Virus genome (UHGV): UHGV-0305822 | Strand: one strand, 5' to 3' | Length of the DNA stretch: 64,000 nt | Origin: a virus | Shown here: one piece after another, positions 1 to 64,000 of the stretch | How the letters are laid out: each line of letters opens with the position of its first letter | Position numbering within the stretch: the first letter of the stretch is position 1 | Position numbers and translations under genes: made by a program | Notes under the pieces: model-generated | The model's input: only the letters and a program-made list of their open reading frames with translations | The model's database searches: none | Told to the model about the DNA's origin: nothing

Positions 1-31
1 AGTCAGTAATTTATGTCTTCAGCTTGAGAAA

Positions 32-829
32 GTGCCCTTTCACGGTGCGGACATTTTAACTAAACCGGAGCTCGCGTTATTAAGCGGGTTAATTGGTTTT
101 GAAGCAAAAACCATCAAAGTTGAGCAGGAACTTACACGAAACGATTTCGGCTCAACTTGGTACGAAAGTTTCTTCCGCTACGAAATGTTAAGTGATAAAG
201 CTATCAAACTCACTTACCGTTCTACCGACGACATCGTTTACCACATTTTAATTAGCGGCGAACCCCACCAGATTATTGAAGTCGAAGGAGAAAAATCCGT
301 GCGTACCTTAAAAGATGAATTAACTGATTTTGTTAACAAAATTGATAGCGTGGGTATCAGTGAATTATTATTCCCGATTCAACATCCAGAGTTGCTTGAC
401 GAGAAATGTGAAAACATGGTTATGGCGGTGCATTTACTTCCTGACCATCTTGCTATCTACCGTACACTTTCTAAGAACCAACTTAAAGTGTGGTGTCTGT
501 TAAAAGACCTTTTAACAGAGGCGGGGTGGTCGTGTAGTGTAGATGTTAACTGTGAAGGAGTTGCGTTCTTCATCACAATAGGCAATCGTAGTTTTTCTGT
601 CGATTTACCTACTCGCAGCTATTACGATTTCTTCCCGACCGCAGAAGGACGTACTGAAAAAGAACCCGCATTACTGCTCAGTGCTAAGTCGTCCAATGCG
701 CTAATGGCGCAACTAAAGGCAAAAGACGAGAAACTGGATGCTTTACATCTACCTATAATCGGAAAAGATTACGGTTGGGCTGACGTGCAAAAATACGGCA
801 GCCAACTGTTGTTTGTTGCTGACCTTTAA
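32..829 (+). CDS. hypothetical protein, paralog of 897..1670; frame is open to window start so may be 5' partial
   Basis: 265-aa ORF with GTG start; no in-frame stop between position 2 and 32; C-terminal ...QKYGSQLLFVADL matches ...QQHGKQLLFIADV of the next ORF. Confidence 0.6.
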   Translation: MPFHGADILTKPELALLSGLIGFEAKTIKVEQELTRNDFGSTWYESFFRYEMLSDKAIKLTYRSTDDIVYHILISGEPHQIIEVEGEKSVRTLKDELTDFVNKIDSVGISELLFPIQHPELLDEKCENMVMAVHLLPDHLAIYRTLSKNQLKVWCLLKDLLTEAGWSCSVDVNCEGVAFFITIGNRSFSVDLPTRSYYDFFPTAEGRTEKEPALLLSAKSSNALMAQLKAKDEKLDALHLPIIGKDYGWADVQKYGSQLLFVADL

Positions 830-855
830 TAAGTGAAAATACACTTTCTCTAACT

Positions 856-880
856 GCCGCGCTTTAGTCGCGGCTTTTGT
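856..880 (+). terminator. putative intrinsic terminator
   Basis: hairpin gccgcg-ctttagt-cgcggc followed by ttttgtt. Confidence 0.4.
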
Positions 881-896
881 TAAGAAGGAAATAGAA

Positions 897-1670
897 ATGA
901 AAGTCCATTTAGACGATATCTTTAAAACCGAACCGTATATGATCGAAGGTCCGCTAACATCACTACTACTCGCCGATAGATTAGATCGTACGCTGCAATT
1001 ACAATCGATCGAATCTGCACCCGTTGACGATGTAGAGCGTTACGAGCGCATCAACTATACGCGTGGTGAGTATCGTCGCTATAAGCCAAATTCACTAAGC
1101 GTTAAACTTTGGAAAGTAAGCACAGGTAAGGTATTAACTTATCGCACTGTCGGTAGTTATTACATTCAACAAGCCAAAGAATGGCTAGAGAAAGTTAAAG
1201 AACTGAACTTCGATCTACTGAGCAAAAAACTGCGCGATCATAACGCTAGTTTGCCGATACGTAATTATTTCTCCACGATTGAAAATAGCCGTTGTTTCGT
1301 TTCTCGCGAATCCATGATATTACCTGGGGATGATGTTCAGACAACACTAAAAGATGTGGTTGTGAAGAAAATCTTTCATGAATCTGAACACGTTGGGTTT
1401 CGTATCTATCTGACGCACAAGAGACCATTTACCGTGATTCACGTTGTTACCGCACCCGAAGGCTCAGCGGTTATTCGAGAACTTCCTGATGCTCGAGACC
1501 GTTGCCCTAATGAGCCGCTTTATTTAATGTCAGGAACAAAATCAACCGCGTTGATGTCCCGTTACAGCATGTTAGATGTTGTTGACGCTGCTATGAAACT
1601 AGGTTGGAAAGAAGTGCAGCAACATGGTAAACAATTGCTGTTTATTGCCGATGTAAAACTTAATCAATAG
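897..1670 (+). CDS. hypothetical protein, paralog of 32..829
   Basis: 257-aa ORF; SD aaggaaa upstream of ATG; shared C-terminal motif with previous ORF. Confidence 0.7.
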   Translation: MKVHLDDIFKTEPYMIEGPLTSLLLADRLDRTLQLQSIESAPVDDVERYERINYTRGEYRRYKPNSLSVKLWKVSTGKVLTYRTVGSYYIQQAKEWLEKVKELNFDLLSKKLRDHNASLPIRNYFSTIENSRCFVSRESMILPGDDVQTTLKDVVVKKIFHESEHVGFRIYLTHKRPFTVIHVVTAPEGSAVIRELPDARDRCPNEPLYLMSGTKSTALMSRYSMLDVVDAAMKLGWKEVQQHGKQLLFIADVKLNQ

Positions 1671-1682
1671 TGAGGTGGTACC

Positions 1683-2261
1683 GTGTACCGATTAATAGAA
1701 ATGCGAAAAGACGTTTGGTTGGAAAACCTCGTCGATGGGGAGCTTGAGGGAATAGAGCTTTCCTTACCAGAAAGAGCGGACACGGTATTGGTCTTTCTGA
1801 TAAAACAGGCAGCGAAGGAACCGGTAGGAATCTTCAGCGTGGACTATAAAGACCCACGAGGGATTCATTTACGGAACATTTGCAGTGGTTTAGAAAGCTT
1901 ACCGGCTAATCCGTTCTTAAACTACGCAAAACGTAAACTCCAGCCAGGGCAACATCTCTGGGTAGTTCTAGCGCCTGATACACGCATTATACGTGACGAC
2001 CTGACTGCGTTTGTCCAAGCAACGAAAGTCAGTTTGTACAATCCTAATGCGGATCGTACCGATATGCCGTTTACAATCACCTTAGAAGACGATGGAACGC
2101 AAGAGGGTATTGAGGCAATTACGGAATTAGTAAACTCTTATCCGGTAGCGTCTATTGAGTTAGAAAACCCAAACCGATTACCGTTGGGTGATTTACTCGA
2201 ATGGATTGAGCTGAATACCGAGTTCCTCATTAACTCCCGGCAGTACCGGTTCGATGTATAA
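1683..2261 (+). CDS. hypothetical protein
   Basis: 192-aa ORF, GTG start preceded by gaggtgg. Confidence 0.6.
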   Translation: MYRLIEMRKDVWLENLVDGELEGIELSLPERADTVLVFLIKQAAKEPVGIFSVDYKDPRGIHLRNICSGLESLPANPFLNYAKRKLQPGQHLWVVLAPDTRIIRDDLTAFVQATKVSLYNPNADRTDMPFTITLEDDGTQEGIEAITELVNSYPVASIELENPNRLPLGDLLEWIELNTEFLINSRQYRFDV

Positions 2262-2265
2262 CATC

Positions 2266-2299
2266 GGTGGGGGTAAACCCCCCACCTTTTATTTTTTTG
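2266..2299 (+). terminator. intrinsic terminator
   Basis: ggtgggggtaaaccccccacc hairpin followed by ttttattttttt. Confidence 0.65.
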
Positions 2300-2322
2300 T
2301 TCGTTAATATTAAAAATAATTT

Positions 2323-2345
2323 CAGATATATATTACCTAGGTGAG
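2323..2345 (+). promoter_or_regulatory. candidate phage promoter element, copy A (cAGATATATATTACCTAGGTGAG)
   Basis: AT-rich element containing TATATTAC, about 45 nt upstream of ATG 2392; related copies at 59801, 20449, 10961 and 29567. Confidence 0.4.
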
Positions 2346-2391
2346 AGTACAAAAGCTCTCACTTAATAAAACCATTTTAGGAGTATTAAAG

Positions 2392-2763
2392 ATGAAAAAC
2401 GAATTATTTAAAGACCCGTTTGTTGTATTAATGATCGTTACTCGCGCTGCCACTAACCCAGAAAACCTGAAACGTTTACTTACTAACGAAGCATACCTTA
2501 TCGAACAGCGTGACGCGCAGTTAGCCAAACCGCACGCTGAAGGCCAGGCGAAAGACCTTATCTCTATTTTCCGTAACGAAGAATGGCGTAAAAACAACGA
2601 GCTGTCCGACAACTTGACGGTTGCAATTGCAAAACTCTTGACACTGTTCAATCTTGACAAAGACATTAACCAAAGCCTTTCTACAGAAGAGCGTCTGGAA
2701 ATGATAAGAGGTATCGGAGATAGTTATACACAGATTAAAGCATTACCCAACACAGTTATTTAA
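2392..2763 (+). CDS. hypothetical protein, paralog of 59876..60265
   Basis: ORF track starts at 2341 but the ATG at 2392 has SD ttttaggagtattaaag and gives N-terminus MKNELFKDPFVVLMI, identical to the paralog at 59876. Confidence 0.7.
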   Translation: MKNELFKDPFVVLMIVTRAATNPENLKRLLTNEAYLIEQRDAQLAKPHAEGQAKDLISIFRNEEWRKNNELSDNLTVAIAKLLTLFNLDKDINQSLSTEERLEMIRGIGDSYTQIKALPNTVI

Positions 2764-2809
2764 TTTCATAATTTGTGGGAATTTCCCCATAACCCGAAGG
2801 AGCATTTCA

Positions 2810-3271
2810 ATGAAAACCTTTATCACATTCTTAATAACCATTTTAACTTTCGGCCTCAATAGCGCACACGCCGCTATCAACAGCTGGGAACAAATACAAA
2901 ACCCTGGCCAGGCAGTTTACGAAATTGAAGACACCGCCGGAAACGGACTGTCTATCAACTGTGACACAGAAACTGCGAATCGCAAATTTTACGGTCGCAT
3001 GGTTTGGTATTACGGTGAACCCGTAGGTGCAACTAACGCTGAAGATAACACGATGGATATTGTCGTAAACGGCAAAACCTATAACATCCCTACCGTGGAC
3101 GGTAGTGACAAAGCAGAACACGCTTGGGTTGCTTTCGTTAATGCTATCGGTAATGCCAAAACTTTCAGTGTGAGTATCAATGGTAACGATGCCGCTAACT
3201 TTACCGTAGAAGGCGAACGTCTGTCTGAAACTTTCTTCCAAAACTGTGGACACACCCGTCCTAACAAATAA
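2810..3271 (+). CDS. small secreted protein (predicted signal peptide)
   Basis: N-terminus MKTFITFLITILTFGLNSAHA-AIN looks like a Sec signal with AxA cleavage site; 2 Cys in mature part; SD gaaggag. Confidence 0.7.
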   Translation: MKTFITFLITILTFGLNSAHAAINSWEQIQNPGQAVYEIEDTAGNGLSINCDTETANRKFYGRMVWYYGEPVGATNAEDNTMDIVVNGKTYNIPTVDGSDKAEHAWVAFVNAIGNAKTFSVSINGNDAANFTVEGERLSETFFQNCGHTRPNK

Positions 3272-3293
3272 TTATTAGTCTTTTTTAGAGTGC

Positions 3294-3686
3294 GTGAAAA
3301 TGAATATCAGAACTATACTTTATACCATCATTATTTTCTGTGCGGTCGGAATTACTGGCACTTATGCTTTCGGTGATTCGGATGTCCGCTATTACGAACC
3401 GGCTCCTGACTCACCGATTATCAACCCGGATGAGACGCCTACGTTAATGCGCAGTTTCGGTAAACTACAAGTTTATCGTTTAGTGCGTGGTGAAACGTGT
3501 ACGGGATTACTCATTGCTGACACCCGTGCACAAGTCTACCAACGTCTGACGGATATCGCCTGCGAACAACCAAAGGTAATGTCGGTTAGCATCCATCCGC
3601 TATCAGTTGGTAACTATACCGCTGTGGACTTCTTTCACAACGCCGAATTAATCGGACGCGTTACCTTAAATCGTCCTGCCGAATAA
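3294..3686 (+). CDS. small secreted or membrane-anchored protein
   Basis: hydrophobic N-terminus ILYTIIIFCAVGITGTYAFG; start could be GTG 3294 or ATG 3300. Confidence 0.6.
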   Translation: MKMNIRTILYTIIIFCAVGITGTYAFGDSDVRYYEPAPDSPIINPDETPTLMRSFGKLQVYRLVRGETCTGLLIADTRAQVYQRLTDIACEQPKVMSVSIHPLSVGNYTAVDFFHNAELIGRVTLNRPAE

Positions 3687-3704
3687 TCTAAAGGAGTAGT
3701 TACA

Positions 3705-4190
3705 ATGAAACGTTTACACACTCTGATGTTCTTTCTGGTTTTCTTGTTTATCGGTGTCACACCAAGTGTAGATGCGGCCTCCGTAGACGAATTGCTTACC
3801 TGTGATGGAAACGCTTGGGAAGGTCAGCCAAATGCGTGCCCAAACATCAACGACTTGTACGATACCGATAAGTCGTTTAAAGCCGTTGTTGATAAAACAT
3901 TAGACCCTGTGGGACTGGATGGTATGTTCGGCTCTAAAGGTTACATGGATGGCCCTGGCGGTAACATGTATCCGGTAAACATCAACAACAAAATCTGGAT
4001 TGAAAGTGGCGGTTGTAAAGCTAACGCTTGTGGTTGGGAATACATCGTAACGCTATACAACCCACACACCAAGAAACTCGTCGGTTATTACTACAACATC
4101 GACCCCGGTTATCTGATCTGGTTCGGTGATATCGGTGTTGCCGAATTCGCTTACCTGGTTAAGAAATACGTAGAACAATCTAAATACTAA
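3705..4190 (+). CDS. small secreted Cys-containing protein
   Basis: signal-like N-terminus MKRLHTLMFFLVFLFIGVTPSVDA; 6 Cys; SD taaaggag. Confidence 0.7.
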   Translation: MKRLHTLMFFLVFLFIGVTPSVDAASVDELLTCDGNAWEGQPNACPNINDLYDTDKSFKAVVDKTLDPVGLDGMFGSKGYMDGPGGNMYPVNINNKIWIESGGCKANACGWEYIVTLYNPHTKKLVGYYYNIDPGYLIWFGDIGVAEFAYLVKKYVEQSKY

Positions 4191-4201
4191 GGACTTTTAT
4201 C

Positions 4202-4612
4202 ATGAAAACTATCATCAATACTCTTCTCATTGCAATGGCTGTTCTGTTCTCTGTCAACGCTACAGCAAAAACAATACAGTTGCCAGACAATATTAAGTAC
4301 GTCAATAGCACCGATGATTTCTATTGTACGGAAATTGACGGCTTGTACTGCCAGGCGAAGAGTCTGTTTAAATACAAAGGTAGCAGATACGTATTCATCG
4401 TTGAGCAGGGTGGTGCCTGGTGTTACGACAGCCCAATGTCCGTACTCAACCTCGAAACGTGGAAGGCCCAACGTCTCGAATACAACGACAAACGTCTGTG
4501 CTCTGGTAATAACAAACCATTCTTCGAAGTCGTAGATGGTGTGCCAATGGTAGGGATATTAGACACTTCGGAAAAACCTATCGTTGTAGCTATGGATAAA
4601 CTTAAAATTTAA
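4202..4612 (+). CDS. small secreted Cys-containing protein
   Basis: signal-like N-terminus MKTIINTLLIAMAVLFSVNATA; 4 Cys. Confidence 0.7.
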   Translation: MKTIINTLLIAMAVLFSVNATAKTIQLPDNIKYVNSTDDFYCTEIDGLYCQAKSLFKYKGSRYVFIVEQGGAWCYDSPMSVLNLETWKAQRLEYNDKRLCSGNNKPFFEVVDGVPMVGILDTSEKPIVVAMDKLKI

Positions 4613-4622
4613 GGAGTAACTC

Positions 4623-5012
4623 ATGCGTCTCGTCTGCGTTTTAGCATTCTTCTTCTCCCTGAGTGTAGCAGCATCTACTCAAGTTAACGATTTACTGCTA
4701 ACCCCAAACAACAATACCGATTACCAGTACAATCCTCCGGGGTTTGAAGTTTGTGAAGTCGGTGAAACAATCTGCCAAGAAGTCGGCGCAGACGGGCGCT
4801 ATATTCTGGTAAAAGCTGATGGTGGCACAATGTGTCCCGCAGGTTATTACTTTCTGCTCGATTCCGTCGCAAGAGAGGTTCTTCCTATCACCACGAAAAC
4901 GTGCGACCCTACCGTTGTCTTAACTCTCGCTAAAAGCAAATCTCGCGACCGTTACCTGATCGTTATCGAAGAACGGGGCAAGATGGCTGGTGCTATCGAA
5001 TTAGATCATTGA
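4623..5012 (+). CDS. small secreted Cys-containing protein
   Basis: signal-like N-terminus MRLVCVLAFFFSLSVAAS; SD taaggag. Confidence 0.7.
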   Translation: MRLVCVLAFFFSLSVAASTQVNDLLLTPNNNTDYQYNPPGFEVCEVGETICQEVGADGRYILVKADGGTMCPAGYYFLLDSVAREVLPITTKTCDPTVVLTLAKSKSRDRYLIVIEERGKMAGAIELDH

Positions 5013-5022
5013 GTGTAGTCTT

Positions 5023-5049
5023 GGCCCCGATACGTTCGGGGTCCTTTTT
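5023..5049 (+). terminator. intrinsic terminator
   Basis: ggccccgatacgttcggggtcc hairpin followed by ttttt. Confidence 0.65.
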
Positions 5050-5078
5050 ACGACATGTTTACCTAAAGGAGTATTAAA

Positions 5079-5555
5079 ATGCAATTATCTAACGTTTACC
5101 AAGCTGCGCAATTTCATCATGACCTGTCGGCTAAACCTGAACAAATTCGCCACAACTTAACGGTGGCCTGGAAACTGCTGCGTATCGCCGAAGCCTCGCG
5201 CCTTAACGATCAGTCGACGATTATCGAAACGGTGCGCACACTACATCCAGTCGACCTGGAAACAATCTGGACCTTTGATTTAACCCGAATTTATCACCGT
5301 CGTTTTAATGCGGCAGTTGATGCGATCCGTCCTTACTTTCACCACCTGCGAACAACACGCGAAAATGACACCGCACTTGAGTGGGTATTGGTACAAAGCG
5401 TATGGAGCGACTACATTTATCTCCTTTCTTTAGAGACGGGTGAATGTATCGTTGCTAACGAAGTTTTTTCAAGTAACGCAGAAATGTATCGTTCCTTCGC
5501 GACGATTAAAGGTGAAACACAACCTATTTTATCACTCACGCACTTAGGGCTGTAA
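5079..5555 (+). CDS. hypothetical protein
   Basis: 158-aa ORF with SD cctaaaggagtattaaaATG. Confidence 0.65.
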   Translation: MQLSNVYQAAQFHHDLSAKPEQIRHNLTVAWKLLRIAEASRLNDQSTIIETVRTLHPVDLETIWTFDLTRIYHRRFNAAVDAIRPYFHHLRTTRENDTALEWVLVQSVWSDYIYLLSLETGECIVANEVFSSNAEMYRSFATIKGETQPILSLTHLGL

Positions 5556-5557
5556 TT

Positions 5558-5591
5558 AGCCCGGCCCCGTTTACTCGGGGCTTCTTTTTTT
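5558..5591 (+). terminator. intrinsic terminator
   Basis: gccccgtttactcggggc hairpin followed by ttcttttttt. Confidence 0.6.
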
Positions 5592-5611
5592 GATCTAAAA
5601 GGAAAGACCAG

Positions 5612-6220
5612 ATGAACGAAATTACATTAGTTCGTTTTCTTGAAGCGATGCAAAATGCAGAGCGCTTTTCGCATACGCCTTTATTCATTGACTTAATGGA
5701 AGAAGAAGTAGAGGGCTTCCTGGCATACCCACGCTTACGGGAATATTTTAAACGCAAAACACCGACTGCTTACGAAAAGTTGGTTTACGCGCTTGAAAAC
5801 AGTACAACACTGTTAACGTCGCCTTTTAAGGCGTTGGAGGCTTTAGACCCGGCTGGTACCACAAGTATCCCACAACGTGTTGTGTTCTACTATATCGACC
5901 ACGATCGAATTAAAGCCGATGTTGTTAACTGGATCTCTGAAAACGCAGTTCCTGAAACACGCACTTTTAATCTCTGTCCCGTAGAAGAAGGGTGGAAGGT
6001 CGGTAGCCACTATTCTTACCCGTACCAATCCATTAAATCGCCGTTTTTATACCCGGTTTATCTGGATGATGTTACACCTGGAAATTGTATCCCGGTAACA
6101 AATCTGATCTGTACATTGACAATGGAAGTCTTAGCCACAAAGGCGGGACAGGTTTGGGTAGAAAACACGAAGAACGTCGATTATTGGACTTCAATGGGTT
6201 ATCACCTGTACACCAAATAA
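5612..6220 (+). CDS. hypothetical protein
   Basis: 202-aa ORF; SD aaaggaaag. Confidence 0.65.
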   Translation: MNEITLVRFLEAMQNAERFSHTPLFIDLMEEEVEGFLAYPRLREYFKRKTPTAYEKLVYALENSTTLLTSPFKALEALDPAGTTSIPQRVVFYYIDHDRIKADVVNWISENAVPETRTFNLCPVEEGWKVGSHYSYPYQSIKSPFLYPVYLDDVTPGNCIPVTNLICTLTMEVLATKAGQVWVENTKNVDYWTSMGYHLYTK

Positions 6221-6225
6221 CGTTT

Positions 6226-6268
6226 GGGAGAACCTTCGGGTTCTCCCTTTCTTTATTTTTTTCTTTTT
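6226..6268 (+). terminator. intrinsic terminator
   Basis: gggagaaccttcgggttctccc hairpin followed by a T-rich run. Confidence 0.65.
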
Positions 6269-6298
6269 ACACCACACTCCGTCTTTATGGAGGTGGGT

Positions 6299-8803
6299 AT
6301 GCTAAAAGTTGAACGCATTATACTCAAAGGTTTTACGGGGATGGGGTTACATGAAATTGAAACCTTCGATTTCACTATCCAGTCTCCAACAACAATTATC
6401 CTGGGTGGGAACGGCTGCGGGAAAACCAGTCTACTGTCTGTGTTCTTACCCTTAGCACCGGCTAAAACCGAATTTAGGGACGGCGGTTCTTACACAAACT
6501 ACTGTTTAGTTGGCGATCAACGCTATCGATTCAAAGTTGCCCGTAAAGGCAACTCTTTGGTTTGTGATATTGAGAACTTGACCACGGGGACAAAGATCGT
6601 CGAGCAAGGTAATGCGAAAGTCTACAACTCCCGTGTTGAAGAAATCACGGGTATTACGAAAGAGATTAAAGAACTATTAAATGGTGAGGTGTTGTTAACC
6701 GATGCGGGAACCGAATTACGCCGCAAATGGTTTTACCGTTTAAGTACCTCTGACCTCACTTACGCGTTAGGGTTTTATCAGCGTTTACGTAAAAACCTTA
6801 CTGCCTTAAATGGGGGTATTGAAATCACCAGCCGCAAGATCGCCGAATTACGGACGCGTGTTATTGAGAACGAGGAAGAACGGCAGCAGTTAGCGACGAG
6901 ATTAAAAGGTTTGGAATCGGATTTACGTGAACTGAACCGAGAAATCGAACAGTTGCCAGGATTAAATCGTGCCGTCACCATCGAAACAATCCAAGCGTTA
7001 TTAAACAGCTTGGGCCCAACCATCGACGCAATATTACAACATCGTGGTGGCCTGCCTACTGATGAACAGATACTGACCGCGCGACAAAACGAAGCTACGG
7101 CCCGCGAAGCTGTCGTGTCTACTGAAACAGAGGTATCGATGTTGAATAAAGACTTGTCGTTATTAATGGATGAGTCGACACGACAAGACTACCTGATGCG
7201 GAATCACGAAGGTCTCAAGAATACGCTGGCACGTTTACGTGAGTTACTTACCAAATGGGACACCGAACATCTCTTTCCGGGTCTATTTAACGACAACATC
7301 AATTTAGACCAACTTCGTGCGGCTACAGATGCGCGTGTTTGGGGGCAACGGTTGGGAACAACACTAGACGCAATTCATTCAACCGAAAAACTTAACGTTT
7401 TGGAAGAACGACTTCTGGTGATGGATCAAAAAACCGCAGGGATGCGGGATAGACTCCAGCGAGTGGAGAACGTTTTACAGAATTTAAATCACGAACGTAA
7501 TCACTACTTAGAAACAGCGGAAGTGGATTGCCCGCAGTGTCGGTTTAAGTTTCGGCCCGGTGTTACGCGTTCTTTACCTGAACTTGAGTCTTCGATTCGC
7601 GGACAACAACAGCAGCGCACGGAACTGCAAACACAGTTAGAGGCCCTATTACGCGATCGTGTTGAATTAGAATCTGATGTAACTTATATGCGGCAGGTTC
7701 GTGAGATTGTACTGACGTATTCAAAGGACCCGGTATTGAGCATGTTCTTTAAGCGTTTGCAAGAACGTAACGTTTTCACAGAATCACGCGAACAGTTCGG
7801 GAGTCTATGCGCAGCGTTTGACAGTGAGTTGTACTCTGCTATTGAGTACCATGAAACCCGACAACGGTTAGTGAAGGCGGAAAAAGAATGGCAGGATGCC
7901 GTAGCGGCCGTTGGTAACGTCGATGGTGCTTTACAACAGAAAATCGCCTTCCAACAGTCACGATTAGGTAAAGCCACAGAAATGCTCTCAATGCGTCGTA
8001 GAGAGCACGAACTGGCTAACACGACACTTACCTATCTGGTGAATGTTAAACGTGCTGTAGATGATTTCAGTGCGTTATTCGAACGGTTAGAGAGTGATGT
8101 TAAGGTTACGTTGACAAATACGGTCGTCGAGGAACTCTTACGTGCACGAGAAGGGAAGCTGGATGCTTTTACAACCGCACGCGAACGTTATCGTCAGATG
8201 GAAAATGAATTGAATCAGCTCAACAGTTTGGAACGCGAACTTGCTGACTTACAAGCCCAGCAGTTCAATAACAAACTGATGATTCAAGCCTTCTCGCCAG
8301 AAAAGGGTGTACTTAGAAAGTATTTTTACAACGCTATCGTTAGAATCACAGAGTTAATGACGCGTTATATCGAACAAGTCTGGACGTACCCCATGCGCGT
8401 TATGCCTTGTGACCTCACTGACGGCGATTTGGATTATACTTTTCCTGTCCAGCTAAAAACGCATCCTGAGCCTGTTCCTGACGTGCGTAAAGGGTCTAAG
8501 GCGCAGCGTGCGATATTTAATCTGATGTTCAGGCTGACCGCGTACAAAGCGCTGAAGTTGCATCAGTTTCCGTTGCTTTTGGATGAGCCTTCGGAAGGCA
8601 TGGATGAGGAGCACCGTAACAACCTGGTCGGCTTTATTAAAACGTTAGCAAACTCGGGAGAATTTTCTCAACTGTTGGTAGTCTCCCACGAAGCCGAGGT
8701 TCATTCTAAACTTAATGAAGCATCGTACTGTGTCATCGAACCGGAAGGGGTGACATTGCCTGCGGTGTATAACGAAGGAGTAAAAATTGTTTATGCAAAC
8801 TGA
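6299..8803 (+). CDS. SbcC/Rad50-like recombination ATPase (SMC-like)
   Basis: Walker A GGNGCGKTS at 6404..6430; long coiled-coil-like middle; CPQC zinc-hook-like motif at 7529..7540; Walker B LLLDEPSEGMD and VVSHEAE near C-terminus. Start moved to ATG 6299 (MLKVERI) after ggaggt, because the track start at 6224 sits inside the upstream terminator. Confidence 0.7.
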   Translation: MLKVERIILKGFTGMGLHEIETFDFTIQSPTTIILGGNGCGKTSLLSVFLPLAPAKTEFRDGGSYTNYCLVGDQRYRFKVARKGNSLVCDIENLTTGTKIVEQGNAKVYNSRVEEITGITKEIKELLNGEVLLTDAGTELRRKWFYRLSTSDLTYALGFYQRLRKNLTALNGGIEITSRKIAELRTRVIENEEERQQLATRLKGLESDLRELNREIEQLPGLNRAVTIETIQALLNSLGPTIDAILQHRGGLPTDEQILTARQNEATAREAVVSTETEVSMLNKDLSLLMDESTRQDYLMRNHEGLKNTLARLRELLTKWDTEHLFPGLFNDNINLDQLRAATDARVWGQRLGTTLDAIHSTEKLNVLEERLLVMDQKTAGMRDRLQRVENVLQNLNHERNHYLETAEVDCPQCRFKFRPGVTRSLPELESSIRGQQQQRTELQTQLEALLRDRVELESDVTYMRQVREIVLTYSKDPVLSMFFKRLQERNVFTESREQFGSLCAAFDSELYSAIEYHETRQRLVKAEKEWQDAVAAVGNVDGALQQKIAFQQSRLGKATEMLSMRRREHELANTTLTYLVNVKRAVDDFSALFERLESDVKVTLTNTVVEELLRAREGKLDAFTTARERYRQMENELNQLNSLERELADLQAQQFNNKLMIQAFSPEKGVLRKYFYNAIVRITELMTRYIEQVWTYPMRVMPCDLTDGDLDYTFPVQLKTHPEPVPDVRKGSKAQRAIFNLMFRLTAYKALKLHQFPLLLDEPSEGMDEEHRNNLVGFIKTLANSGEFSQLLVVSHEAEVHSKLNEASYCVIEPEGVTLPAVYNEGVKIVYAN

Positions 8804-8972
8804 TTGGTTCCGTCGTATTGTGGATGCGGCAGGGTTTGGCTTCATGTCCATTCTAGCGGTTCTTTATGTCATGTTTTGTGTGGTGATGATTTTATGGGTA
8901 GTTTCATCTTATCTGATTAAACTATCGTGGGGTTCAATTTGGCGTCAACGCGAATGCGAATGGCGGAATTAG
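8793..8972 (+). CDS. small membrane protein
   Basis: 59 aa, hydrophobic helix FGFMSILAVLYVMFCVVMILWVV; SD aaggag before ATG 8793. Confidence 0.45.
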   Translation: MQTDWFRRIVDAAGFGFMSILAVLYVMFCVVMILWVVSSYLIKLSWGSIWRQRECEWRN

Positions 8973-8982
8973 GAGAGGGAAT

Positions 8983-9081
8983 ATGGTTGTAGGGGTTCTG
9001 TTAACACTTGGCTCGTTGTGGTTAATTGGTAAAGGTTTAAACTGGCTGATTAAACGTCACCGTTGGGCGTTCGAAGATTAA
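8983..9081 (+). CDS. small membrane peptide (32 aa), putative
   Basis: SD aggagaggg then ATG; MVVGVLLTLGSLWLIGKGLNWLIKRHRWAFED; too short for the ORF track. Confidence 0.3.
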   Translation: MVVGVLLTLGSLWLIGKGLNWLIKRHRWAFED

Positions 9082-9138
9082 CCACCCAAATAATCCAGAA
9101 GATACCCTCCGGTGTGAGGGTATTGACAGGAGCAGAAA

Positions 9139-9267
9139 ATGACCACGATAAACGCTACGAATGTAGCGATATCCGCACTATACGACGCGGAACTTTCATG
9201 GGGTGGATTAATGATCACCACAGCCATATTAGCCGCTGCGGCTTTCGTCATCGCGCGTTGGTTTTAA
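9139..9267 (+). CDS. small membrane peptide (42 aa), putative
   Basis: SD caggagcag then ATG; C-terminal hydrophobic helix LMITTAILAAAAFVIARWF; preferred over the overlapping 9063..9317 track ORF. Confidence 0.3.
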   Translation: MTTINATNVAISALYDAELSWGGLMITTAILAAAAFVIARWF

Positions 9268-9298
9268 TTTTACTTTTTTGCGTCTCTAAGGTTTGCAA

Positions 9299-9742
9299 AT
9301 GGAAATTTATTTGTTGAACGCATCTTCTAAAGTCGGTGAACGACAAGCTGCCGATTTACTCAAACTACACTACCGTTACTTGGACCACCAGGCTACATTA
9401 CTGAAAATCAAAACGTCGGTGCCGAAGTTAAATGCGCGACAGCTGATCGAAGGTAACTGCATAGTTCTGGTGTATCAGGATGATGTCGCGGTAGGATACT
9501 GTAGTTATCGGAATCGTAACGGTTCACTTAAGATACGTTCGGTATACGTGCTCCCAGACTATCGTCAACGGGGTGTAATGAAAGAGATTTTCAAAGCAAT
9601 TGCAGCTGATGAAGTTTTCGGCGAGATTGTTACTGGCATGTATGCGAAATGTAAAGAAGCAAAAGAGTATTTCATCCGACGCGGCTATCAAGCGGTTTAC
9701 TCACACGATCGTGAGTGGGTCGATTTTAGCAAAACATTCTAA
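9299..9742 (+). CDS. GNAT-family N-acetyltransferase
   Basis: GNAT motif-A-like segment VYVLPDYRQRGVMKEIFKAI; typical size of about 147 aa. Confidence 0.55.
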   Translation: MEIYLLNASSKVGERQAADLLKLHYRYLDHQATLLKIKTSVPKLNARQLIEGNCIVLVYQDDVAVGYCSYRNRNGSLKIRSVYVLPDYRQRGVMKEIFKAIAADEVFGEIVTGMYAKCKEAKEYFIRRGYQAVYSHDREWVDFSKTF

Positions 9743-9808
9743 AAACAATAAAGCTCTCTTGGCGTACCTCACTATGAGTGTGAGAAATTTACGTCAGGAG
9801 AGCTAATT

Positions 9809-10054
9809 ATGTTAAAATCGTACGGAGTGGGTGGTTTGGATACGAGTATTTGTTGGAAAGAATACGAACGTGCGAAAGCGTTCTTACAGCATCCCAATGT
9901 GGGGACGATAGGTAAGGTCTGTTTCGGCAAACCTTCACTGACGGCTTGTATCCAAGGGGCTTTAGGGACGTTGCCACCCGAATCACATTTCGAGCCTGAG
10001 GAGAATATGAATGTTCACAGAGAACCCATCAATTTACGGCATACCGTTGAATGA
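9809..10054 (+). CDS. hypothetical protein
   Basis: 81-aa ORF; SD caggagagc. Confidence 0.45.
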   Translation: MLKSYGVGGLDTSICWKEYERAKAFLQHPNVGTIGKVCFGKPSLTACIQGALGTLPPESHFEPEENMNVHREPINLRHTVE

Positions 10055-10379
10055 AATTGATATTCTGCAAATTTGTTATCAATGTGGTGACTTCGGTAAG
10101 ACGCAGGTAACGCCGTTAGTTAAGCTTTTAGGTTACTTGCCTGAAATCGAGTTGCCTTTTGTTAAACCCAGTTTAGTTCGTCGCGCATCGTGTCGTGAAG
10201 CTTATTTGCTCTGGAAACACAATATTTCAGTAGAGAATGTCTGGGACCGTATGAACGATCATCAGTTCCGTGAGCAGGTCGTCCACACGCTTAACTTGTC
10301 ACTGACTATGCAGCGCCTGGGCTTACAACACGAAGGTTTAGAAGCGGCGGTCAAGCAATGGATTACGAAAAATCGATAA
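10011..10379 (+). CDS. hypothetical protein
   Basis: 122-aa ORF; SD gaggag; overlaps the 3' end of the previous ORF in another frame. Confidence 0.5.
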   Translation: MFTENPSIYGIPLNEIDILQICYQCGDFGKTQVTPLVKLLGYLPEIELPFVKPSLVRRASCREAYLLWKHNISVENVWDRMNDHQFREQVVHTLNLSLTMQRLGLQHEGLEAAVKQWITKNR

Positions 10380-10403
10380 TGGGTAAAACATATATCGCTA
10401 TAC

Positions 10404-10964
10404 TTGTCGAGCTATCAATCGGCGGTACACGTTTTAATACTACACATCAACTCCGGGCGTTTCGTTATGTTAACGGTACGTAAAGAATCTGAAATTGGTA
10501 ACGATCTTTTTAATGCGCCCGAAGACTATAAAGTCGTTACCATTAACTGCGTAGGAGCGATGGGTCGCGGTATTGCACTCGCGTGTCGTGAACGCTACCC
10601 CAACCTTTATCAGGATTATCGTAAGCGGTGTCGTGAAGACGAAATTAAGATTGGAAGCGTTTACGTTTACTCTGACGAAAAGTGTATCTTGCTCCCCACG
10701 AAAACACATTGGCGTTTAAAATCCCAGGTTTCTTATGTTACTGCGGGCATTACCGCATTAGCAGACTGTGTTGAGGATCTGGATACCAGCGTTGCTATCC
10801 CTCCGTTGGGAATGGCAAATGGGTGGTTAGATTCCTGGGAAAGACAAGAAATCTTTTTGTGGCTTTACAAAAAACTTGAACCGAGGAGGCAGCGCTACAC
10901 GTTATACTTACCTGATAAGCTGTACCAAGAAGCAGAGTCATTAATTCCAAACTCTTTTAAATAG
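10404..10964 (+). CDS. macro-domain-like protein (possible ADP-ribose binding or processing); start uncertain (TTG 10404 or ATG 10467)
   Basis: segment VVTINCVGAMGRGIALACRERYP resembles the macro-domain loop N-x(6)-GGGV-x(2)-AI; later VAIPPLGMANGW resembles the second macro Gly loop; by-eye comparison only. Confidence 0.35.
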   Translation: MSSYQSAVHVLILHINSGRFVMLTVRKESEIGNDLFNAPEDYKVVTINCVGAMGRGIALACRERYPNLYQDYRKRCREDEIKIGSVYVYSDEKCILLPTKTHWRLKSQVSYVTAGITALADCVEDLDTSVAIPPLGMANGWLDSWERQEIFLWLYKKLEPRRQRYTLYLPDKLYQEAESLIPNSFK

Positions 10965-10984
10965 ATATTATCATTAGGGCACAC
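10961..10984 (+). promoter_or_regulatory. candidate phage promoter element, copy D (ATAGATATTATCATTAGGGCACAC)
   Basis: related to the AGATAtATATTAcC element; upstream of the SLT gene. Confidence 0.3.
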
Positions 10985-11064
10985 AACAAAGGAGTATTAG
11001 CTGTCCGCGCCGTCATTTCGTCTTACGGAATACGGAAATGTATAAATCCAACTGGAGAAACAAA

Positions 11065-11763
11065 ATGTTTCGTATCTTCTTTCTTTTACTGGTAACACTT
11101 TTCGCGTTTAACGCACAGGCGTCAACGTCAACGCCACATTCTAAGCATCAGCGTGAGTTTGCACAAATCCAACATCGGTTCGAAAAAGTCAGCCCGTTAA
11201 TTGTGGAAATCTCACGAAAGCAGGGCGTTGATCCCAAGCTGATGATTACGCTGATTTATCGTGAATCGCGTTTTGATCCCAAGGCTTACAACAAAAGCTC
11301 ACGAGCGCACAGCCTGGTACAAATGCTTCCAAGTACCAAGCGTAATCTGCTAAAGCTTTATGGAAAAGAATTAGGTCTTAGTCAGAACGCCGATTTGTAT
11401 AATCCGCGTAACGCTGTTTTGCTGGCTACCGCGTATGTTAAACATCTTGAGAAGGGGTTAACCAAACGACTCAAACGCAAGCCCACCATGGCTGAAATTG
11501 CGTTAGCTTACCACTGGGGTGAAAGTGGCGCTCACACGCGAATCAAAAGCAAATCTCGAGCAGCACAACGAGAAATGGCAGGCTTTATGAAAGACGCCGC
11601 GTTCTATAGCGCGAAAATCGATGTGCCTGTTGTTGTGGGCTCGGCCCCACGTCAGCTTGCGTTTGCGAAGAAAACACCACGTCAGATTCAACTGGCGGAA
11701 GTTAGTAGAATTTGGGATACGATAAACATGAGTTTTCCAATCAATAGAGGAGTTACCCTTTGA
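11065..11763 (+). CDS. secreted soluble lytic transglycosylase (SLT domain)
   Basis: signal-like MFRIFFLLLVTLFAFNAQA; SLT motifs ...LIYRESRFDPKAYNKSSRAHSLVQMLPST...; ATG 11065 after ggagaaac (the track ORF starts at 11038). Confidence 0.7.
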   Translation: MFRIFFLLLVTLFAFNAQASTSTPHSKHQREFAQIQHRFEKVSPLIVEISRKQGVDPKLMITLIYRESRFDPKAYNKSSRAHSLVQMLPSTKRNLLKLYGKELGLSQNADLYNPRNAVLLATAYVKHLEKGLTKRLKRKPTMAEIALAYHWGESGAHTRIKSKSRAAQREMAGFMKDAAFYSAKIDVPVVVGSAPRQLAFAKKTPRQIQLAEVSRIWDTINMSFPINRGVTL

Positions 11764-12269
11764 GCATCGTAGTAACCGATTGGTATAAAGGCATTACAAA
11801 AGCCGCACAATTGACCGCGAAAGACGTTTACAGTATCGTCCGAAGCAGTATCGAAGACGAGATTAAGTCGGATGAAGAATTCGCAGAGAAACACGAATTT
11901 TACGATGCTTTACCCACAGCATTCGGTGACGACGAAGAAGAAGGTTTAGAGTTTGACTGGAACGTCAACCTTGCCTTGTTGTGGATTTGTGGTTTACGAC
12001 CAACGGTAAAAGAAACCGAAGAAGGGAAAGTCTTGCTTTGGAATTTTACCGGGCAGTATAACCGTAATTTAGTCTTTAAACAGGCGTATATGGACGCTAC
12101 TGTAGAACTTCAAAATCTACTGCTTGGCGAAAACACATACTGCCAACGCAGTTTCTTAACGATTCTGGAAAAACTTGTGTCGACACACAAAGTCTGGCGT
12201 AAAGAAGACGCCCCGGAACATATGTTCATTTTAGAGTACGCTGTCATTCCAAATCAGCCGTTCTTCTAA
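11760..12269 (+). CDS. hypothetical protein
   Basis: 169-aa ORF, TTG start overlapping the upstream stop; SD gaggag. Confidence 0.5.
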   Translation: MSIVVTDWYKGITKAAQLTAKDVYSIVRSSIEDEIKSDEEFAEKHEFYDALPTAFGDDEEEGLEFDWNVNLALLWICGLRPTVKETEEGKVLLWNFTGQYNRNLVFKQAYMDATVELQNLLLGENTYCQRSFLTILEKLVSTHKVWRKEDAPEHMFILEYAVIPNQPFF

Positions 12270-12273
12270 CCTC

Positions 12274-12314
12274 TACCCCTTACCCTATACGGAGTAAGGG
12301 GTACTTTTATTTTC
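12274..12314 (+). terminator. intrinsic terminator
   Basis: ccccttac...gtaagggg hairpin followed by tacttttatttt. Confidence 0.55.
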
Positions 12315-12335
12315 ATTCCCTAAAGGAGCAGAGTT

Positions 12336-12815
12336 ATGATAAAATTCATTTGGCGTTATCCAACGCGTTTTTGGTTTGTGGTACTTGAACTGTGTATGGT
12401 TCTTGTAGCGGTTACTTTTGTCGAAGCACCCGCCTCGCAGTTGGCCATTTTCTGCCTTTTCGTGACTGTCCCTGTATGGGTGATTGCGAAGGTTATTAAG
12501 TTCGTCATGGTGTGTTGGGCGAATTATACCTGTCCGTATAAGCCTAAACAAATCATGAAATGGCTGATGTATATTGAAGAACGTTTACCGGCGCAACATA
12601 AATTACTGGGCTGGTCGTCAATGTTGGATATTGCGCTAGAAACCAATGCAAAGTTCCCCGGTGCGAAAAACCCGTATTTGTTGATGGCGGTAATTGTTGC
12701 ACAACAAAAACTGGCAGGTGACCGTTGGTTGCCAGAAGAAGCGAAAGCGTATATCCGTAAACATCCAAAAGCTTTTTACTCGGTAGGACAATGGCGTAAC
12801 TTGCCTTTATTTTAA
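12336..12815 (+). CDS. integral membrane protein
   Basis: multiple hydrophobic segments (FWFVVLELCMVLVAVTF, LAIFCLFVTVPVWVIAKVI); SD taaaggagc. Confidence 0.65.
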   Translation: MIKFIWRYPTRFWFVVLELCMVLVAVTFVEAPASQLAIFCLFVTVPVWVIAKVIKFVMVCWANYTCPYKPKQIMKWLMYIEERLPAQHKLLGWSSMLDIALETNAKFPGAKNPYLLMAVIVAQQKLAGDRWLPEEAKAYIRKHPKAFYSVGQWRNLPLF

Positions 12816-12868
12816 CTTTTTACATAACCCTTAGTTGATTTGAACAAACCTAAAAGAGGACTATTAAA

Positions 12869-13804
12869 ATGACTTTTCCATCTGAAGTAATTTACGAACT
12901 GGCTAACACTCTACGTCGTCACTATAGCAGCAAAATGATGCAAACCCACGTGGGTGCGACTGCTGACTTTTTGCGCGGCCATTTCCTGGGCAATAACCCA
13001 CCGTCGATTACACAGGAAACGGTTTTCTCTATCGATCGTGCCTCCTTAATTCTTCCAATCGACCACGCCATTGCGGTTCAAGAAGGGAATACGTTCAACT
13101 TCTCTATGGGAATGCGACATTCGTCTAATGTCGTTAACTCAAGCATGGGAAATGACCCGTCTTTCGCACACAACACGCACTCTGTAGAACATGGTAACTG
13201 GTTCGTTGCTGTAGAACAAGGCGTGAATCAGTATGACGTTGTTGCAGCTCGCGATGAGTCTTTCTTTGAGCTGGGACAGATTTCTCGCCGTCGTGAAATT
13301 GCGCTTGACCTACGTCAAGGTAATATCGGATTAAGTGGGACCAGTGTTTATTTCATCCTGAGCAGTTGGGCACATGTAAGTTACGTGCTGAAAAATGCCA
13401 GCCCGACGTTCCACGCAACGATGGTAGAATTTCGTAGCCTTGATGTAGGAAATCATGACGAAGAAGAAACGGTACCTAGCACAGAAGTCGCCGTCTGTGA
13501 AGACTACGATGATCTGAAATCTGTACTCGTTAAGCGTGATGTTTTCGAATCGTTAAACCTGGATTTCCCCGGTGACGAAAATGAAATATCCGTAGCTGAT
13601 CTGGTAGAAGCGTTGTGTCAGAAAGACCAAGCTAATGAGATCAGTGACGAAGAAGCAGAACTCTTCCAAGTTCAACAACTCGTCAGCAAGGTTATCGGTG
13701 GACAGGGAATCGTTGACACTCTTATGGCTCTACCGCCGAAGAAACGTACTCAGAAGTACATTCGTGAACTGGTTCTTGAAAACCTTGGTCAAACCAAAAA
13801 GTAA
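12869..13804 (+). CDS. hypothetical protein
   Basis: 311-aa ORF; SD aaagagga. Confidence 0.65.
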   Translation: MTFPSEVIYELANTLRRHYSSKMMQTHVGATADFLRGHFLGNNPPSITQETVFSIDRASLILPIDHAIAVQEGNTFNFSMGMRHSSNVVNSSMGNDPSFAHNTHSVEHGNWFVAVEQGVNQYDVVAARDESFFELGQISRRREIALDLRQGNIGLSGTSVYFILSSWAHVSYVLKNASPTFHATMVEFRSLDVGNHDEEETVPSTEVAVCEDYDDLKSVLVKRDVFESLNLDFPGDENEISVADLVEALCQKDQANEISDEEAELFQVQQLVSKVIGGQGIVDTLMALPPKKRTQKYIRELVLENLGQTKK

Positions 13805-13810
13805 TTTAAA

Positions 13811-13846
13811 TCCCCTACTCCTCCGGGAGTAGGGTTAATTCTTTTT
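13811..13846 (+). terminator. intrinsic terminator
   Basis: cccctactcctccgggagtaggg hairpin followed by a T-run. Confidence 0.65.
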
Positions 13847-13865
13847 CCACCTTAGGAGTATTAAA

Positions 13866-14417
13866 ATGTTTCCATCGTCTGAATATTTAACTCATCTGGC
13901 TTACGGTATTCGCCGTGGTTCTGTTTTCCGCACACGTTTAAAGGATATAAATTTCCTGGCTAATTTCTTATTTGATCGTTTGTGGGATGGCGATAGTGTT
14001 TACAAAAAGATCACCGTAACACAACTTTATTCCCTTATAGCAGCATCTGAAATTGTGCCTACTGATATTCGTCGATTTAAACGACAGCATAACGGGGAGG
14101 TTACAATCAGCTTTCTTGATCGTTCTCCTATTACCGTTGAAATCGACGATCGTATTGACGCTAATAGTGAAATGTCTGGTTGGAAGATTCTGTTTGATTG
14201 TGGCAATCGTTATGCGGTACTTGGTTCCTCTGATGAGCGCGACTTCCCTTTCGACAAACCTTACTACTACCTCAGTGAAGATGATTTCCCGGATAAAGAA
14301 TCTAACATCTTTTTAAACGGAGACACAGTTTACTTCATTTTTCGTACCTGGAACGATGTTGCTGCTATGATTGCTCAAGGCGTCATCGATTACCGTAAAC
14401 TAGAAGTCGACATTTAA
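13866..14417 (+). CDS. hypothetical protein
   Basis: 183-aa ORF; SD ttaggagtattaaaATG. Confidence 0.65.
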   Translation: MFPSSEYLTHLAYGIRRGSVFRTRLKDINFLANFLFDRLWDGDSVYKKITVTQLYSLIAASEIVPTDIRRFKRQHNGEVTISFLDRSPITVEIDDRIDANSEMSGWKILFDCGNRYAVLGSSDERDFPFDKPYYYLSEDDFPDKESNIFLNGDTVYFIFRTWNDVAAMIAQGVIDYRKLEVDI

Positions 14418-14428
14418 AATAAAAGCTA

Positions 14429-14460
14429 CCCTACTCCTTCGGGAGTAGGGTAATCTTTTT
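14429..14460. terminator. bidirectional intrinsic terminator between convergent genes
   Basis: ccctactccttcgggagtaggg hairpin flanked by an A-run upstream and a T-run downstream. Confidence 0.6.
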
Positions 14461-15082
14461 AGTTAACTAACCCGTTAGCTTTAAGAATCTCTAACATTTG
14501 GTTGTTTAACTCTTTTAATTTTTTGTTCTCTTCTGTCAACGCAGCAACTTTCTCACCTAATGGAATAGATTCACGAATTTTATTTTTTCGTGCCGCTTCC
14601 ATCTGCAAGTGTTGTTCCTCCGTTACCTTCCCTTCATACTCGAGCGTTGTAATTTCAACTTTCGGCTCAATCCCTAGTGTATGCGTGAGAATATCTGAAA
14701 CGTCTTTTGTTATAGACGACACTTTCACGTAATCCGGTACCAGTGCCAAATCTACCACTAACACATTTCGTTGATACGTGATCCCGGATAAACCTGGGTA
14801 TGATTCCAGATAGGTGTCAGGTATGTATACAACTTGACCGTCCCGAGATTTAAATGTCAGAATAGACGCACTAACATTCGCATCTGCTAAATATTCTTCA
14901 CGTCCTAGCCCTACTGGCTGGTAATACGAGTTATAAACGTCAATATTCTGACGTACTAAATCTGGGAAGGTACGTGACGCTTCTACCGTATAAATGACCG
15001 TCTCGGCTAAAGTAAATGGTGTTTTTACTTTAAACAGTCCCGTGGTGTTGACCGGTACCTGGAGTGGTAAACGCGTAGCCAT
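14459..15082 (-). CDS. hypothetical protein (C-terminal coiled-coil-like segment)
   Basis: 207-aa minus-strand ORF separated by 3 nt from the upstream minus gene. Confidence 0.6.
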   Translation of the reverse strand: MATRLPLQVPVNTTGLFKVKTPFTLAETVIYTVEASRTFPDLVRQNIDVYNSYYQPVGLGREEYLADANVSASILTFKSRDGQVVYIPDTYLESYPGLSGITYQRNVLVVDLALVPDYVKVSSITKDVSDILTHTLGIEPKVEITTLEYEGKVTEEQHLQMEAARKNKIRESIPLGEKVAALTEENKKLKELNNQMLEILKANGLVN

Positions 15083-15085
15083 TCA

Positions 15086-16459
15086 TTACTCCTCGTCTAA
15101 CTCGGTGTACCATTTCGCTTTCCGAGACAGGATACGATATTCTACGTTGTCGTATTCAAACACCCAGAAGTAGTTATCAGGGTCGGCCTCATCGACCAGT
15201 TTTACAACATCTAAGCTGGTTTGATACGGGTGGTATTCTTCCGCAGCAATAAGTGCCTGGAAGAATAACGCCAACCATTCGGTCGTTGTTTTCGACATAC
15301 GCGCAATATCAGGGTTAGTCGTCGCAATTAACGCATAATCCGGGATAGTTTCGTGTAAGGTCGCTTTCCGTGTATCGTTTTCCGGCCCACTGATTACAAC
15401 ACAGTTTAATGATTTATAAACTGTTGGTAAGTCAGTTACGTCTGTTGTAGGTTTACTGATCGTTTTAGTATTTCTTTCTGCTACCGTCTGGTCTGCCCAT
15501 TCTCCAAACCGACTGATAGCTTTGACCCAGAAATCATATGGAAGGATGGGGGAATAAAGCGCCGCCACATCTTCCTCATTGGGTATCCCACGAATTTTCC
15601 ATCCAGGGACAATTGTAAATTTCGTGGTAGTGAAAATTTCGGGAAATACTTTTACCCCGATAGGGACAGTAAAGCTAGAATTAGCGAGAATATGTTCTCG
15701 CAACGCTTGCTTTATTTTCGTTGGGTTTTTTCCCGCACGTCCGTAGATAATAACCGACATTGGGACAACTAGGGTAGACTCGTAGTTTTCTTGATCGTGC
15801 CAAGTATAGTAGTTGGTTTGGATGGCGGTATAAGGAAACCCTGCCATTAACTCATTGATTTTCTTATGGTGTTCGGTAAGGTTAAACCCTTCCATCGCCT
15901 TTTCAACGACTGACTTGGTCGACAAAAATGTGTCGATTGGTGAAATCGGCATCTGTACTTCGATTTCGAACCCTGTGTAATCTTGATCGAAGTCTTCATC
16001 CGAGAACCAAACAATGATCTGATTATCTACATCAGTGTCATCTTGTACTTGATCTGCCGTTACTTCATATTTCCAGCTCACCCAACGTGGGAACCAGTTA
16101 CTGTTCGTCTGTATCATCGCACCAGACTGAACACCAGAAATGGTTGATTGGAATTGGCCTAATAACAGGCGCTGGAATTCGAGTTCGTCATTTCTCAGAT
16201 TCCCCAAGATGGCTTGCTGGTAAATCCATTGAGAAACGGTTAGAATATGATCAGAAAATTCGGCTGGTACAACAACCGTCTGTTTTTCTCGTTTAGACGT
16301 AAAAGTCACCAATTGAACTTGCAAATTGGTTTTAGTAAACGTCTGTTTACTCTTCGCGTACGAGAGTGTCAAATCCGACAGCTCGCCCACCGGAGCGGTG
16401 ACGCCGTCCTGATTGTCAAACAGTGCCGGTATCTGAATAAAACCTTGTAAGTCTAACAT
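15086..16459 (-). CDS. hypothetical protein
   Basis: 457-aa minus-strand ORF; SD ggagtattttt before ATG on the minus strand. Confidence 0.65.
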   Translation of the reverse strand: MLDLQGFIQIPALFDNQDGVTAPVGELSDLTLSYAKSKQTFTKTNLQVQLVTFTSKREKQTVVVPAEFSDHILTVSQWIYQQAILGNLRNDELEFQRLLLGQFQSTISGVQSGAMIQTNSNWFPRWVSWKYEVTADQVQDDTDVDNQIIVWFSDEDFDQDYTGFEIEVQMPISPIDTFLSTKSVVEKAMEGFNLTEHHKKINELMAGFPYTAIQTNYYTWHDQENYESTLVVPMSVIIYGRAGKNPTKIKQALREHILANSSFTVPIGVKVFPEIFTTTKFTIVPGWKIRGIPNEEDVAALYSPILPYDFWVKAISRFGEWADQTVAERNTKTISKPTTDVTDLPTVYKSLNCVVISGPENDTRKATLHETIPDYALIATTNPDIARMSKTTTEWLALFFQALIAAEEYHPYQTSLDVVKLVDEADPDNYFWVFEYDNVEYRILSRKAKWYTELDEE

Positions 16460-16484
16460 AATTAAAAATACTCCGAGGTGAGCA

Positions 16485-16988
16485 ATGGGTTCATTTTTTA
16501 AAGTGCTTCCGTTCTTCCTTCAGATGTTAATGGAAGCATTTAAACCAGGAGAAGGAGAAAACGTATCAAGAGCAAGCAAGATAATGACTTTAATCATCAC
16601 GATCTTGTTGTCGTATTCTGGCTTCGTCTCCTACGCCTATGTACAACAGTTTCACGCGCTCGTTGCAGTGCAGTCTCATGACACTTATATGTCGCAGTCT
16701 TACCAAGAGATGAAACAAGATCGAGATAAACTAAAAGAAGATAATGGGAAGTTATACGACAGGCTCTTCGTTTGCCTCGGCCAGAAACCGCCATATGAAA
16801 GCACGTTTAATTCATCGAAAGCGAGCGGTACGGCGAAGGATCTGTCTTCGACAAAACCAGAAACTCCTGTTAATCCAGCTTCAACACCAGAACAACGTAA
16901 AGAGGCTTCGGCGAGACCTGTTGGCAATTTAAATGCGAACAGCTTTCGACAGGAGATCATAAAGACGCTAACGTCTTCTAAGGAGTGA
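16485..16988 (+). CDS. membrane protein (N-terminal transmembrane helix)
   Basis: hydrophobic segment IMTLIITILLSYSGFVSYAYV; SD gaggtgagc. Confidence 0.55.
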   Translation: MGSFFKVLPFFLQMLMEAFKPGEGENVSRASKIMTLIITILLSYSGFVSYAYVQQFHALVAVQSHDTYMSQSYQEMKQDRDKLKEDNGKLYDRLFVCLGQKPPYESTFNSSKASGTAKDLSSTKPETPVNPASTPEQRKEASARPVGNLNANSFRQEIIKTLTSSKE

Positions 16989-17447
16989 TTGATGAAAATG
17001 CTGTTATTCATCATGATGGTGTTCGTGGGGTTGGTGAGTAATAGCTACGGCGACGAAGTTAAACGTCCAGCTTATAGGCCACTGGAACTTCCTCCTACAC
17101 CGCCAATAATGGTGAATTGGAAAATTGACAATAACGCAATGCGTGAGTATGTTGCGGACGTCAACACCTATGCTTACTACGTTTATGTCTACACCCGAAA
17201 TTTAAACCAACAAGCCGTTAAACGTGGCTGGAGCCCACCAATGCTGGCTCCACTTTGTGAGCGTTATGAGTTACCGAAGTTACATGTTGTACCCGAACGC
17301 TTATCTCTTGACGAAAGCTCTTTAACGCCCCAGGAGATTAGCCGTGACCTATCGCGTAAACTCAATAATTTGTTGTGGAATTACCGTTCCGACCGTCAGA
17401 CACTACTCGATTCGTACAACCAATACTTGACATCGTGTTTGTACTGA
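16989..17447 (+). CDS. secreted protein (signal peptide)
   Basis: N-terminus MMKMLLFIMMVFVGLVSNSYG; SD aaggag. Confidence 0.55.
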   Translation: MMKMLLFIMMVFVGLVSNSYGDEVKRPAYRPLELPPTPPIMVNWKIDNNAMREYVADVNTYAYYVYVYTRNLNQQAVKRGWSPPMLAPLCERYELPKLHVVPERLSLDESSLTPQEISRDLSRKLNNLLWNYRSDRQTLLDSYNQYLTSCLY

Positions 17448-17450
17448 CAC

Positions 17451-17493
17451 CCCCTCCTGTACCCATTCGTGGTACAGGAGGGTCTTTCTTTTT
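17451..17493 (+). terminator. intrinsic terminator
   Basis: ccctcctgtacc...ggtacaggaggg hairpin followed by tctttcttttt. Confidence 0.65.
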
Positions 17494-17537
17494 AACGTTT
17501 GTAACTATTTTAATGTAGACTAACAGGAGAATTCAAC

Positions 17538-18272
17538 ATGACCTACCCAAAAATTGTCACCCCGTACACCCCGACGCTGGTTATTGGCGCTGATGCTGAA
17601 ACCAAATCATTACGTCCCGATGCTTATCTGTTAAGTGCGGGTTTAGTGGCTTTTGACGTCCCTACATTGAAAATGGTAGGTTCCTCATACATCAGGATCG
17701 ATCCTAACGATCCTAAAGCAAAAGCCATTTTCCACGAAGACCCACAAACCGTTGGTTGGTGGGAAGGTAAAGGCGAACCCGAATACGCACCGTCTCGTGA
17801 AGCCTATGCGGAAGCGTGGGGTGGGACGACAGCATTGCCAGACGCGCTCTGGGCGATGCAAAAATGGCTCGGGGAGATCACCGCAAAACATGAGTTTGTG
17901 ATTACCATGCGTGGCCCTGACTTCGATGCGCCGATTTTCATGAACGCATTCGCACAATGTGATATTCCGCCAGGGAAGTTCCGTAAATTCAGTGCACTGG
18001 ATAGCGATCGTACCGCAGAACGTTTAGCCTTTGCATTTGGGTTCGAGCCTGACCTAACCGTAGAGCAAATTTACTGGACACGCGGTAAGCCCGCTTTTGA
18101 GCACCACGCAATGTGGGATGCAGCAAAAGAAGCCTACACCACGGCACGTATTTACCACCTCGCTTTGGTCACTCGCCAATACGGGTTTGAACGCGCCAAA
18201 GCCTGTCACGAAGAACTGAAAACGGGCGAGTATGTTGCGCCGCAGATTCGTGATCAATTAACCAGGGATTAA
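17538..18272 (+). CDS. putative DEDDh-type 3'-5' exonuclease (DnaQ-like fold)
   Basis: Exo I-like LVIGADAETKS (DxE) and Exo III-like HHAMWDAAKEAY (H-x3-D); SD acaggag. Confidence 0.45.
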   Translation: MTYPKIVTPYTPTLVIGADAETKSLRPDAYLLSAGLVAFDVPTLKMVGSSYIRIDPNDPKAKAIFHEDPQTVGWWEGKGEPEYAPSREAYAEAWGGTTALPDALWAMQKWLGEITAKHEFVITMRGPDFDAPIFMNAFAQCDIPPGKFRKFSALDSDRTAERLAFAFGFEPDLTVEQIYWTRGKPAFEHHAMWDAAKEAYTTARIYHLALVTRQYGFERAKACHEELKTGEYVAPQIRDQLTRD

Positions 18273-18274
18273 GA

Positions 18275-19795
18275 ATGAAGAACGTTGATGTTGCAGTAAT
18301 TTACACGGATGGTAGCCATTTGACCTCCCCGCTCGGTACAGGAGCGGGGATTCATGGATACTTATTTAATCGTGAAGCGATTGAGGATGGTCGGGTTTAC
18401 CGCCATCCCTCTATTCCCGAGGGGATTACGACGTCAGGATACCGCCAGATAAACAAGGATGAAAAACTTCCACCTTTACCAGAAACCGTGGAGTTTATTG
18501 ACGGCGTTGTGCCTGTACCAAAAATGTCACACTCCGACGTTGCAGAACTCGTGGCTTTCCTGACCGTCTTCGAACACGCACCTTTCGTTGCCAAAAACTA
18601 TGTTATCTATATCGATGCCTCTTACGTTGTCAACACGTATAACGATTGGATTGATGGTTGGGCTGCACGCGGCTGGCGTCGTGCAGACGGTACGCCTATT
18701 GCGAACTTGGAATTAATCCAACGGATGTGGGAAGTTAAACAGCGGTTAAAGAAAGAAGGGAAAGGTATCCGTGTCCTTAAAATTAAAGGGCATTCAGGAC
18801 GCTATGGAAACGAGCGTGCCGACGAGTTAGCACGGAAAGGTTCAAGTATTTCGGCTCGAGGTGATGGGTTAGACTATACACCGTATTGGTCAAAAGACGA
18901 GATGCCTGAGGAAGAACAGCAACCAGAAGTTGTTGGTGAAGGTGTCAATTTGTCTGCTTTTCCCGATATCTGTGTTACGAAGTTCTGTTACCCGATGGTG
19001 AACGAACCGCATCCCACTGTTACAGTTAACGGTAATAAACTTTATTACATGTTCGGTGGGAACCATGCAAAACAGAAGGACGATATCGTCTTCGTTGGTA
19101 AGTACATTCCAGATGCACAATTCTGCGTAATGTTTACCAAAGAACCATGGAACAACGTATACGAGTTGGTAAATACCCACTCTGCGAAAGCGTGGGAAGG
19201 GGTGCCCCGTTTACGTCAGTTTGATCCCATCGCCGTTGTTTTTAACTTATTCGTAAAACGTAAGAAGTTCGCAGAAGCCGCAGGTAACGGTATTCCTGTC
19301 GATCGGATGCATTTTAGCGAAGACAAAAACCTGTGGATGTTTGAAGATCTTTCGATTACACGAATTCTTCGTCCCGCGTTATTGTCTTATCGCTGCATTA
19401 CGATTCGTGATGAGCTTGCAGGTTGGTTACGCGATGCCATGGAGGGGAAAAACTCAGTCGTAATGAACGACATTACTGACCTGCTTTACGATGAGAAAGG
19501 TAAGCCGAAGAAAGACTTTTATCGTAACGTAGATAAAGGTTTTGACGTAACCATCCATATCCCTGGTAGCAAAAACAAGGTTAAAACCATCCTTACTCGA
19601 GGTATCGACATACCGACGCGTACGGAAATCAACCGTATGAAAGAACCAGAAGGACGATTCTACGTGGCGGTAAGGCGTCCAGAACGGCAGTATATCGAAT
19701 ATGCGTTGGTTTATATTGGGGAAAAATATCATGGGTTGTGGTGTGGCTATTATTCAAACAAACGAATATTGACGGATAAGGAGCTTGAATGCTGA
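18275..19795 (+). CDS. RNase HI-domain protein with a roughly 300-aa C-terminal extension
   Basis: N-terminal 190 aa carry RNase HI motifs IYTDGS, DASYV, WAARGWRRADGTPIANLEL and IKGHSGRYGNERADELA. Confidence 0.8.
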   Translation: MKNVDVAVIYTDGSHLTSPLGTGAGIHGYLFNREAIEDGRVYRHPSIPEGITTSGYRQINKDEKLPPLPETVEFIDGVVPVPKMSHSDVAELVAFLTVFEHAPFVAKNYVIYIDASYVVNTYNDWIDGWAARGWRRADGTPIANLELIQRMWEVKQRLKKEGKGIRVLKIKGHSGRYGNERADELARKGSSISARGDGLDYTPYWSKDEMPEEEQQPEVVGEGVNLSAFPDICVTKFCYPMVNEPHPTVTVNGNKLYYMFGGNHAKQKDDIVFVGKYIPDAQFCVMFTKEPWNNVYELVNTHSAKAWEGVPRLRQFDPIAVVFNLFVKRKKFAEAAGNGIPVDRMHFSEDKNLWMFEDLSITRILRPALLSYRCITIRDELAGWLRDAMEGKNSVVMNDITDLLYDEKGKPKKDFYRNVDKGFDVTIHIPGSKNKVKTILTRGIDIPTRTEINRMKEPEGRFYVAVRRPERQYIEYALVYIGEKYHGLWCGYYSNKRILTDKELEC

Positions 19796-20457
19796 TCGTT
19801 TATAGTGAGGTCTTGTCAAAAGCCCCTCGGTTTTTACAAACTCACTTTATGTATAACGCACGGCAGTATTGGGGCTTTAAAGCCCCTTACTCCGAAGATT
19901 GGGAAGTTGTGGAAAAGTTAGCATTTGTGTTTTCTCTTTCGTTGTTGTGGGAGATCATTGCACTATACAACGCAGGTTGTGATATCCCGGAGAACGGCTT
20001 TTTCCAACAACACCTATTCCAAAAATTCACAGCATCGGTAGAAAATCATGAAGTGCGCAAGGAGTGTATCGGCTACGCCGAGCATTCTGAAGAATTGAGA
20101 AAGATTTCCAAATTAGTTATCACGCGGACATGGGCTGAATTCGAAACTTACCCCGAAAAAATAATTTGGTTTAATCGTGAACAGTTTATTAAAGAGGCAG
20201 TCAGTCAACATCCCGTTCGATTAATCGTGTTAAAGCCGTCCGATCTCGCCTTACGCCACACCTATTCGTCTCCAGAGGAAATCGTTTTTTCCTCTGGAAC
20301 AACAGATTATGGTATTTTTAAACAAGGAGATTCTTGGATTCTTCCACACGATTTAGACGGGTATTTGCTCAGTAGCGATCAAATACATTCGGGTTATGAC
20401 TCACAGGTGAAGGAGTTTACAGTCGATCCTTTTTTCGCTAAAAATATTCTTAGATAG
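19789..20457 (+). CDS. hypothetical protein
   Basis: 222-aa ORF overlapping upstream stop by 7 nt; SD aaggag. Confidence 0.55.
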   Translation: MLIVYSEVLSKAPRFLQTHFMYNARQYWGFKAPYSEDWEVVEKLAFVFSLSLLWEIIALYNAGCDIPENGFFQQHLFQKFTASVENHEVRKECIGYAEHSEELRKISKLVITRTWAEFETYPEKIIWFNREQFIKEAVSQHPVRLIVLKPSDLALRHTYSSPEEIVFSSGTTDYGIFKQGDSWILPHDLDGYLLSSDQIHSGYDSQVKEFTVDPFFAKNILR

Positions 20458-20475
20458 ATATTATCCAGGTGTAAC
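20449..20475 (+). promoter_or_regulatory. candidate phage promoter element, copy C (CTTAGATAGATATTATCCAGGTGTAAC)
   Basis: overlaps the stop codon of the upstream gene; about 20 nt upstream of ATG 20494. Confidence 0.3.
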
Positions 20476-20493
20476 ACCATTGGAGTTATTAAA

Positions 20494-21231
20494 ATGCTAA
20501 AAGTTTATGTCCCTCAATTACAACGTATCAATCCCTCGTTGTTCGAGGGAATCTTTTATAAAATTTGGCCGCAATACTTCAATGAACATTTGAAGGACCC
20601 AAAGTGGTCAACCGTACAAGGAGAATTCTTTTATACCGCACAGACTGCCTGCACAAACGTCTTTACTCGTCTCATCGCTGAAGTTATTGAGGGCGTCAAT
20701 ACCAACCGAAACTTTGACCTTCGCGACGTCATAATAGATCTCTCAGGGGTCTTCGATAACTACGATTGTGATGACGCCGTATTCGAGCATTTCTCTTCTG
20801 AGGATGTCTGGGAAGCCGTTTATCAATGGCTAGAATACTACGTGAACTTTCTACTCTCTCCAGAGATGTTAGAAAGTTTCAATAAAGCACTCTACCCCAT
20901 TTATAACGACTTAATGAACGTTAAACGGACAAAGAACCTCGTCGGTTTCTGGTTTTCGATTTACGACGCCGAAAGCAGATTGTGGGAAAAAGAAATGATT
21001 GCTTTTGGTATCGAGCGCGGTGATTACGACGAATTGTATCGCGGTTATTGGCCCTTCGATCATCGTGAAAACAGTTGTCAAGGCAATCCGTACTTGTGGT
21101 CTTTTTATTTCTGTAATCAGACTGGTGTTATTTATCTTGAAGACGCTGGCGTACAAATCCCTAACGGTGCTGACGTAACATACTGCCAGTTACGTAAAGA
21201 CCGTGACGACATCATTTATCAGGGCTATTAA
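20494..21231 (+). CDS. hypothetical protein
   Basis: 245-aa ORF; SD ggagttattaaaATG. Confidence 0.6.
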   Translation: MLKVYVPQLQRINPSLFEGIFYKIWPQYFNEHLKDPKWSTVQGEFFYTAQTACTNVFTRLIAEVIEGVNTNRNFDLRDVIIDLSGVFDNYDCDDAVFEHFSSEDVWEAVYQWLEYYVNFLLSPEMLESFNKALYPIYNDLMNVKRTKNLVGFWFSIYDAESRLWEKEMIAFGIERGDYDELYRGYWPFDHRENSCQGNPYLWSFYFCNQTGVIYLEDAGVQIPNGADVTYCQLRKDRDDIIYQGY

Positions 21232-21232
21232 C

Positions 21233-21775
21233 ATGAAAATACTTATCGATTTCTCACTCAGTGAGTCACGGGGCAAATTAAACAAACTGTTAAGTGGGAT
21301 GCGTAGCCGCGTTGCGTTTGAACTGCACGACGCGATAGCAGTACATGAGAACAAGATTTCTGAAGAACACAGTGGGGTCGAAATTACTATCCTGGATTCA
21401 GAAGCGATGGTGAATAATCTCATTGAACAGTTAGAGCGAAAAATCCATTCGGCCATGACATACCCACATTTGGTGCGGGTAACTGATCCCGATACGGATA
21501 TTCACCTGATTCTTGAGAAAGCCTTTCTACATGCCGCGCATTACTTACAGAATAATGCTCCAGATACCCTCGATGAAGTGTATGTCGCCATATTGCAGCG
21601 ACAATCTTCAACGACGGATATAATAGACACAACGTGTTGGAGCGATATTCTTACCAACGAAACAATGTCCCGTATCCGGGATATTTTCCTTGAGACACTC
21701 GGGTTAGTTGAGAAAATCTGCCATGCCGAGCTCATCTACCTGTCATCAAAATACGGTCAACCTAAAGGAGTATAA
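21233..21775 (+). CDS. hypothetical protein
   Basis: ATG 21233 (MKILIDF) immediately after upstream stop; track ORF starts at 21203. Confidence 0.5.
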   Translation: MKILIDFSLSESRGKLNKLLSGMRSRVAFELHDAIAVHENKISEEHSGVEITILDSEAMVNNLIEQLERKIHSAMTYPHLVRVTDPDTDIHLILEKAFLHAAHYLQNNAPDTLDEVYVAILQRQSSTTDIIDTTCWSDILTNETMSRIRDIFLETLGLVEKICHAELIYLSSKYGQPKGV

Positions 21776-21777
21776 TC

Positions 21778-22302
21778 GTGGATATTTTAATTCAGCTTCG
21801 TAAGAAAACAACCATTGCCACACCGATAGCGCTAGAGGAGAAAATCTCTGGCGCAGTTGCACGCAAGCTCTGTGGTGCTCATGGCTTTAGCGACCATCAG
21901 GAGCGGGTCGTTACTGTCGCCACATTACACAACTTACGTCACACAGTGCATTACTGTTTAGTTGACAACGTCACCATCACTCTTGATGATAACGTAAATG
22001 TCGACCAACTGCGACGCGAAATTGTCCACAAGATCGAGGCTTACAATAGACGTTTCGATCGGGCGTGTACGCGTTTAACTAATGACGAGGCACTACGAAA
22101 ACGTTTGAAACTTGAAATCGAATATGCAGCGCAACGATACGGGATTGGCGGTACCGAACCGTGTCTGACTGAACAAGAAATCACGTTAGCAATTGAGGTT
22201 TATACCACTCTCTGTTGCGCCATCCTAAAAGAGACCAACCACGAAATTACAAAAGCGTTGTTAAACACCGCAGACAAACTCTCCCCAATTTTAGGACAAT
22301 AA
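21778..22302 (+). CDS. hypothetical protein
   Basis: 174-aa ORF, GTG start after cctaaaggagtataatc. Confidence 0.55.
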   Translation: MDILIQLRKKTTIATPIALEEKISGAVARKLCGAHGFSDHQERVVTVATLHNLRHTVHYCLVDNVTITLDDNVNVDQLRREIVHKIEAYNRRFDRACTRLTNDEALRKRLKLEIEYAAQRYGIGGTEPCLTEQEITLAIEVYTTLCCAILKETNHEITKALLNTADKLSPILGQ

Positions 22303-22303
22303 A

Positions 22304-22792
22304 ATGAACGTAAATGATATTATCAATCTTAGTAAAAGTGATATTGTGCACGAATTTCTCAATCACGGTGCGCGTGTAAGAAAAGAAATTGAAGAAAAGT
22401 TGACCCCAATGGTTGCTTCCACTCCTTGGATGGCAGGATACGCCGCTGCCTACTTCAGTTGCCAGAGCGGAAAAGCATACATAGCTAACCTGTTTGATTT
22501 CTTCAATCCATCAAACGACCACATAACAGAAACAGACGTTCGACAACGCCTTCGCGATTGCCGGTATCAGTTCTTAAGAAATGTTACTGATGCGTACAAT
22601 TTAGAGCAATTTCCTACACCGATTGTTCCCTATACAGAACCGGAATGGGAAAATTTTTATAGACGAATTTGGATTGGTGGGTCTTACGTGGCAGATATAA
22701 TGGAAATCATCGAACGTAGTGAAAACCAACTTGCTCTGCAACTATGGGAGTGGTTAAAAGCTAATTATCCTGATTACGTCAAAATCGACTAA
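22304..22792 (+). CDS. hypothetical protein
   Basis: 162-aa ORF directly following the upstream stop. Confidence 0.6.
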   Translation: MNVNDIINLSKSDIVHEFLNHGARVRKEIEEKLTPMVASTPWMAGYAAAYFSCQSGKAYIANLFDFFNPSNDHITETDVRQRLRDCRYQFLRNVTDAYNLEQFPTPIVPYTEPEWENFYRRIWIGGSYVADIMEIIERSENQLALQLWEWLKANYPDYVKID

Positions 22793-22796
22793 TACA

Positions 22797-22830
22797 CACC
22801 CTAGCTTCGGCTAGGGTTACTTTATTTTTA
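22797..22830 (+). terminator. intrinsic terminator
   Basis: ccctagcttcggctaggg hairpin followed by ttactttattttt. Confidence 0.65.
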
Positions 22831-22851
22831 ACCATTTTAGGAGAATAAACC

Positions 22852-23778
22852 ATGTATTTGTACAAAAGTAAAAAAGTAAAAGGTATTAAAGACTGCCTTA
22901 GACAAATGGGGTCTCAGCATCTTGAAAATGTCATGGAAGAAAACCGAATAAAGGAAAATCCTGTCTCGAAATGGATAAAAAAGAATCGTAACCATTTAAC
23001 CAATGCCTTTATACCTTACGACGCTGAGTTAGGTCTCAAAGATCCCCGTTCCCTTCACGCACAAACATTGGCAATTGGATGGCTATACGGTGGTGCTTCC
23101 TTAATATCCAACCAAGCACTTAGAGAACTTGTTTTCGAGACTGAGATGCCCAGTAAATTCCCTGAAGAATGGTTGGACTTTATACCTACTTGGACTGTGG
23201 CAATCGACGTAGGTAAAGAGGATGAGACTTTCTTTCTCGGCTATCGAAAAAACGGGAAGAGAAGGTTTATCATAATTGCCACAAATACTGATTACGGGTT
23301 AACAGAAGGCGTTACCACAATTGCCACTTGTTCGTTAGAGCTTCGTAGTGCAGGGAACGGGCTTGTGGAAATCGACTATGCCGACGGTGTGGAAAACGAA
23401 CAAGAAAAGATGTTGTGGTTATCTCTGGCCAAAGCCGCCACTTCGATGATATTTCTGTGCACGCTAATCCCGCCTAACTACAGGGAGACTTTTAATGATA
23501 TTAAGTTCAAGGAAATCAAAAAGAACGGTAGTATTAGTTACGACGTTAAACCTCGTGAACGCGATGTTAAGATAGATATCACGCCAGGACAAGTGAATTA
23601 TCTAAAAGGGTTTAACACTGACTTGAAAACCATGCAGGGTATCAAACATGCTAAGGCTGCCCACATCCGTCGCGCACACTGGCGCAGATATTGGGTCGGC
23701 CCTAGAAATGGTGAAAGAAAGAGAAAACTTTGTTGGATTCCACCTACCTTTGTCCGTGGCTACGTACCCCACAATTAA
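22852..23778 (+). CDS. hypothetical protein, tandem paralog family (C-terminal HIRRAHW motif)
   Basis: 308 aa; C-terminus AAHIRRAHWRRYWVGP...WIPPTFVRGY resembles the next ORF. Confidence 0.65.
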   Translation: MYLYKSKKVKGIKDCLRQMGSQHLENVMEENRIKENPVSKWIKKNRNHLTNAFIPYDAELGLKDPRSLHAQTLAIGWLYGGASLISNQALRELVFETEMPSKFPEEWLDFIPTWTVAIDVGKEDETFFLGYRKNGKRRFIIIATNTDYGLTEGVTTIATCSLELRSAGNGLVEIDYADGVENEQEKMLWLSLAKAATSMIFLCTLIPPNYRETFNDIKFKEIKKNGSISYDVKPRERDVKIDITPGQVNYLKGFNTDLKTMQGIKHAKAAHIRRAHWRRYWVGPRNGERKRKLCWIPPTFVRGYVPHN

Positions 23779-23802
23779 GCTAAAGTGTTTAGGAGTATTA
23801 AA

Positions 23803-24702
23803 ATGACAACGAATAATAGACTTTACGGGAAAGCGCTAAGACGCATGAGTGAACAAATAGAAAAGGCACACCAAACAATTCACGGATTAGATCAGTGTCG
23901 CTTTATTCGGTTCATTAACGAGCATAAACGTCAAATACCCGTAACGTTTATGCCAGTTAAAGATCCGACCTATCGTGAGTATGGCGTTACCGAACAGATT
24001 CCCAGACTGATTAAGCAGTCTCTGGGACTAGGATGGCAATACGCTGCTGTTGAAATCATCTCGGATGAAGAACTGATGGCGCTCTTAGCAAAAACTGAGA
24101 GACTAAAAAATATCCCGTACTTCTGGATAGAAACCATCCCTTCATTTACTTTCTCGGTTACTGTAAATCTCGACGAATGTCCAATCACGTTATTTATCGG
24201 AAGACGTCTTTACGAAGGTGAAGAAGTTCTCTTTGTGATGTCATGCGAAGAACATGACGAGTCGGTATACATGGAGTTTGAGATTTACACGATCGATAAA
24301 AGTAATGATGATTTCGTGGAGTTAAAGCCGCTCCTTACTTCGGTTAAGGAGAATCAACGACTACTCGACGCCGTCTATATCGGGCTATATCTTTCATCAC
24401 GAATTAAGCGAACCGAACGCGAGAAGAAAGAATTTCGCGGAAGGTCCATTCGTTATGTTCCTGATACAGAAATTCGCCCACGTAGTGAAGCAGTCGTTTT
24501 AGATGTAAGTCCGGTACAATGGGAAGATATAGAGCAGCAACGCAAGGAAGGACACGAGGTTTGTTTGGCGATTTATTGTGCCGCACATATCCGTCGTGCG
24601 CATTGGAAGCGTGTATGGTGTGGTAAAATGTCAGAAATGCGCTGGCGCGAATGGCGATGGATAGCGCCGAGTTACATTTCTGGATTTTATCGTGGGAAAT
24701 AA
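23803..24702 (+). CDS. hypothetical protein, tandem paralog of 22852..23778
   Basis: ATG 23803 after tttaggagtattaaa; C-terminus AAHIRRAHWKRVWCG...WIAPSYISGFY; shared LGWxY motif near N-terminus. Confidence 0.65.
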   Translation: MTTNNRLYGKALRRMSEQIEKAHQTIHGLDQCRFIRFINEHKRQIPVTFMPVKDPTYREYGVTEQIPRLIKQSLGLGWQYAAVEIISDEELMALLAKTERLKNIPYFWIETIPSFTFSVTVNLDECPITLFIGRRLYEGEEVLFVMSCEEHDESVYMEFEIYTIDKSNDDFVELKPLLTSVKENQRLLDAVYIGLYLSSRIKRTEREKKEFRGRSIRYVPDTEIRPRSEAVVLDVSPVQWEDIEQQRKEGHEVCLAIYCAAHIRRAHWKRVWCGKMSEMRWREWRWIAPSYISGFYRGK

Positions 24703-24705
24703 ATA

Positions 24706-24760
24706 GTTTACCCCTAGACCGTGTGGTCTAGGGGTAACTTTACTTTTTTTTATTTTTTGT
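24706..24760. terminator. bidirectional intrinsic terminator
   Basis: ttacccctagaccgtgtggtctaggggtaa hairpin followed by a long T-run; the minus gene ends at 24750. Confidence 0.6.
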
Positions 24761-25505
24761 TTGCCTTAAGCGCTTTTAAGCGTTCGGCAGTAACGTTCAG
24801 GCATTCGATTAACTCGTTAACCTGTTTCATGAACAGACCAAACAGCTCCACCCAATCGGACGCAAAATCTAACATCATCGTCAGTTCTTTTGCTACATTC
24901 GGATGAATGTTTTGTTCAGACAAGATTTCCGACGTAGTGCGAATGGACTCGATTGACTTGTCGATGTTCGTCCGTAAACGTTTCGTAATTTCAACGTTCA
25001 GGGCTTTAGCACGATTGAACGCAACGTCAATCTCAGACGCGCTGTGGTACGTCTTCTCAATTGGTCGCTGGTCAATAACGTTATTAGTGTACGATTTCGC
25101 TAATAAGTTAACCAGGTCTTTCGGGTTAACATTACGTAACGGCAAATTAACGTTTTTATAACGGAAACCAATCGGTAATGACAGTACCCCCACATCATGT
25201 GTAAGGGCCGAAAGTTGTTTATCGACCGGCAGCAGAATACCCGTATAGATGTTTTGTAGTGAACTCCATACGGATTCTAAGCGGTTCAAGTGATCCATCA
25301 CGTAGGTATTAAACCCAGGTGGGACGATAACCAACATTCCCGCAAAGTGTAGGAATTTTTCTTGTTGCATCCACTTGGAAACGTCCGACATCTCGTCATA
25401 AGTGGTTAATGCAATCTCTTGTTGAGGGCCGCTAAACCCTTTCGGTAAGATTGCAGACGCTTTAGCGGCGAAGCTAGATAACGCTGCAAGTGGATTTACA
25501 TTCAT
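24750..25505 (-). CDS. hypothetical protein
   Basis: 251-aa minus-strand ORF; SD gaggt upstream on the minus strand. Confidence 0.6.
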   Translation of the reverse strand: MNVNPLAALSSFAAKASAILPKGFSGPQQEIALTTYDEMSDVSKWMQQEKFLHFAGMLVIVPPGFNTYVMDHLNRLESVWSSLQNIYTGILLPVDKQLSALTHDVGVLSLPIGFRYKNVNLPLRNVNPKDLVNLLAKSYTNNVIDQRPIEKTYHSASEIDVAFNRAKALNVEITKRLRTNIDKSIESIRTTSEILSEQNIHPNVAKELTMMLDFASDWVELFGLFMKQVNELIECLNVTAERLKALKANKK

Positions 25506-25603
25506 TCTAAAACCTCGGATTATAAGTCAGGGTTACATAGTAAAGTCTTTTTACAGTTCACCCAAACCTTATGACCGAGACTCTTCCATAAAGGTAAAGC
25601 TCG

Positions 25604-25903
25604 ATGAAAATCAAATTACTGACTCGAAACACCACACCGCGTTTAGAACCGGAAATTTATCTGACGCCTGTTAAAAAAGGTCAGAACGGTAAACCTATTC
25701 AAGTTGGAAAAGTCTTGAGCGTAACGTCGTGCCCGAGCGGTAAACGTGTTATGGAACTGGAAATTGACGAGCGTAACAAACGCCGTTTCGAGTCTATTGA
25801 AAACCCTTATCCTGAAAATGCGGAAGAAGTTACTGAGTGGGTAGAGACCTACTTTGAATTCTGGCACAACCGCCGTCTTCTTCTTCCGACCAAGAATCGT
25901 TAA
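25604..25903 (+). CDS. hypothetical protein
   Basis: 99-aa ORF. Confidence 0.5.
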   Translation: MKIKLLTRNTTPRLEPEIYLTPVKKGQNGKPIQVGKVLSVTSCPSGKRVMELEIDERNKRRFESIENPYPENAEEVTEWVETYFEFWHNRRLLLPTKNR

Positions 25904-25918
25904 TTATCGGAGCGCTAA

Positions 25919-27415
25919 ATGGCAGGCCCAACTAAGCAAGTTATCGGTGAAGTAATTCGTCCACGTTTTAACGTTTACACCATCATGGATCATGCCTTAG
26001 GTAACTACGAAAAAGGTGAAGATGGTTTGTACTACCTTAACGGTGGTTTTGCCCACATCATGGGTTTCGCAGGTCGCGGTAACACCTTTAAATCCACCTT
26101 GTTAGATTTCTGTATTTTCCAAATCCTGCAACGTTATAAAGCAGAGTGGGGTTCTAAGTACGATACAGAAGTGTCCGCTGCCCTCGATCGTTTAGAAACT
26201 GGGTACATCTCTGCCATGAACGCCAACGGTATCGACGACGGAACATCCGTACTGGAGCTTATCCACGAAGGTCGTTATAACCTGGTCGGTTCTGACGTAA
26301 TGCCCGGGGAACAGTATTACAGTGATTATATTCGTGATGAAGTTGAAAAACGCTTCAAACAGTATATGTCTGGTAAGACCCGCGTAACACCGTTCCCCGA
26401 TCCGGTTCGTCGTAAGTTAAAAGAAATCCTGGACCCCTGGCTTTATTCTATCGACTCCCTGTCAGAGTGGCATTCCAGTTCGCTGGAAGACAAGCACGCA
26501 AAAACGGATATCGGGGATTCTGATCAGAACATCCTGAACGCCCACGATGCGCTGCAAAAATCGAATATGATGAGCCGCTGGCCGTCTGCGTTTGCACGCG
26601 GTGGTTTTTACATGGGCTTCGTGGCACAGATGGCCGATGACTCTGGGAAAGCGATGGCGGGTGGCCGACAGGCACAAAAAGCAAATGCGAAAATTCTCGA
26701 CGACGCCAACGACGATCTAAAATTCGCAGGTATTCCTCGCCGTCAGCTTAGCTTCTTAACAAACTCTTTTATCGTCGCGACGAAATCAGGGGAACTGAAG
26801 AAAGACCAGAGCTATAACGCACAGACCGGTGTTAACGAAGAACTTTATCCGACGTCACGTTCTAAAGCGATGAATGCGTCGGTAAACGACTTGAAGATTA
26901 TCACCTTTACCCAGTATCGTGCGAAGGGTGGTCACACCGGTGTGAAATTCCAGATGATCTTCTCTCAGGAAATGGGTCTGTTGTATCACCTGAGCCTGTG
27001 GCATTATTTAAGTGACACGCTGAAGAAGTCAGACTTTGGTTTCACATCAAGCGGTAGTGGAGGTTCCATCAAAGAACTTGACATTCTACCTGGTGTGAAA
27101 TTCCAACGCACGACAATCCGTGATATGATTTCTGATAACGCACGCTTACGTCGCGCTTTAGAAATCACTGCGGCAATTGCGTATATGCAAAACAACTACC
27201 ATCGTCTTGAAATGAAGTATCATCTCAGCATGGGTGAGATTTACAAACTGATTGACGAGAAGTGGGACTGGAATGAAATTCTGGATAACACGGTAGAATA
27301 CTGGATGTTTAAAGACCAGGAAACCAAAGGCGGTAAACGTACACTGACTGCACGTACCATTCTGGGTATGGCTGTTGATGGACTAGAACCGAAGTTCCTG
27401 ACGAAAAAGAAATAA
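25919..27415 (+). CDS. UvsX/RecA-like recombinase (tentative)
   Basis: segment MGFAGRGNTFKSTLL resembles the deviant T4 UvsX P-loop LAGPSKSFKSNF; LYSIDSLSEW resembles UvsX VVFIDSLGNL; by-eye comparison from memory. Confidence 0.5.
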   Translation: MAGPTKQVIGEVIRPRFNVYTIMDHALGNYEKGEDGLYYLNGGFAHIMGFAGRGNTFKSTLLDFCIFQILQRYKAEWGSKYDTEVSAALDRLETGYISAMNANGIDDGTSVLELIHEGRYNLVGSDVMPGEQYYSDYIRDEVEKRFKQYMSGKTRVTPFPDPVRRKLKEILDPWLYSIDSLSEWHSSSLEDKHAKTDIGDSDQNILNAHDALQKSNMMSRWPSAFARGGFYMGFVAQMADDSGKAMAGGRQAQKANAKILDDANDDLKFAGIPRRQLSFLTNSFIVATKSGELKKDQSYNAQTGVNEELYPTSRSKAMNASVNDLKIITFTQYRAKGGHTGVKFQMIFSQEMGLLYHLSLWHYLSDTLKKSDFGFTSSGSGGSIKELDILPGVKFQRTTIRDMISDNARLRRALEITAAIAYMQNNYHRLEMKYHLSMGEIYKLIDEKWDWNEILDNTVEYWMFKDQETKGGKRTLTARTILGMAVDGLEPKFLTKKK

Positions 27416-27422
27416 ATAGGCT

Positions 27423-27444
27423 CGGGTAGGGTAAACCCTACCCG
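27423..27444 (+). other. intergenic stem-loop without U-tract
   Basis: cgggtagggtaaaccctacccg perfect hairpin between stop 27415 and the SD of the next gene. Confidence 0.3.
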
Positions 27445-27459
27445 ACCTAAGGAGTCATC

Positions 27460-27759
27460 ATGCGTTATCAAACGGAGATTGTGGAACGCTTAAGTGAAGG
27501 ATTGGCAAGTGTTAATTTAGAAACAGCGGCCGAATTTCGTGAAGCCTTCACTCACCCGTTTCCCGATCTGGAATCCTTTTGTTTAAAGGTCGCTGAGTAT
27601 TACTCGAATCTATTAGTACGTTACGGGTATGCGCCAGTACGTTCCGAACTTCCTGAAAACACGGAAGCTATCAGCTACTGGATTGACCTGCTTGAAGCAG
27701 AAACGTTATCCAATTTACGTAAGGCGGTAGACAATGAAACTCGAACCAGCGCGGCGTAA
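27460..27759 (+). CDS. hypothetical protein
   Basis: 99-aa ORF; SD taaggag. Confidence 0.5.
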   Translation: MRYQTEIVERLSEGLASVNLETAAEFREAFTHPFPDLESFCLKVAEYYSNLLVRYGYAPVRSELPENTEAISYWIDLLEAETLSNLRKAVDNETRTSAA

Positions 27760-28402
27760 AAAGGCGGAAGCCTACGCCTTACAAATCTTAAAGTTGGTAG
27801 ACCCTTCTGGCATTAATGCCGAAGCCGCGAAGAAAGCCTTCGCACGAATGACCGACGAACAGTTTAACCGACTTCGTAACGGTTTGCCTATTTACAACCC
27901 GGTGGGAAGTAAAGTCGAAATTGACCACCTGCGCAATATCGAGGTGTGCAAAATTCTCGGGGTAAACCTGGAGCAACGACTCTGGTTAACAGAACCAAAA
28001 ACGGGTGTTTATCACCGTACTCGTTACCCTCACTTAGTCTTACGCTTGCCTGTCCGTCGTCAGACACAGATGCAAGAAAAGAAAATGGCGGTTGCGAAAA
28101 ACGACAAAGTTCGCGATAAGCTCTCCGGTCAAGTCGTCGGACCTTCCAAAGCATCCGGGGTGTCCTTCCCAGAGGCATACATCATGTACTCCGATGGTCA
28201 CGACTGGACACTGAAAGAGTTCTTGTGGGCGCGTGGTGGTAACGACGCACTACAACGTGCTTTCTATCAATCGCTGCGCCAAACCGGTAAAGGGCGTATT
28301 GATTTGCCTGGAGCGGAGCGAACAAGTTCTAAAGCAACGCGTACGTGGTCGGCGTACCTAAAAGCGATGCATATCGGTAACAACATAGGCCATCCGTCAT
28401 GA
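27734..28402 (+). CDS. hypothetical protein
   Basis: 222-aa ORF overlapping the upstream gene by 26 nt. Confidence 0.5.
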   Translation: MKLEPARRKKAEAYALQILKLVDPSGINAEAAKKAFARMTDEQFNRLRNGLPIYNPVGSKVEIDHLRNIEVCKILGVNLEQRLWLTEPKTGVYHRTRYPHLVLRLPVRRQTQMQEKKMAVAKNDKVRDKLSGQVVGPSKASGVSFPEAYIMYSDGHDWTLKEFLWARGGNDALQRAFYQSLRQTGKGRIDLPGAERTSSKATRTWSAYLKAMHIGNNIGHPS

Positions 28403-29121
28403 GATTATCTCGGCGTTTCTTAATCGATATTGATACGTTATTTGATACGCGTTTAGGTTGGGTAAAAGCCGTTAAGCCTGAAAGCTTAGCATTGCTAGAC
28501 TACGATGTTTATCGTCGTCGCTATACAGAAGCTTGGGCTGGCGTACTTGGATTTGAAAAATGGGATGAAGAGTGGCGGAAGCGGGATAAGCGCGCGTTGA
28601 TTAATGCGCAACCTACTGAATTATTGGCAACAATGAAAAACGAATTCGAGTGTATGTTGCTTGAAATCGAAATGCATTCGCCAATTGAAAAACCCACCCT
28701 GACCATCAATACGTGGCCTTATACGGATTTAACAGGCGAAGAACTTCAAGCCTTTTTGAATCTGTTTCGGATGTACTACAATAACGTACAAGTTGAATTG
28801 GTGTCTTGGTCGTTAGAAGATCTCACACCGGGGAGATTGTCGTTGGCGTGGGATTGCTGGATAATGTACGATTGGTTCGAGTGGATTAAGCTTAACGCTA
28901 CGCACTTGAAAAAACCAATTCCGAGCTTTACCATCACACACCCTGCCATGCTCACACCAGAACTGACCGGAGTGTTGGTTGAACAAATCAAACAAGACGG
29001 CGTTAACCCGTTTAAGGAACATATCCGGTTTATGGCAGAGTGGGTCGGTGTCGACCCACGAGATGCCGCTTTATTTAGTCTTGCTCGCCCTGCTCAGGAC
29101 GTGCAAACGCCGCCGTCATAA
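28399..29121 (+). CDS. hypothetical protein
   Basis: 240-aa ORF, ATGA overlap with upstream stop. Confidence 0.55.
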   Translation: MRLSRRFLIDIDTLFDTRLGWVKAVKPESLALLDYDVYRRRYTEAWAGVLGFEKWDEEWRKRDKRALINAQPTELLATMKNEFECMLLEIEMHSPIEKPTLTINTWPYTDLTGEELQAFLNLFRMYYNNVQVELVSWSLEDLTPGRLSLAWDCWIMYDWFEWIKLNATHLKKPIPSFTITHPAMLTPELTGVLVEQIKQDGVNPFKEHIRFMAEWVGVDPRDAALFSLARPAQDVQTPPS

Positions 29122-29539
29122 TGGACTTAACATCGATTTGTTCACCTACTGGTGCCAGCTCCCCTTCTGTTACTTCAACATCAGGAATAACAGGAACGGG
29201 GGGCTGGTAGCCCTGGGTTTCTTCGATTTCCTCATCGTGACGACGTATTTTGATATTACCACGTTGCATGAGGATGCTATTAAGTGCATTCGCCAAATCT
29301 TGGTTAGCTTCGCTGTTTTTCTGTGCAGCAGCGACGCGACGTTTGGAAATGATTTGTTTATCGACGTCGTTAAGCAAAGACCCCAGCCGGTCTACCGTTT
29401 TCAAGTCTTTGTGTGCTTGAGGATCGTCTAAGATGAGATTCACAATCCGTACACGGGCTTGTTGCGTTTGGCGGAGAAGCGATTCTTCGTCGTCCACATC
29501 TCCATCAAACGCCTGATATTTCACTTCTTCGTCAGCCAT
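29075..29539 (-). CDS. hypothetical acidic protein
   Basis: 154-aa minus ORF with SD gaggtag; 3' end overlaps the convergent plus gene by 47 nt. Confidence 0.5.
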   Translation of the reverse strand: MADEEVKYQAFDGDVDDEESLLRQTQQARVRIVNLILDDPQAHKDLKTVDRLGSLLNDVDKQIISKRRVAAAQKNSEANQDLANALNSILMQRGNIKIRRHDEEIEETQGYQPPVPVIPDVEVTEGELAPVGEQIDVKSIMTAAFARPEQGEQD

Positions 29540-29566
29540 TCTTACTACCTCAATTTCAAAAAGAAG

Positions 29567-29590
29567 TCAGACAGATATTATCTACGTGAG
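29567..29590 (+). promoter_or_regulatory. candidate phage promoter element, copy E (CAGACAGATATTATCTACGTGAGA)
   Basis: in the divergent gap between minus gene 29075..29539 and plus gene 29611. Confidence 0.3.
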
Positions 29591-29610
29591 ACATTCTTTA
29601 GGAGTGAATT

Positions 29611-30159
29611 ATGTTAACAGGAATAATAACTCGTTTTAAACAACGGTTAGAGAATAATCGTTTAAAAGCCCTCAGAGAGTCTCTGAAGCAGGAGTTCCAT
29701 AAGAACACCCACAACCCCTATGTCAGAGTCTTTACCGGCTTACAATTGCTTACGTTGCCTTTAAACATAAATGAAGAACCTTTTCGTCCCAGCCTTCGCG
29801 GTTTCCTCGAATTGCGTATTAATAACATTGACCTCGTTTATCAACGTTTGGCATTTCTCATTAATGAATACCAACGAGCAATTAACAGGAGTTCAATAGA
29901 ATGGCTACCATTACCTGATGCTTTAAATAAACGAAACGACTTGGCGGAATACCGATGGCTAGACACTTATTTTGGGACGTCCAGTCCTGAGGTTGCCGCT
30001 TATAAGCTGGGTAAATTACTCGCGCTAATTCAACCCTATGAATCGGCGTTCCTTAAACCGGAGTCCGACGAAGACAAAGCGCTGGTAAATCAAACAGCGC
30101 ATTTATTCCGGGAGTTGGAAACGTTGATTGAACACTACCTTTTAGAACGTCCTATTTAA
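29611..30159 (+). CDS. hypothetical protein
   Basis: 182-aa ORF; SD ttaggagtg. Confidence 0.6.
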   Translation: MLTGIITRFKQRLENNRLKALRESLKQEFHKNTHNPYVRVFTGLQLLTLPLNINEEPFRPSLRGFLELRINNIDLVYQRLAFLINEYQRAINRSSIEWLPLPDALNKRNDLAEYRWLDTYFGTSSPEVAAYKLGKLLALIQPYESAFLKPESDEDKALVNQTAHLFRELETLIEHYLLERPI

Positions 30160-30189
30160 TAAACCAGTAACCCCTTGTAACAAGGTGAT

Positions 30190-31035
30190 GTGATGGATAG
30201 CAAAAAAGTAAGTGTGGTCGTGGACGCTGAAGACGAACGTGCAGGCGGACCACTTCAAACACTATATTGGAATTATAAAGAATTGATCGGGTGGAAGCCT
30301 TCGGATTATAAACTCGCCGTCGCCAAACATATTCTGTCTCCAGAATTTAAAACACGTTCAAAAGCAACGATGGACGATCGAATACAACGTATCTCCACGA
30401 AGCTGAGTTCAGGTAACATCCCTGCACTACCTGTCGATCTTACCTGGCGAGGTTTTACAGAAGGGTTGGTGATTACCGGAGTGGAAACACTGCGGATTTG
30501 TGTAACCACTTACCGAGGACACTTCAAAACAAAAACCGTATCTGAAATTACCACACGCGTGCGTGAAGATCTCGCTCGGGATTTGTTCGAAGATAACGAC
30601 GAACGACCTAAAGAGTCTGCAACTGCGCAATTGAACCGTTATTTCCAGAACTGTGGTGAGACCGCAAAGATGATGGTACATCCGTTATCTCGGCTAACTT
30701 GGACTATCTTCGCAAACATGAAAATGAATGCGGACTGGTGGTACCGTCTTTCCACAAACTTCGTTAACGATCCTGCTAACTGTGAGCAGACGCCGTCGAA
30801 ACGAAATGATTTGCGGCACAACATGCAGCACAATCTAAGGTTAAAAAAGAAGTTTTCCTGGAAATGGTTTATGAGGGTACTCAAGGCAATTGATGTTCGT
30901 AGTTTCGAAATCCTTCTGACCTTAAGGCGTCAGAAAGACAATAAAATCTACGAAGTTCAGGTCACGGTAAACCTTGACGAATACCAAATTGGAGACCAGA
31001 ATGAAAATCGACCAAATAACCAGTCAGATAAATAA
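30190..31035 (+). CDS. hypothetical protein
   Basis: 281-aa ORF. Confidence 0.6.
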   Translation: MMDSKKVSVVVDAEDERAGGPLQTLYWNYKELIGWKPSDYKLAVAKHILSPEFKTRSKATMDDRIQRISTKLSSGNIPALPVDLTWRGFTEGLVITGVETLRICVTTYRGHFKTKTVSEITTRVREDLARDLFEDNDERPKESATAQLNRYFQNCGETAKMMVHPLSRLTWTIFANMKMNADWWYRLSTNFVNDPANCEQTPSKRNDLRHNMQHNLRLKKKFSWKWFMRVLKAIDVRSFEILLTLRRQKDNKIYEVQVTVNLDEYQIGDQNENRPNNQSDK

Positions 31036-32275
31036 AGGTCAGTCAGCAATCGATAATTCCGTTAATACGGCAAAGAACGCCGCAAACCGCGTACAATCGA
31101 CGGTGGAGAATGCGGAGCGTGGTATTAAAAGCACGGTCGATAGCGTCAACCGATTATCAGAACGTGCTGGTGAAACATTCAACAAACTGATTGGCGGTGG
31201 TAACGAACTGACCAGCAAAATTGGTAACCTTTTTGGCGGTAGCGATACCGCCAGTGTTGGGGGGAGTAAGACTGCGGGGAGTTCGGCTTCCGGTGTATCT
31301 CCAGGACAAAAGGTTCCCGGTTTTGCATCTAATACCAAAGAAACACTTCCTGTCCTCGATCCACAAAAGCGTGACGTTTCTGAACCTTTTAAGAAAAAGG
31401 ATGAAGATGGTCTAAAAGCGCTAGACTACCTAAGTCCGGGTGGGATGGGGAAACTGTTAAATAAAGGGTGGGACAGCATCGGCAGCTTAACCGACTCTGT
31501 TTTATCAGGTATCGGCACCGACTTTAACTCAGTGAAAAAACGTCTCGAAGGGACGATGAACATTGCTGGGCAACTGGCTAAACTCCCCTCGGAAGTTAGT
31601 CAAGAAGTCAACGGCTTTATGTCCGAAGTTAACAGTATGCGTTATCAAATCACCTCGATCGTTGATGACGTACAGCATACTTTCGACAGCTACAAAGACT
31701 TAGACGACTTCTTAGCCATCGATAACCTGATTAACAGCTTTAAAGGCAGCAACAGTTTCTCCACGTTAGACATTAATACCTCTTCAGCATTGATTTATGG
31801 CCTGTCTACCAAACTGAACAGTTATGGCTTACCGGCTAAAATCGAACCGATGCTTCAAGCGATTACTGATGCACAAGCGAAAGAGGTACTGTACGGCGAG
31901 CTGATGATTCAGGCGGCAGCGACAGGTAATCTGGATTCAACGGAATACTATCTAGATAAACTCCAACCGGGGCAAGGGACTCAGATCGCAACCACCGTTA
32001 TCCAGAACCTTATGGCTAACCTTCGGGTTGAACCCGGTGTCAGTTTCAAAACGTATGGCACTCGTCTATTAACGTTATTTAAAGGATTAGATGCAAAATG
32101 GGACAAAGCGAAAAACATCACGCCAGAAATGACTGAACTTAAACTTTACACCTATGCAGGCGTAAATGCGATTCAGGCGCTACTGACCACCGAGAAACGT
32201 AATTACGTGATTGCTGCAGGCAGTGTAAGTTACCAGTCTACCGATAAAATCGTGGAAGACTATTTTGCAATTTAA
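31001..32275 (+). CDS. hypothetical protein (Gly/Ser-rich N-terminal region)
   Basis: ATG 31001 (MKIDQITSQ) after ggagacc; the track ORF starts at 30974. Confidence 0.55.
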   Translation: MKIDQITSQINKGQSAIDNSVNTAKNAANRVQSTVENAERGIKSTVDSVNRLSERAGETFNKLIGGGNELTSKIGNLFGGSDTASVGGSKTAGSSASGVSPGQKVPGFASNTKETLPVLDPQKRDVSEPFKKKDEDGLKALDYLSPGGMGKLLNKGWDSIGSLTDSVLSGIGTDFNSVKKRLEGTMNIAGQLAKLPSEVSQEVNGFMSEVNSMRYQITSIVDDVQHTFDSYKDLDDFLAIDNLINSFKGSNSFSTLDINTSSALIYGLSTKLNSYGLPAKIEPMLQAITDAQAKEVLYGELMIQAAATGNLDSTEYYLDKLQPGQGTQIATTVIQNLMANLRVEPGVSFKTYGTRLLTLFKGLDAKWDKAKNITPEMTELKLYTYAGVNAIQALLTTEKRNYVIAAGSVSYQSTDKIVEDYFAI

Positions 32276-32285
32276 GAGGCCGGTT

Positions 32286-33107
32286 ATGTCCGAACCACAA
32301 TTACTGCGTTCCGTATTAAAGAAGATCAAAAGCCAGGGTGAAGACAATCAAGCTTTGGCATTAACGCTGGGTTATCAACCTGGGCGAAATAATCCTAATG
32401 GATACGTTAACGCGTCAAACATCGTGCTTACTCCTGATGAGCGCTTTGTTTATGTCCTATACCTTCGTCGTTTAGGCTACGTTTGTGCGTTACCCGAAAA
32501 ACTCCCTTTTACCGATGGTATCAACCATCTTAACCTTTACTCTAACGGTCGTACTACCGTAGGGAAAATGATCAGTAACTTCTACGCACAACCTAACGGT
32601 GCGAAATTCGACACAATTCACGGTCAGTTTTTAACGCTAGAAGGCTACTATCATTATTTAAGGATCGTAGACTATCTGTTCTACAAAGGCTACGGAATAA
32701 ACGCTTTGGGTCGTTTGGAAACTGAATATCCTGACATCCGTTTATTACGCACCCTGACTGGGGCTGAATGTATACAACGCGGTCGGCGGTTAAAGGCGAG
32801 TATTTACGGGGGCACGGATTATCGGCCTGGCGAGTTTAGCGATTACGCGAACGGTGCATTTCAAAACGCATTACTGCGTAAACTCCGACTCTTGAAGTTT
32901 GACGGAAGCTGCTTAGGTAATGTGTTATCGTACTGTCATTCGATGGGATTACCGTTCTTGCATTACTACGTTATGAACGGCCGGGTTATTACACCACCCC
33001 ATTCGGAATGGCTTCCTAATCTGGTGGTTTCTATTGTAGAAAACATCGACTTTAACGACACAACGTTCGACATTACGAGCGTCAGTGAAAGTATGGGATT
33101 AATCTAA
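32286..33107 (+). CDS. hypothetical protein
   Basis: ATG 32286 (MSEPQLL) after agaggccgg; the track ORF starts at 32265. Confidence 0.55.
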   Translation: MSEPQLLRSVLKKIKSQGEDNQALALTLGYQPGRNNPNGYVNASNIVLTPDERFVYVLYLRRLGYVCALPEKLPFTDGINHLNLYSNGRTTVGKMISNFYAQPNGAKFDTIHGQFLTLEGYYHYLRIVDYLFYKGYGINALGRLETEYPDIRLLRTLTGAECIQRGRRLKASIYGGTDYRPGEFSDYANGAFQNALLRKLRLLKFDGSCLGNVLSYCHSMGLPFLHYYVMNGRVITPPHSEWLPNLVVSIVENIDFNDTTFDITSVSESMGLI

Positions 33108-33766
33108 TGGGATTATTCGATACCCTTGCGCAATTGGAAAAAGCGCAGGAAGAAGAGGTTATTCGCGTTGCGGGCGAATCCATTAAACGTGAAGTGGAAA
33201 AGGAATATTGCGTCTGGGTTAAACCTACGCAAGCGGGATGGGATTGGCTGCACGCACAGTCCACCAAGATGTTCATGGACATTCTCATGCCGATAGAAGG
33301 TGGGCGTCGCCGTATCCGTATTAAAGAAGACGGCACAGCACAGCTAACGCTTAAGCGTAAATTCCTGGACGGAAAGGTTGAAGAGAATTCGGATATCGGT
33401 ATTAGTTCTGCACTCTCTTTTTACAAGGACGGTTATTTGGCACACCTGGTGAAACGTATTCACTTAGAACCGGGTGAATTAGCCGATAAAGGTGCTAAGC
33501 ATTGGGATATTGATATTTTCAGTATCACCACCGGACACCCCGCAATTGAAGTTTCGAGTGACTTTAACGATCTCCTCACTGAGATGCGTAGCAGTACCAG
33601 CGTCGGTGACTGGGTGAAAGTTGAACTGGAAGTCGAGCGTTACGAGATTGCGGATGTTCTGTCTGTGATTCCGTTTGAGTTTGACGGCCATATTCCGGCT
33701 ACGCCAAAAGATCCTGAAGACCAAGAATATCTTCGTGATTACTGGGATTCAGTTACCCGTATGTAA
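33107..33766 (+). CDS. hypothetical protein
   Basis: 219-aa ORF with ATG overlapping the upstream stop. Confidence 0.6.
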   Translation: MGLFDTLAQLEKAQEEEVIRVAGESIKREVEKEYCVWVKPTQAGWDWLHAQSTKMFMDILMPIEGGRRRIRIKEDGTAQLTLKRKFLDGKVEENSDIGISSALSFYKDGYLAHLVKRIHLEPGELADKGAKHWDIDIFSITTGHPAIEVSSDFNDLLTEMRSSTSVGDWVKVELEVERYEIADVLSVIPFEFDGHIPATPKDPEDQEYLRDYWDSVTRM

Positions 33767-33770
33767 CACC

Positions 33771-33810
33771 TACCCTACTCCTGACTAGGAGTAGGGTATT
33801 TTCATTTTTT
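33771..33810 (+). terminator. intrinsic terminator
   Basis: taccctactcctgactaggagtagggta hairpin followed by ttttcatttttt. Confidence 0.65.
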
Positions 33811-33829
33811 ACCCTAAAGGAGAATTACC

Positions 33830-34198
33830 ATGCAAGCTCAGTTTTTTAGTACACCCAAAGGTTTCGGTTTTAAATTCCCTGAATTTGTTTTACCAAAACA
33901 AGTTATTGAAGTACCCTTCCCCCGTTATGTGCAATTAGGACTGCGCACTGTACTTGCCAACTTTTCGGGAAAGACTGTGGAAATTCGTGTGTGGGAAGGT
34001 TCGGGAAGCCCTGGTGGTGTTATGTTTGTTGATTACAATTGGATTAAAAGAACAGGTTTTCCGCTTGTACGAACAGTTGAGGCTGCTCGTGGATTACCCT
34101 TCCACGCTCTACTGGAAGATATAACGTTACCTGTAACTGGCGATTATTCTTCTCCTGCGGATGACGAATACCAAATTCATCTTGTTTTGTTGAAATGA
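33830..34198 (+). CDS. hypothetical protein
   Basis: 122-aa ORF; SD ctaaaggag. Confidence 0.55.
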   Translation: MQAQFFSTPKGFGFKFPEFVLPKQVIEVPFPRYVQLGLRTVLANFSGKTVEIRVWEGSGSPGGVMFVDYNWIKRTGFPLVRTVEAARGLPFHALLEDITLPVTGDYSSPADDEYQIHLVLLK

Positions 34199-34258
34199 TT
34201 TTTACAGTTGGGAACAGACTTATGTCTCCCAAGACTGCGTTTAAGCGGAGAAACAATT

Positions 34259-34786
34259 ATGCGTGGATATATTCTCGATCTTGCAATTTCTGTAGAAGAA
34301 CTTGTGGAAAAACTCGGCGGTACTGGTCGCGGACTTCATGAGAAGACCGAAAGCATAGCTCATCTTCTCGAACCAAAATACGTACGGAAACTCCACATGA
34401 TTGCTTCCGTTCGCAACAAATCCAACCACAGGAGAATTCTTCCTGATCGCATAGACGTCTATGAACAAGCTGTGGAAGAAACCAGGCTCTATTTAGAAGA
34501 TCTGATTAGGAAAATTGAAGAACGGAAACGTCAAAAGGCTGCGGAGATAAACGCCAAATACCTAGACCGCGAAGCGTTGTTGAAACAGGTAGAAGACGAA
34601 ATCGAACGTAACAGTGTTGAAACAGAACGCATGAGAACGCAAACCTCCACATCGAATACAGGCCCGTCTACTACGGAAGAGAAGAAATGGTCTGATTTGA
34701 CTGTGATAGAAAAGATAGGTTGGGGTGCCGGTATTGCAATCATGGGAGCTGCGGTTGCGTACCTTAAAATAAAGTCTCGTGACTAA
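34259..34786 (+). CDS. hypothetical protein with C-terminal transmembrane helix
   Basis: ATG 34259 (MRGYILDL) after gcggagaaac; C-terminal IGWGAGIAIMGAAVAYL. Confidence 0.5.
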   Translation: MRGYILDLAISVEELVEKLGGTGRGLHEKTESIAHLLEPKYVRKLHMIASVRNKSNHRRILPDRIDVYEQAVEETRLYLEDLIRKIEERKRQKAAEINAKYLDREALLKQVEDEIERNSVETERMRTQTSTSNTGPSTTEEKKWSDLTVIEKIGWGAGIAIMGAAVAYLKIKSRD

Positions 34787-34800
34787 ATCGGGTATCGGAA

Positions 34801-35346
34801 ATGAAACAAATACAGTTAACTGATCACGTTAATGCGTTTAAACACTTTCTGGATAACGCGGGTATAAAACCTGGCGAACAGACAGACGCATGGACTGCAC
34901 GTGTTTATGGAAGTATTGGCAAAGTCTGTGAATCCACGACAACACACGATGGGTTGTTTGTTGCTAAAGCAGTAGGTATTGCCTTGTGGGATCTTGCTGC
35001 CTTGGTTTACGTGATGAATAACGGGGATTTACGCCCCCTTGAAAAATCGTTACACCGACTACTAGCCATTAAGAAATGGAAAAACGAACATCCTGAGACA
35101 ATCGCGGTGACGTTGATGCCGGAAGCGGTACTTGCTATCAAAGCGGTGCGCAGTTGTACCGCACGCGCACAAATGGAGCGTCGACTACACCTCACGACGC
35201 TCTTTTATCAGTTGGCTAGAATTGTAAAGATGAACGGCCTAATCTTCGACCGGGTTCTACAAAACGGACGTATAAGTTGGACAGAAGAACTAAGCAGTTC
35301 TCCGTTCTATACAAAACTAAAACTTAAAGACATTTTGAAGGATTAA
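34801..35346 (+). CDS. hypothetical protein
   Basis: 181-aa ORF. Confidence 0.55.
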   Translation: MKQIQLTDHVNAFKHFLDNAGIKPGEQTDAWTARVYGSIGKVCESTTTHDGLFVAKAVGIALWDLAALVYVMNNGDLRPLEKSLHRLLAIKKWKNEHPETIAVTLMPEAVLAIKAVRSCTARAQMERRLHLTTLFYQLARIVKMNGLIFDRVLQNGRISWTEELSSSPFYTKLKLKDILKD

Positions 35347-35347
35347 C

Positions 35348-35656
35348 ATGGAAAACTATTCGGGTTGGGCAATTTCGCAGTGCATTGGTTATTCTTTACG
35401 TTCTTTAGTGCGTACACTTTATAACAAAAACTCAGGCGAAGCTATTACACCACAGTTACTGGGCAAATTGGAAGTCGAAGTTAACCACAAATTAAAGCAG
35501 TTACTCGACAGCCACGTAAGAACAATGCGTTGGGAGTTCTTGCTACGTGGTAAGAAGCCAACAATTACCGTTGTAGCAGAAGGCAGTGAAATCGTACTGC
35601 AATCCAACGCAGACCTATTTGAAATTTTAACTGAACTCGAAAAGGACAAAATCTGA
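35348..35656 (+). CDS. hypothetical protein
   Basis: 102-aa ORF. Confidence 0.5.
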   Translation: MENYSGWAISQCIGYSLRSLVRTLYNKNSGEAITPQLLGKLEVEVNHKLKQLLDSHVRTMRWEFLLRGKKPTITVVAEGSEIVLQSNADLFEILTELEKDKI

Positions 35657-35976
35657 TGGTTACGAACGACAATATCAAGAAAAAGATTGACGAAATTATA
35701 AGCGTCAGTTTAGATAGAATCGAATTAATTCCCGAAACTAAGGAGATCAAATATTACGTTCCTGCGGACGAACTATTTCCAGGTCTTCTTAGAATCTCAC
35801 CAAAAAAGGTTGAAGAGGCTAAACGACAATTCGAAGTTCGTGGCCTTAAGGTTGACATTGTTAACAAAAAACATTTCCATGTAACGTATAGCCAGGAAAA
35901 CATTATATTTAGTCCTGAACAAGCGCAACGTAATTTAGATATTTTAACGAAACGAATGGGGAATAATAACAAATGA
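35656..35976 (+). CDS. hypothetical protein
   Basis: 106-aa ORF with ATGA-type overlaps on both sides. Confidence 0.5.
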
Positions 35977-37007
35977 AACAGTATTTAGCGTTAATGCAAG
36001 ACATTCTGGATAACGGTGTTGTCAAGAAAGACCGCACAGGTGTAGGGACACTATCTGTATTTGGTCGTCAACTACGTTTTGATCTGAAAGAAGGTTTCCC
36101 ATTAGTTACTACGAAGAAGGTTCACCTGAAAAGTATCATTCATGAACTGTTGTGGTTCTTAAACGGTGACACTAACGTGAAGTACCTGCAAGAGAACGGG
36201 GTAAAAATTTGGAATGCATGGAGTGATGAAGAGGGGAACTTAGGGCCAGTTTATGGTAAACAATGGCGCGAATGGCGCGACTGTAAAGTTGTGGAGTGTC
36301 ATGACGTAAGACGTACACAACAACTAATGCAACGGGGTTACAAGTATATTGGGAATATGAAGGAAGATGGTACGACGTATTTGGTTTATGAAAAAGCACA
36401 TGACCAGATCAGCAAAGTTATCCGACAGCTTCGTGAAGACCCTGACTCCCGCCGTATTATCGTTAGCGCCTGGAATGTAAGTGACCTGGACGATATGGCA
36501 CTTAATCCATGTCACAACTACTTCCAGTTCTACACAACGGAAATGACACTGCTTGAGCGACTGGATTGGTACGAAGCAAATGAACCGGAAAAATTTGCGA
36601 ACGCGCCACTTATTAATCACGAAGATATTGATGATGAAGAACGACTTCATGAAACTTTAGATCGTGAAGGTATCCCTCGTCGTAAGCTTTCATGTTTTTA
36701 CATGATGCGGAGCAACGATGTCGCATTAGGAAAACCGTTCAACATCGCGTCATACGCTCTGCTAACTCATGTGGTTGCCCAACAAGTGAATATGGTTCCC
36801 GATGAGTTAGTTTATAGTGGGGTCGATGTGCATTTATATCTGAACCACCTCGATCAAATAAAACTCCAGTTGACACGTGAGCCGTACCCGTTACCTAAAT
36901 TGGTTATTAAACGTAAACCCGAATCTATCTTCGACTACAAATACGAGGACTTTGAAGCAGTCGGTTACCAATCACACCCACACATCGCCATGCCTGTCGC
37001 GGTGTAA
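35973..37007 (+). CDS. thyA: thymidylate synthase (ThyA family) with two in-frame insertions
   Basis: by-eye comparison with E. coli ThyA from memory: MKQYL..DRTG.GTLS.FG...[34 protein letters not shown], catalytic Cys in [40 protein letters not shown]; 344 aa versus 264 aa in E. coli. Confidence 0.85.
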
Positions 37008-37036
37008 ACTACCACTTAACTAAAAGGAACGATAAA

Positions 37037-37483
37037 ATGTCTAAAACTCGTGTTAACTATAACATCGTAGTAGAAGAATTATCAAAAGGTTTAACTGATC
37101 TGGATTCCAAAGATAATCCGTTTACCGATCGTTATGGAGCCAAAGCTTTATCTGAGTTCCGTACTATCCGCTACGGTACAGGTAGACAGACAGGACTTAC
37201 AGACTTTGCTGTCGAGTTAGCTAAGAACCATAAAGGAAAGGTATTATTCGTTAATCCGAAAGGGTTCTTAGAGGACGATGTGCTATTCCGTTTGGGTCTC
37301 GAAGACTTGCCGGAGAATATCACGCAAATCATCGGTTACCAAATGGGTACAGAAAAAGAAAAATACAGTCTTGTTATTGTAGACAACGCTGGGGTTTTCT
37401 TTAGCATTTTCCGTTACATGAAGTTCTTTCGCTTACTGGCAAACTCAGTAACTAAAGACGTTGTAATACATTTAATGGGTTAG
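37037..37483 (+). CDS. hypothetical protein
   Basis: 148-aa ORF; SD aaaggaacg. Confidence 0.55.
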   Translation: MSKTRVNYNIVVEELSKGLTDLDSKDNPFTDRYGAKALSEFRTIRYGTGRQTGLTDFAVELAKNHKGKVLFVNPKGFLEDDVLFRLGLEDLPENITQIIGYQMGTEKEKYSLVIVDNAGVFFSIFRYMKFFRLLANSVTKDVVIHLMG

Positions 37484-37502
37484 TTGGTGATAAGGAAAAT
37501 TT

Positions 37503-37676
37503 ATGTTGGGTGATGTTCTTAATTTCACGATAACGTATTTCGAGCCGAAGAAGTTCCGTACCATTGTCACACGTTATTGTAAAGGGCCGAACAAAGGACG
37601 TAAACGTTTCCAAGTAATTCAACTTGATTATTCCAAGTTCCTTGAAACTAACCCGTTCGAAAAGGAAGTGCGATGA
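37503..37676 (+). CDS. small hypothetical protein (57 aa), putative
   Basis: SD gataaggaaaat then ATG; stop overlaps the next ATG (ATGA); not in the ORF track. Confidence 0.3.
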   Translation: MLGDVLNFTITYFEPKKFRTIVTRYCKGPNKGRKRFQVIQLDYSKFLETNPFEKEVR

Positions 37677-37897
37677 AGAAACCACGCTTTCACAGCCTTA
37701 GATACTTTACAGGTACTGTATATTTTATTGGCTACAACCGTGTACGTAAGGGTCCTGGTAGGTCGAAGGTGCGCGTTGTACAATATAAAGAGGCACCGCC
37801 AAGTCTACCACGGTTGGCAATGCTACTATCACCATTTGCCAATCTTAAAATCAAAACTGTTAACCCCTTTGTAAGAAATTTGGAAACTAAAAAATGA
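37673..37897 (+). CDS. small basic hypothetical protein
   Basis: 74-aa ORF rich in R and K. Confidence 0.4.
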   Translation: MKKPRFHSLRYFTGTVYFIGYNRVRKGPGRSKVRVVQYKEAPPSLPRLAMLLSPFANLKIKTVNPFVRNLETKK

Positions 37898-38037
37898 CTG
37901 AAGAAGTTAAAGTAGAAACCGTTAAAGAAACTGATGAATTTGCAATCCCTGGGTTAGACCCGGAAGCTACCGTAGAGAAGGGTGCTGACCCAACTACGGA
38001 AGACGATAACTGCTCAGGCGGGGCTTGCAAAATTTAA
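37894..38037 (+). CDS. small acidic peptide (47 aa) ending in CSGGACKI, putative
   Basis: ATGA overlap with upstream stop; SD ggaaactaaaaa; followed directly by a terminator. Confidence 0.3.
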   Translation: MTEEVKVETVKETDEFAIPGLDPEATVEKGADPTTEDDNCSGGACKI

Positions 38038-38045
38038 CAGTTCCT

Positions 38046-38084
38046 GGGGTGCTTATGTAGCACCCCTAATCCTTATTCTTTTTG
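38046..38084 (+). terminator. intrinsic terminator
   Basis: ggggtgcttatgtagcacccc hairpin followed by a T-rich run. Confidence 0.65.
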
Positions 38085-38106
38085 TTTAAACTAATGGAGT
38101 TTTAAA

Positions 38107-38940
38107 ATGGGCGAACGTTTTGACATCAACACTATTTACAACATCGTGGTTAATCCTGGTCAACACCTGGAAGAAGTTAACGCACAACTGCGCGCTCTGA
38201 ATGAGAATGCAGTACAGTTCGATGCCATTTACACAATTGGTGTAAACCCTGGTACCAACCGTATTCGTGTAGAAGGTAAACGCCACACCGGTAATCAAGA
38301 ACTGGATATTGAAACGATTGTAGCGCCTATTAAGCTTACCGATGCCGTTTATAACGGTACGGTAATGCATACAGAATCTGTTCTAGTTTGCACGATCGCA
38401 AAATGTGTAAAACTCGTTAAAGGTTGGTCTAAAGAACGTGGTATTCTCGATAACGGTAAACTGGAAACCCAAATCACGAAGTTCTTTGAAGAGTTAGGTG
38501 AAATTGCGGCGGGTATCAGTAAAAACAAACCTGAACTGATCATGGATGGCATTGGTGATGCGTTGGTGGTTCTGGTAAACATCATCGAATTAGGGGATGC
38601 GTATTCTGGTCACCTTACAGTGGCAGAAGACTGCATCGAGTCTGGTCTACGCTTAAACGTGGAAGATGTAGCTGAAGTTGAAGAAAATTTAAACAACGCT
38701 GGATACCCACATCAACAATACCTTCACGCTATTGAAAGTTTTGCCACAACCTTTATGGAAGGTAAAGATCATGGTTTCGATTTCGTTAGCCTGGGTTTAG
38801 CCCATCTTGCCCGCATCGCCTTGTATTACAAACTGGATATTCGCCATTGTTTCTCTTTGGCCTGGCACGAAATCAAAGACCGTAAAGGTTATCTGAACGC
38901 CGACGGTATCTTTGTAAAAGAAGCAGACCTGGCGAAATAA
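38107..38940 (+). CDS. protein with C-terminal MazG-like nucleotide pyrophosphohydrolase domain (tentative)
   Basis: C-terminal half has FEELGEIAAG and IGDALVVLVNIIELGD, reminiscent of MazG/all-alpha NTP-PPase EExxE and DxxGD motifs; N-terminal 100 aa unassigned. Confidence 0.5.
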   Translation: MGERFDINTIYNIVVNPGQHLEEVNAQLRALNENAVQFDAIYTIGVNPGTNRIRVEGKRHTGNQELDIETIVAPIKLTDAVYNGTVMHTESVLVCTIAKCVKLVKGWSKERGILDNGKLETQITKFFEELGEIAAGISKNKPELIMDGIGDALVVLVNIIELGDAYSGHLTVAEDCIESGLRLNVEDVAEVEENLNNAGYPHQQYLHAIESFATTFMEGKDHGFDFVSLGLAHLARIALYYKLDIRHCFSLAWHEIKDRKGYLNADGIFVKEADLAK

Positions 38941-38945
38941 ATAAA

Positions 38946-39000
38946 AGTACCTACCTCCTCTCGGAGGTAGGTAGACTTTCTTATTTTTTTTTCTTTTTTA
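38946..39000. terminator. bidirectional intrinsic terminator between convergent genes
   Basis: tacctacctcctctcggaggtaggtag hairpin followed by a long T-run on plus and A/T-rich flank on minus. Confidence 0.65.
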
Positions 39001-39561
39001 AGCGCCTGGAACAATCCCAGAAGAGATATACGTCAAACCGTCAAGTTCAGTGACTTTAATCAACTTCGAAATATCCTTACCGTCAGACGGCAGCTCTGTT
39101 AAGTACACCTCCAGCCGCCCTGTCCACGCCAAAGATGTCCCATTCATGGTAATGATGGTTTTATCTTTGCTGTCTGGTGCAGCTGTTGGATTCTCAACTT
39201 CGTCGTCAGTAATCTGTAAATTGTACTTATTGCGGAAAAGCTGTAGTACCTCAGATACCGTAGCCGCATTAACACCCGCAACAGAAACTACAAAGTCACC
39301 TAAGAGGTGCTCTAAATCCAAACGACGATAAATAACGTCAATTTTACCAAACGTTTTCTGTTCAATAATTCCCTGGACGCTAAGTTGGGTATTTAATCGC
39401 GTAAATTGGGTTTCTGGTGTTTCTACCGCAGGAATATGTGACGGTGTACCAAAATTCAACTTATCGATTGTAATACCTTTCTCTACCAAACCAGGATTCT
39501 TTTTTACTAATAACTCATAAACCAGTTGTTTTCCTGATTTACCTAATAGCGTATTAGCCAT
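38998..39561 (-). CDS. hypothetical protein (possibly virion-associated)
   Basis: 187-aa minus ORF in an operon with the large minus-strand genes. Confidence 0.6.
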   Translation of the reverse strand: MANTLLGKSGKQLVYELLVKKNPGLVEKGITIDKLNFGTPSHIPAVETPETQFTRLNTQLSVQGIIEQKTFGKIDVIYRRLDLEHLLGDFVVSVAGVNAATVSEVLQLFRNKYNLQITDDEVENPTAAPDSKDKTIITMNGTSLAWTGRLEVYLTELPSDGKDISKLIKVTELDGLTYISSGIVPGA

Positions 39562-39577
39562 TATTTCCTCTCAAACA

Positions 39578-41749
39578 TTAACGTGCTTGCGGCAAGAAGA
39601 TGTTCGCGATCTGGCGTGCTGGAAGCACATCAAACGCAGAGTTAATAAAACTGCCCTGTGACCACGCAGATGCCCAGTTCTGCGCCCAAATACTTCCTTG
39701 GATCTTGGCACGCTCTATACCGTTCGTACGTTCGTACAACGTCGCTGCGCCCAAACACGCCATAAACTCACTGAATTTATTATCGTCGTCCCAAACACCT
39801 GTGTCTGTAACGATGGGCATATACATCACACGGGACAAATCACGGATGGTAACATTGATATCACAAGACAGTGGAACAGAATCACCTGGTCGCCAACCTA
39901 AACCACCCACACCGAATTGTAAAGACAAAGACGTTACGATAGCGTTACGGAACGAGAATCGACCTTGTGAGTAACACTCCAGATAAAACGGATGAGTGAA
40001 CGATTGCTTACCCGTCGCAATTGGACATACTGCGGCGATCCAGAAGGACAGTGGGACTAGAATTTCCTGGAAGATATCCAGGTCACTTCCAGACCACGCA
40101 CGTAAAGGTATTGTCAAGTTAATATCATCGCCTGAAGCATCTGAACTGTCCCACACCTCTGGGAAGTCAATGACGGATGAATTATATAACGACATAATCC
40201 CCGTTAGATGCAACGTATCTGCTAACCCACGCATCACTGACTTAAAGCCCGTAATTAATGAATCGACCGCATTGAAGCCGGTTTGCCCGCCAGACAAGTT
40301 TACTTCAAGTTGACGAGCTTTCGCCGTCATTGAGTTAACTGTGCTAGAAATCTCCGGTTCTTTTGTAGAGTTAGAGAACGAACGAGAGACGGTGTCCTTC
40401 CCATCGATTCTCCAGGTTACCCACTGAGAACCGTTGTAGATTTCGGACAGCGCTTGTGCTTTAATCCCTTCAATCTGTTCGCCAACCACTTTAACAAAGT
40501 CGCCGAAGAACGTCTCCATAGTCGATTCTTTACCTTTATCCGCCCAGGACTGTATCGTATTCTGTTGTCCCTCGGTGAGGTTACTCGCATCGGCATTTTC
40601 CAAATCCTCGTTCATTTTGTTTTGGATTTCTGCCGCCTGCGCCTCTAGGTCGCTTGCTGTTCCCCCAGTTTGTAGCCCGGAACTAAACGCATCGAGAACC
40701 CCTTTTTCCAGTTCATCAACACTATTAATATCTTTGCCAGACGCGTCTTTCGCCGCATAGCCACCGCGCTCGGATGCAGCTAACCGCTCCATGTCTTGCA
40801 AAGAAACTTCGTAATTTCTCACATCGTCAGAATACGAAGCCGCACCATATGTGCTGTCTAAATAGAAATTTCGTATCCGCTCGGCGAGATCGTCGTCACT
40901 TGAGGACTGCTTACGAAGTTCTTTTAAACGTTGATTCTGATAGTTCGCCAGAGTTTGATAACGGTTGATCATCTTAAAGACATCGAATTCACCGTCTTTT
41001 TTCCAAACCTCCGGCAACGCTTCAAACGCATCATCGCGTGCTTTTTTGTTCCCTTTTCCATCGCCATCTTGACTAACCTGGAAAGTACCTAAGATACCCG
41101 TGGGAACCAAACGACGATAAACAAGTTGCGTATTCAAGATGTTCTGTACAGCACGTAAATACAGATGCATCGTCGGTTTAACGTAATAGTAACGCGACGT
41201 TTGTTTATTCAACGCTGCCGCGAGAATACGAGGGGTAATTAAAATTACCGCAAAAGCAACAGTGCCTACAGTGGCCCATATCGCTGCCGCGCCGATATAA
41301 CTTGCTATCGTGCGGATCATTCCCGGATAATCACCCGTACGCGCTAAATACGCTAAGTTGGAATCGTACATATTCGCAAAAAACGCGGCCATACCCAGAT
41401 ATTTCGGCTTGCCGAAACGACAATGTACGTAAAACGAATTTTGGTTAATACTTTCGTAATAATACGTCCCTAAGCGATAAGAAGCGGTTGGCATACCGTT
41501 AGCCAACGCCTTTTTCTCCGCCTCACGATTACCGGGTCGTGCAAACGCCCCTGTTGATGGGGGGTCTGCAAACCACGTAAACTGCGGAGGGCTATTAATC
41601 GCTTTGCTACCGCCCATGGTCGTATCTTCAAAAGACATCATACCGTTAGAGTAGCGTCGCAAGGCCAGAAAACGTTCATCTCGGCCTTCCAACTCTCCCT
41701 TAAATAGATTTCTGACCCAGCTTGAGTCGTTAGCTGATCTAGCGTCCAC
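39578..41749 (-). CDS. large hypothetical protein with internal hydrophobic segment (possibly virion-associated)
   Basis: 723-aa minus ORF, GTG start after agagg; hydrophobic stretch IASYIGAAAIWATVGTVAFAVILITP. Confidence 0.6.
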   Translation of the reverse strand: MDARSANDSSWVRNLFKGELEGRDERFLALRRYSNGMMSFEDTTMGGSKAINSPPQFTWFADPPSTGAFARPGNREAEKKALANGMPTASYRLGTYYYESINQNSFYVHCRFGKPKYLGMAAFFANMYDSNLAYLARTGDYPGMIRTIASYIGAAAIWATVGTVAFAVILITPRILAAALNKQTSRYYYVKPTMHLYLRAVQNILNTQLVYRRLVPTGILGTFQVSQDGDGKGNKKARDDAFEALPEVWKKDGEFDVFKMINRYQTLANYQNQRLKELRKQSSSDDDLAERIRNFYLDSTYGAASYSDDVRNYEVSLQDMERLAASERGGYAAKDASGKDINSVDELEKGVLDAFSSGLQTGGTASDLEAQAAEIQNKMNEDLENADASNLTEGQQNTIQSWADKGKESTMETFFGDFVKVVGEQIEGIKAQALSEIYNGSQWVTWRIDGKDTVSRSFSNSTKEPEISSTVNSMTAKARQLEVNLSGGQTGFNAVDSLITGFKSVMRGLADTLHLTGIMSLYNSSVIDFPEVWDSSDASGDDINLTIPLRAWSGSDLDIFQEILVPLSFWIAAVCPIATGKQSFTHPFYLECYSQGRFSFRNAIVTSLSLQFGVGGLGWRPGDSVPLSCDINVTIRDLSRVMYMPIVTDTGVWDDDNKFSEFMACLGAATLYERTNGIERAKIQGSIWAQNWASAWSQGSFINSAFDVLPARQIANIFLPQAR

Positions 41750-41765
41750 GTTATACCTCTAAAAA

Positions 41766-41790
41766 ACGGGGGTAGTTTCCTACCCCCCTG
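41766..41790 (-). terminator. minus-strand hairpin with U-tract between the giant gene and the downstream gene
   Basis: gggggtag...ctaccccc stem; on the minus strand it is followed by gtttttt. Confidence 0.4.
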
Positions 41791-41796
41791 TTGTTA

Positions 41797-44700
41797 TTAC
41801 GCTGATTTACGACTAACGTCGAGTTGCGGCACGGGTTGAGTTATTGACACGTTACGTGACGCCGAACCCGGAGCGGTTGACGCCGGGTTAGCCGGACCGT
41901 TTTGCATAGCCTGTGGCCGCTGACGAAGAATTGTTACAATCTCTTTCAGATAGCCTGCAGACTCTTTTGCAACCGCCAGCTGTTGTACACTGATCGGATC
42001 ACCACTGTTCACTGTGGAACCGGTCTGAGCATCGGAAGTCACCGTTGGTGCAGGACGGGCCGATTTCTCCATCTGCTGTCTAGCACCCTCTTTTACTTTA
42101 GCAACCTCTTCTTCGGCCAGGCCGTCAGCACGTGCATTTTGACCCACCGTCTCTACAACAACTGACGCATCACTCGGCGTGACATCGCCACCAGGACTCG
42201 GCACAGCCGGACCACCACCCGTTGCAGCTTTAATATCTTCAGCACCCATCGCGCCTTTGTCTGCTAAAGCGGAGTCACGATTCGCTTCGTTCGCGGCTGG
42301 CAGGTTATCTGCCGGGCCTGTGATAGACGGATCGTTAGCAGCGCCTGCAGCGATAGCCGGGGAAGACGGCATTGGCGTTACGCCTGTCGTCAAGTCTTTC
42401 AGCGATGCCTGGTTAGCCGCGATCGCGTTTGTTCCTACGGCACCAATCTTACCACCCATGATGTTGAGCACTTCATCCAAACTACGCAATTTTCCATTCT
42501 TGTAGAAAATTGTGCTGTTTGCCGCGATTTGATCGGCCGACGCACCACGCGACGATGGGCCGTTCGGATCACGCTTCCATTCTTGCAGGAATTTCTTACC
42601 GCCACCTTGTCCTAAGAAGTGGTAGAGGTAAACAGCTGCACCTGGAGGATCGATACCACCTAAATCCTTTCTGGCTTTCTCGATATTATCACGAATATGA
42701 CGGACGCCAAGCAGAGCATTCGCCCACGGGTCATACTGGTTAGTTTGCGGGATACCATAACGTCTCGCATAAGCTTTCATCTGCGCACCCCAGGTATCGT
42801 TGATGAACTGGAACAAGCCAGCCGCAGAACTTCCTTTAGCTTTGATACCGTATCTAAGCCCAGATTCTGCTTGTGCCATTCCCAGTGCTAACGCTGGAGG
42901 AACACCCATCATCTTCGCTACGTCTGTAATCAGTGCTGCAACCGCATTCAAGTTAGGCTTCAATCCGTCACCCAACGTTGAAATTGGATACTTAGCCGCT
43001 AACGTTTTATAGTCACCGTCTTGCATATCGCCAAGTTTCACGCCGAAGTTACCGGTAGTAAATGCAGCGTAATTCTTAGCTCCCATCTGACCGTAAGCAC
43101 CGGCCAAATCGTTTGGTGTGCCGTAATTCCCACCGTCGTTTGCCGCTGGTTGCAATAGGTCACGATAAGAGGAGGAGGTGTTCATCTGTGGTCGAGACGG
43201 TTGCTCCTTCTCATCGTCGGTCAAGAACATCTGAGTCGCGCGATCTTTTCGCTGCCAGTTCACACGGAAACCCGCAGAAGGCGTAGCACGCAGCGTTTTA
43301 CGTACTGCCAAATCAGCTTCCTTAGACAGTTCTTTCAGGTTCTCTAACTCCGTTGCAACTGAACCGGCGTCGGTGTTAGCGTCTCCCCCTAACGGGTTAA
43401 ACGGTACCTCCCACACTGACTGACGAATACCCCCTTTCAGGTTGTATGCACCACGCATCATCAGTGCGATTTCATACAAGAACCCACCCGTAACGCGTAG
43501 GTCCATCGGATCGGCAGCAGGGACATAACGTTTCACCCCAACCACGTACGTCATGAAGACAGGTAAGAAGCGGTTATAGAACCAGTTCTTGTACCGATCT
43601 TCTTTTGGCCCACCAATGGCGTCAGGCGCAATCACCGCAATCGCACGTTTCCAGTCGCCTTTATACGTACAGCTTTTCACATCGGTGTCTTGCAACACTT
43701 GACGTTCCAAGAGCGTATATAGGTTACGGGTTGTTTGAGTAATGCTCACCGCACCATAAGCTTTCAACCTTACGGACTCCAAATCACGGAGATCGGTTTC
43801 TTTAGGTAAACTTCTCCAGTCGACTTGAACCTGAACTTGTTCGGTGCCGTCTTCCCAACCTTCAACTTTCGCAACTTCTTTGTTGCGTTCCGCATCCGCT
43901 TGAGCCAACGCTTGGGTCGATTCTGCCACAGAAGCAACTTTGTGTCCTTCGGCCACACCGCCTGTAGCATTTACATCCTTACGTTTTTCATCACGACGCA
44001 TGTTAATCGAACGAAGCACGCGTTCTTGCGCTTCAACGACTTCTTCGCCTGACAAAAACTCGGCCGGGGTAAACGTTACGAAATCCCACGCTTTAGAGAA
44101 CCAACCTTGGTTAACCTTGCGGGGATCTTCTAATGCACGGAATGCAGGCGCATCTTTCGACATCTTCATTTTGTTGAAGATATTCAACATGTCTGCCTTC
44201 GACACTTTCGCAGGATTACCGACATCTGCTAACGCGATATCATTATCCATGGATTTCAGTGCTGTAATCCAACGTAAATAGATCGGCACAAAACGTTGTA
44301 GCATAAACGCACTAAACGCCAGCATTTCGCCTTTGTCTTCTACGTTAGTACCAAACCCTTCGGCCAGTTTCTTCACGTCGTCACCGGACAAACCACGCAA
44401 CTGTGCTTGACCATTCTCTGTATAAGAGATATACGGTTTCAAGTTGTCTTCTAAATAACGTGCTTTTGCGCCATCATCGGAAGACCATTCGTCGTGATCT
44501 CTAAATCCGTACTGTGCCAATCGCATGTTATCCAGATACTGGGCATTCACACGGGTTGCAGTTTTATACGCAAACCAAGACAACGCAGCGCCTGCAGCAA
44601 CCAAACCGATAATCGGCCAGCCAACCGCAGTTACCACTGCAGATGCTGCCGTCGCGACAGCACTCACCGCAGGAACAGCCAAACGGGTCACAGCAAACTT

Positions 44701-47700
44701 ACCAACGTTCCACAACGCTTTACCTGCAAACCCAACCGGCTTAAAGATTCCCCATTTTGCGACTTTACCTAAGATTGAACCCACTGTGCCTAAAATACTC
44801 ACAATCGGCCCTACCAACGGCAGTCCTTTAAGGAAATCCATTACCCCACGTTTACCGCCTTTCTTCTCAGCCTCTTTCTTAGCCTTTTCCTCTTCCTTAG
44901 AGCGACGACGGCGTCGGAAGAACTGGAAGTAATCGCGTTTTTCATCACTGGCAGGTGGCTTGTTACGTTGACCGAACTTACTGAACATGGTTCTTAACAA
45001 ACCATCCGAAGCACCTGCTTTTTCCGCAGAATCACGCATGGTATTAAACCACGACATTTCCTGAAGATTAACCATTCGGTTCAGGCGTTCCAGTAAAGCC
45101 GACCCAACGCTACGGGCTTTCTGTTTCCCTTTATTAATCACACGTCCAGCGCTATCCGTTACGGTGTCTAAGTCTTCTTTTGCCGCATCGATGATACGTG
45201 TTTTAGACACCTTGCCTCTTGCGTAGATGTGTTGACGATAAAACTCAGCAACGTCGTCATCGCGTCCTGCTAAACGACTCTCCATTCGATAACGTGTTCC
45301 AATGTCGTAACGCGGATCACGGAAGGTATCGACCATATCGCTTGCACGACCACGGAAACGGTCAAACCAATCACGTGCTGCACCACCCCAACGAGAAAGA
45401 CGACCACCTACCGCACTACGGTAACGGGACATTCTGTCACGCATCCGACCACGCCAATCCCGGAACCCTTGAAAATGTTCACGGAATCCTTCGCGTATGT
45501 CCTTAGCACGTTGGAATAATCCTTTAACTGAACTGGCCCCCGTATTCCGCTCCATCTGTTCTGTCCAGGTGTCATCTTCAGGTTCACCTGGCAATCTCCG
45601 GTTAAGGAGTTTGTAGATACGGATTAGGATGTGGTTAGTTTTACGGCCATTCGACCACGAGAACACACTAAACCCACCACCAGAGCCCCCTTCCTTACGG
45701 TTCTGCCACCAACGTGTCAACGGATTATCAGAAGCCAACTCTTTGAGCTTCTCAAACCCACGTTTTGCATTGTTCCACAGACGAGCTGGCATTCCCGTTA
45801 CACGGGAAATCATGCTTTGTAAACGGGTTTTCTCTGCGCCCTCTGGAACCTCATTTAACCACTCGCGTGCTTTCTCGAACAACGAAGCCGCTTTAGGCGA
45901 AATGAAACCCAGAAGTTTCTTCGGTAAAGTCACAGCTTTGTTTACCGCCGTTCCTGCCTTCCCAGAAATGTACTGGAAAAGCGCTTGAACTTTACCGCCT
46001 TTGTAGAAACGCAGTTTACCTGCGGCAGCCAAATCAGCAGCAGCTAAGATTAAATTACCCGCCTCGTCGACGATGTCACGTCCCAGTTTAATATCGTCGA
46101 GAGTTTTAAGTTGAATCAGCTTCTCAGTTTTCGGGTCAGCCTGGTAATATTCCCCAGCTTCTAAACGACTTCCTTGTAATACGACGTTACCACGTTCATC
46201 GTAGATGTCGCGAACACCTAAAACGCCTTTACCGAAAGCTACAGCAGAATTCCAACCGGTCGATAATGTACCGGTTACTAACCCTTTCAGTCGGCTAAAT
46301 ACGCCGGGACCTTCGGAGGAACCGCCTGAGAATTTCCCACGAATAAAACCACCTAATGCTTGTAGGCGATCTTTCCCACGTAGGAACAGATTCTTACCAA
46401 ACCGTCCTACACCTGAACCGGTATCCCAAAGCACCCCAGCCCAGCGACGTAACAAACCTGTCTCGCCTAGTACAATACGTTTGCGCTTACGACGACGTTT
46501 ACGACCCGATTCACTCGAACTTTCAGGTTCGTCACCGTCATCACGGCTACCGCCTAAACTGGCCAGAAGAATACCTTCCTCATCCATGTTCTTAACGTGT
46601 TTGAGGATATCTTGCACTGTGCTAGATTCAGGCTGTTTACGTACCGCATCAATCAAACGATCGAATTGCTGCTCCAGTCCAGCGTTCGTATCTGGACGGC
46701 TGCTTAAGAGCTCAACAAAGTTGGTGGATTTCTCTCCATAAAGTACAGCAGCGAGTTGACGGGCGCTTAAACCGCGACCGCGACCACCTTTTCCACCACC
46801 ACGTACGTTAGACAGTTCTTTGTCTTCAAAGCTCGGCTCTGCACCTGCACCCATCCGACGCAAGTAATCACCCAACGCAGAACCATTTTGCAGCTTACGT
46901 TGAATCTCTTGCTCACGGGTTAACGAACGACCAGAGCGGGTCTTACCCATCGACAGGTCGTTAAATAGCGTATAGGGATCGTTAATGTCCTTATCGACTT
47001 CGAAAATGTCGTTCTTCGCATCGTATTTAAAAATGCCGGAGTCGCGAAGTGCGTTCTCGCCGTAAATCACAGACGCAGCATCAACCGTGTCTTGACGTGC
47101 ACGAATCGTTGACTGGATAGCGGCGATTTTGTTTGAAATCGCGTTGCTCAGTTCATGGTGACCGCCAACCAGTTCCGCAGAACGGGCTTCTAAAACACCC
47201 TGAATCGCTTCCACAGCGTTTGCGTTCATGTACCGATACATGTGCATCGGGTCTTTCAATAAAGACCCTACATCGAACGCTTTCCCTTCTGAGGCACGAG
47301 ACTCGATGTAGTCCGCTAACGCTTGACGTGTTTTCCTATCGAGCGTTTTATCTTTATCGATAAAGTCGACAGTGTCGTTGATGTACGTCTGTAAACGTTT
47401 GCGCTGATCGTCATTAGCAACGGCCTTACGTACACGATTACCAATGACTTTACGATCCACCATACCGCGCGTGGTCAGGTCATAAACCTGATCGTGGTGT
47501 TCGCCATACCCACGACGAATAGATTTGTTAATCTCGGACAGTAACGTCGGAATAACTTCGGTGATACTAAGGTAAGCTTTACGATCGAATTTCGCCGCGG
47601 CAGAAAGAGATTCCGCAGAACGATCGTCTAATGCTAAGGTTTCGCGACGTAGCGGGTTAACTAGCCCCAATTCGTGCATTAGTCGAAACAGATCAGCTAA

Positions 47701-48921
47701 CGGACCGCTTGTTTCTCCCGCTATTGCCGAGTTAGAAATAGACGACAGATTTCCAAAGCCATACTTCGCCAACTGTAGGCGTTTCATGACTTCTGGGTTT
47801 TTCTCTAACTCGCCACGGGTCCAGTTCTGAAGACGTTCGATCTGTGGTTGTAAGAGACGTTTTGCTAACCAACCACCTGCAAAACCTGCCGCTTTATTAC
47901 GCGAGTTTGTGTTACGACGGTCAGGAGACAACGATGAGCTGTCCGACATGTCAAAGTCATCTTCCTGAGCCATCCCTAGAACTTGTTCTAGAATCCCACG
48001 ACCATCACTAAAGATGTTCGAGATTTTCTTCTTCGCGTTTTCGCGAATCTGACCAATGAAATTGTCTGCGTAGTGTAAGGGGTTCATCCACTCCGCAGCT
48101 TTACGTTTTACATTAGCCCAACGAATTTCAGAAAACTCTTCCTTCGCGTAGTCCGGTAGTGCTGTGTTCTTAACGATGGCTTCTAATGCCGGGGTGTTGC
48201 GTGCAAACTCGTCTTGTTTGAGTTTCGCAATATCCTGCAAAGCGAACAATGTCCGATATTGCAGCTCTAACTGCTTACGCTGAACATTCAACAACACGCC
48301 ACGACTTAAGCTAGTCGTTAAGTTGACGTCTTTCGCAATACCGATTACGGTCTGGAACAGCGCGTCGGACTTCATGTCCTTAATCGTGTCGCGCAAGCGG
48401 TCTTCAACCATCCCCTCTTGCATCTCACGTTGCTGGTCCGCTGTTTGCGGTGCACCTGAGAACACGCTGTCCAGCTCACGATCCATCATCGCCTGTTTAG
48501 GATCGTAATTCCCATAGTCGATTTGATCGTTACGTGCCCACTTGTCGATTTTCCGTGTTACGGATTCCGGTAAATACCGTTTCAGTGTTGGGCCTAACTG
48601 TCTCGCTTGCATCTTAACGACGCGAGACGTCTTTTCAATCTCGTCTTTCGTATGGGCCAGAATGTCTTGACCTGCGGCTTTAACGTTTTGATAGCCTTCG
48701 TAGGCTTCTGCCGCAGGTTTAGGCATCCCTTTTAAAATAACCTGATCACGTTTGTTTTCGGGCCAGATAGTCGACAACGCCGACTTACGGGCAGCACGAA
48801 ATGTGTCCATGACCGGGTTACGCGATTGGTCTTGTTGACGAGGGGGCTCATCAAAATCGTCCCAGTCGTCCATGTTATCAAGATCGATTTCATCGAAATC
48901 ATCTTTACCTTTTTTAGCCAT
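41797..48921 (-). CDS. giant virion-type protein (2374 aa) with C-terminal-region SLT lytic transglycosylase domain
   Basis: SLT motifs ...LGMAQAESGLRYG...AAGLFQFINDTWG... encoded at about 42560..42930; internal hydrophobic cluster; poly-basic tracts (SGRKRRRKRKR, FRRRRRSKEEEKAKKEAEKKGGKRG); size and domain order as I recall for phiKZ gp181-type proteins. Confidence 0.8.
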   Translation of the reverse strand: MAKKGKDDFDEIDLDNMDDWDDFDEPPRQQDQSRNPVMDTFRAARKSALSTIWPENKRDQVILKGMPKPAAEAYEGYQNVKAAGQDILAHTKDEIEKTSRVVKMQARQLGPTLKRYLPESVTRKIDKWARNDQIDYGNYDPKQAMMDRELDSVFSGAPQTADQQREMQEGMVEDRLRDTIKDMKSDALFQTVIGIAKDVNLTTSLSRGVLLNVQRKQLELQYRTLFALQDIAKLKQDEFARNTPALEAIVKNTALPDYAKEEFSEIRWANVKRKAAEWMNPLHYADNFIGQIRENAKKKISNIFSDGRGILEQVLGMAQEDDFDMSDSSSLSPDRRNTNSRNKAAGFAGGWLAKRLLQPQIERLQNWTRGELEKNPEVMKRLQLAKYGFGNLSSISNSAIAGETSGPLADLFRLMHELGLVNPLRRETLALDDRSAESLSAAAKFDRKAYLSITEVIPTLLSEINKSIRRGYGEHHDQVYDLTTRGMVDRKVIGNRVRKAVANDDQRKRLQTYINDTVDFIDKDKTLDRKTRQALADYIESRASEGKAFDVGSLLKDPMHMYRYMNANAVEAIQGVLEARSAELVGGHHELSNAISNKIAAIQSTIRARQDTVDAASVIYGENALRDSGIFKYDAKNDIFEVDKDINDPYTLFNDLSMGKTRSGRSLTREQEIQRKLQNGSALGDYLRRMGAGAEPSFEDKELSNVRGGGKGGRGRGLSARQLAAVLYGEKSTNFVELLSSRPDTNAGLEQQFDRLIDAVRKQPESSTVQDILKHVKNMDEEGILLASLGGSRDDGDEPESSSESGRKRRRKRKRIVLGETGLLRRWAGVLWDTGSGVGRFGKNLFLRGKDRLQALGGFIRGKFSGGSSEGPGVFSRLKGLVTGTLSTGWNSAVAFGKGVLGVRDIYDERGNVVLQGSRLEAGEYYQADPKTEKLIQLKTLDDIKLGRDIVDEAGNLILAAADLAAAGKLRFYKGGKVQALFQYISGKAGTAVNKAVTLPKKLLGFISPKAASLFEKAREWLNEVPEGAEKTRLQSMISRVTGMPARLWNNAKRGFEKLKELASDNPLTRWWQNRKEGGSGGGFSVFSWSNGRKTNHILIRIYKLLNRRLPGEPEDDTWTEQMERNTGASSVKGLFQRAKDIREGFREHFQGFRDWRGRMRDRMSRYRSAVGGRLSRWGGAARDWFDRFRGRASDMVDTFRDPRYDIGTRYRMESRLAGRDDDVAEFYRQHIYARGKVSKTRIIDAAKEDLDTVTDSAGRVINKGKQKARSVGSALLERLNRMVNLQEMSWFNTMRDSAEKAGASDGLLRTMFSKFGQRNKPPASDEKRDYFQFFRRRRRSKEEEKAKKEAEKKGGKRGVMDFLKGLPLVGPIVSILGTVGSILGKVAKWGIFKPVGFAGKALWNVGKFAVTRLAVPAVSAVATAASAVVTAVGWPIIGLVAAGAALSWFAYKTATRVNAQYLDNMRLAQYGFRDHDEWSSDDGAKARYLEDNLKPYISYTENGQAQLRGLSGDDVKKLAEGFGTNVEDKGEMLAFSAFMLQRFVPIYLRWITALKSMDNDIALADVGNPAKVSKADMLNIFNKMKMSKDAPAFRALEDPRKVNQGWFSKAWDFVTFTPAEFLSGEEVVEAQERVLRSINMRRDEKRKDVNATGGVAEGHKVASVAESTQALAQADAERNKEVAKVEGWEDGTEQVQVQVDWRSLPKETDLRDLESVRLKAYGAVSITQTTRNLYTLLERQVLQDTDVKSCTYKGDWKRAIAVIAPDAIGGPKEDRYKNWFYNRFLPVFMTYVVGVKRYVPAADPMDLRVTGGFLYEIALMMRGAYNLKGGIRQSVWEVPFNPLGGDANTDAGSVATELENLKELSKEADLAVRKTLRATPSAGFRVNWQRKDRATQMFLTDDEKEQPSRPQMNTSSSYRDLLQPAANDGGNYGTPNDLAGAYGQMGAKNYAAFTTGNFGVKLGDMQDGDYKTLAAKYPISTLGDGLKPNLNAVAALITDVAKMMGVPPALALGMAQAESGLRYGIKAKGSSAAGLFQFINDTWGAQMKAYARRYGIPQTNQYDPWANALLGVRHIRDNIEKARKDLGGIDPPGAAVYLYHFLGQGGGKKFLQEWKRDPNGPSSRGASADQIAANSTIFYKNGKLRSLDEVLNIMGGKIGAVGTNAIAANQASLKDLTTGVTPMPSSPAIAAGAANDPSITGPADNLPAANEANRDSALADKGAMGAEDIKAATGGGPAVPSPGGDVTPSDASVVVETVGQNARADGLAEEEVAKVKEGARQQMEKSARPAPTVTSDAQTGSTVNSGDPISVQQLAVAKESAGYLKEIVTILRQRPQAMQNGPANPASTAPGSASRNVSITQPVPQLDVSRKSA

Positions 48922-48950
48922 AACGTTTAATCCGTATCAGGAGATTTAGC

Positions 48951-50570
48951 GTGAATAAACTTAATTGGGTTGACTTTTATCTGCTCAATGTAAACAAGTC
49001 TCTTGTGTCGCGATTACGACCCGTCACGACCACGGATACTTTCCAGGGGTTAACAAAAAACTTTCACCCCGAAGGTCTTTACTCTACAGAGATATTTGGA
49101 CTCACGGGGAGTGAAGCGCGAGACTCTACTTTCTCTTATATCGATATTAAACTCGATATCATTTCGCCGACGGTGTGTTTGGCGTTATTCCAACTCAAAC
49201 AACTCTACGAAGAAATTTGTTCTGGAAAACGCTACGCAACGTGGAGCGAAAAAGAAAAAGATTTCGAACCGGCCTTGCCGGGAGACCCAGGCGCAGATAC
49301 CGGTTTTAACTTCTTCCTCAGTCACTATAACGATTTAAAACCTAAGCGTAACGAGTCCCTACAACGTGACGAAACCGTGGATTTCTTTTTGAAATTCCGT
49401 CCCGTTAGTCTTAGTCGATACGTTCTCGTGTTACCCGCGGGTTTACGCGATTTAGTAATTCGACAAGATGGTAGAGAACAGGAAGAAGAAATCGGCGGGA
49501 TGTATCGTCGGTTGGTATCACTCGCCAGGGCGATCCCTGACCGAGCAACCCGTGTTGAATTAACTAACCCCGTACGCTGGAAGCTGCAACAAACCTTCAA
49601 CGATATCTGGATGTATTTCTTTAACATCCAAGACGGTAAAGGGGGTTTCCAACGTCGTAAAGTGACGTCTCGTAAATTAATGAACGGGACACGTAACGTA
49701 CTGTCCTCGTTCTCGACGGGGTCTAAGTGCATGGGTCGTGAAGACGCTATTCGTCCCACCGACACCAAAATTGGTTTATACCAGGGTTTAAAAGCATTAC
49801 TCCCCGTTGCGCAATACCAGATACGTGAACGTTACCTCGGTAACATCCGTGCTGGTGACGGCAACCTTTACGGCGTAAACACCAAAACCCTTAAACGTGA
49901 ATTCTTGGAAGTAGGTGGTCGTGTATACGACACCTTTACCACCGACGATGGGATTGAATCCTTAATCAACCGAATGGAAGCTCGCGAGCTTCGCCATCAG
50001 CCGATTATGTTGGACGACACCCACTACGTTGCGTTGGTTTACCAAGACACCAAACATTTTAAGGTGTTCTACGATATTGAAGAACTTCCTAAAACGTTTG
50101 ACCGAAAATTCGTTCACGGTATGACGCTCGTCGAATTGCTTTATTTGTCGGGCTACGAACTTTGGAACGATTATTTCGGTTTCGTTACACGTTATCCCGT
50201 TACAGGCCGAGGCTCGACGTATTCATCGACCATAAGATTGGAGACCACCACATCATCTTTATACTTAAAAGAACTGGAAGATGACTGGGAAACTGAAAAA
50301 CCCCGAGGGGCTATCAGCTACCCTGACCGGTCGGTTCCTACCTTCGTTGAGTCTATGGCACCACACCCCTCACGTCTAGGTGGCTTAGGGGGTGACTACG
50401 ACGGCGATACCGGGTCGTTTAACGCGCCCATGTCCCAGGAAGCGCTCGAGGAAAACCGGAATTGGATACACTCGAAAAACTACTGGTTCGATTCTGATGG
50501 GAACTTTAAAATCAATCCTATCAACAACGTGATTAAACGTGCAACGCAAGCGTTATTAAAGAACCCATAA
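48951..50570 (+). CDS. multisubunit RNA polymerase beta-prime-like subunit, N-terminal half including catalytic site (phage split RNAP)
   Basis: FHPEGLYSTEIFG resembles beta-prime KPERDGLFCARIFGP; VLVLPAGLRDLV resembles LPVLPPDLRPLV; GKGGFQRRKV resembles GKQGRFRQNL; DYDGD at 50394..50408 resembles NADFDGD; GTG start after aggag. Confidence 0.7.
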   Translation: MNKLNWVDFYLLNVNKSLVSRLRPVTTTDTFQGLTKNFHPEGLYSTEIFGLTGSEARDSTFSYIDIKLDIISPTVCLALFQLKQLYEEICSGKRYATWSEKEKDFEPALPGDPGADTGFNFFLSHYNDLKPKRNESLQRDETVDFFLKFRPVSLSRYVLVLPAGLRDLVIRQDGREQEEEIGGMYRRLVSLARAIPDRATRVELTNPVRWKLQQTFNDIWMYFFNIQDGKGGFQRRKVTSRKLMNGTRNVLSSFSTGSKCMGREDAIRPTDTKIGLYQGLKALLPVAQYQIRERYLGNIRAGDGNLYGVNTKTLKREFLEVGGRVYDTFTTDDGIESLINRMEARELRHQPIMLDDTHYVALVYQDTKHFKVFYDIEELPKTFDRKFVHGMTLVELLYLSGYELWNDYFGFVTRYPVTGRGSTYSSTIRLETTTSSLYLKELEDDWETEKPRGAISYPDRSVPTFVESMAPHPSRLGGLGGDYDGDTGSFNAPMSQEALEENRNWIHSKNYWFDSDGNFKINPINNVIKRATQALLKNP

Positions 50571-50579
50571 GGCTAAGCA

Positions 50580-53500
50580 ATGCTGCTCATTAAACAGTTT
50601 AACCAACGCTTCTCGGTGCGTAAAACTGACGAGTTTGGTAATCCGAGGATTATCCCGCTCGAGAAGCTACAGATACCACGTGGTTCTGTACTCCATGTCA
50701 TTGATCTCGACCAGGTGGTATTAGCGCCACCTGCAACACTCGAGATTATTCAACCGTTAGAAAAACCTGCACAGGTTCGTCACCACTTTAAATTACCGGA
50801 AGACGGTATTAGCGGCCATCCGCGCAACAAACCTGTTCAGGGCCAAGAACGTGCTATCTTTGCCTACCACCGTGCAAACCGCCCGATGCGTCGTCTTACC
50901 TCAGACGATCTGGTTCGCAAAGACTTAAAAGTTCTCCTGGTCGAGAACTACACACCAATGCTATCGCACTACTACTATCCTGACACCCAGTTAGCCTGGT
51001 ACGATAGACTGCGTAACATCCAACTGTTGATGATTAACCAGTTCAAATACGACACGCAAGAATACATGCGTCAGAACTATTTCGTTATTGAACTGGGTTC
51101 GACTCTACCTTCGTTCCAGAAGTTTCAAACAACCTATAACGACCGCGTTAAGAGCAAGATTGAGAAGTTCCAGGACTTCAACTTGCTGTGGCTATTGGAG
51201 TTGTTTGCTTGGGCTTATGGAAAACAATCCGATTCCTTATTCTCGGGAATGGATTTAACTCAGCTGTCACGAATGAACTTTATCTTCACCCACAACACGG
51301 GCTTTACGTCCATGAACATGGGTGTTGTAGAGAAAATGCGTAAGTCGTCCGGCGGTCGTTTAAGTGACGACCAAATGGCCAGGATGTTCTACCGTACGCT
51401 GGTGCGTGTAATGACACAAGCACCGTCTAACGCGTACGAAGCGGAATTCCTAACGCCTGAAGGTGACGAGCGTGTTTTCCTTAAAGACGTCGAAGAAGAA
51501 ACCGTTGATGTTGTCGACGATGACGATGTTGTTAATGACGCTGTGGTGGAATCCGATAACACCTTCGATGAAAAAGAAGACGTTGTTATTGAAGAACCGA
51601 AGGAAGACGTCAAACCGACGACCATCGTCGTCGAGAAAGTCATTCCGCACGACGAGATTATTAAACAGGAAGCACAACGCTTAGCTGAAGCGGGCCGCTT
51701 AAGTTCTAAAGCATATCAGTTCCTGTCAGAATCGTCTAAACGTTTCGTTCAGCTGCCTAACCCGTATAACCCGAAAGAAACCTACGGGGAAGCACTGACT
51801 GTTCACGAGAAAGATATCGTCGTTAAGGCCGAACCGAAAAAAGTTCAGCGGCTTGTTACCGATGAAGGGTGGGCAGAGAACGTCACCGACCAAATGGTGA
51901 AACAATACAACCAGACCATGATGACCAAAGACGTACTGGCGGCGGTCGCCAGTTCACAACGTTTGGGTCTGGCGGTTCACAACCACACGGTGGAAAAAGA
52001 AGTTTCTGTTACAGGAACTATCGAGCACCACACTTTACGTGTTCAGCCAGTCGGTGGTGAGCCAACAACAGTTCGCTTCTCTATCCCGGGCTTGACCGAG
52101 GACGGTACTTGGGTCGCTAATGGTGTCGAATACACCATGCGTCGCCAACGTGTGGACTTACCGATTCGTAAGGTTGCACCGGATACTGTCGCACTGACTA
52201 CCGCCTACGGTAAAAACTTTGTCCGTCGTAGTGATAAGGTCGCGAACGATTACGGTCGTTGGTTAACCAACGCGATTATCACACGCGCCGTTGACCCGAC
52301 AAACACCGAAGTCACCGATGCACGTTTAGCAAATGTGTTCGATCCTACGCAACATCTGCCTCGTCAGTATACGGAGATTGCACGTCGTATTGCCAGCTTT
52401 AATGCGAACGGCTATATGTGGAACTTCGACTACAAAGAAACCGTTAACTTCTTTAACGACGAGCAACTCAGAGACGCCGATGCTGCCAAACTTCTGCCAG
52501 TGGCGAAACGTCCGCGTAGTGAAACAATCCTGGCAATGGATGACAAATCCATGCTTTACGGTGTAAAAGGAAACAAAGTTGAACCGGTGGGGACTATCGC
52601 AGAGGTACTGGGCTTTAATAACCAGAAAGTGCCTCGCGAAATGACCGAGCTGTCTTTGATGGGTAAATCTTTGTCGCTTGGTTTTATCTTCTCGTTCTAT
52701 CTTGGACTCCAGGGAATGTTGAAACATTTCGGTATCCAGTACGAGTTGGTTCCTACAGGACAGCGTGTTGATAAGAATGCCTACGACAGTATTATTCGAC
52801 TACAAGACTGTAAACTTTTAGTTACTTGCGATAACGATCAGCAGAGGATGATTCTGCATGGTTTGGATCGCTATCTCAAACACCTGGTTGCTTATACCGA
52901 ATCAGAAGCAGACCGAGAAGACATTTACCTGAACTTATTACGTGAAGCAGATGGCCTAACACCACGGTACATCAACGAGCTGAAACAGATGCGGTCCGCG
53001 TTTGTTGACGACATGCACGCACGTATCCTCAGGAAAATGGGTGAGCCGGAAACCTTTATTGGCTTGCTGGAACGTTCTAACGAACTGTTACAAACCGACC
53101 ACTCTTTACCAGAGATTAACGGCGATGAAATGATGTTCTTAGGAAATCAGAGGATTGCCTACCACATCTATACTGCGATGGTCAGAGCGATGCGTAACTA
53201 CAATAACGCACCGGGCAGTAACCGTAAGTTCGAACTGACGCAAGACATGGTTTGGGGTGCTATTAACTCCGACCCGTCGGTACTTTTGGCACCAGGCGCT
53301 AACCCTATCCAGTCAATTAAAGAAAAAGACGTTATTACGATGGGGGGTACAGGTGGTCGTAATCGTAAAACGATGGTCTACCACACGCGTGAGTTCCAAC
53401 CCAGTGATATCGGGATAGTCTCGGGTAACACCGTAGATAACGGCGACGTAGGGATTACTGCTTTCGTCACCAATAACCCACGTTTTGACACCGTTGACGG

Positions 53501-54746
53501 TACTACGTTTAAGCGTGAAGAGAAAACCCCGAAACCGAGCGATACCCTTTCGTTTATTGACGGGTTAGTACCCGATACGTTAATGGACGATGCAAAACGT
53601 CAAAACTTCGTTGGGATTCAGTTAGGTTCTGCCACCAGTTGTAATGGGGCAACCACAACCCCGTATCGTACTGAACAGGAGAAATTCGTCGCTCACCGTA
53701 CTTCGGTGAAACATGCACGCGTTATTGATAAAGCAGGTAAGATTACTGGTCTGTCGAAAGACCACATTGAAATTACGTACGAAGATGGAAGTAAAGAAGC
53801 CTTTCCTCTAGGGCGCTGGTTCGGCCCCCACGAAGGTACCTTCTATCCGCACACCTTGGTAACACGCTGGAAAGCCGGTGACAAGCTCCCGGCCGGAGCA
53901 GTGATTACGTACAACGAGCAACACTTTGAACCTGATATTTACGATCCTACTCAGGTTTCCTGGAAAAACGGGGTGCTGGCCACCGTTGCTTTATTAGAAG
54001 CTGAAGAAGTTATCGAAGACTCCAACGCAATTTCTGAACGGTTCGCGAAGAAAATGGTGGGGCAGGTAACAAAGCTGAAAGAAGTGACGATTAACAGCAA
54101 CCAGATGCTTTTGGAAATCGTGAATGAGGGCGACCACGTAGACGTCGATACAATCCTATGCACGTTTACTGACGACTTGACGGGCGATATGAGTGCCTTT
54201 AGTCAGGAAGCAGCCGCAACGTTGCAAAGTTTAAGTTCGTACGCACCTCGTGCAGGGGTACGTGGTATCGTGGATAAAATCGAAGTGGTGTATCACGGTG
54301 AAACCGAAGACATGACGCCAAGCCTTGCTGAACTGGTGCGTAAATACGACAGAATTCGTCGTAAAGCCGCACTGGCAGTCGGACGCGGTGATCCGGTTTC
54401 AGGCAGTGTAAACGGCGACTACCGTGTCGAAGGTGTACCCTTGGCCTTTAACTCACTTTGTGTTCGATTCTTTATTACACACGACGTTGAGATGGCCGCT
54501 GCGGATAAGATGGTTATTGCTAACCAGCTAAAAACCACCGTACAAGAAGTCATGTACGGGGATAACAAAACAGAGGATGGTGATGACCTGGACGTGTTGT
54601 TCGGTCGTGATTCCGTCGATGCGCGTATCGTAGGTTCAATCCAACGTATCGGTACCGCGAATGCTGTAGGTGAACAAGCCGGGATTCTCATCGGGCGTAT
54701 ACTCGATGGGGAGGCTGTGCCTGATTTACCCGCGACACTTAAATAA
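50580..54746 (+). CDS. large protein, probable second RNAP subunit (beta-prime C-terminal-like or beta-like; unassigned)
   Basis: 1388-aa ORF immediately downstream of the beta-prime-N-like gene; DIGIVSGNTVDNGDVGITAF weakly resembles the beta-prime segment [22 protein letters not shown]; acidic insertion at about 51490..51630. Confidence 0.45.
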   Translation: MLLIKQFNQRFSVRKTDEFGNPRIIPLEKLQIPRGSVLHVIDLDQVVLAPPATLEIIQPLEKPAQVRHHFKLPEDGISGHPRNKPVQGQERAIFAYHRANRPMRRLTSDDLVRKDLKVLLVENYTPMLSHYYYPDTQLAWYDRLRNIQLLMINQFKYDTQEYMRQNYFVIELGSTLPSFQKFQTTYNDRVKSKIEKFQDFNLLWLLELFAWAYGKQSDSLFSGMDLTQLSRMNFIFTHNTGFTSMNMGVVEKMRKSSGGRLSDDQMARMFYRTLVRVMTQAPSNAYEAEFLTPEGDERVFLKDVEEETVDVVDDDDVVNDAVVESDNTFDEKEDVVIEEPKEDVKPTTIVVEKVIPHDEIIKQEAQRLAEAGRLSSKAYQFLSESSKRFVQLPNPYNPKETYGEALTVHEKDIVVKAEPKKVQRLVTDEGWAENVTDQMVKQYNQTMMTKDVLAAVASSQRLGLAVHNHTVEKEVSVTGTIEHHTLRVQPVGGEPTTVRFSIPGLTEDGTWVANGVEYTMRRQRVDLPIRKVAPDTVALTTAYGKNFVRRSDKVANDYGRWLTNAIITRAVDPTNTEVTDARLANVFDPTQHLPRQYTEIARRIASFNANGYMWNFDYKETVNFFNDEQLRDADAAKLLPVAKRPRSETILAMDDKSMLYGVKGNKVEPVGTIAEVLGFNNQKVPREMTELSLMGKSLSLGFIFSFYLGLQGMLKHFGIQYELVPTGQRVDKNAYDSIIRLQDCKLLVTCDNDQQRMILHGLDRYLKHLVAYTESEADREDIYLNLLREADGLTPRYINELKQMRSAFVDDMHARILRKMGEPETFIGLLERSNELLQTDHSLPEINGDEMMFLGNQRIAYHIYTAMVRAMRNYNNAPGSNRKFELTQDMVWGAINSDPSVLLAPGANPIQSIKEKDVITMGGTGGRNRKTMVYHTREFQPSDIGIVSGNTVDNGDVGITAFVTNNPRFDTVDGTTFKREEKTPKPSDTLSFIDGLVPDTLMDDAKRQNFVGIQLGSATSCNGATTTPYRTEQEKFVAHRTSVKHARVIDKAGKITGLSKDHIEITYEDGSKEAFPLGRWFGPHEGTFYPHTLVTRWKAGDKLPAGAVITYNEQHFEPDIYDPTQVSWKNGVLATVALLEAEEVIEDSNAISERFAKKMVGQVTKLKEVTINSNQMLLEIVNEGDHVDVDTILCTFTDDLTGDMSAFSQEAAATLQSLSSYAPRAGVRGIVDKIEVVYHGETEDMTPSLAELVRKYDRIRRKAALAVGRGDPVSGSVNGDYRVEGVPLAFNSLCVRFFITHDVEMAAADKMVIANQLKTTVQEVMYGDNKTEDGDDLDVLFGRDSVDARIVGSIQRIGTANAVGEQAGILIGRILDGEAVPDLPATLK

Positions 54747-54753
54747 TCTCGAG

Positions 54754-54772
54754 GGGTGGGTCGCTCCCACCC
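54754..54772 (+). other. intergenic stem-loop
   Basis: gggtgggtcgctcccaccc hairpin after stop 54746; weak U-tract. Confidence 0.3.
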
Positions 54773-54793
54773 TTGTAAACTCCGGAGAAGAGA

Positions 54794-55087
54794 ATGTCTA
54801 TTCTAGATAAAATCAAACAGCGGCACGGTATTCCGACTGGGAAAAATATTACCCAGCAAAACGTGGAGGGATACAGTCCCATTCAACGTACCAACTACGT
54901 GTCTTTAGGTAATACTGTCGAATTAGCAACGGAGATTGTGCATGGTCTGATTCGCGGTAACTCAGGAATGTCTGACCGTATCGGTGATCAGAAACTGCTG
55001 AAACGTGATATCGCAGATCTGGTGGGCGCGCGTTTGTACGCGATGCTTCAGGCGAACATCAGCACGAATAAAGAGGTTAAACAATGA
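54794..55087 (+). CDS. hypothetical protein
   Basis: 97-aa ORF; SD ccggagaagag. Confidence 0.5.
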   Translation: MSILDKIKQRHGIPTGKNITQQNVEGYSPIQRTNYVSLGNTVELATEIVHGLIRGNSGMSDRIGDQKLLKRDIADLVGARLYAMLQANISTNKEVKQ

Positions 55088-56544
55088 TCAGTTTATACTC
55101 GCTGAATGCGGTTACTAACGCCATGAAACTGTGCAAACAGCATAATGTTCAGCTTGGCACAGACGTTGACTCTCCGGTTGATTTGCTCAACCGTGCGGTC
55201 GACCCTACCCGCGTTTTCGATACCACAATCACCGACGAACAGTTCTTCCAGGAACTGCCCGCGATTACGCAGCTTAAACGTCCGGTAGACGGTACGGCAG
55301 AAGCTTCGATTATTCGTGACGGCGCTGTTGAAGTTGAAGCACTGCGTGTTGACGATCATGAAACCACGTTATTCGAACTGAAGAACATGGCCATTCAGCG
55401 TTGCAACGGGATGCTGGATTTTGCCCGTAACGTTGTTCAACCGTTTGTGCAGCTGGTTATCCAAAATAACACGATTGAAGATGTCAAACCGTTGGTTGAA
55501 GACTGGAACCTGATTCCGGTAGGTATCGATCCGTGTGTGGATTCCCCAGTTGTCCAGGCGCTGATTCAAGAAATCGCCAACCCGATGGGCAACGGTACGA
55601 CTTACGACCCGATCAAGTTCGATGTACCGACCGACATCGAGATTCCGGAAACAGGTGTAAAAGCGTATGATGAACTGGTACGTAAATTACTGAACGACCT
55701 GAATCTCAGCATGTACGATGCAGCAAAACTTCTGCTGGCAGGTAACTACACCGTACCTGTTGCAGATAAAGCACCGGAGATGGTAAAAGAACGTGTTCTG
55801 GTACTGCTGTTGTCTTCGTTCTTCATTGAACGTCCGTGGCCTGACTCAGGTGTTGACGCCCTGAAATGGAAAGCGGAAATGGGTCGTGCCTATTACACGT
55901 CTATCGGTTGGGTATACGGTTTCGAAAAAGCGGTGGCTAACCGTGTCGCCACAGGTAACATCGTTTACTCTTACGATACCAACGAGAAAAACGTCTATAT
56001 CTGTCAGGAAACGATGGATGACTACCTGGAAAAAGGTGGTATCGTTGAAGCCCTGTTGGGTGCCATTTACCTGATGGACGAAGGCGACTATAACGTTTCC
56101 GCACGCGTGGCGTCTCTGCTGGAAAACCAGAAAGCCTACGTTGAAGCTTACAATCGTCGTGCAATTATCGTTCAGAAACGAAATGAACTCGACTGGGTAA
56201 GTCGTAACCGTCAGGCACTGAAAACAGCGTTCTCGATTGCAATCGACCAGCTCGACCAGGGCTACCTGACTGTTGGCGAGCTGACGCGCACTCGCGAAGA
56301 AGTCAAACAGGTTGTTATGGGGATTTGTGATGATTTCTTCGTCAACGCAGACGAAGACATTACGTTGTTTATCATCCGGACTGCATGTAACGCCGTATTC
56401 TGCGCCTACGAAATTGATCCGCTGATGCGTGCGATTCATACCGCGATGATTGAGAACACCGATCCGGCAGAAGCCGCAACCAGTTGGATGATTGACTATG
56501 TACTGAACTGGATTGCAGGTTCAGTATTCGTCGATAAACTTTAA
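55084..56544 (+). CDS. hypothetical protein
   Basis: 486-aa ORF with ATGA overlap. Confidence 0.6.
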   Translation: MISLYSLNAVTNAMKLCKQHNVQLGTDVDSPVDLLNRAVDPTRVFDTTITDEQFFQELPAITQLKRPVDGTAEASIIRDGAVEVEALRVDDHETTLFELKNMAIQRCNGMLDFARNVVQPFVQLVIQNNTIEDVKPLVEDWNLIPVGIDPCVDSPVVQALIQEIANPMGNGTTYDPIKFDVPTDIEIPETGVKAYDELVRKLLNDLNLSMYDAAKLLLAGNYTVPVADKAPEMVKERVLVLLLSSFFIERPWPDSGVDALKWKAEMGRAYYTSIGWVYGFEKAVANRVATGNIVYSYDTNEKNVYICQETMDDYLEKGGIVEALLGAIYLMDEGDYNVSARVASLLENQKAYVEAYNRRAIIVQKRNELDWVSRNRQALKTAFSIAIDQLDQGYLTVGELTRTREEVKQVVMGICDDFFVNADEDITLFIIRTACNAVFCAYEIDPLMRAIHTAMIENTDPAEAATSWMIDYVLNWIAGSVFVDKL

Positions 56545-56562
56545 CGCGCTTAGGAGGTGATC

Positions 56563-57291
56563 GTGAGTGCGATTGAAACAGCCCGTCGTGACCCTACTAA
56601 GGTTCATGCGGACTTGGTAAATAACGGCACGGTCACCACTACCAAAGGGGGATGTTACATTTACATCCCCGTTGGGTTTGTGGCGAAAGAGTTGGCGGTT
56701 ATTTCTTCTACGGTAACAATTGTAGGGATCTTTGCGATTTCTACCGACCGTAAAACATATGGGGTGTCCAGCGTTACAACGCTTATGGAGATTACCCCAA
56801 CGGCGTTTGAAGAGATCGACGTCTTTGGTGTTCCTTATTACGAATTTCGTTTTGATCCCGGTACAGTGGTTTTCCCCAACCGCAATTTACAGGTGTTGTC
56901 TCACCCTATTTACAACATTGCGTCGTATATTTACGACTTTGGTAATCGTCCTTTCTGGTTTACTGCAGCGGATGATGCTGAACTCTTGGCACCTGATAAA
57001 GTCAAGAAATGGAACGGTTTTACTGTATTTGCCGATCAGATTACCGCTGACGTTTACGCAGCACACACGCAGCGTAAAGTAGGTGATCCGAGAACGTTCT
57101 TCCGTTACACGCTGAAGAAAGATAGCGATCTTAACAACCCTGTGCAGTTTATTCCATTGCGCAGTGGTTCACTTAACAAAACGTCGAGACTGGCGAAACT
57201 TGCAGACGTAGAACTTAAACGTGGTATTCGTTCTGCGCTACAGGTTGACCCAGTGCGTGCCGAACCGCTCGAAGATTTGTTTATGAGGTAA
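56563..57291 (+). CDS. hypothetical protein
   Basis: GTG 56563 after taggaggtgatc; the track start at 56557 is too close to the SD. Confidence 0.55.
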   Translation: MSAIETARRDPTKVHADLVNNGTVTTTKGGCYIYIPVGFVAKELAVISSTVTIVGIFAISTDRKTYGVSSVTTLMEITPTAFEEIDVFGVPYYEFRFDPGTVVFPNRNLQVLSHPIYNIASYIYDFGNRPFWFTAADDAELLAPDKVKKWNGFTVFADQITADVYAAHTQRKVGDPRTFFRYTLKKDSDLNNPVQFIPLRSGSLNKTSRLAKLADVELKRGIRSALQVDPVRAEPLEDLFMR

Positions 57292-57322
57292 CCTTACCTT
57301 TTACTTTTACTCGGGGAAAACA

Positions 57323-58126
57323 ATGGACAATTTAACACTGCGTTACAACTGCGTAGCGTTAGCCGGTGTTAACGCTCCAGCCACACTGGAGAAAGACGCG
57401 GATGGCTATTACCGCGTACTATTGGGTGCTTTGAATATCTTTAACTCGGAAGGGATTTTTTACGCCTATAACGAGTCTAAGCACGTATTCGAACGCTCGA
57501 ATATCTTTATGCGTAAAGTGAAAGCAGGGAATCTGTTCGGGGAAGAAGATCACCCGGCACCAGAACCCGGTATGACCGAAGCGCAATGGATTGATCGCAA
57601 CGAATGGATTGAGACGAAAAACGTCTGTATGCACATTCGTGAAGTTGAAGTGATTCCAACCGACCAAACCTGTAACGGGTTGCCGGTTATGGAAATCTGG
57701 GGCTGGATTAAGCCGAACCGCGAACGTGGCCCGTACTTGGCAGAAGCGCTCGAAAACCCACACCAGAATGTATGTTTCTCTCTGCGTGCAATCGTACGTG
57801 AAGGTTATGTAGGTGGTGTGAAAACACGTCGCCTGGATCGCCTGGTAACGTTTGACTGGGTTATCGAGGACGGGTTGCAGATTTGTAACAAATACTCTGC
57901 GATTCAACGCGGTAGTAAGGTGGCTCAAGAATCCACACGCGTTCTGCTGGACCGTCGCGTCTCCCTCCAGGCGCTGGAGGACATTCTGCGAAATCCTAAC
58001 ACTACGTCTACCATCGCGACAGAATCTCGTCGTGGTGAAGTTCGTGCGTTAGCGCAGGAGTACCTGGCCATCGCTAATAAGAAAACTAACCTGCGTGTTA
58101 TGGGTTTAGGTAACGGGAAGTGGTAA
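57323..58126 (+). CDS. hypothetical protein
   Basis: 267-aa ORF; SD ggggaaaacaATG. Confidence 0.6.
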   Translation: MDNLTLRYNCVALAGVNAPATLEKDADGYYRVLLGALNIFNSEGIFYAYNESKHVFERSNIFMRKVKAGNLFGEEDHPAPEPGMTEAQWIDRNEWIETKNVCMHIREVEVIPTDQTCNGLPVMEIWGWIKPNRERGPYLAEALENPHQNVCFSLRAIVREGYVGGVKTRRLDRLVTFDWVIEDGLQICNKYSAIQRGSKVAQESTRVLLDRRVSLQALEDILRNPNTTSTIATESRRGEVRALAQEYLAIANKKTNLRVMGLGNGKW

Positions 58127-58765
58127 ATGGCTGATACTATTGAACCTTCGTTGGTGAAGTGGTTAGAGCAACAACTGCCGCGCACCGCAAAGAAAGTTTC
58201 TTTGAAAAAGTTAGATAGCGCCCCGTTGCATATCAGCGATCGAAAGATTTCGGTTTTCACACCTCGGATTCCTTATAGCGTTTACAGAGACGAAGACAAA
58301 ACGGTACCCCGTATTTGCTGCTCTGTCGATTTAGAACGTTGCCTGCGTGGTGTCCGTCGCTACTTTACACCTGCGGAAACCGCAACCGCTGTGCCACGTT
58401 TTTATCTGTATGGGTTCGACGAACGTGATGTTGTCCAGCCCTCGATAGAACTGTCGGCTGAGCCTTACCGCGCTAATGAAGTGTGGATTGTTCCTCACCG
58501 CTTATCGAACTGGGAAATTAAACCCAGTATGGTCGGTGAACTGCGTTTAGTTCGACTGGCAAACAACGGATACACTCACACGTTAGCAGTAGCGCTTAAC
58601 CAAGACGTTCGTTTGAATGCTAACCAGCTATTAAAGGGTGGTTCATTCTACGAGCTTACTGTAGCGTGTAGTGAACGGGAACCTCAGATTACGATTTCTG
58701 ATGCAAAGGAAATCTCTCGGGGTATTTTTGACGCTGCGTTAAACGAATACACTGTAACTCCATAA
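58127..58765 (+). CDS. hypothetical protein
   Basis: 212-aa ORF adjacent to upstream stop. Confidence 0.6.
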   Translation: MADTIEPSLVKWLEQQLPRTAKKVSLKKLDSAPLHISDRKISVFTPRIPYSVYRDEDKTVPRICCSVDLERCLRGVRRYFTPAETATAVPRFYLYGFDERDVVQPSIELSAEPYRANEVWIVPHRLSNWEIKPSMVGELRLVRLANNGYTHTLAVALNQDVRLNANQLLKGGSFYELTVACSEREPQITISDAKEISRGIFDAALNEYTVTP

Positions 58766-58814
58766 TCGCCCAGTTCATGGTCTGCAACCCGAATTTGTCG
58801 ATTGTGAGGGAAGC

Positions 58815-59114
58815 ATGAAAGTGGTTAACATTGCCATACCTCCGACTTTGCAAACTTTAACGCCTGAGGAATTGAAAGCACTAACAATCTATGCCGTTCA
58901 AGAACGTGCTGGAAAGGAAGTGCTTTCTTCGATACTCGCTGAACGTTTTGACACCAAACGTAAAGTCAACAACATTGTCGCAGGTATTTCACAACAAGAT
59001 ATCGCGAAATTTTATTGCGATGTGCGTCAAGCCGGTACCGAAATCGACTTTACACGTACTTACCTCTTGTTAACTGAACCGTTTCGGTTCATTCTTTCGA
59101 TTAAGCAGTCCTAA
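58815..59114 (+). CDS. hypothetical protein
   Basis: 99-aa ORF; SD gagggaagc. Confidence 0.5.
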   Translation: MKVVNIAIPPTLQTLTPEELKALTIYAVQERAGKEVLSSILAERFDTKRKVNNIVAGISQQDIAKFYCDVRQAGTEIDFTRTYLLLTEPFRFILSIKQS

Positions 59115-59180
59115 TTTTTTTATTTTACAATTTCTACCGTTATTGTGTCGGAGGAACTTCTACAAAAAGGATAATCAAAA

Positions 59181-59732
59181 ATGTTCAATTTAGATAGTGA
59201 CGGCGTGTTCGCGAGTTGGCGTAAATACGTGCTGACCCACCACTTTCAAGGAATGTCCATACAAGAATTTCATGGAATGCCGGAATTGCACCGCCGTGCA
59301 CTGGTCCGGGAAATGTATTTAAAGGACCCGGATCTTTTCTATAAACTAGACCCTATACCCGAGGCCGCAAAAATCCTCGAAACGGTAGAAAGTCTGGGGG
59401 AATGCTGGGCGATATTAACGTCGGGTTCGGAAGACCATTTCGATCACGACCGTGTTGTTGAGTGTAAAAAATTATTCTTCGAGAAACACTTTGGTGTGCC
59501 TGGTCACAAAGTTATCGTAACCACAAACTCTGCAGAAAAGGCGACTTACGCTGATAAGGGGAGATTGTTAGTGGATGACTATGGCCGGAATTGCCGTGAG
59601 TGGGTGTTAAAGAACGGGACCGCGATCTATACGCGGACGGATGAGCCTGACGTTGACGCCATTTGCCGACAACTCAGAACATTCGCAGAAAATCCCTTCG
59701 AATACTCAGGTCAGATTTTGTGCGTGCAGTAA
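59181..59732 (+). CDS. HAD-superfamily hydrolase, 5'(3')-deoxyribonucleotidase-like (tentative)
   Basis: N-terminal FNLDSDGVFASW resembles HAD motif I (DxDGV); LLVDDYGRN resembles the motif with paired Asp; SD aaaggataatc. Confidence 0.45.
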   Translation: MFNLDSDGVFASWRKYVLTHHFQGMSIQEFHGMPELHRRALVREMYLKDPDLFYKLDPIPEAAKILETVESLGECWAILTSGSEDHFDHDRVVECKKLFFEKHFGVPGHKVIVTTNSAEKATYADKGRLLVDDYGRNCREWVLKNGTAIYTRTDEPDVDAICRQLRTFAENPFEYSGQILCVQ

Positions 59733-59740
59733 AACCATTC

Positions 59741-59783
59741 GGCTAGTCTATTCATCGAATAGACTAGCCCACCTTTATTTTAA
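59741..59783 (+). terminator. intrinsic terminator
   Basis: ggctagtctattcatcgaatagactagcc hairpin followed by cacctttatttt. Confidence 0.65.
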
Positions 59784-59800
59784 CCCTATTGAAAATTATC

Positions 59801-59824
59801 TTAGATATATTTTACTTAGGTGAG
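59801..59824 (+). promoter_or_regulatory. candidate phage promoter element, copy B (TTAGATATATTTTACTTAGGTGAG)
   Basis: about 50 nt upstream of ATG 59876; near-identical to copy A upstream of the paralog at 2392. Confidence 0.4.
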
Positions 59825-59875
59825 CGTTGTAGAATTACACGCTATTCGACTGTTTAACCTAAAGGAGTATTAAGA

Positions 59876-60265
59876 ATGAAAAACGAATTATTTAAAGACC
59901 CGTTTGTTGTATTAATGATTTCTACTCGTGCTATCGTGCGTCCAGATGACCTGGAACGATTAATTACAGATGAAACTTATCTGTGCGAACAACGTGACAA
60001 ACTACTGAACAAAGAATGTCCTTGTGAAGATATCGGTCCTCTAGTGACTATCGTCCGTAACCCAGAGTGGCGTAGAAACAACGAATTGTCTGATATCTTG
60101 AGTGTTTCGCTTGCAAAACTGGCAATGTTGTTCTCTCTCGATAAAGACCTTAAACAATGTCTTACTACGCCAGAGCGCATCAAAATGTTTGAAGGCATTC
60201 GGGAATCAGTTAAACAAATTAACGCTATCAAAAGCAATTGGATACTCTCTAGCGTAGGTAGCTAA
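59876..60265 (+). CDS. hypothetical protein, paralog of 2392..2763
   Basis: N-terminus MKNELFKDPFVVLMI identical to 2392 ORF; shared NPEWR(R/K)NNELSD and LFxLDKD motifs; SD cctaaaggagtattaag. Confidence 0.7.
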   Translation: MKNELFKDPFVVLMISTRAIVRPDDLERLITDETYLCEQRDKLLNKECPCEDIGPLVTIVRNPEWRRNNELSDILSVSLAKLAMLFSLDKDLKQCLTTPERIKMFEGIRESVKQINAIKSNWILSSVGS

Positions 60266-60266
60266 G

Positions 60267-60656
60267 ATGGAATGGCCAAAAGAACTTATCAAAGTCTGTC
60301 GTGACCCCTTTACATTATGGATTCTGTGTAGCTTACGCCGCGATGACAGATTCTATACTTTCGTAACAGACCCACAAGCACTTGAGCTCCACGTAAAACA
60401 CGTTGAGGCGCATTTAGAGACGTTAAAAGAGGAAAGCAATACCATCGTACCTAAAGATGCGTTTCTGTGCCGTATGGCGTCTCCTAAGTGGCGTGAAGCG
60501 CATCGGCTAAAAGCACCTACGCTCCCGGATATGGTGCAAGAGCTTGCAGGGGTAGTAAGCGCTGACCATATTCTTTATCGAAACATTATCCAAGAACCTG
60601 ACGATTGGAAAAACCATCGTATTCTGTTGGCACGCTGTCAGTTCACATTCTCTTAA
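60267..60656 (+). CDS. hypothetical protein
   Basis: 129-aa ORF directly after upstream stop. Confidence 0.55.
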   Translation: MEWPKELIKVCRDPFTLWILCSLRRDDRFYTFVTDPQALELHVKHVEAHLETLKEESNTIVPKDAFLCRMASPKWREAHRLKAPTLPDMVQELAGVVSADHILYRNIIQEPDDWKNHRILLARCQFTFS

Positions 60657-60677
60657 TCGACTTGTAAGGTATTATCA

Positions 60678-61349
60678 ATGGAAGCTACTGAAATTAATAA
60701 ATTCTGGGAACGTGTACTTAGCCACTTCCGCGATTTCTATCGCTATACCGATAGTGCACATCGACTAGACCACATTCTTTCTGTGAAGTCGAACGCTGTT
60801 CGTATCGCTTACCTGTTGAACGAAACTCAACACTTAAAGAATGTTCTGGTTGCTGTGGCAGCGCACGATATTTTCTCCACACCTGCTGACCGTGCCTCCC
60901 ACCACATCAAAGCATTCAATTACGTGCTTGATTCTGCACCTATTCTCAGACGTCGCTTTAAACTCACCTCCGACGATGTAACCGAGGTAGCGTATGCAGT
61001 ATTAGAGCATCGGAGTTCCCACAAAGGTGGTTATAATTCCATTGTTTCTGAAATTGTCGCTGCCGCCGATCGCGGTATCCCTACCGTCGAAGAAGTTAAA
61101 AATTACATGCACCGCTCTTACTTATACGCACGTGACCATGGAAAATCCGTGACCGATTCAAAATTCCATGCAATCAGCCACGTGCAAAATAAGTTCGGTC
61201 GTAATGGTAAATCTCGTGTTCCTGATTGGTATAACGCATTGTTTGCGAAAGAAATCTTGGAACGCCAAGAGTACGTTGAAATGCTCGACTTAGCGTATTT
61301 CACCGACGAAATCATCACTGGCTTAGAAAGCCGTCTTCAACAACAGTAA
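60678..61349 (+). CDS. possible HD-domain phosphohydrolase (tentative)
   Basis: AHRLDHIL...VAVAAHDIFSTPADRASHH...AAADRG is compatible with an H...HD...D metal-binding pattern. Confidence 0.35.
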   Translation: MEATEINKFWERVLSHFRDFYRYTDSAHRLDHILSVKSNAVRIAYLLNETQHLKNVLVAVAAHDIFSTPADRASHHIKAFNYVLDSAPILRRRFKLTSDDVTEVAYAVLEHRSSHKGGYNSIVSEIVAAADRGIPTVEEVKNYMHRSYLYARDHGKSVTDSKFHAISHVQNKFGRNGKSRVPDWYNALFAKEILERQEYVEMLDLAYFTDEIITGLESRLQQQ

Positions 61350-61368
61350 ACCTTAAGGAATAAATCAA

Positions 61369-61851
61369 ATGGCACAAGTAATGTCTACTAAAGAACTGGC
61401 TGCAATGATCGATGCGCTGGAAACTCCGGCAATGACTCTGGACGAAAGCGCGGTACTTAACGCAGACCCGTTAATCAAAATCTACGAAGAATCACTTCCG
61501 GTCATCAAAGTGAACGACACCGATTATCGTCTGACGCTACAGGATGCGGATGCGGTTCGCCAACACGATGCAAACTTCCTGGAAGTCTACGGTAAGGTTG
61601 CATCAGAACTTATCGTTGAGAAAGCGAAAGCAGACGACGAACTGGTCGCACTGGACCTTACCACGAATATTGGTAATGCGTCGTTCTCTACGGTGTTCTC
61701 ACGTCCAACTGGGGAAACAGTAGGGGCGTCTGAATGGGCAGCTTCTATCGGCTTTGGTTACGGTGTACCTAAGTCAAAAGAGCTGGAAGGGAAAATGCGC
61801 AAAGCGTTTGCTGATGCGATGATGGCGAGCGATGACGAAGACGACGAATAA
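61369..61851 (+). CDS. hypothetical protein with acidic C-terminus
   Basis: 160-aa ORF; SD aaggaataaatcaaATG; C-terminal SDDEDDE. Confidence 0.55.
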   Translation: MAQVMSTKELAAMIDALETPAMTLDESAVLNADPLIKIYEESLPVIKVNDTDYRLTLQDADAVRQHDANFLEVYGKVASELIVEKAKADDELVALDLTTNIGNASFSTVFSRPTGETVGASEWAASIGFGYGVPKSKELEGKMRKAFADAMMASDDEDDE

Positions 61852-61869
61852 GATCGCCATTATTTCAGG

Positions 61870-61895
61870 AGCCCGACTATATCGGGCTTTTGTTC
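61870..61895 (+). terminator. putative intrinsic terminator
   Basis: agcccgactatatcgggct hairpin followed by tttgtt. Confidence 0.4.
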
Positions 61896-62002
61896 CTGAA
61901 GAGAAAATCAATCCTACGAAATGGCAACAACCTCTTTCTCGGAAGCCAGGGCCACCTAGACCGATTGATGGTCTGGTTTACCTGAGCCATCGACGGAGAA
62001 AA

Positions 62003-62043
62003 TAAAATCTAGGGCGGTCTTATGACCGCCTTATTTTTTTTTT
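62003..62043 (+). terminator. intrinsic terminator
   Basis: ggcggtcttatgaccgcc hairpin followed by a long T-run. Confidence 0.6.
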
Positions 62044-62062
62044 GATTTCAGGAGATAAAACA

Positions 62063-62620
62063 ATGCAAAACTTATTCGATGGTTATCCCGTAGCTCAAGA
62101 AAAGCCGAATACAGAACGGGCCGTCGCGCTTCCTAACGTCATGAACCGTACCGAAGTCATTAGCCATCTTAACCAGATCGGTGAAATCTTTACGTTGTCT
62201 ATGCAAGCCACTTTAGGTGATGCGTTTCCACACATCGCGGGCTGGCCTGCTGAAACGATCCCACACACTATCAACGGCTACCAGCGTTTCTTAACCGAGA
62301 TACGTAGCAGTTCAGTCGGTAATGTCGTCGCCGGTTACGTTATCCGTTTCAAACAACTCTTACGAATTGAGTTCGGTGAAGATGTATTAGAAGCGTTGGA
62401 ATCAGAATTGGTTAGCTTGCACAACAACGAAATTATACGTAACGAAAAAGGAAATGGCGACACAGAACTAACACTGTGGCGTGTTGCTTATCCCAGCGAC
62501 ACCACCAACACACCACCCACCACGTTCGATCTACTCTCTACGTTCCTGCTGTTAATGCAGATGAAAAACTTAATTATTCGTTCTTCTGCCCGTAAACAAC
62601 TGGCGCAAGAAGAAAAATAA
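62063..62620 (+). CDS. hypothetical protein
   Basis: ATG 62063 (MQNLFDGYP) after ttcaggagataaaac; the track ORF starts at 62042 inside the T-run. Confidence 0.55.
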   Translation: MQNLFDGYPVAQEKPNTERAVALPNVMNRTEVISHLNQIGEIFTLSMQATLGDAFPHIAGWPAETIPHTINGYQRFLTEIRSSSVGNVVAGYVIRFKQLLRIEFGEDVLEALESELVSLHNNEIIRNEKGNGDTELTLWRVAYPSDTTNTPPTTFDLLSTFLLLMQMKNLIIRSSARKQLAQEEK

Positions 62621-62621
62621 A

Positions 62622-62666
62622 AGCTACCTACCTCCTTGACGGAGGTAGGTAAACTTATTTTTTTTG
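62622..62666. terminator. bidirectional intrinsic terminator between convergent genes
   Basis: ctacctacctccttgacggaggtaggta hairpin followed by a T-run; the minus gene ends at 62668. Confidence 0.65.
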
Positions 62667-62667
62667 C

Positions 62668-63543
62668 TTAACGAAGCTGATTTGCCATCTGCTCGTCGGA
62701 CACAGAACGATAACCGCCAGCCGTAGCATCGACGTCTGGGTTGATACCGTTGGTCTGTTGAGACGGAGTAAGCCACAGTTTGCGTTCGTAAGGACGCAGG
62801 CCGTAAAGCTTCATGCGCTCCAGTTCTTTCTGAGCTGCCTGCATCGGACCCCAACCTGTCCATTGCTGGGAGGTGAAGGTGATAGACAGTTCGTTGGTCT
62901 GAGGACCGGTGTTCGGGTCACGTTCACCGATATCCTGACCGTTAGACTCAGGAGCCATGTTCGTCAGCCACCACGCGTTCTGCGGTTTACGCTGATACGC
63001 ATCCGGTTCGAAATACAGCACGGTCATGCTGTACATATCCGGCAGGTGATCTGGCACGTTCGGGTTGATTGCCGCCAGACCAGGGTGGCCAGTGTGCGGG
63101 TCACAAACACCGTATACCAGCCACGCCCAGAGCATGTTCTGATACACTTTACCCAGTTTATCCGGGGTCGTGTGCGTAACCGAAGACAGTGCTTCGGTTA
63201 CCAGACCAGCTTCGTACTGAACGCGGTTGTTACGTCCCTGCTGAGTCTGTACGTACTCAGCACTCAGGGATTTGTCCAGGCCGGTAATCGTGGTGTGAAC
63301 TTCGATGAAGGATTTGATTGCCTGACGCCACAGTTGTGGGTTCGGCATGTAATCAACCCAACGAGGGAATTCCATCACACGTGCGATTACGTTACGACGC
63401 AGACGGTGGGCGTTGGTAACGAACTTACCAACCTGACCGACCGGACCGTTTTGACCAGACGAGAAGGGGTTAACCATATCGTACTGGCCGCCATCGACGT
63501 GGAGGCCCTGGTCAGGTAAAATCATGCGTTCTTTAATAGACAT
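62668..63543 (-). CDS. hypothetical protein
   Basis: 291-aa minus ORF; SD ggagagc on the minus strand. Confidence 0.6.
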   Translation of the reverse strand: MSIKERMILPDQGLHVDGGQYDMVNPFSSGQNGPVGQVGKFVTNAHRLRRNVIARVMEFPRWVDYMPNPQLWRQAIKSFIEVHTTITGLDKSLSAEYVQTQQGRNNRVQYEAGLVTEALSSVTHTTPDKLGKVYQNMLWAWLVYGVCDPHTGHPGLAAINPNVPDHLPDMYSMTVLYFEPDAYQRKPQNAWWLTNMAPESNGQDIGERDPNTGPQTNELSITFTSQQWTGWGPMQAAQKELERMKLYGLRPYERKLWLTPSQQTNGINPDVDATAGGYRSVSDEQMANQLR

Positions 63544-63546
63544 CTA

Positions 63547-63987
63547 TTAGCTCTCCGTACTGTCGCGACGATAAACTTTGATCGTCGTGTTGAACTGCGA
63601 CAACAGTACACCGCCTTCAGCTTTAATGTCCAGCGTGATAGAGTAGCCATTGGCTTTATCGTCCGCTGTCATATACGCACTCGGAGTAATGTCGGCAATA
63701 TTATCCAGGCGACCTTCCAAACGCTCGGTGATTTTGTTTTCAATCATTTTCGCGCGTTCGTCGTCCGTCATACGGCTTTCACCGGACATATCTGCCCAAA
63801 CCTGATCGCTGACACGATAAACGTAAGTCAGGATGAAGTTAAACAGTGCGTTGTTCAGCACTGAACGTTCTTCGCTATAGATGGACTGGATAGCTGGGAT
63901 GAACAAACGATAGTAGTCGCGGGAACGTGCAGTAACCAGAGACACATCCCAGTCGGACGCGTAAATCTCGTTACCTTTCCACGGCAT
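63547..63987 (-). CDS. hypothetical protein; frame is open to window end so start may lie beyond 64000
   Basis: 146-aa minus ORF; no in-frame stop between 63988 and 64000. Confidence 0.5.
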   Translation of the reverse strand: MPWKGNEIYASDWDVSLVTARSRDYYRLFIPAIQSIYSEERSVLNNALFNFILTYVYRVSDQVWADMSGESRMTDDERAKMIENKITERLEGRLDNIADITPSAYMTADDKANGYSITLDIKAEGGVLLSQFNTTIKVYRRDSTES

Positions 63988-64000
63988 ACTCAGATCGTAC

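What the first reader, a model, noticed from the sequence alone, without database searches (positions are those of the whole stretch)
38107..38940. MazG-like pyrophosphohydrolase domain fused to an unassigned N-terminal domain
The C-terminal half carries MazG-like motifs (FEELGEIAAG, IGDALVVLVNIIELGD). The first 100 aa or so are unassigned and contain an internal duplication-like pattern (IYNIVVNPGQH... and IYTIGVNPGTN...). Together with ThyA, the HAD nucleotidase-like ORF (59181..59732) and the possible HD hydrolase (60678..61349), this suggests phage control of the nucleotide pool.
Basis: partly seen in the sequence, partly recalled or inferred. Interest (0 to 1): 0.4.

Follow-up and report, generated by a model that had tools for sequence, protein, structure and literature searches.

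The report
Jumbo-phage MazG-like pyrophosphatase with extra domain
This gene of a giant Salmonella/E. coli phage encodes a MazG-type nucleotide pyrophosphatase joined to a small N-terminal domain found only in this phage group; the family is already annotated in related phages, so the find is sound but fairly ordinary.

Summary
The ORF 38107..38940 (+, 277 aa) is real, conserved and under purifying selection.

- **Catalytic motif.** The first half, EExxE, is intact. The second half is D-G-x-G-D instead of the canonical ExxD.
- **Internal repeat.** The IYNIVVNPG/IYTIGVNPG similarity is real but clade-specific. It is not a domain duplication.
- **Substrate.** Unknown. The related phage phiEaH2 encodes ThyA, DHFR and Tmk but no trimeric dUTPase, so dUTP (or dCTP) hydrolysis feeding ThyA is my leading guess.

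Homologues with the same architecture are already annotated as 'mazG' in GenBank. This is a new member of a known kind, of modest interest.

The parts
38107..38940 (+). Complete CDS, 277 aa plus stop: two-domain MazG-like protein
   Evidence: ORF list and translation. phrog_7855 E 6.9e-68. More than 120 database clusters at 79-98% identity. Whole-gene dN/dS 0.16 against 81%-identical relatives. The identical protein is encoded with 13-21 synonymous differences in four other contigs.
38107..38391 (+). N-terminal lineage-specific alpha+beta domain (aa 1-95): b1(4-14) a1(17-31) b2(38-46) b3(53-59) b4(68-73) b5(82-93)
38128..38160 (+). Repeat-like segment 1 (aa 8-18, NTIYNIVVNPG): end of strand b1 plus NPG turn
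   Evidence: Self-match score 38 against shuffles 21.5 +/- 4.2. Followed by helix a1 in the model.
38221..38253 (+). Repeat-like segment 2 (aa 39-49, DAIYTIGVNPG): strand b2 plus NPG turn
   Evidence: Followed by strand b3, not a helix, so the two segments are not equivalent structural units. Not conserved as a repeat in the family.
38392..38940 (+). C-terminal MazG-superfamily (all-alpha NTP pyrophosphohydrolase) domain, aa 96-277
38488..38502 (+). EExxE metal-binding motif (E128 E129 L G E132)
   Evidence: E128 and E129 are invariant and E132 is at least 90% conserved in 36 family members. Aligned to the EEvGE motif of SSO3215 MazG.
38545..38559 (+). Variant second acidic motif D147-G-I-G-D151 (canonical MazG: x-E-x-x-D)
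   Evidence: D147 is invariant; G148 and D151 are at least 90% conserved. D-[GSD]-[IV]-G-D is present in all 8 sequences of A3. HMMER aligns G148 to the canonical Glu.
38599..38811 (+). Variable helical insertion (aa ~165-235) between core helix 3 and the C-terminal helix
   Evidence: Absent from the 104-aa Staphylococcus phage Terranova homologue and variable in length among phage homologues. dN/dS 0.29-0.32 against 0.07-0.10 elsewhere. Low-confidence loop at 167-170.
38854..38928 (+). Conserved C-terminal motif S250...W253-x-E-I-K-D-R-x-G-x-L-N-x-D-G-x-F-x-K-x-x-D274 (helix end plus beta-hairpin)
   Evidence: Invariant columns S250 A252 W253 E255 I256 K257 D258 R259 G261 L263 N264 D266 G267 F269 K271 D274. 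Shared with short phage MazG-like proteins. A role for K257/R259/K271 in phosphate binding is inferred.
38096..38099 (+). Shine-Dalgarno-like GGAG, 7 nt upstream of the ATG
   Evidence: Read directly from the sequence.
38046..38066 (+). Stable hairpin followed by a U-rich tract, between the preceding small ORF and this gene (terminator-like)
   Evidence: RNA fold -16.1 kcal/mol, z -3.85, 0 of 200 shuffles as stable. Sequence.
38944..38979 (.). Bidirectional terminator-like hairpin between this gene and the convergent virion-protein gene (38998..39561, - strand)
   Evidence: Terminator scan on both strands, 11-bp stem at 38948-38973. Folds at -20.5 (+ strand) and -23.0 (- strand) kcal/mol, z -5.3 and -5.7. 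U-run downstream.

Best explanation
Shown or strongly supported: ORF 38107..38940 encodes a two-domain protein of a Seoul-like (SPN3US-related, phiKZ-type) jumbo phage. The C-terminal domain (aa 96-277) is a divergent member of the MazG / all-alpha nucleoside-triphosphate pyrophosphohydrolase superfamily. It has a core helical bundle, a variable helical insertion (aa ~165-235) and a conserved C-terminal K-D-R-K-G hairpin. Inferred mechanism: acidic residues E128/E129/E132 and D147/D151 hold Mg2+ ions that bind the triphosphate and activate water, conserved basic residues (K125, K139, K257, R259, K271) bind the phosphates, and the reaction is (d)NTP + H2O -> (d)NMP + PPi. The N-terminal domain (aa 1-95) is a lineage-specific beta-alpha-beta4 module with cystatin-like topology, as constrained as the catalytic core. 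I infer an accessory role (oligomerisation, regulation or partner binding), not catalysis. Best guess for the substrate (inference only, about 0.3): dUTP and/or dCTP. This would make dUMP for the nearby phage thymidylate synthase and keep uracil out of phage DNA, because this phage group has ThyA, DHFR and Tmk but no recognisable trimeric dUTPase.
Confidence: 0.6

Rival explanations
1. The enzyme hydrolyses the alarmones (p)ppGpp rather than dNTPs. This would blunt the host stringent response or abortive-infection pathways, as reported for the phage MazG-like protein Atd1.
For: E. coli MazG and a Pectobacterium phage MazG-like protein (Atd1) are reported to deplete (p)ppGpp, and Atd1 protected against TIR-STING toxicity (bioRxiv 10.1101/2022.06.09.495361). 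This phage lineage persists in bacterial isolates (bioRxiv 10.1101/2024.12.31.630880), where control of host stress signalling could matter.
Against: Whether Atd1 belongs to this subfamily was not tested. A cyanophage MazG long assumed to hydrolyse ppGpp did not; that paper's title states it is unable to hydrolyse magic spot nucleotides (PMC6850273). The gene sits beside thyA in a nucleotide-metabolism context, not among known anti-defence genes.
Confidence: 0.15
2. It is a house-cleaning enzyme. It removes non-canonical or toxic nucleotides (oxidised dNTPs, dITP/XTP, or chain terminators such as viperin-made ddhNTPs) to protect phage replication.
For: House-cleaning is the generic role assigned to the all-alpha NTP-PPase superfamily, for example M. 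tuberculosis MazG (PMC3855555, PMC10014863). Short homologues are widespread in the replication modules of unrelated phages, with matches in 518 phage records.
Against: No specific evidence points to it. It does not explain the conserved linkage to thyA in this phage group or the lineage-specific N-domain.
Confidence: 0.15
3. The protein is catalytically inactive. It would act as a nucleotide-binding, DNA-binding or regulatory protein, as some PHROG and GenBank annotations ('DNA binding protein') suggest, or like staphylococcal phage dUTPases that moonlight as signalling proteins.
For: The canonical Glu of the ExxD motif is Gly148. Related PHROGs and GenBank records carry 'DNA binding protein' labels. 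5myd, a signalling dimeric dUTPase of a Staphylococcus phage, is a top structural match.
Against: E128, E129 and D147 are invariant and D151 and E132 nearly so, across sequences only 32-44% identical. That pattern is typical of a conserved active site. The 'DNA binding' labels are unexplained transfers, and no DNA-binding fold was found.
Confidence: 0.07
4. The N-terminal region arose by tandem internal duplication of a ~30-aa unit.
For: IYNIVVNPG and IYTIGVNPG match 7 of 9 residues at an offset of 31. The self-match score of 38 was reached by only 2 of 300 shuffles.
Against: Only the window's close clade shows it. More distant members, including the SPN3US, Erwinia and CR5 groups, do not, apart from a weaker same-register match in P0126 (score 27). 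Profile-profile comparison of the two halves gives no match. In the model the first segment is followed by a helix and the second by a strand. The fold is a single beta-alpha-beta4 unit.
Confidence: 0.05

Closest known systems
'mazG nucleotide pyrophosphohydrolase' of SPN3US-like jumbo phages (PHROG phrog_7855; e.g. Erwinia phage phiEaH2 gp154, Escherichia phage EC001 MGA_233, Cronobacter phage CR5, Salmonella phage pSal-SNUABM-04)
   Same: Same two-domain architecture over the full length at 32-44% identity, the same invariant residues, and the same position downstream of thyA and next to convergent virion genes.
   Different: The window's clade has a shorter, different helical insertion (aa 165-235) and the clade-specific NPG/NPG repeat-like pattern. 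Some Erwinia-phage members carry an additional ~150-aa C-terminal extension. None has been characterised biochemically as far as I could find.
Canonical MazG-type NTP pyrophosphohydrolases (E. coli MazG 3CRA; S. solfataricus SSO3215 1VMG; B. subtilis YpjD 2GTA; Pfam PF03819)
   Same: All-alpha helical bundle, EExxE motif, profile-level sequence similarity over helices 2-3.
   Different: The second motif is D-G-x-G-D rather than ExxD. There is an extra helical insertion, a C-terminal KDRKG beta-hairpin and a fused N-terminal alpha+beta domain. The window protein scores below the Pfam gathering cutoff.
Dimeric dUTPases (C. jejuni 1W2Y, L. major 2YAY, Staphylococcus phage 5MYD; Pfam dUTPase_2)
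   Different: 7-11% identity and no Pfam dUTPase_2 hit. The extra helices here are poorly conserved, whereas (from my own knowledge, not tested here) those of dimeric dUTPases carry substrate-binding motifs. Uracil specificity is untested.
Characterised phage MazG-like enzymes: Atd1 (Pectobacterium phage PcCB7V), cyanophage MazG, MazZ of cyanophage S-2L (7ODY)
   Different: Different subfamilies with different or disputed substrates ((p)ppGpp, dGTP/dCTP, dGTP). None has the N-terminal domain. Relationship to Atd1 was not tested.
Cystatin-like alpha+beta fold (for the N-terminal domain only)

Membership tests
MazG / all-alpha NTP pyrophosphohydrolase superfamily | All-alpha helical-bundle fold shared by MazG, HisE and dimeric dUTPases | tested here: met
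MazG / all-alpha NTP pyrophosphohydrolase superfamily | Metal-binding signature EExxE ... ExxD | tested here: inconclusive
   EExxE is present and conserved (E128 and E129 invariant, E132 at least 90%). The second half reads D147-G148-I-G-D151: the canonical Glu position is Gly, with an invariant Asp one residue earlier. Rare members have D151N or E132V.
MazG / all-alpha NTP pyrophosphohydrolase superfamily | Score above the Pfam PF03819 gathering cutoff (22 bits) | tested here: not met
   17.2 bits, E 0.0064. 22 of 36 family members give hits at E 0.1 or better, best 0.0012. Homologous short phage proteins score 23.1-28.7 bits, so membership is transitive and at superfamily level.
MazG / all-alpha NTP pyrophosphohydrolase superfamily | Mg2+-dependent hydrolysis of (d)NTP to (d)NMP + PPi | not testable with these tools
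   Needs an enzyme assay.
MazG / all-alpha NTP pyrophosphohydrolase superfamily | Homo-oligomer (dimer or tetramer) forming the active sites | not tested
   Only a monomer was modelled. No multimer prediction was available.
phrog_7855 (jumbo-phage 'mazG nucleotide pyrophosphohydrolase') | Full-length profile match including the N-terminal domain | tested here: met
   E 6.9e-68, 230 bits. The N-domain alone matches only this PHROG, at E 3.1e-9.
Dimeric dUTPase (Pfam dUTPase_2) | Sequence-family membership | tested here: not met
   No Pfam dUTPase_2 hit at E 0.1 or better for any of the 36 members. No dUTPase among PDB profile hits.
Dimeric dUTPase (Pfam dUTPase_2) | Structural similarity over core plus additional helices | tested here: met
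Dimeric dUTPase (Pfam dUTPase_2) | Specific hydrolysis of dUTP/dUDP | not testable with these tools
   Indirect support only: no trimeric Dut or Dcd found in phiEaH2 or in the window, and linkage to thyA.
Cystatin superfamily (N-terminal domain) | Cystatin fold with significant structural similarity | tested here: inconclusive
Cystatin superfamily (N-terminal domain) | Q-x-V-x-G protease-binding loop | tested here: not met
   No such motif in aa 1-95, read directly from the translation.

The most novel reading that the evidence does not exclude
The MazG-like protein is the missing dUTPase/dCTPase of Seoul-like nucleus-forming jumbo phages, and its lineage-restricted cystatin-like N-terminal domain is a new regulatory or partner-binding module. 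For example, the domain could couple the enzyme to the phage thymidylate synthase or gate its activity during persistent infection. That would make it a dUTPase type with a non-canonical D-G-x-G-D metal site.
Probability: 0.2. Interest if true: 0.45.

Novelty: new member of a known kind. Interest (0 to 1): 0.25.

Why it matters
The value is mostly for annotation. NCBI's pipeline calls close homologues 'hypothetical protein', NCBIfam has no model for them, and Pfam misses the window protein. The family can nevertheless be placed in the MazG superfamily with a defined domain boundary and candidate catalytic residues. If the enzyme proves to be the phage's own dUTPase or dCTPase, it would complete the thymidylate module (ThyA, DHFR, Tmk) of a jumbo-phage lineage now known to persist in many Salmonella and E. 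coli isolates. The N-terminal domain is a small, well-folded, strongly constrained orphan domain, which makes it a clean target for structural and functional work.

Tried and rejected
- **PDB sequence searches.** The single protein and the A1 family profile found nothing relevant: only DARPin and ATP-synthase chance hits. Only the broader A3 profile reached MazG structures.
- **NCBIfam.** Only chance-level MazG hits at E ~0.1.
- **Internal duplication.** hhalign of aa 1-36 against aa 37-95 profiles gave E 0.3. Rejected as a family feature.
- **A second MazG-like gene at 34801..35346.** It shares phrog_10269 with this protein. BLASTP shows no similarity, there is no Pfam hit and no EExxE motif. 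Rejected.
- **The C-terminal extension of the 444-467-aa members as a copy of the N-domain.** No BLASTP alignment and no PHROG hit. Rejected.
- **Non-family hits of the N-domain profile** (P0197, P0199, P0200, P0207). These are repeat proteins with multiple partial matches. P0198 and P0203 are block-scrambled versions of the SPN3US-type protein, presumably assembly artefacts. All discounted.
- **Rfam scan of 36900-39200.** Nothing.
- **Sigma-70 promoter scan.** Nothing above chance, as expected for a phage with its own RNA polymerases.
- **Not done.** The third homologous-protein search was left unused because the exhaustive profile search had answered the N-domain question.

Full report
**Observation.** The window has one long ORF at exactly 38107..38940 on the + strand (ATG start, 277 aa).
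- A GGAG lies 7 nt upstream of the ATG.
- The gene is bracketed by two stable hairpins with U-rich tails. The first, at 38046-38066, folds at -16.1 kcal/mol (z -3.9). The second, at 38944-38979, is bidirectional and shared with the convergent virion-protein gene; it folds at -20.5 and -23.0 kcal/mol (z below -5).
- The opposite-strand ORFs inside the gene (38086..38370 and 38349..38585) have no support.
- The + frame is conserved with a whole-gene dN/dS of 0.16. Four other contigs encode the identical protein with 13-21 purely synonymous differences.

**Where the window comes from.**
- DNA and protein searches place it in the SPN3US/phiEaH2 group of phiKZ-type jumbo phages. Conserved genes are about 75% identical in nucleotides to phiEaH2 and to the Salmonella SPFM phages. 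For this protein, no phage record exceeds 60% identity.
- More than 120 database clusters at 79-98% identity sit on ~220-226 kb contigs from Salmonella, E. coli and Shigella isolate assemblies.
- A circular 221,873-bp 'plasmid' of E. coli 98232 and a 222,441-bp 'plasmid' of Enterobacter ludwigii belong to the same lineage.
- This matches the 'Seoul-like persistent jumbo phages' described in bioRxiv 10.1101/2024.12.31.630880.

**C-terminal domain: sequence evidence.**
- Pfam gives only a sub-threshold MazG hit (aa 120-165, E 0.0064, 17.2 bits against a cutoff of 22). NCBIfam gives nothing useful.
- PHROGs is decisive. phrog_7855 'mazG nucleotide pyrophosphohydrolase' scores E 6.9e-68, and the 'MazG-like pyrophosphatase' families phrog_1992 and phrog_715 score 1e-37 and 1e-26.
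- tblastn finds 518 phage records. In 51 of them the match covers at least 80% of the protein; the ones listed are SPN3US-like Escherichia, Salmonella and Erwinia phages at 32-41% identity. The rest match only aa ~100-275; they include Pbunavirus, Streptococcus, Vibrio, Acinetobacter, Staphylococcus and HP1 phages.
- Six of these short proteins align with the C-domain over its length. They share W107, R111, Q122, K125, E129, E132, D147, G150, D151 and the C-terminal EIKDRKG...G-x-FVKE-x-D motif. Four of them pass the Pfam MazG cutoff.
- A profile of that alignment retrieves MazG-superfamily structures as its ten best PDB hits: 1vmg E 1.1e-3, 5ie9, 3cra/3crc, 2gta, 2yxh, 1yvw, 2q73, 2q5z and 7ody.

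**C-terminal domain: structure.**
- An AlphaFold2 model built on a 36-sequence family alignment is confident (pLDDT 88.3, pTM 0.79). Residues 97-256 are all-alpha, followed by a short hairpin.
- Foldseek against PDB was not significant.
The MazG assignment stands at superfamily level.

**Active site.**
- The first motif, EExxE, is E128-E129-L-G-E132. E128 and E129 are invariant and E132 is at least 90% conserved.
- HMMER aligns the second motif, canonically x-E-x-x-D, to D147-G148-I-G-D151. The usual Glu is therefore Gly, and an invariant Asp precedes it.
- The same D-[GSD]-[IV]-G-D is present in all eight diverse phage sequences of A3. It is a subfamily trait, not a local degeneration.
- Two family clusters carry D151N (P0133) or E132V (P0131).
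- I read this as a competent but variant metal site. That is an inference.
- The region aa ~165-235 is an insertion relative to the minimal 104-aa Staphylococcus phage homologue. It varies in length and sequence and evolves about four times faster than the rest (dN/dS 0.29-0.32 against 0.07-0.10).

**N-terminal domain.**
- Both the full-length model and a domain-only model (pLDDT 83.6) give b1(4-14)-a1(17-31)-b2(38-46)-b3(53-59)-b4(68-73)-b5(82-93).
- A profile of 26 N-domains was searched exhaustively against 1.84 billion representative proteins. It found only seven real clusters, all N-termini of 276-444-aa members of this same family. The other hits were repeat proteins and two block-scrambled assembly artefacts.
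- Within PHROGs the domain matches only phrog_7855.
- Its dN/dS of 0.07-0.08 equals that of the catalytic core. It is a functional, lineage-restricted domain of unknown role.

**The 'internal duplication'.**
- The match NTIYNIVVNPG / DAIYTIGVNPG is unusual for this sequence: score 38 against 21.5 +/- 4.2, reached by 2 of 300 shuffles.
- It occurs only in the window's close clade, with one weaker same-register match in P0126 (score 27). The two half-profiles do not match each other.
- In the model, the first segment is followed by a helix and the second by a strand.
- It is best seen as two strand-plus-turn segments that happen to resemble each other, not as a duplication.

**Function.**
- The gene lies 1.1 kb downstream of a bona fide thymidylate synthase (Pfam E 1.7e-109). 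The thyA...mazG arrangement next to convergent virion genes is conserved in EC001, in phiEaH2 and in the clade's own contigs.
- The complete phiEaH2 annotation lists thymidylate kinase, ThyA, MazG, an HD-domain protein and DHFR. It lists no dUTPase, dCMP deaminase or ribonucleotide reductase.
- From established knowledge, enterobacteria make most dUMP through dCTP -> dUTP -> dUMP. A phage that boosts dTTP synthesis would therefore profit from its own dUTPase.
- Together with the dimeric-dUTPase structural matches, this makes dUTP (and/or dCTP) hydrolysis my leading guess, at about 0.3.
- The guess is weak. The structural ranking may reflect size alone, short homologues occur in phages without thyA, and no member has been assayed.
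- Published phage MazG-like enzymes differ in substrate. Atd1 depletes (p)ppGpp (10.1101/2022.06.09.495361), while a cyanophage MazG cannot hydrolyse those alarmones (PMC6850273). A jumbo-phage survey notes only that MazG-like enzymes are scattered across groups (PMC7824862).

**Comparison and verdict.**
- The protein is a member of an already named phage family (phrog_7855, GenBank 'mazG nucleotide pyrophosphohydrolase'), itself a divergent branch of the MazG superfamily. PGAP still labels the close homologue 'hypothetical protein'.
- This analysis adds a domain boundary, a confident model, the variant D-G-x-G-D site, the strict lineage restriction and strong constraint of the N-domain, and the absence of a conventional dUTPase in a complete related genome (phiEaH2).
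- It is a new member of a known kind, with modest interest (0.25).

Noticed in passing
window 35973..37007; loci L013/L014 1750-3057; L018 1-958: The phage thyA is intact in the window, at 344 aa against a 266-position Pfam model (so it carries ~78 extra residues). In close relatives it is called as two ORFs (252 aa + 95 aa) separated by ~260 nt (L013, L014), and in L018 as a 511-aa product. This could be an intron, a mobile insertion or a fusion in thyA, reminiscent of the T4 td intron.
   Followed up: no
whole window; NZ_CP173450.1 (L020); NZ_CP134650.1: This jumbo-phage lineage is deposited as circular ~222-kb 'plasmids' in complete E. coli and Enterobacter ludwigii genomes. It also occurs on ~220-226 kb contigs in many Salmonella, E. 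coli and Shigella isolate assemblies. This fits the persistent 'Seoul-like' jumbo phages described in bioRxiv 10.1101/2024.12.31.630880.
   Followed up: partly
window 59181..59732: The 183-aa ORF matches phrog_2643 '5'-3' deoxyribonucleotidase' (E 1.4e-17) and, below cutoff, Pfam NT5C (E 1e-4).
   Followed up: partly
window 60678..61349: The 223-aa ORF has no Pfam HD hit and matches only phrog_3921 (unknown function). It contains an H...HD pattern (AHRLDH ... AAHDI), and the gene of the same length at the matching map position in phiEaH2 (gp170) is annotated 'putative phage HD domain protein'.
   Followed up: partly
window 34801..35346: The 181-aa ORF hits phrog_10269 (E 1.6e-11), a family that the MazG-like protein also hits weakly (E 2.6e-6). 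It shows no pairwise similarity to the MazG-like protein and has no EExxE motif.
   Followed up: partly
proteins P0144, P0147-P0153 (family members of 420-467 aa): A subgroup that includes Erwinia phage pEa_SNUABM_11 carries an extra ~150-aa C-terminal extension after the MazG domain. The extension has no Pfam or PHROG match and no similarity to the N-domain.
   Followed up: partly
proteins P0198 (127 aa) and P0203 (265 aa): Two database proteins consist of blocks of the SPN3US-type MazG sequence in reversed block order. These are probably assembly or gene-calling artefacts in Logan unitigs.
   Followed up: no
window 37484..38106: Between the phrog_2586 gene (37037..37483) and the MazG-like gene lie three small ORFs of 57, 74 and 47 aa. 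Only the last (37894..38037) has PHROG matches. The number and size of small ORFs here vary among close relatives.
   Followed up: no

Follow-up and report, generated by a model that had tools for sequence, protein, structure and literature searches.

A group of large open reading frames in a 64,000-nucleotide stretch of the virus genome UHGV-0305822 (the whole stretch is called the window here) raised the question of whether this phage encodes an RNA polymerase in pieces and, if so, which polymerase it is. The initial annotation had singled out three ORFs, 48951..50570 and 50580..54746 on the plus strand and 41797..48921 on the minus strand, all of which stand in the ORF list with exactly these coordinates, and had proposed split RNAP genes next to a giant SLT-domain protein. 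With high confidence, we assign the region to a conserved head/tail gene block that belongs to a jumbo phage from the Chimalliviridae (phiKZ-like, SPN3US/phiEaH2 clade) and carries the split genes of a virion RNAP (vRNAP). The assignment is based on homology, fold, motif conservation and synteny, and no evidence against it was found.

The beta-prime fragment and its catalytic loop

The ORF at 48951..50570 (plus strand) encodes vRNAP beta-prime-N, a protein of 539 aa and 62 kDa orthologous to SPN3US gp240 and phiKZ gp180. Its GTG start codon is preceded by AGGAG, and the N-termini of homologs align to it. The four beta-prime motifs described earlier were found in the correct order, namely FHPEGLYSTEIFG at aa 38, VLVLPAGLRDLV at aa 158, GKGGFQRRKV at aa 229 and DYDGD at aa 482-486. 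The last of these, the catalytic Mg-binding triad (50394..50408, plus strand), is the counterpart of NADFDGD, and in the profile search against PDB its loop region was aligned with E. coli beta-prime 446-507. Comparison of 32 homologs revealed that D482 is invariant and that D484 and D486 are conserved to at least 90%, while Tyr takes the place of Phe across the whole SPN3US/phiEaH2 clade and also in the AR9 nvRNAP. The protein is indeed a beta-prime fragment ending soon past the catalytic loop: 53 residues remain beyond the triad, and its extent corresponds roughly to E. coli beta-prime residues 60 to 515. An N-terminal Zn-binding Cys cluster is not visible in it.

Short motifs can match by coincidence in a protein whose fold is unrelated to beta-prime, and single-sequence phmmer of the 539-aa protein against PDB (best E 0.4) as well as Pfam (no match) would agree with such a reading. 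The family profile, however, reached the beta-prime subunit of AR9 nvRNAP at E 2e-13 and plastid and bacterial beta-prime at 3e-9 to 3e-6, each motif being aligned with its canonical counterpart. hhalign matched the protein to E. coli RpoC with a probability of 88% (E 3e-6, aa 140-252 to beta-prime 218-356). Foldseek with the AF2 model (pLDDT 79.8) returned 566 matches at E<=1e-3, of which the 50 best were all RNAP beta-prime chains; the TM-scores were low (about 0.3) and global superposition was poor, as expected for an isolated multi-domain fragment. An unrelated fold, refuted by the family profile, Foldseek and hhalign, is left with practically no probability, and both the profile search and the structure prediction suggested alongside the initial annotation identify the ORF as beta-prime. 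PHROG 2986 matches it over its full length (E 7e-234), and it shares 85-86% of its amino acids with the proteins of phiEaH2 and SPN3US-like phages and 32% with phiKZ gp180.

The beta subunit and the remaining polymerase pieces

The start codon of the following ORF (50580..54746, plus strand; 1388 aa, 157 kDa) lies 9 nt past the beta-prime-N stop codon. The ORF encodes vRNAP beta-N, the ortholog of SPN3US gp241 and phiKZ gp178; it is matched by PHROG 3148 (E=0) and shares 31% identity with phiKZ gp178 over the full length. It had been suggested to carry the rest of the polymerase, either the beta-prime C-terminus or beta, and the profile search against PDB and hhalign decided for beta and against the beta-prime C-terminus. 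The profile matched T. thermophilus beta (E 2.5e-8) in four collinear blocks, in which aa 508-524, 910-976, 986-1095 and 1299-1388 correspond to beta 117-133, 396-463, 531-638 and 822-914, respectively, and hhalign aligned aa 906-1350 with E. coli RpoB 517-1107. The ORF is thus roughly 80% of a beta subunit (T. thermophilus beta about 117-914) behind a phage-specific N-terminal region (50580..52079, plus strand; aa 1 to about 500). In this region, aa 1-290 form a confidently folded alpha/beta domain; an acidic linker without order (aa 291-353) follows, and then a part made of helices and beta-sheet that runs into the first beta motif. No structural relatives of these ~500 aa were found in PDB; the N-terminal domain may serve in targeting the subunit to the head.

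Two further pieces lie outside these ORFs. The vRNAP beta-C gene (27734..28402, plus strand; 222 aa, pI 10.1), beyond the coordinates covered by the initial annotation, encodes the ortholog of SPN3US gp218, an essential virion vRNAP subunit (PMC5694885). It is matched by PHROG 3233 'RNA polymerase beta subunit' (E 6e-93); hhalign placed aa 35-184 on E. coli RpoB 1160-1310 weakly (E 4e-4, probability 35%), and an HMM search against PDB gave no match. The candidate vRNAP beta-prime-C (56557..57291, plus strand; 244 aa) is orthologous to SPN3US gp244 and phiKZ gp176 (31% identity, E 6e-33), is matched by PHROG 2926 (E 5e-91) and belongs to a family with 427 cluster representatives, all of about 240 aa. 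Sequence profiles detected no beta-prime similarity in it, and its role as a subunit is taken from genetic and proteomic work on SPN3US (PMC5105663, PMC5694885). Beta-prime-M, which makes up the fifth piece, is absent from the 64-kb window. With four of the five pieces in the window and beta and beta-prime both split, the proposal that the RNAP is encoded in pieces was borne out.

Between and beyond these genes lie two other members of the conserved block. The ORF at 55084..56544 (plus strand, 486 aa) encodes a head or ejection protein, the ortholog by position of SPN3US gp243 and phiKZ gp177, matched by PHROG 3841 (E 2e-131) with synteny in agreement; SPN3US gp243 is required in head assembly (PMC5694885). 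The block ends with the prohead maturation protease (57323..58126, plus strand) of the phiKZ gp175/SPN3US gp245 family, as indicated by PHROG 3014 (E 1e-104), Peptidase_S80 on the ortholog in L004, and synteny.

The giant transglycosylase protein and the divergent spacer

The minus-strand ORF at 41797..48921 encodes a giant virion protein of 2374 aa and 262 kDa, homologous to phiKZ gp181 and SPN3US gp239. It was matched by PHROG 3201 (E=0) and by PHROG 4067 (transglycosylase, 3e-27); BLASTP against phiKZ gp181 gave E 2e-34 and 3e-17 over the N- and C-terminal parts, and its ortholog phiEaH2 gp159 occupies the identical position. The SLT lytic transglycosylase domain (Pfam PF01464; 42667..42927, minus strand; aa 1999-2085) scored 29.9 bits against a cut-off of 21.3, aligned with the SLT region of phiKZ gp181 and retained the catalytic Glu2019 within AQAES (aa 2016). 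The domain reported earlier is therefore real but not at the extreme C-terminus, since about 290 low-complexity residues follow it. Kyte-Doolittle analysis (19-residue window, threshold >=1.6) revealed hydrophobic, transmembrane-like segments at aa 1366-1387 and 1414-1451 (44569..44826, minus strand), for which a membrane role is plausible.

PHROG 3201 and the phiEaH2 and phiKZ RefSeq records label this protein 'tail fiber protein', although the phiKZ record itself also carries 'tail-associated endolysin'. Tape measure and ejection proteins, but not receptor-binding fibers, typically have the features seen here: a muralytic SLT domain whose catalytic Glu is intact, membrane-like hydrophobic segments, and long stretches that are coiled or of low complexity. 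Moreover, SPN3US gp239 was named tape measure protein (PMC5694885), and phiKZ gp181, for which muralytic activity is cited, was assigned to the cell-puncturing device (PMC5380687). A tail fiber is accordingly unlikely. We regard the protein as a virion-associated peptidoglycan hydrolase, the gp181/gp239 homolog, that would lie inside the tail, as tape measure or in the cell-puncturing device, where its SLT domain would cut peptidoglycan at entry and its hydrophobic segments may help form an envelope conduit.

The giant gene and beta-prime-N are separated by a divergent spacer of 29 bp (48922..48950), which holds the AGGAG ribosome-binding site of beta-prime-N and is too small for two promoters, so the promoters have to lie inside coding sequence or further upstream. 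A terminator-like GC-rich hairpin with a T-run (41768..41787, minus strand; 8-bp stem with 6 GC pairs, GTTTTTT tail) is located 10 nt downstream of the giant gene stop codon. As a separate observation, sigma70-like promoter matches were rarer than expected (9 versus 17.1+-3.8), a weak supporting signal.

A predicted virion polymerase and its known relatives

Phages of this kind have a second polymerase, the nvRNAP, which they synthesise after infection, use within the phage nucleus and do not package. Both enzymes have split beta/beta-prime homologs, and in PDB beta-prime-N matches an nvRNAP subunit best (AR9, 7s00/7s01), which is explained by the lack of a vRNAP structure among the matches in the PDB searches. 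Several findings nevertheless make it very improbable that the two RNAP ORFs encode an nvRNAP. They share 77-86% full-length identity with SPN3US/phiEaH2 orthologs, and mass spectrometry has placed SPN3US gp240 and gp241 among the virion head proteins (PMC5105663, PMC5694885); like phiKZ gp180 and gp178, their genes lie within a head-gene block beside the prohead protease; the ~500-aa N-terminal extension of beta-N is common to the vRNAP subunit phiKZ gp178, which is homologous over its full length; and tblastn with SPN3US nvRNAP subunits found no match in the 64-kb window. SPN3US gp240, gp241, gp218, gp42 and gp244 are essential head proteins, co-dependent for packaging (PMC5105663, PMC5694885). 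About 10 vRNAPs are packed in the phiKZ virion, and the enzyme is kept out of the phage nucleus (PMC10612078); Goslar virions contain all five vRNAP subunits (10.64898/2026.04.21.720040).

The vRNAP is a bacterial-type two-barrel polymerase with beta and beta-prime split into five polypeptides, four of them (including the candidate beta-prime-C) encoded in the window; beta-prime-N provides the DYDGD Mg2+ site and beta-N most of the beta core. Judging from orthologs, the pieces would assemble late in infection, and the complex would be loaded into the prohead and ejected with the DNA, allowing early genes to be transcribed without host RNAP, sigma or alpha. Virion location, RNAP ejection and host-independent early transcription are thus proposed by analogy (PMC5105663, PMC5694885, PMC10612078, PMC13282480).

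In keeping with the initial annotation, the phage is most closely related to jumbo phages of the Chimalliviridae, 220-250 kb in size; Seoulvirus and Erskinevirus both belong to this family. Nucleotide identity of the window is 75-81% to SPN3US/phiEaH2 relatives, the nearest public contig being GCA_044615825.1 (220.6 kb, 81%), and megablast of its first 25 kb against catalogued phages gave almost no match. On sequence identity, the phage represents a new species related to SPN3US and phiEaH2, possibly in a distinct genus. Beta-prime-M, an nvRNAP set, chimallin and jumbo genome size would be expected from its relatives, 64 kb of the genome being visible.

Split vRNAP genes beside a giant cell-wall-cutting protein are a defining, well-described hallmark of the family; the arrangement is ordinary for phiKZ-like phages, and the vRNAP system has been characterised experimentally in orthologs. 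BLASTP and the phiKZ gene order bore out the suggested resemblance to phiKZ, where gp181 is transcribed away from the virion RNAP genes gp180 (beta-prime-N) and gp178 (beta-N). The phiKZ order gp181, 180, 179, 178, 177.1, 177, 176, 175 is matched in the window by the divergent giant SLT protein, beta-prime-N, beta-N, a small ORF, a ~500-aa protein, the counterpart of the 242-aa gp176 and the protease, with full-length homology that includes the beta-N extension (pairwise E 2e-34, 0 and 6e-33). In contrast, identity is only 25-32%, phiKZ has DFDGD instead of DYDGD, and an extra gene (gp179, 357 aa) and a gap of about 500 bp separate gp180 from gp178, compared with 9 nt here. SPN3US and phiEaH2 are far closer. 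Counterparts of SPN3US gp239, gp240, gp241, gp218, gp244 and gp245 have the same order and orientation, and phiEaH2 gp157-165, of which gp159-165 cover the vRNAP block, are identical in order, gp160/161 sharing 75% nt and 85% aa identity with beta-prime-N/beta-N. Amino acid identity (77-86%), lengths (537-539, 1388-1401, 222 and 240-244 aa), the DYDGD variant and the 29-bp divergent spacer (found in phiEaH2) agree; nucleotide identity to SPN3US-like phages and phiEaH2 is only about 75%, and no functional difference was detected.

With bacterial, plastid and cyanobacterial RNAPs, the phage proteins share the motifs of the catalytic double-psi beta-barrels in beta-prime (LPVLPPxLRP, GKxGRFR, NADFDGD) and in beta (NPxxxxxxK...GxGG, DDxxR, GDKxxxxxxxKG), and the motifs are collinear, although identity is only about 12-14%. 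Beta-prime is naturally split in cyanobacteria and plastids (cyanobacterial gamma/beta-prime) as well, but here it breaks earlier, at about E. coli beta-prime residue 515. Unlike in these RNAPs, beta is also split (E. coli residues about 1110-1160) and has the additional ~500-aa N-terminal region, and beta-prime-N is without the visible Zn-binding Cys cluster. The phage family lacks homologs of alpha, omega and sigma (reviewed in PMC13282480). The AR9/phiKZ nvRNAPs (PDB 7s00, 7s01; structures in PMC8287921) share the split-subunit architecture, and AR9 beta-prime-N, the best solved-structure match, shares DYDGD; they differ as a paralogous, unpackaged set with a fifth, promoter-recognition subunit and without the long N-terminal extension of beta-N.

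An N-terminal beta-prime fragment

The ORF at 48951..50570 (+), which the initial annotation read as a short RNA polymerase (RNAP) beta-prime gene, was recovered at exactly these coordinates from the ORF list and its translation, and encodes a 539-aa protein (beta-prime-N) from a GTG start. AGGAG lies 8 nt upstream of this GTG, and aligned homologs begin at the same position. The beta-prime landmarks were located in the claimed order at aa 38, 158, 229 and 482, and only 53 residues separate DYDGD from the C-terminus, in agreement with an end just past the aspartate triad. Beta-prime-N matched PHROG 2986 ("RNA polymerase beta subunit", 539 positions) end to end (E 7e-234). It gave no match to Pfam single-sequence models and nothing significant in a single-sequence search of PDB, so that a family profile was needed. 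A total of 1023 homologs were collected at E<=1e-3, of which 24 (32-96% identity) were aligned as profile A1 and searched against all PDB sequences as an independent test. The top match was the beta-prime N-terminal subunit of the AR9 non-virion RNAP (nvRNAP; 7s00/7s01, E ~2e-13), and further matches were plastid and cyanobacterial beta-prime/gamma (E 3e-9 to 2e-8) and bacterial beta-prime (E 1e-7 to 4e-6).

Within the profile alignment, VLVLPAGLRDLV pairs with the canonical LPVLPPELRP, GKGGFQRRKV with GKxGRFRxxLLGKRV (beta-prime ~312-430) and the DYDGD loop with E. coli beta-prime 446-507, the conserved regions being collinear throughout. Comparison with E. coli RpoC by hhalign placed aa 140-252 on beta-prime 218-356 (probability 88%, E 3e-6). 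The catalytic Mg2+-binding loop of beta-prime-N is DYDGD (aa 482-486), the counterpart of (N)ADFDGD; among 32 homologs D482 is invariant and D484 and D486 are at least 90% conserved, and the Phe-to-Tyr change is common to the whole SPN3US/phiEaH2 clade and AR9 nvRNAP. Foldseek analysis of an AlphaFold2 model (pLDDT 79.8) returned 566 PDB chains at E<=1e-3, the best 50 of which are all RNAP beta-prime with probability 1.00, AR9 first; the TM-scores are low (~0.3), as expected because the query is an isolated multi-domain fragment. Taken together, the profile matches, motif alignment, hhalign result, model and triad conservation therefore place the motifs in beta-prime and not in an unrelated fold. 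The reading of these motifs as coincidental matches was rejected, since profile, hhalign and model all reach beta-prime. Beta-prime-N is thus a beta-prime N-terminal fragment ending at about E. coli residue 515, in which no N-terminal Zn-finger cysteines are visible.

The homolog collection contained many 479-aa beta-prime-N homologs that stop inside the catalytic motif. In the relative JGI metagenome 3300035493, the beta-prime-N gene likewise stops at "...ELGAD" within this motif (region 5440-5905), is followed by a group I intron match (RF00028, 5453-5839, E 3.5e-6; its 32 bits fall short of the gathering score of 50), and its reading frame restarts with "FDGDTGSG". The beta-N ORF of the same relative is also broken, directly after the conserved "HDD" motif (~9165). 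Both genes are uninterrupted in the window.

A split beta subunit and the other polymerase pieces

For the adjacent 1388-aa ORF at 50580..54746 (+; beta-N, confirmed by ORF list and translation), either a beta-prime C-terminal part or beta had been suggested. It matched PHROG 3148 (E=0); no Pfam match was obtained, and a single-sequence PDB search gave nothing significant, again requiring a family profile. Profile A2, built from 19 sequences and searched against PDB, matched Thermus (T. thermophilus) beta (1119 aa) at E 2.5e-8 in four collinear blocks spanning beta 117-914, with profile 508-524 on 117-133, 910-976 on 396-463, 986-1095 on 531-638 and 1299-1388 on 822-914. The conserved beta regions (fork, DDxxR and GDK...KG blocks) occur in order by profile comparison, and hhalign placed aa 906-1350 on E. 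coli beta 517-1107 (E 0.0097, at low probability against a single-sequence template). The collinear Thermus blocks and the E. coli alignment thus identify the protein as beta and rule it out as the remainder of beta-prime.

Beta-N is not a complete beta, as it stops at about E. coli beta 1107 and lacks the last ~200 residues. A 222-aa protein encoded at 27734..28402 (+; beta-C; PHROG 3233, E 6e-93) maps by hhalign to E. coli RpoB 1160-1310 (E 4e-4, probability 35%), a weak yet correctly placed match that resumes close to where beta-N stops; an HMM profile search of PDB with beta-C found no RNAP match. With beta-N ending at about residue 1107 and the remainder carried by the 222-aa protein, beta is therefore split, as in all phiKZ-like phages. 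The proposal that the RNAP is encoded in pieces accordingly holds for both large subunits, beta-prime being represented by its N-terminal fragment and beta by beta-N and the 222-aa protein.

Structure prediction of beta-N covered aa 1-510 and yielded a confidently predicted N-terminal domain of ~290 residues (window 50580-51449), for which no structural relative was found in PDB. For the SPN3US ortholog gp241, the N-terminal domain has been proposed to direct the enzyme, once assembled, into the prohead (PMC5105663). Phage 201phi2-1 removes the corresponding 275 residues as a propeptide, and SPN3US leaves its domain unprocessed (PMC5694885). In the predicted beta-N model, the domain ends where the 201phi2-1 protein is cleaved. 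We tentatively entertain, as a rather doubtful idea, that this domain might be a new fold acting as a built-in signal that loads the pre-assembled polymerase into the prohead, perhaps also chaperoning its unfolding and ejection. Structurally without an assigned relative, the domain is the one loose end of an otherwise known locus.

A further piece may be the 244-aa protein encoded at 56557..57291 (+), the ortholog of phiKZ gp176 and SPN3US gp244, one of a broad family (427 cluster representatives) whose members are ~240 aa long. A 67-sequence profile found no beta-prime in PDB, and hhalign against E. coli RpoC detected no beta-prime similarity (E 0.37). SPN3US gp244 was assigned as beta-prime-C from amber-mutant proteomics and a marginal HHpred match (E 0.05; PMC5105663, PMC5694885), and by analogy the 244-aa protein is a candidate beta-prime-C. 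Counting this candidate, four of the five subunits of the virion-packaged RNAP (vRNAP) are encoded in the window. The fifth, beta-prime-M (SPN3US gp42), gave no tblastn match in the 64-kb window, as expected because the SPN3US gp42 gene lies far from the vRNAP block. Orthologs of SPN3US gp240, gp241, gp218 and gp244 and of phiKZ gp180, gp178 and gp176 are present, these being subunits established by experiment for the Chimalliviridae vRNAP (subunit identities: PMC5105663, PMC5694885, PMC10612078). Reading the genes as nvRNAP subunits was rejected; SPN3US nvRNAP subunits had no tblastn match in the 64-kb window. The vRNAP block shows that the window belongs to a Chimalliviridae jumbo phage and assigns a function to ~14 kb of it; the reading of the region as bacterial chromosome was rejected. 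For annotation, the 1388-aa gene should be labeled vRNAP beta (N-terminal piece) instead of beta-prime, and the 222-aa and 244-aa genes further vRNAP subunits.

The giant SLT-domain gene and the origin of the locus

The 2374-aa minus-strand ORF claimed to diverge from beta-prime-N is present at 41797..48921 (-) in the ORF list and translation, and encodes a 262-kDa protein. It carries a Pfam SLT domain (aa 1999-2085, 29.9 bits versus a cut-off of 21.3) with its catalytic Glu at residue 2019 in AQAES; the domain described as C-terminal is therefore real and near the C-terminus, although ~290 low-complexity residues follow it. BLASTP aligned the N- and C-terminal parts with phiKZ gp181 (E 3e-17 and 2e-34), and hydrophobic membrane-like segments span aa 1366-1387 and 1414-1451. 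Muralytic activity of phiKZ gp181 is described as demonstrated (Briers 2008, as cited in PMC5380687), and this virion-associated protein has been placed in the cell-puncturing device (PMC5380687); virions of SPN3US contain gp239, which is called the tail tape measure protein (PMC5694885). With more than 2000 aa, gp181 homology and an SLT domain retaining its catalytic Glu, the giant protein is, by analogy with these orthologs, a putative phiKZ gp181-type virion-associated peptidoglycan hydrolase or tape measure, and its database label "tail fiber protein" is probably a misnomer.

On the minus strand at 41768-41787, 10 nt past the giant-gene stop codon, a GC-rich hairpin with a perfect 8-bp stem and a T-run resembles an intrinsic terminator. 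A second, stand-alone SLT transglycosylase of 241 aa (11038-11763 (+), PHROG 4067, E 6e-47) has a hydrophobic signal-like N-terminus and shares 28% identity with the giant protein's SLT domain; it is probably the lysis enzyme and would then be a further muralytic gene with the same fold.

The claimed phiKZ-like arrangement was borne out, the order being a divergent giant SLT gene, beta-prime-N, beta-N and, further on, the gp176-like gene and a prohead protease. From 38998 to 58126 the genes follow exactly the order of phiEaH2 gp157-165 and of the nearest public contig (GCA_044615825.1, a 220.6-kb assembly from a Salmonella dataset), and also that of phiKZ gp182-175 except for the extra gp179 of phiKZ. 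At 38998-39561 (-) lies a 187-aa virion structural protein (PHROG 2935) whose ortholog in the nearest contig carries Pfam DUF7941; the family is reported in a 2026 Goslar preprint to form long filaments around the virion (10.64898/2026.04.21.720040).

Nucleotide identity is ~75% to phiEaH2, Stratton, Asesino and SPN3US-like phages and 81% to the nearest public contig; protein identity is 94-96% to the clade of that contig and 77-86% to phiEaH2 and SPN3US-like phages. Seoulvirus and Erskinevirus both belong to Chimalliviridae. Across 50,697 phage records, megablast matched essentially nothing in the first 25 kb (only the 63-nt stretch 2284-2346), and an exact look-up of beta-N in public assemblies returned no record. 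The source is therefore an uncatalogued phage of a well-studied Chimalliviridae clade, a relative at the species or perhaps the genus level. Whereas the RNAP block is ~75% identical to known phages, window 1-25000 is almost unmatched at the nucleotide level, and its proteins fall in clade-typical PHROG families (SbcC, RNase H, exonuclease, virion proteins). Tandem paralog pairs lie at 22852-23778 / 23785-24702 (PHROG 6160) and at 32-829 / 897-1670, the shared C-termini of the latter matching PHROG 26772. The last ORF, 63547-63987 (-), covers positions 546-689/692 of PHROG 3242 and is the C-terminal end of a tail sheath gene truncated at the window edge. Neither tRNA genes nor Rfam families at the gathering score turned up in scans of the 64-kb window.

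Transcription, packaging and comparison with known polymerases

Between 41000 and 58500, sigma70-like promoter matches are depleted (9 versus 17.1+-3.8 expected), and terminator-like sites number 12 versus 19.3+-4.9 expected. This mild depletion of both is consistent with transcription by phage polymerases. The word TATATTAC, which we take to be the phiKZ-type early-promoter word, had one match versus 1.9 expected and was uninformative. The divergent spacer between the giant gene and beta-prime-N is only 29 bp, and 9 nt separate the beta-prime-N stop codon from the beta-N start, a gap that suggests co-transcription and coupled translation as far as the sequence can indicate. Promoter depletion, spacer and gap are weakly consistent with the vRNAP mechanism.

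By this mechanism, the five pieces would be made from middle or late genes and assembled as a complex before prohead loading. In SPN3US, heads contain none of the five pieces once gp241, gp218 or gp244 is lost (PMC5105663, PMC5694885); ~10 vRNAP copies are packed per phiKZ virion (PMC10612078), and Goslar virions contain all five subunits (10.64898/2026.04.21.720040). Ejection would then carry the pieces, along with the DNA, into the early-infection vesicle, where the vRNAP would transcribe early genes, nvRNAP genes included, without host RNAP, as its orthologs do (PMC13282480). Head location, ejection and host-independent early transcription may thus be expected for the present phage by analogy with these orthologs (PMC5105663, PMC5694885, PMC10612078, PMC13282480). 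The observation in the initial annotation is confirmed and its interpretation supported, once the 1388-aa ORF is corrected to beta.

The biology of a bacterial-type RNAP divided into five pieces, packed in the capsid and injected, which makes infection independent of host transcription, is well documented. Compared with cellular RNAP, the phage enzyme is extremely divergent, comes in five pieces and bears the N-terminal extension of beta-N, and it has no alpha, omega or sigma and no visible Zn-finger cysteines in beta-prime-N. All of these differences are family traits already described, and the locus shows no departure from the known Chimalliviridae vRNAP locus; the feature is known and only the phage itself is new. 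Since a packaged split RNAP defines the family, what is gained is a new species-level genome and not a new mechanism.

Follow-up and report, generated by a model that had tools for sequence, protein, structure and literature searches.

The gene at positions 41797..48921 (minus strand) of the 64,000-nt window, i.e. of the whole stretch of DNA analysed, codes for a 2374-aa protein that probably acts in the tail of a phiKZ-like jumbo myophage as a tape-measure-type protein carrying its own virion lysin, and that would be expelled and insert into a membrane. Judged from its sequence, this protein is a full-length ortholog within the phiKZ gp181 / SPN3US gp239 / Goslar gp204 family (PHROG 3201) and is a new member of an already known protein family. 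Its source is a so far undescribed jumbo myophage, phiKZ-like and related to Chimalliviridae, and for a phage of this type the gene is nothing unusual.

Gene, locus and family

The gene and its immediate surroundings comprise the following features.

41797..48921, minus strand: whole gene, 2374 aa plus stop, a single ORF with an ATG start
41768..41787, minus strand: terminator-like hairpin, 8-bp stem with 6 G-C pairs, followed by GTTTTTT
39578..41749, minus strand: co-oriented downstream gene of 723 aa, homolog of phiKZ gp182 and Goslar gp203

The N-terminus MAKKGKDDFDE... is kept in the aligned homologs, indicating that the annotated ATG start is right. The hairpin is found 10 nt past the stop codon, ahead of the next gene; in scans for sigma-70 promoters and terminators, sites were no commoner than in shuffled sequence. 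Neither the 2374-aa protein nor its two downstream neighbours gave a match in an NCBIfam search (E<=0.1).

The assignment to the family arises from a full-length match to PHROG 3201 (E=0, 2091 bits) and from tblastn searches, in which the protein shares 59-60% identity over 100% coverage with those of Erwinia phage Asesino and of Salmonella SPN3US-like phages, the Seoulvirus and Erskinevirus proteins being the nearest described relatives at this level, and 24% identity with phiKZ gp181 (PHIKZ181). Goslar gp204 is a homolog as well. In total, 111 homologs of 2200-2570 aa were found, and the family alignment was built from 89 sequences with MAFFT FFT-NS-2. Besides full-length homology and a similar size (2237-2373 aa), the phiKZ gp181 family shares with the 2374-aa protein the order of its modules (helical N-terminal part, hydrophobic cluster, twin domain, lysin and C-terminal tail), the catalytic Glu/Tyr pair, and a location between the vRNAP beta subunit gene and the spacer-ring gene. 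Indeed, a divergent vRNAP beta subunit gene, the lysin/tape-measure gene and a gp182-like gene follow each other in 13 jumbo phages, and the locus studied here has the same arrangement, with the divergent vRNAP beta subunit gene upstream and the gp182-like spacer-ring gene downstream. The product of the latter is similar to phiKZ gp182 (E=8e-35) and Goslar gp203 (E=5e-69), which have been described as the baseplate 'spacer' ring and as part of the tail-tube initiator complex, respectively; by cryo-EM, both belong to a ring lying between tube initiator and hub (PMC13250141; 10.64898/2026.04.21.720040).

The corresponding tail protein of relatives is essential, present in few copies and of demonstrated muralytic activity, and it goes by the name of tape measure. 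The 259-kDa SPN3US gp239 is present in virions, is lost or depleted in tailless particles and was named tape measure (PMC5105663, PMC10052503, PMC5694885); presence in the virion or tail was shown by mass spectrometry for this ortholog (PMC5105663, PMC10052503) and for Goslar gp204. From published mass-spectrometry data, the copy number of Goslar gp204 can be estimated at ~3.4-8 per virion, being compatible with 3 and with 6.

These data bear on two other readings of the gene. The one nearest to the wording of the first-pass annotation is an internal protein of the T7 gp16 type, packaged in the head and ejected, perhaps binding the genome through its basic tracts. T7 gp16 is likewise a large, ejected virion protein with an SLT domain that was proposed to span the envelope, the 2374-aa protein is of large size and carries such basic tracts, and phiKZ-like phages eject many head proteins. 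Nevertheless, tailless, DNA-filled heads of SPN3US lack the ortholog or contain strongly reduced amounts of it (PMC5105663, PMC10052503), which argues for a tail component, the gene is in conserved synteny with a baseplate gene, and the basic tracts are not conserved. In addition, the likeness to gp16 is confined to the SLT domain, found at the N-terminus of gp16 but at the C-terminus of the 2374-aa protein. All in all, this reading is very unlikely. The second one, a tail fiber protein, is the label of many GenBank records and of PHROG 3201, and propagated annotation is all that speaks for it. It is hardly credible, as the protein is helical rather than beta-rich, carries a membrane module and a lysin, and occurs in ~3-8 copies per virion in Goslar. 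Moreover, cryo-EM assigns the fibres of phiKZ (gp131-135) and Goslar to other proteins, thereby contradicting a tail fiber identity. The analysis of the 2374-aa protein hence corrects an annotation that is widespread in this family.

Hydrophobic cluster, twin domain and lysin

From the middle of the protein to its C-terminus, five parts can be delineated.

44566..44847, minus strand: aa 1359-1452, Gly/Ala/Val-rich hydrophobic cluster, putative membrane-insertion module
43942..44565, minus strand: repeat A of the twin domain, aa 1453-1660 (core ~1459-1603)
43312..43809, minus strand: repeat B of the twin domain, aa 1705-1870 (core ~1710-1847)
42427..42951, minus strand: SLT / family-1 lytic transglycosylase domain, aa ~1991-2165
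41800..42426, minus strand: Ala/Gly/Pro-rich variable tail, aa 2166-2374, with three predicted helices (2209-2234, 2251-2288, 2310-2333)

A long hydrophobic Gly/Ala-rich stretch had been pointed out in the middle of the protein, the sequence quoted at that time corresponding to aa 1370-1452, and both run-length shuffles and family conservation confirm it as aa 1359-1452. The cluster consists of a first segment (~1366-1388), a Lys-interspersed amphipathic one (1389-1413) and a last one (1414-1452) interrupted by a conserved G-W-P. It contains the two longest runs of the protein devoid of charged or strongly polar residues, of 39 aa (1414-1452) and 20 aa (1366-1385). In only 2 of 2000 shuffled versions of the protein was an uncharged run of at least 39 aa reached, while a peak Kyte-Doolittle value of 2.0, as seen here, is not unusual by itself (222 of 2000 shuffles). 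The best 21-mer has a Hessa-scale value of +3.2 kcal/mol, which reflects a marginal hydrophobicity, unlike that of a classical Sec-type transmembrane helix. The position and composition of the cluster, followed by the motifs AYKxATR...RLAQYG, are kept in all 21 family members inspected, so that it can hardly be due to chance; compared to the 2374-aa protein, the module is less hydrophobic in phiKZ and PhiPA3. The AF2 monomer gives no confident structure for aa 1359-1452.

Between this membrane module and the lysin lies a tandem-duplicated domain, conserved across the family and newly noticed in phiKZ gp181-type proteins. The duplication is revealed by profile-profile comparison only, since a plain self-BLAST of the protein detects no internal repeats, and Pfam scans of 13 twin-domain sequences returned noise only. 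Invariant residues are R1467, A1469, Y1471, G1472, E1491, R1543, F1544 and L1549 in repeat A, and R1718, Y1722, G1723, E1739, W1780, R1784, F1785 and P1787 in repeat B. The duplicated domain occurs in at least 1240 sequence clusters.

The SLT domain, already noticed near the C-terminus by the first-pass annotation, is borne out by the domain search: PF01464 scores 29.9 bits against a curated cut-off of 21.3, and is the sole Pfam match at E<=1 in the whole protein. The region has a lysozyme-like helical fold and was compared with the family-1 lytic transglycosylases Slt70, MltC/E and gp144. The codons of the catalytic E2019-S2020 start at 42867 (minus strand), and E2019-S2020, Y2098 and H2101 align with E115, Y197 and H200 of the phiKZ endolysin gp144, all of them conserved to 90% or more among 36 sequences. 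As its catalytic residues are intact, the domain is predicted to be muralytic. In the same line, muralytic activity of a phiKZ gp181 fragment was reported (Briers 2008, as cited in PMC5380687 and PMC8700119). Whereas gp144 (PDB 3BKH), an endolysin of 260 aa, carries a peptidoglycan-binding domain at its N-terminus, the SLT domain of the 2374-aa protein is embedded near the C-terminus of a structural protein. Among relatives, GH19, VanY, glucosaminidase or CHAP modules take the place of SLT, for instance a GH19 chitinase-like lysin in Goslar and some others, such swaps being expected of a lysin module carried by a structural protein.

An older assignment of phiKZ gp181 is that of a needle-like cell-puncturing device located below the baseplate and analogous to T4 gp5, which has a lysozyme-type domain too. 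The table of one review indeed lists gp181 as 'needle-like cell-puncturing device', with reference to Briers 2008 and Fokine 2008 (PMC5380687). However, in the phiKZ cryo-EM atlas gp164 is assigned as the spike, gp163.1 as the tip and gp101 as the hub, with gp13 and gp48 as Goslar equivalents, which contradicts a needle-like device. Besides, the AF2 models contain 2% strand and neither an OB fold nor a (trimeric) beta-helix. This assignment is thus highly improbable.

At the extreme C-terminus, beyond the lysin, the motif TQPxPxLxVSRKxx is conserved and represents a candidate hub-docking peptide, as judged from the alignment.

Helical N-terminal part, tail length and basic tracts

Upstream of the hydrophobic cluster, the following features were mapped.

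48817..48921, minus strand: aa 1-35, acidic N-terminal tip MAKKGKDDFDEIDLDNMDDWDDFDEPP, net charge -8, predicted disordered
47587..48816, minus strand: aa 36-445, long-helix region, 80% helix, helices of 34-45 residues, low-medium pLDDT
46942..47586, minus strand: aa 446-660, compact mostly helical domain, confidently predicted (pLDDT 80-88)
46477..46503, minus strand: aa 807-815, poly-basic tract RKRRRKRKR inside the poorly conserved linker aa 661-900
45997..46221, minus strand: aa 901-975, small conserved beta-rich domain, pLDDT 70-78
44848..45996, minus strand: aa 976-1358, helical strongly basic region, net charge +32, 221-504 aa long in relatives
44848-44916, minus strand: aa 1336-1358, RRRRR plus K-rich tract at the end of the preceding region

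The acidic character of the tip is kept in most family members, aa 200-300 form the best conserved N-terminal block, and the comparison of the fold of aa 446-660 gave no known relative. According to AF2, 65% of aa 1-1358 is helical, with many helices of 30-67 residues and low pLDDT, a combination typical of extended helices; on the basis of these models, aa 36-445 are a candidate part of the 'ruler'. Such a long, mainly alpha-helical extended region and a gene adjoining a tube-initiator-type gene are both traits of tape-measure proteins. The predicted span, which amounts to 133 nm when the 887 helical residues are counted and to 198 nm when all 1323 residues are taken at 1.5 Å each, brackets the tubes of phiKZ (162 nm) and Goslar (180 nm). 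In the 68-Å lumen given in the phiKZ paper, the computed occupancy is 0.16 or 0.32 for 3 or 6 copies, respectively, and both fit.

A different reading of the length data would make the protein a 'pilot/lysin' of the tail lumen or baseplate cavity, ejected and acting on the envelope but not setting the length, which another factor would fix, the tape-measure label being a matter of annotation. In support of it, the phiKZ tube (43 rings of 37.73 Å) and the Goslar tube (46 rings of 39.16 Å) differ in length by 11% whereas their proteins are equally long up to repeat A (~1355 aa); in this comparison, limited to two measured tubes, protein and tube length show no proportionality. Moreover, 2374 aa is about twice what the rule of 1.5 Å per residue requires for a tube of 160-180 nm, no tape-measure model of Pfam or NCBIfam matches the protein, the Foldseek matches to proteins labelled tape measure were not significant, and no length-mutant experiment was found for the family in the literature searched. 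On the other hand, the protein is the longest tail gene product, largely helical, of low copy number and essential, its gene adjoins that of the tube-initiator ring, and the SPN3US, phiKZ and Goslar papers name no alternative tape-measure candidate. Since ~60% of the protein suffices as a ruler, the surplus length is not contradictory either. Taken together, these data render the non-ruler reading unlikely and favour a tape-measure-type protein. Neither the 2026 phiKZ atlas (40 proteins) nor the Goslar cryo-EM model mentions a family member, and a PDB search with the family profile matched SLT domains only; given this absence from the two models, we still infer length determination and lumen location.

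Several Arg/Lys-rich tracts had also been reported for the protein, and these are real (aa 807-815, 1150-1230 and 1336-1358, that at 1150-1230 being Arg-rich): nine K/R in ten residues, as around aa 807-815, were reached in 1 of 2000 shuffles. Compared to phiKZ, the poly-basic tracts are longer and aa 651-1358 are far more positive, with a net charge of +46, against +2 in phiKZ and -18 in Vibrio phage YongMS31. This positive charge is conserved only in the Seoulvirus/Erskinevirus/Machinavirus/Derbicusvirus clade, and the tracts occupy the regions of lowest conservation and are missing in distant members of the family. Conservation of RKRRRKRKR is limited to the clade and to its four C-terminal residues, which are part of the motif KRKRIVLGETGLLRRWAGVL. 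As Pfam and NCBIfam searches detect no DNA- or RNA-binding domain and the basic tracts are clade-specific, the nucleic-acid binding previously proposed for the protein is unsupported and is rejected here. More likely, the tracts contribute to electrostatic packing within the tube or to contacts with membrane/LPS.

Proposed route across the host envelope

In the model favoured here, 3 or 6 copies of the tape-measure-type protein would lie inside the tail tube, their conserved extreme C-terminus docked at the hub/tube-initiator end, beside the ring encoded by the adjoining gene, and their ~1350-residue, mainly helical N-terminal part extending up the tube. Upon sheath contraction and departure of the spike, the protein would be expelled C-terminus first, ahead of the DNA. 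The SLT domain would then cut peptidoglycan locally, and the Gly/Ala-rich, marginally hydrophobic module, previously shielded by the tube, would insert into a host membrane, where it may help to form or anchor the passage through which the DNA and the co-injected proteins travel.

Membrane insertion, ejection order and stoichiometry, as well as envelope spanning by phiKZ gp181-type proteins, are what we infer from better-characterized systems. The setting of the gene next to the gp182-like gene resembles that of T4 gene 29, which adjoins the tube-initiator genes 48 and 54. Lambda gpH and T4 gp29 share with the proposed model a lumen-resident, low-copy and helical protein ejected before DNA, but gpH (853 aa) and gp29 (~590 aa) are much shorter, are devoid of a lysin domain and show no sequence similarity. 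The closest mechanistic analogues are T5 pb2 and lambda gpH, and it is by analogy with them alone that ejection, envelope spanning and wall digestion can be proposed. Both leave the tail ahead of the DNA and enter or traverse the envelope, and pb2 additionally degrades peptidoglycan (PMC10038345, PMC12617516). More precisely, in gpH a Gly-rich region lies close to the C-terminus, transmembrane stretches are weakly predicted and a C-terminal peptide is bound to the hub protein gpI, and gpH* forms a trans-envelope channel (PMC12617516). As for pb2, it displays the same order of parts as the 2374-aa protein, namely a coiled-coil/helical ruler, a hydrophobic stretch compatible with transmembrane insertion, a muralytic domain and a C-terminal hub-binding peptide, and it is expelled at infection, its hydrophobic part being proposed to form a membrane channel and its lysin part to digest peptidoglycan (PMC10038345). 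The two proteins nevertheless share no sequence similarity: pb2 is a siphophage protein of 1219 aa with a metallopeptidase lysin, cleaved after R1127, whereas the 2374-aa protein has an additional ~400-aa tandem-duplicated domain and is twice as long relative to the tube. Of the role initially suggested for the latter, that of an ejected protein spanning the envelope, digesting the wall and binding nucleic acid, the first two activities thus agree with a virion-protein family, an intact muralytic domain, a membrane-like module and the analogues, but the third does not stand. The resemblance to phiKZ-like tail tape-measure proteins had not been recognised in that first reading.

Of the large, essential tail proteins, this family alone is lacking in the near-complete 2026 phiKZ and Goslar cryo-EM models, which makes it an obvious candidate for bringing the genome and co-injected proteins across the envelope into a membrane vesicle. 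More speculatively, and with a small chance of being correct, the hydrophobic module and the twin domain would be a chimallivirus-type adaptation of the tape measure that, once expelled, inserts into the inner membrane and nucleates or gates the membrane-bound early-infection (EPI) vesicle, which receives the genome and the virion RNA polymerase. A protein length twice that needed for a ruler would then be explained. The 2026 Goslar structure paper names the shaping of the vesicle during injection as an open question, and an EPI-vesicle proteomics preprint does not mention gp181. The anatomy mapped here provides concrete targets for mutagenesis and for focused cryo-EM/cryo-ET in tractable relatives such as SPN3US.

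Family, neighbourhood and tail location

A single ORF at window positions 41797..48921 (-) encodes a protein of 2374 aa that belongs to an already known family, the one of phiKZ gp181, SPN3US gp239 and Goslar gp204, and its match to PHROG 3201 runs from end to end (E=0). By tblastn, it matched 261 of 50,697 phage records, with 59-60% identity at 100% coverage in the Erwinia phages Asesino and Stratton and in Salmonella SPN3US-like phages, and 24% identity to PHIKZ181, the product of orf181, the largest gene of phiKZ. In a collection of 5.8 billion proteins, 96-99% identity was found only to proteins of Logan assemblies (public sequencing runs, e.g. SRR18827323), and the phage is therefore undescribed. 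The following neighbourhood, with the beta-subunit gene divergent upstream and the gp182-like gene directly downstream, is kept in 13 of the 13 relatives examined.

Genes flanking the giant gene
39578-41749 (-), gp182-like gene, 723-aa ORF, directly downstream; PHROG 3181 ('unknown function')
48951-50570 (+), virion RNA polymerase beta-subunit gene, divergent, upstream
50580-54746, gene of the larger virion RNA polymerase subunit, beyond the beta-subunit gene

The downstream product matches phiKZ gp182 (E=8e-35) and Goslar gp203 (E=5e-69), which 2026 cryo-EM structures assign to a hexameric spacer/tube-initiator ring lying between tail tube and hub (PMC13250141; 10.64898/2026.04.21.720040), gp182 being the 'spacer' that separates the hub from the tube initiator gp88 (PMC13250141). 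The Goslar homolog of the giant protein, gp204 (L014 418-7176), is alike in architecture and synteny. The divergent starts lie 29 bp apart (48922-48950; giant gene ATG 48921 (-), polymerase beta GTG 48951 (+)), a spacing identical in Asesino, and since it is so short, both promoters must overlap coding sequence. Ten nt past the giant-gene stop codon, a terminator-like hairpin, GGGGGTAGGAAACTACCCCC, followed by GTTTTTT (41768-41787 (-)), precedes the GTG start codon of the gp182-like gene by about 20 nt, and may attenuate read-through from a low-copy to a six-copy gene.

Work on relatives has demonstrated that the protein is located in the tail, essential, present in low copy number and muralytic. 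SPN3US gp239 (259 kDa) is a virion protein named tail tape measure, missing from the tailless particles that a gp64 amber mutant produces, and reduced in a tube mutant (PMC5105663, PMC5694885, PMC10052503). Goslar gp204 (248.7 kDa; 'tail protein', 'putative chitinase') was estimated at 3.4, 5.1 or 8.0 copies per virion (Table S4; 10.64898/2026.04.21.720040), and a C-terminal fragment of gp181 is cited as having high muralytic activity (Briers 2008, cited in PMC5380687, PMC8700119). Part of the interest of the family comes from its lack of a model in current structural atlases: the phiKZ atlas, with 40 proteins modelled, mentions neither gp181 nor a tape measure (PMC13250141), the Goslar preprint likewise has no model of gp204 (10.64898/2026.04.21.720040), and a PDB search with the whole-family profile returned SLT domains only, and no chain for the other parts. 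The 2374-aa protein has no match to the curated tape-measure families of Pfam and NCBIfam. The 'tail fiber' label (PHROG, GenBank) and an older identification as a 'puncturing needle' are contradicted by the cryo-EM assignments, in which the spike, tip and hub of the phiKZ puncturing device are gp164, gp163.1 and gp101 respectively (PMC13250141), and by the predicted all-helical structure.

Anatomy of the 2374-aa protein

Residue conservation in sets of 89 and 36 sequences, together with two AlphaFold2 models (58% helix, 2% strand overall), delimits the following segments.

Segments of the protein
aa 1-35 (window 48817-48921 (-)), acidic, Asp-rich, net -8; predicted disordered
aa 36-445, 80% helix in helices of 34-45 residues, low-medium confidence; holds the most conserved N-terminal block
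aa 446-660, compact domain, confident (pLDDT 80-88)
aa 661-900, poorly conserved linker carrying the first basic tract
aa 901-975, small conserved beta-rich domain
aa 976-1358, helical and basic, of variable length (221-504 aa among relatives)
aa 1359-1452, hydrophobic cluster (pLDDT <30 as monomer)
aa 1453-1870 (window 43312-44565 (-)), two confident domains (pLDDT 80-90)
aa 1871-1990, variable linker
aa 1991-2165, SLT domain (pLDDT about 90)
aa 2166-2374, variable Ala/Gly/Pro-rich tail, three helices

[quoted passage not shown] At the extreme C-terminus, TQPxPxLxVSRKxx is conserved, its Arg in at least 90% of sequences. The raised G+C of 42001-48000 (0.485-0.516, vs about 0.42-0.46 over most of the window) and the strongly negative plus-strand GC skew across the giant gene fit an Ala/Gly/Arg-rich composition and minus-strand coding.

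The long mid-protein hydrophobic Gly/Ala-rich stretch noticed in the first-pass annotation (aa 1370-1452) is real, and lies within a 94-residue cluster, aa 1359-1452, in which A, V, G, L and I predominate. Of all runs in the protein that lack charged or strongly polar residues, the two longest (39 and 20 aa) fall in this cluster; an uncharged run of 39 aa was reached in only 2 of 2000 shuffles of the protein, and the Kyte-Doolittle maximum of 2.0, reached in 222 of 2000, is alone unexceptional. The best 21-mer scores +3.2 kcal/mol on the Hessa scale; hydrophobicity is therefore marginal, which would fit a segment that has to remain soluble while the virion is assembled, inserting only once released. 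In all 21 members inspected, the uncharged stretch ends in [GA]Y-x-AYK-x-AT, with RLAQYG within about 10 residues; the phiKZ and PhiPA3 versions of the stretch are weaker (KD19 1.1-1.2).

The Arg/Lys-rich tracts proposed at the same time also exist.

Basic tracts
aa 807-815, RKRRRKRKR (9/10 K/R in 1 of 2000 shuffles)
aa 1150-1230, Arg-rich zone
aa 1336-1358, RRRRR and a K-rich stretch

Net charge over aa 801-1400 is +52. Across aa 651-1358, positive charge (+30 to +80) is limited to the Seoulvirus/Erskinevirus/Machinavirus/Derbicusvirus clade, the equivalents elsewhere having +2 (phiKZ), -10 (P0056, a family member) and -18 (YongMS31), and only KRKR of the first tract is conserved, inside the clade motif KRKRIVLGETGLLRRWAGVL. 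Sequence comparison thus indicates that the family as a whole shares the hydrophobic module but not the basic tracts, and the suggested nucleic-acid binding finds no support, the charge being confined to one clade.

Directly after the cluster, aa 1453-1870 is, judging from a profile-profile comparison of aa ~1459-1603 with aa ~1710-1847 (hhalign probability 97.8%, E=1.3e-12, 132 columns), a tandem duplication of a ~140-aa domain, both repeats sharing the invariant motifs R-x-x-x-Y-G ... E ... R-F-x-P. Out of 1.84 billion searched, at least 1240 cluster representatives matched a profile of this region at E<=0.001, 469 of them at E<=1e-30. The best 150 matches are nearly all 2100-2700 aa long and have the start of the domain at aa ~1230-1820, and because they share size and position the architecture is fixed. 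The twin domain has no Pfam match, and a search for structural relatives identified none. The conserved, putative membrane module and the twin domain may bear on chimallivirus genome delivery into a membrane vesicle.

Lysin module and proposed mode of action

A domain search bears out the SLT domain noted near the C-terminus: PF01464 is the sole Pfam match (aa 1999-2085, 29.9 bits, cut-off 21.3). Its closest solved relative is the phiKZ endolysin gp144, also present in the 2026 PDB entry 9xps, chain S. E2019, Y2098 and H2101, at least 90% conserved among family sequences, align with gp144 Glu115, Tyr197 and His200, which are implicated in catalysis (PMC5406664). Homology, synteny, domain anatomy and catalytic-residue conservation are direct observations for the 2374-aa protein. 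Since six gp144 copies are wedged among sheath, terminator and whisker ring (PMC13250141), an SLT-type lysin domain occurs twice in the phiKZ virion. Among relatives (the family members P0041-P0045, P0087, P0106, P0107 and Goslar gp204), SLT is swapped for GH19 (PF00182) or for VanY (PF02557) with glucosaminidase (PF01832); others add CHAP, having CHAP+VanY+SLT instead of SLT alone. Because of these replacements and additions, the lysin is an exchangeable cassette.

T5 pb2 has the same order of parts: helical ruler, hydrophobic stretch, muralytic domain and conserved C-terminal peptide. In pb2, this peptide is trimeric and occupies the cup of the hub, pb2 itself is metastable inside the tube until receptor binding leads to expulsion, and a 46-residue hydrophobic stretch and the C-terminal enzyme are proposed to form a membrane channel and to digest peptidoglycan, respectively (PMC10038345). 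In lambda, gpH* likewise makes the trans-envelope channel; gpH contains a region rich in Gly, and its C-terminus is bound to the hub (PMC12617516). By analogy, the 2374-aa protein may act like pb2 and gpH, being expelled C-terminus first after sheath contraction, so that the ejection, envelope spanning and wall digestion put forward in the first-pass annotation are reasonable. It would be placed in the tail lumen, not the head; this location, length determination, membrane insertion and stoichiometry are inferred.

As a ruler, aa 1-1358 would reach 133 nm if helical residues alone are counted and 198 nm if every residue is (1.5 A each), bracketing the tubes of phiKZ (162 nm; 43 rings x 37.73 A; PMC13250141) and Goslar (180 nm; 46 layers, rise 39.16 A; 10.64898/2026.04.21.720040), whereas the full 2374 aa are about twice what a ruler would need. 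Between these two phages, the only ones compared, tube lengths differ by 11% and protein lengths do not.

Other features of the window

At the position of 38998-39561 (-), an equal-length 187-aa gene of the near-identical Logan contig L015 has a precomputed match to PF25613 (DUF7941), a family that the Goslar preprint describes as abundant in virions, specific to chimalliviruses and possibly fibre-forming (10.64898/2026.04.21.720040); BLAST found no similarity of the 38998-39561 product to phiKZ gp183 or gp184. Between this gene and the convergent 38107-38940 (+), a palindromic hairpin (38948-38973; 11-bp stem, T-runs on both sides) looks like a bidirectional terminator. Otherwise the window carries genes that are usual in phiKZ-like jumbo phages.

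Other genes of the window
6224-8803 (+), SbcC-like nuclease subunit
18275-19795 (+), RNase H-like ribonuclease
25919-27415 (+), UvsX-like recombinase
35973-37007 (+), thymidylate synthase
38107-38940 (+), MazG-like pyrophosphatase
57323-58126 (+), head maturation protease
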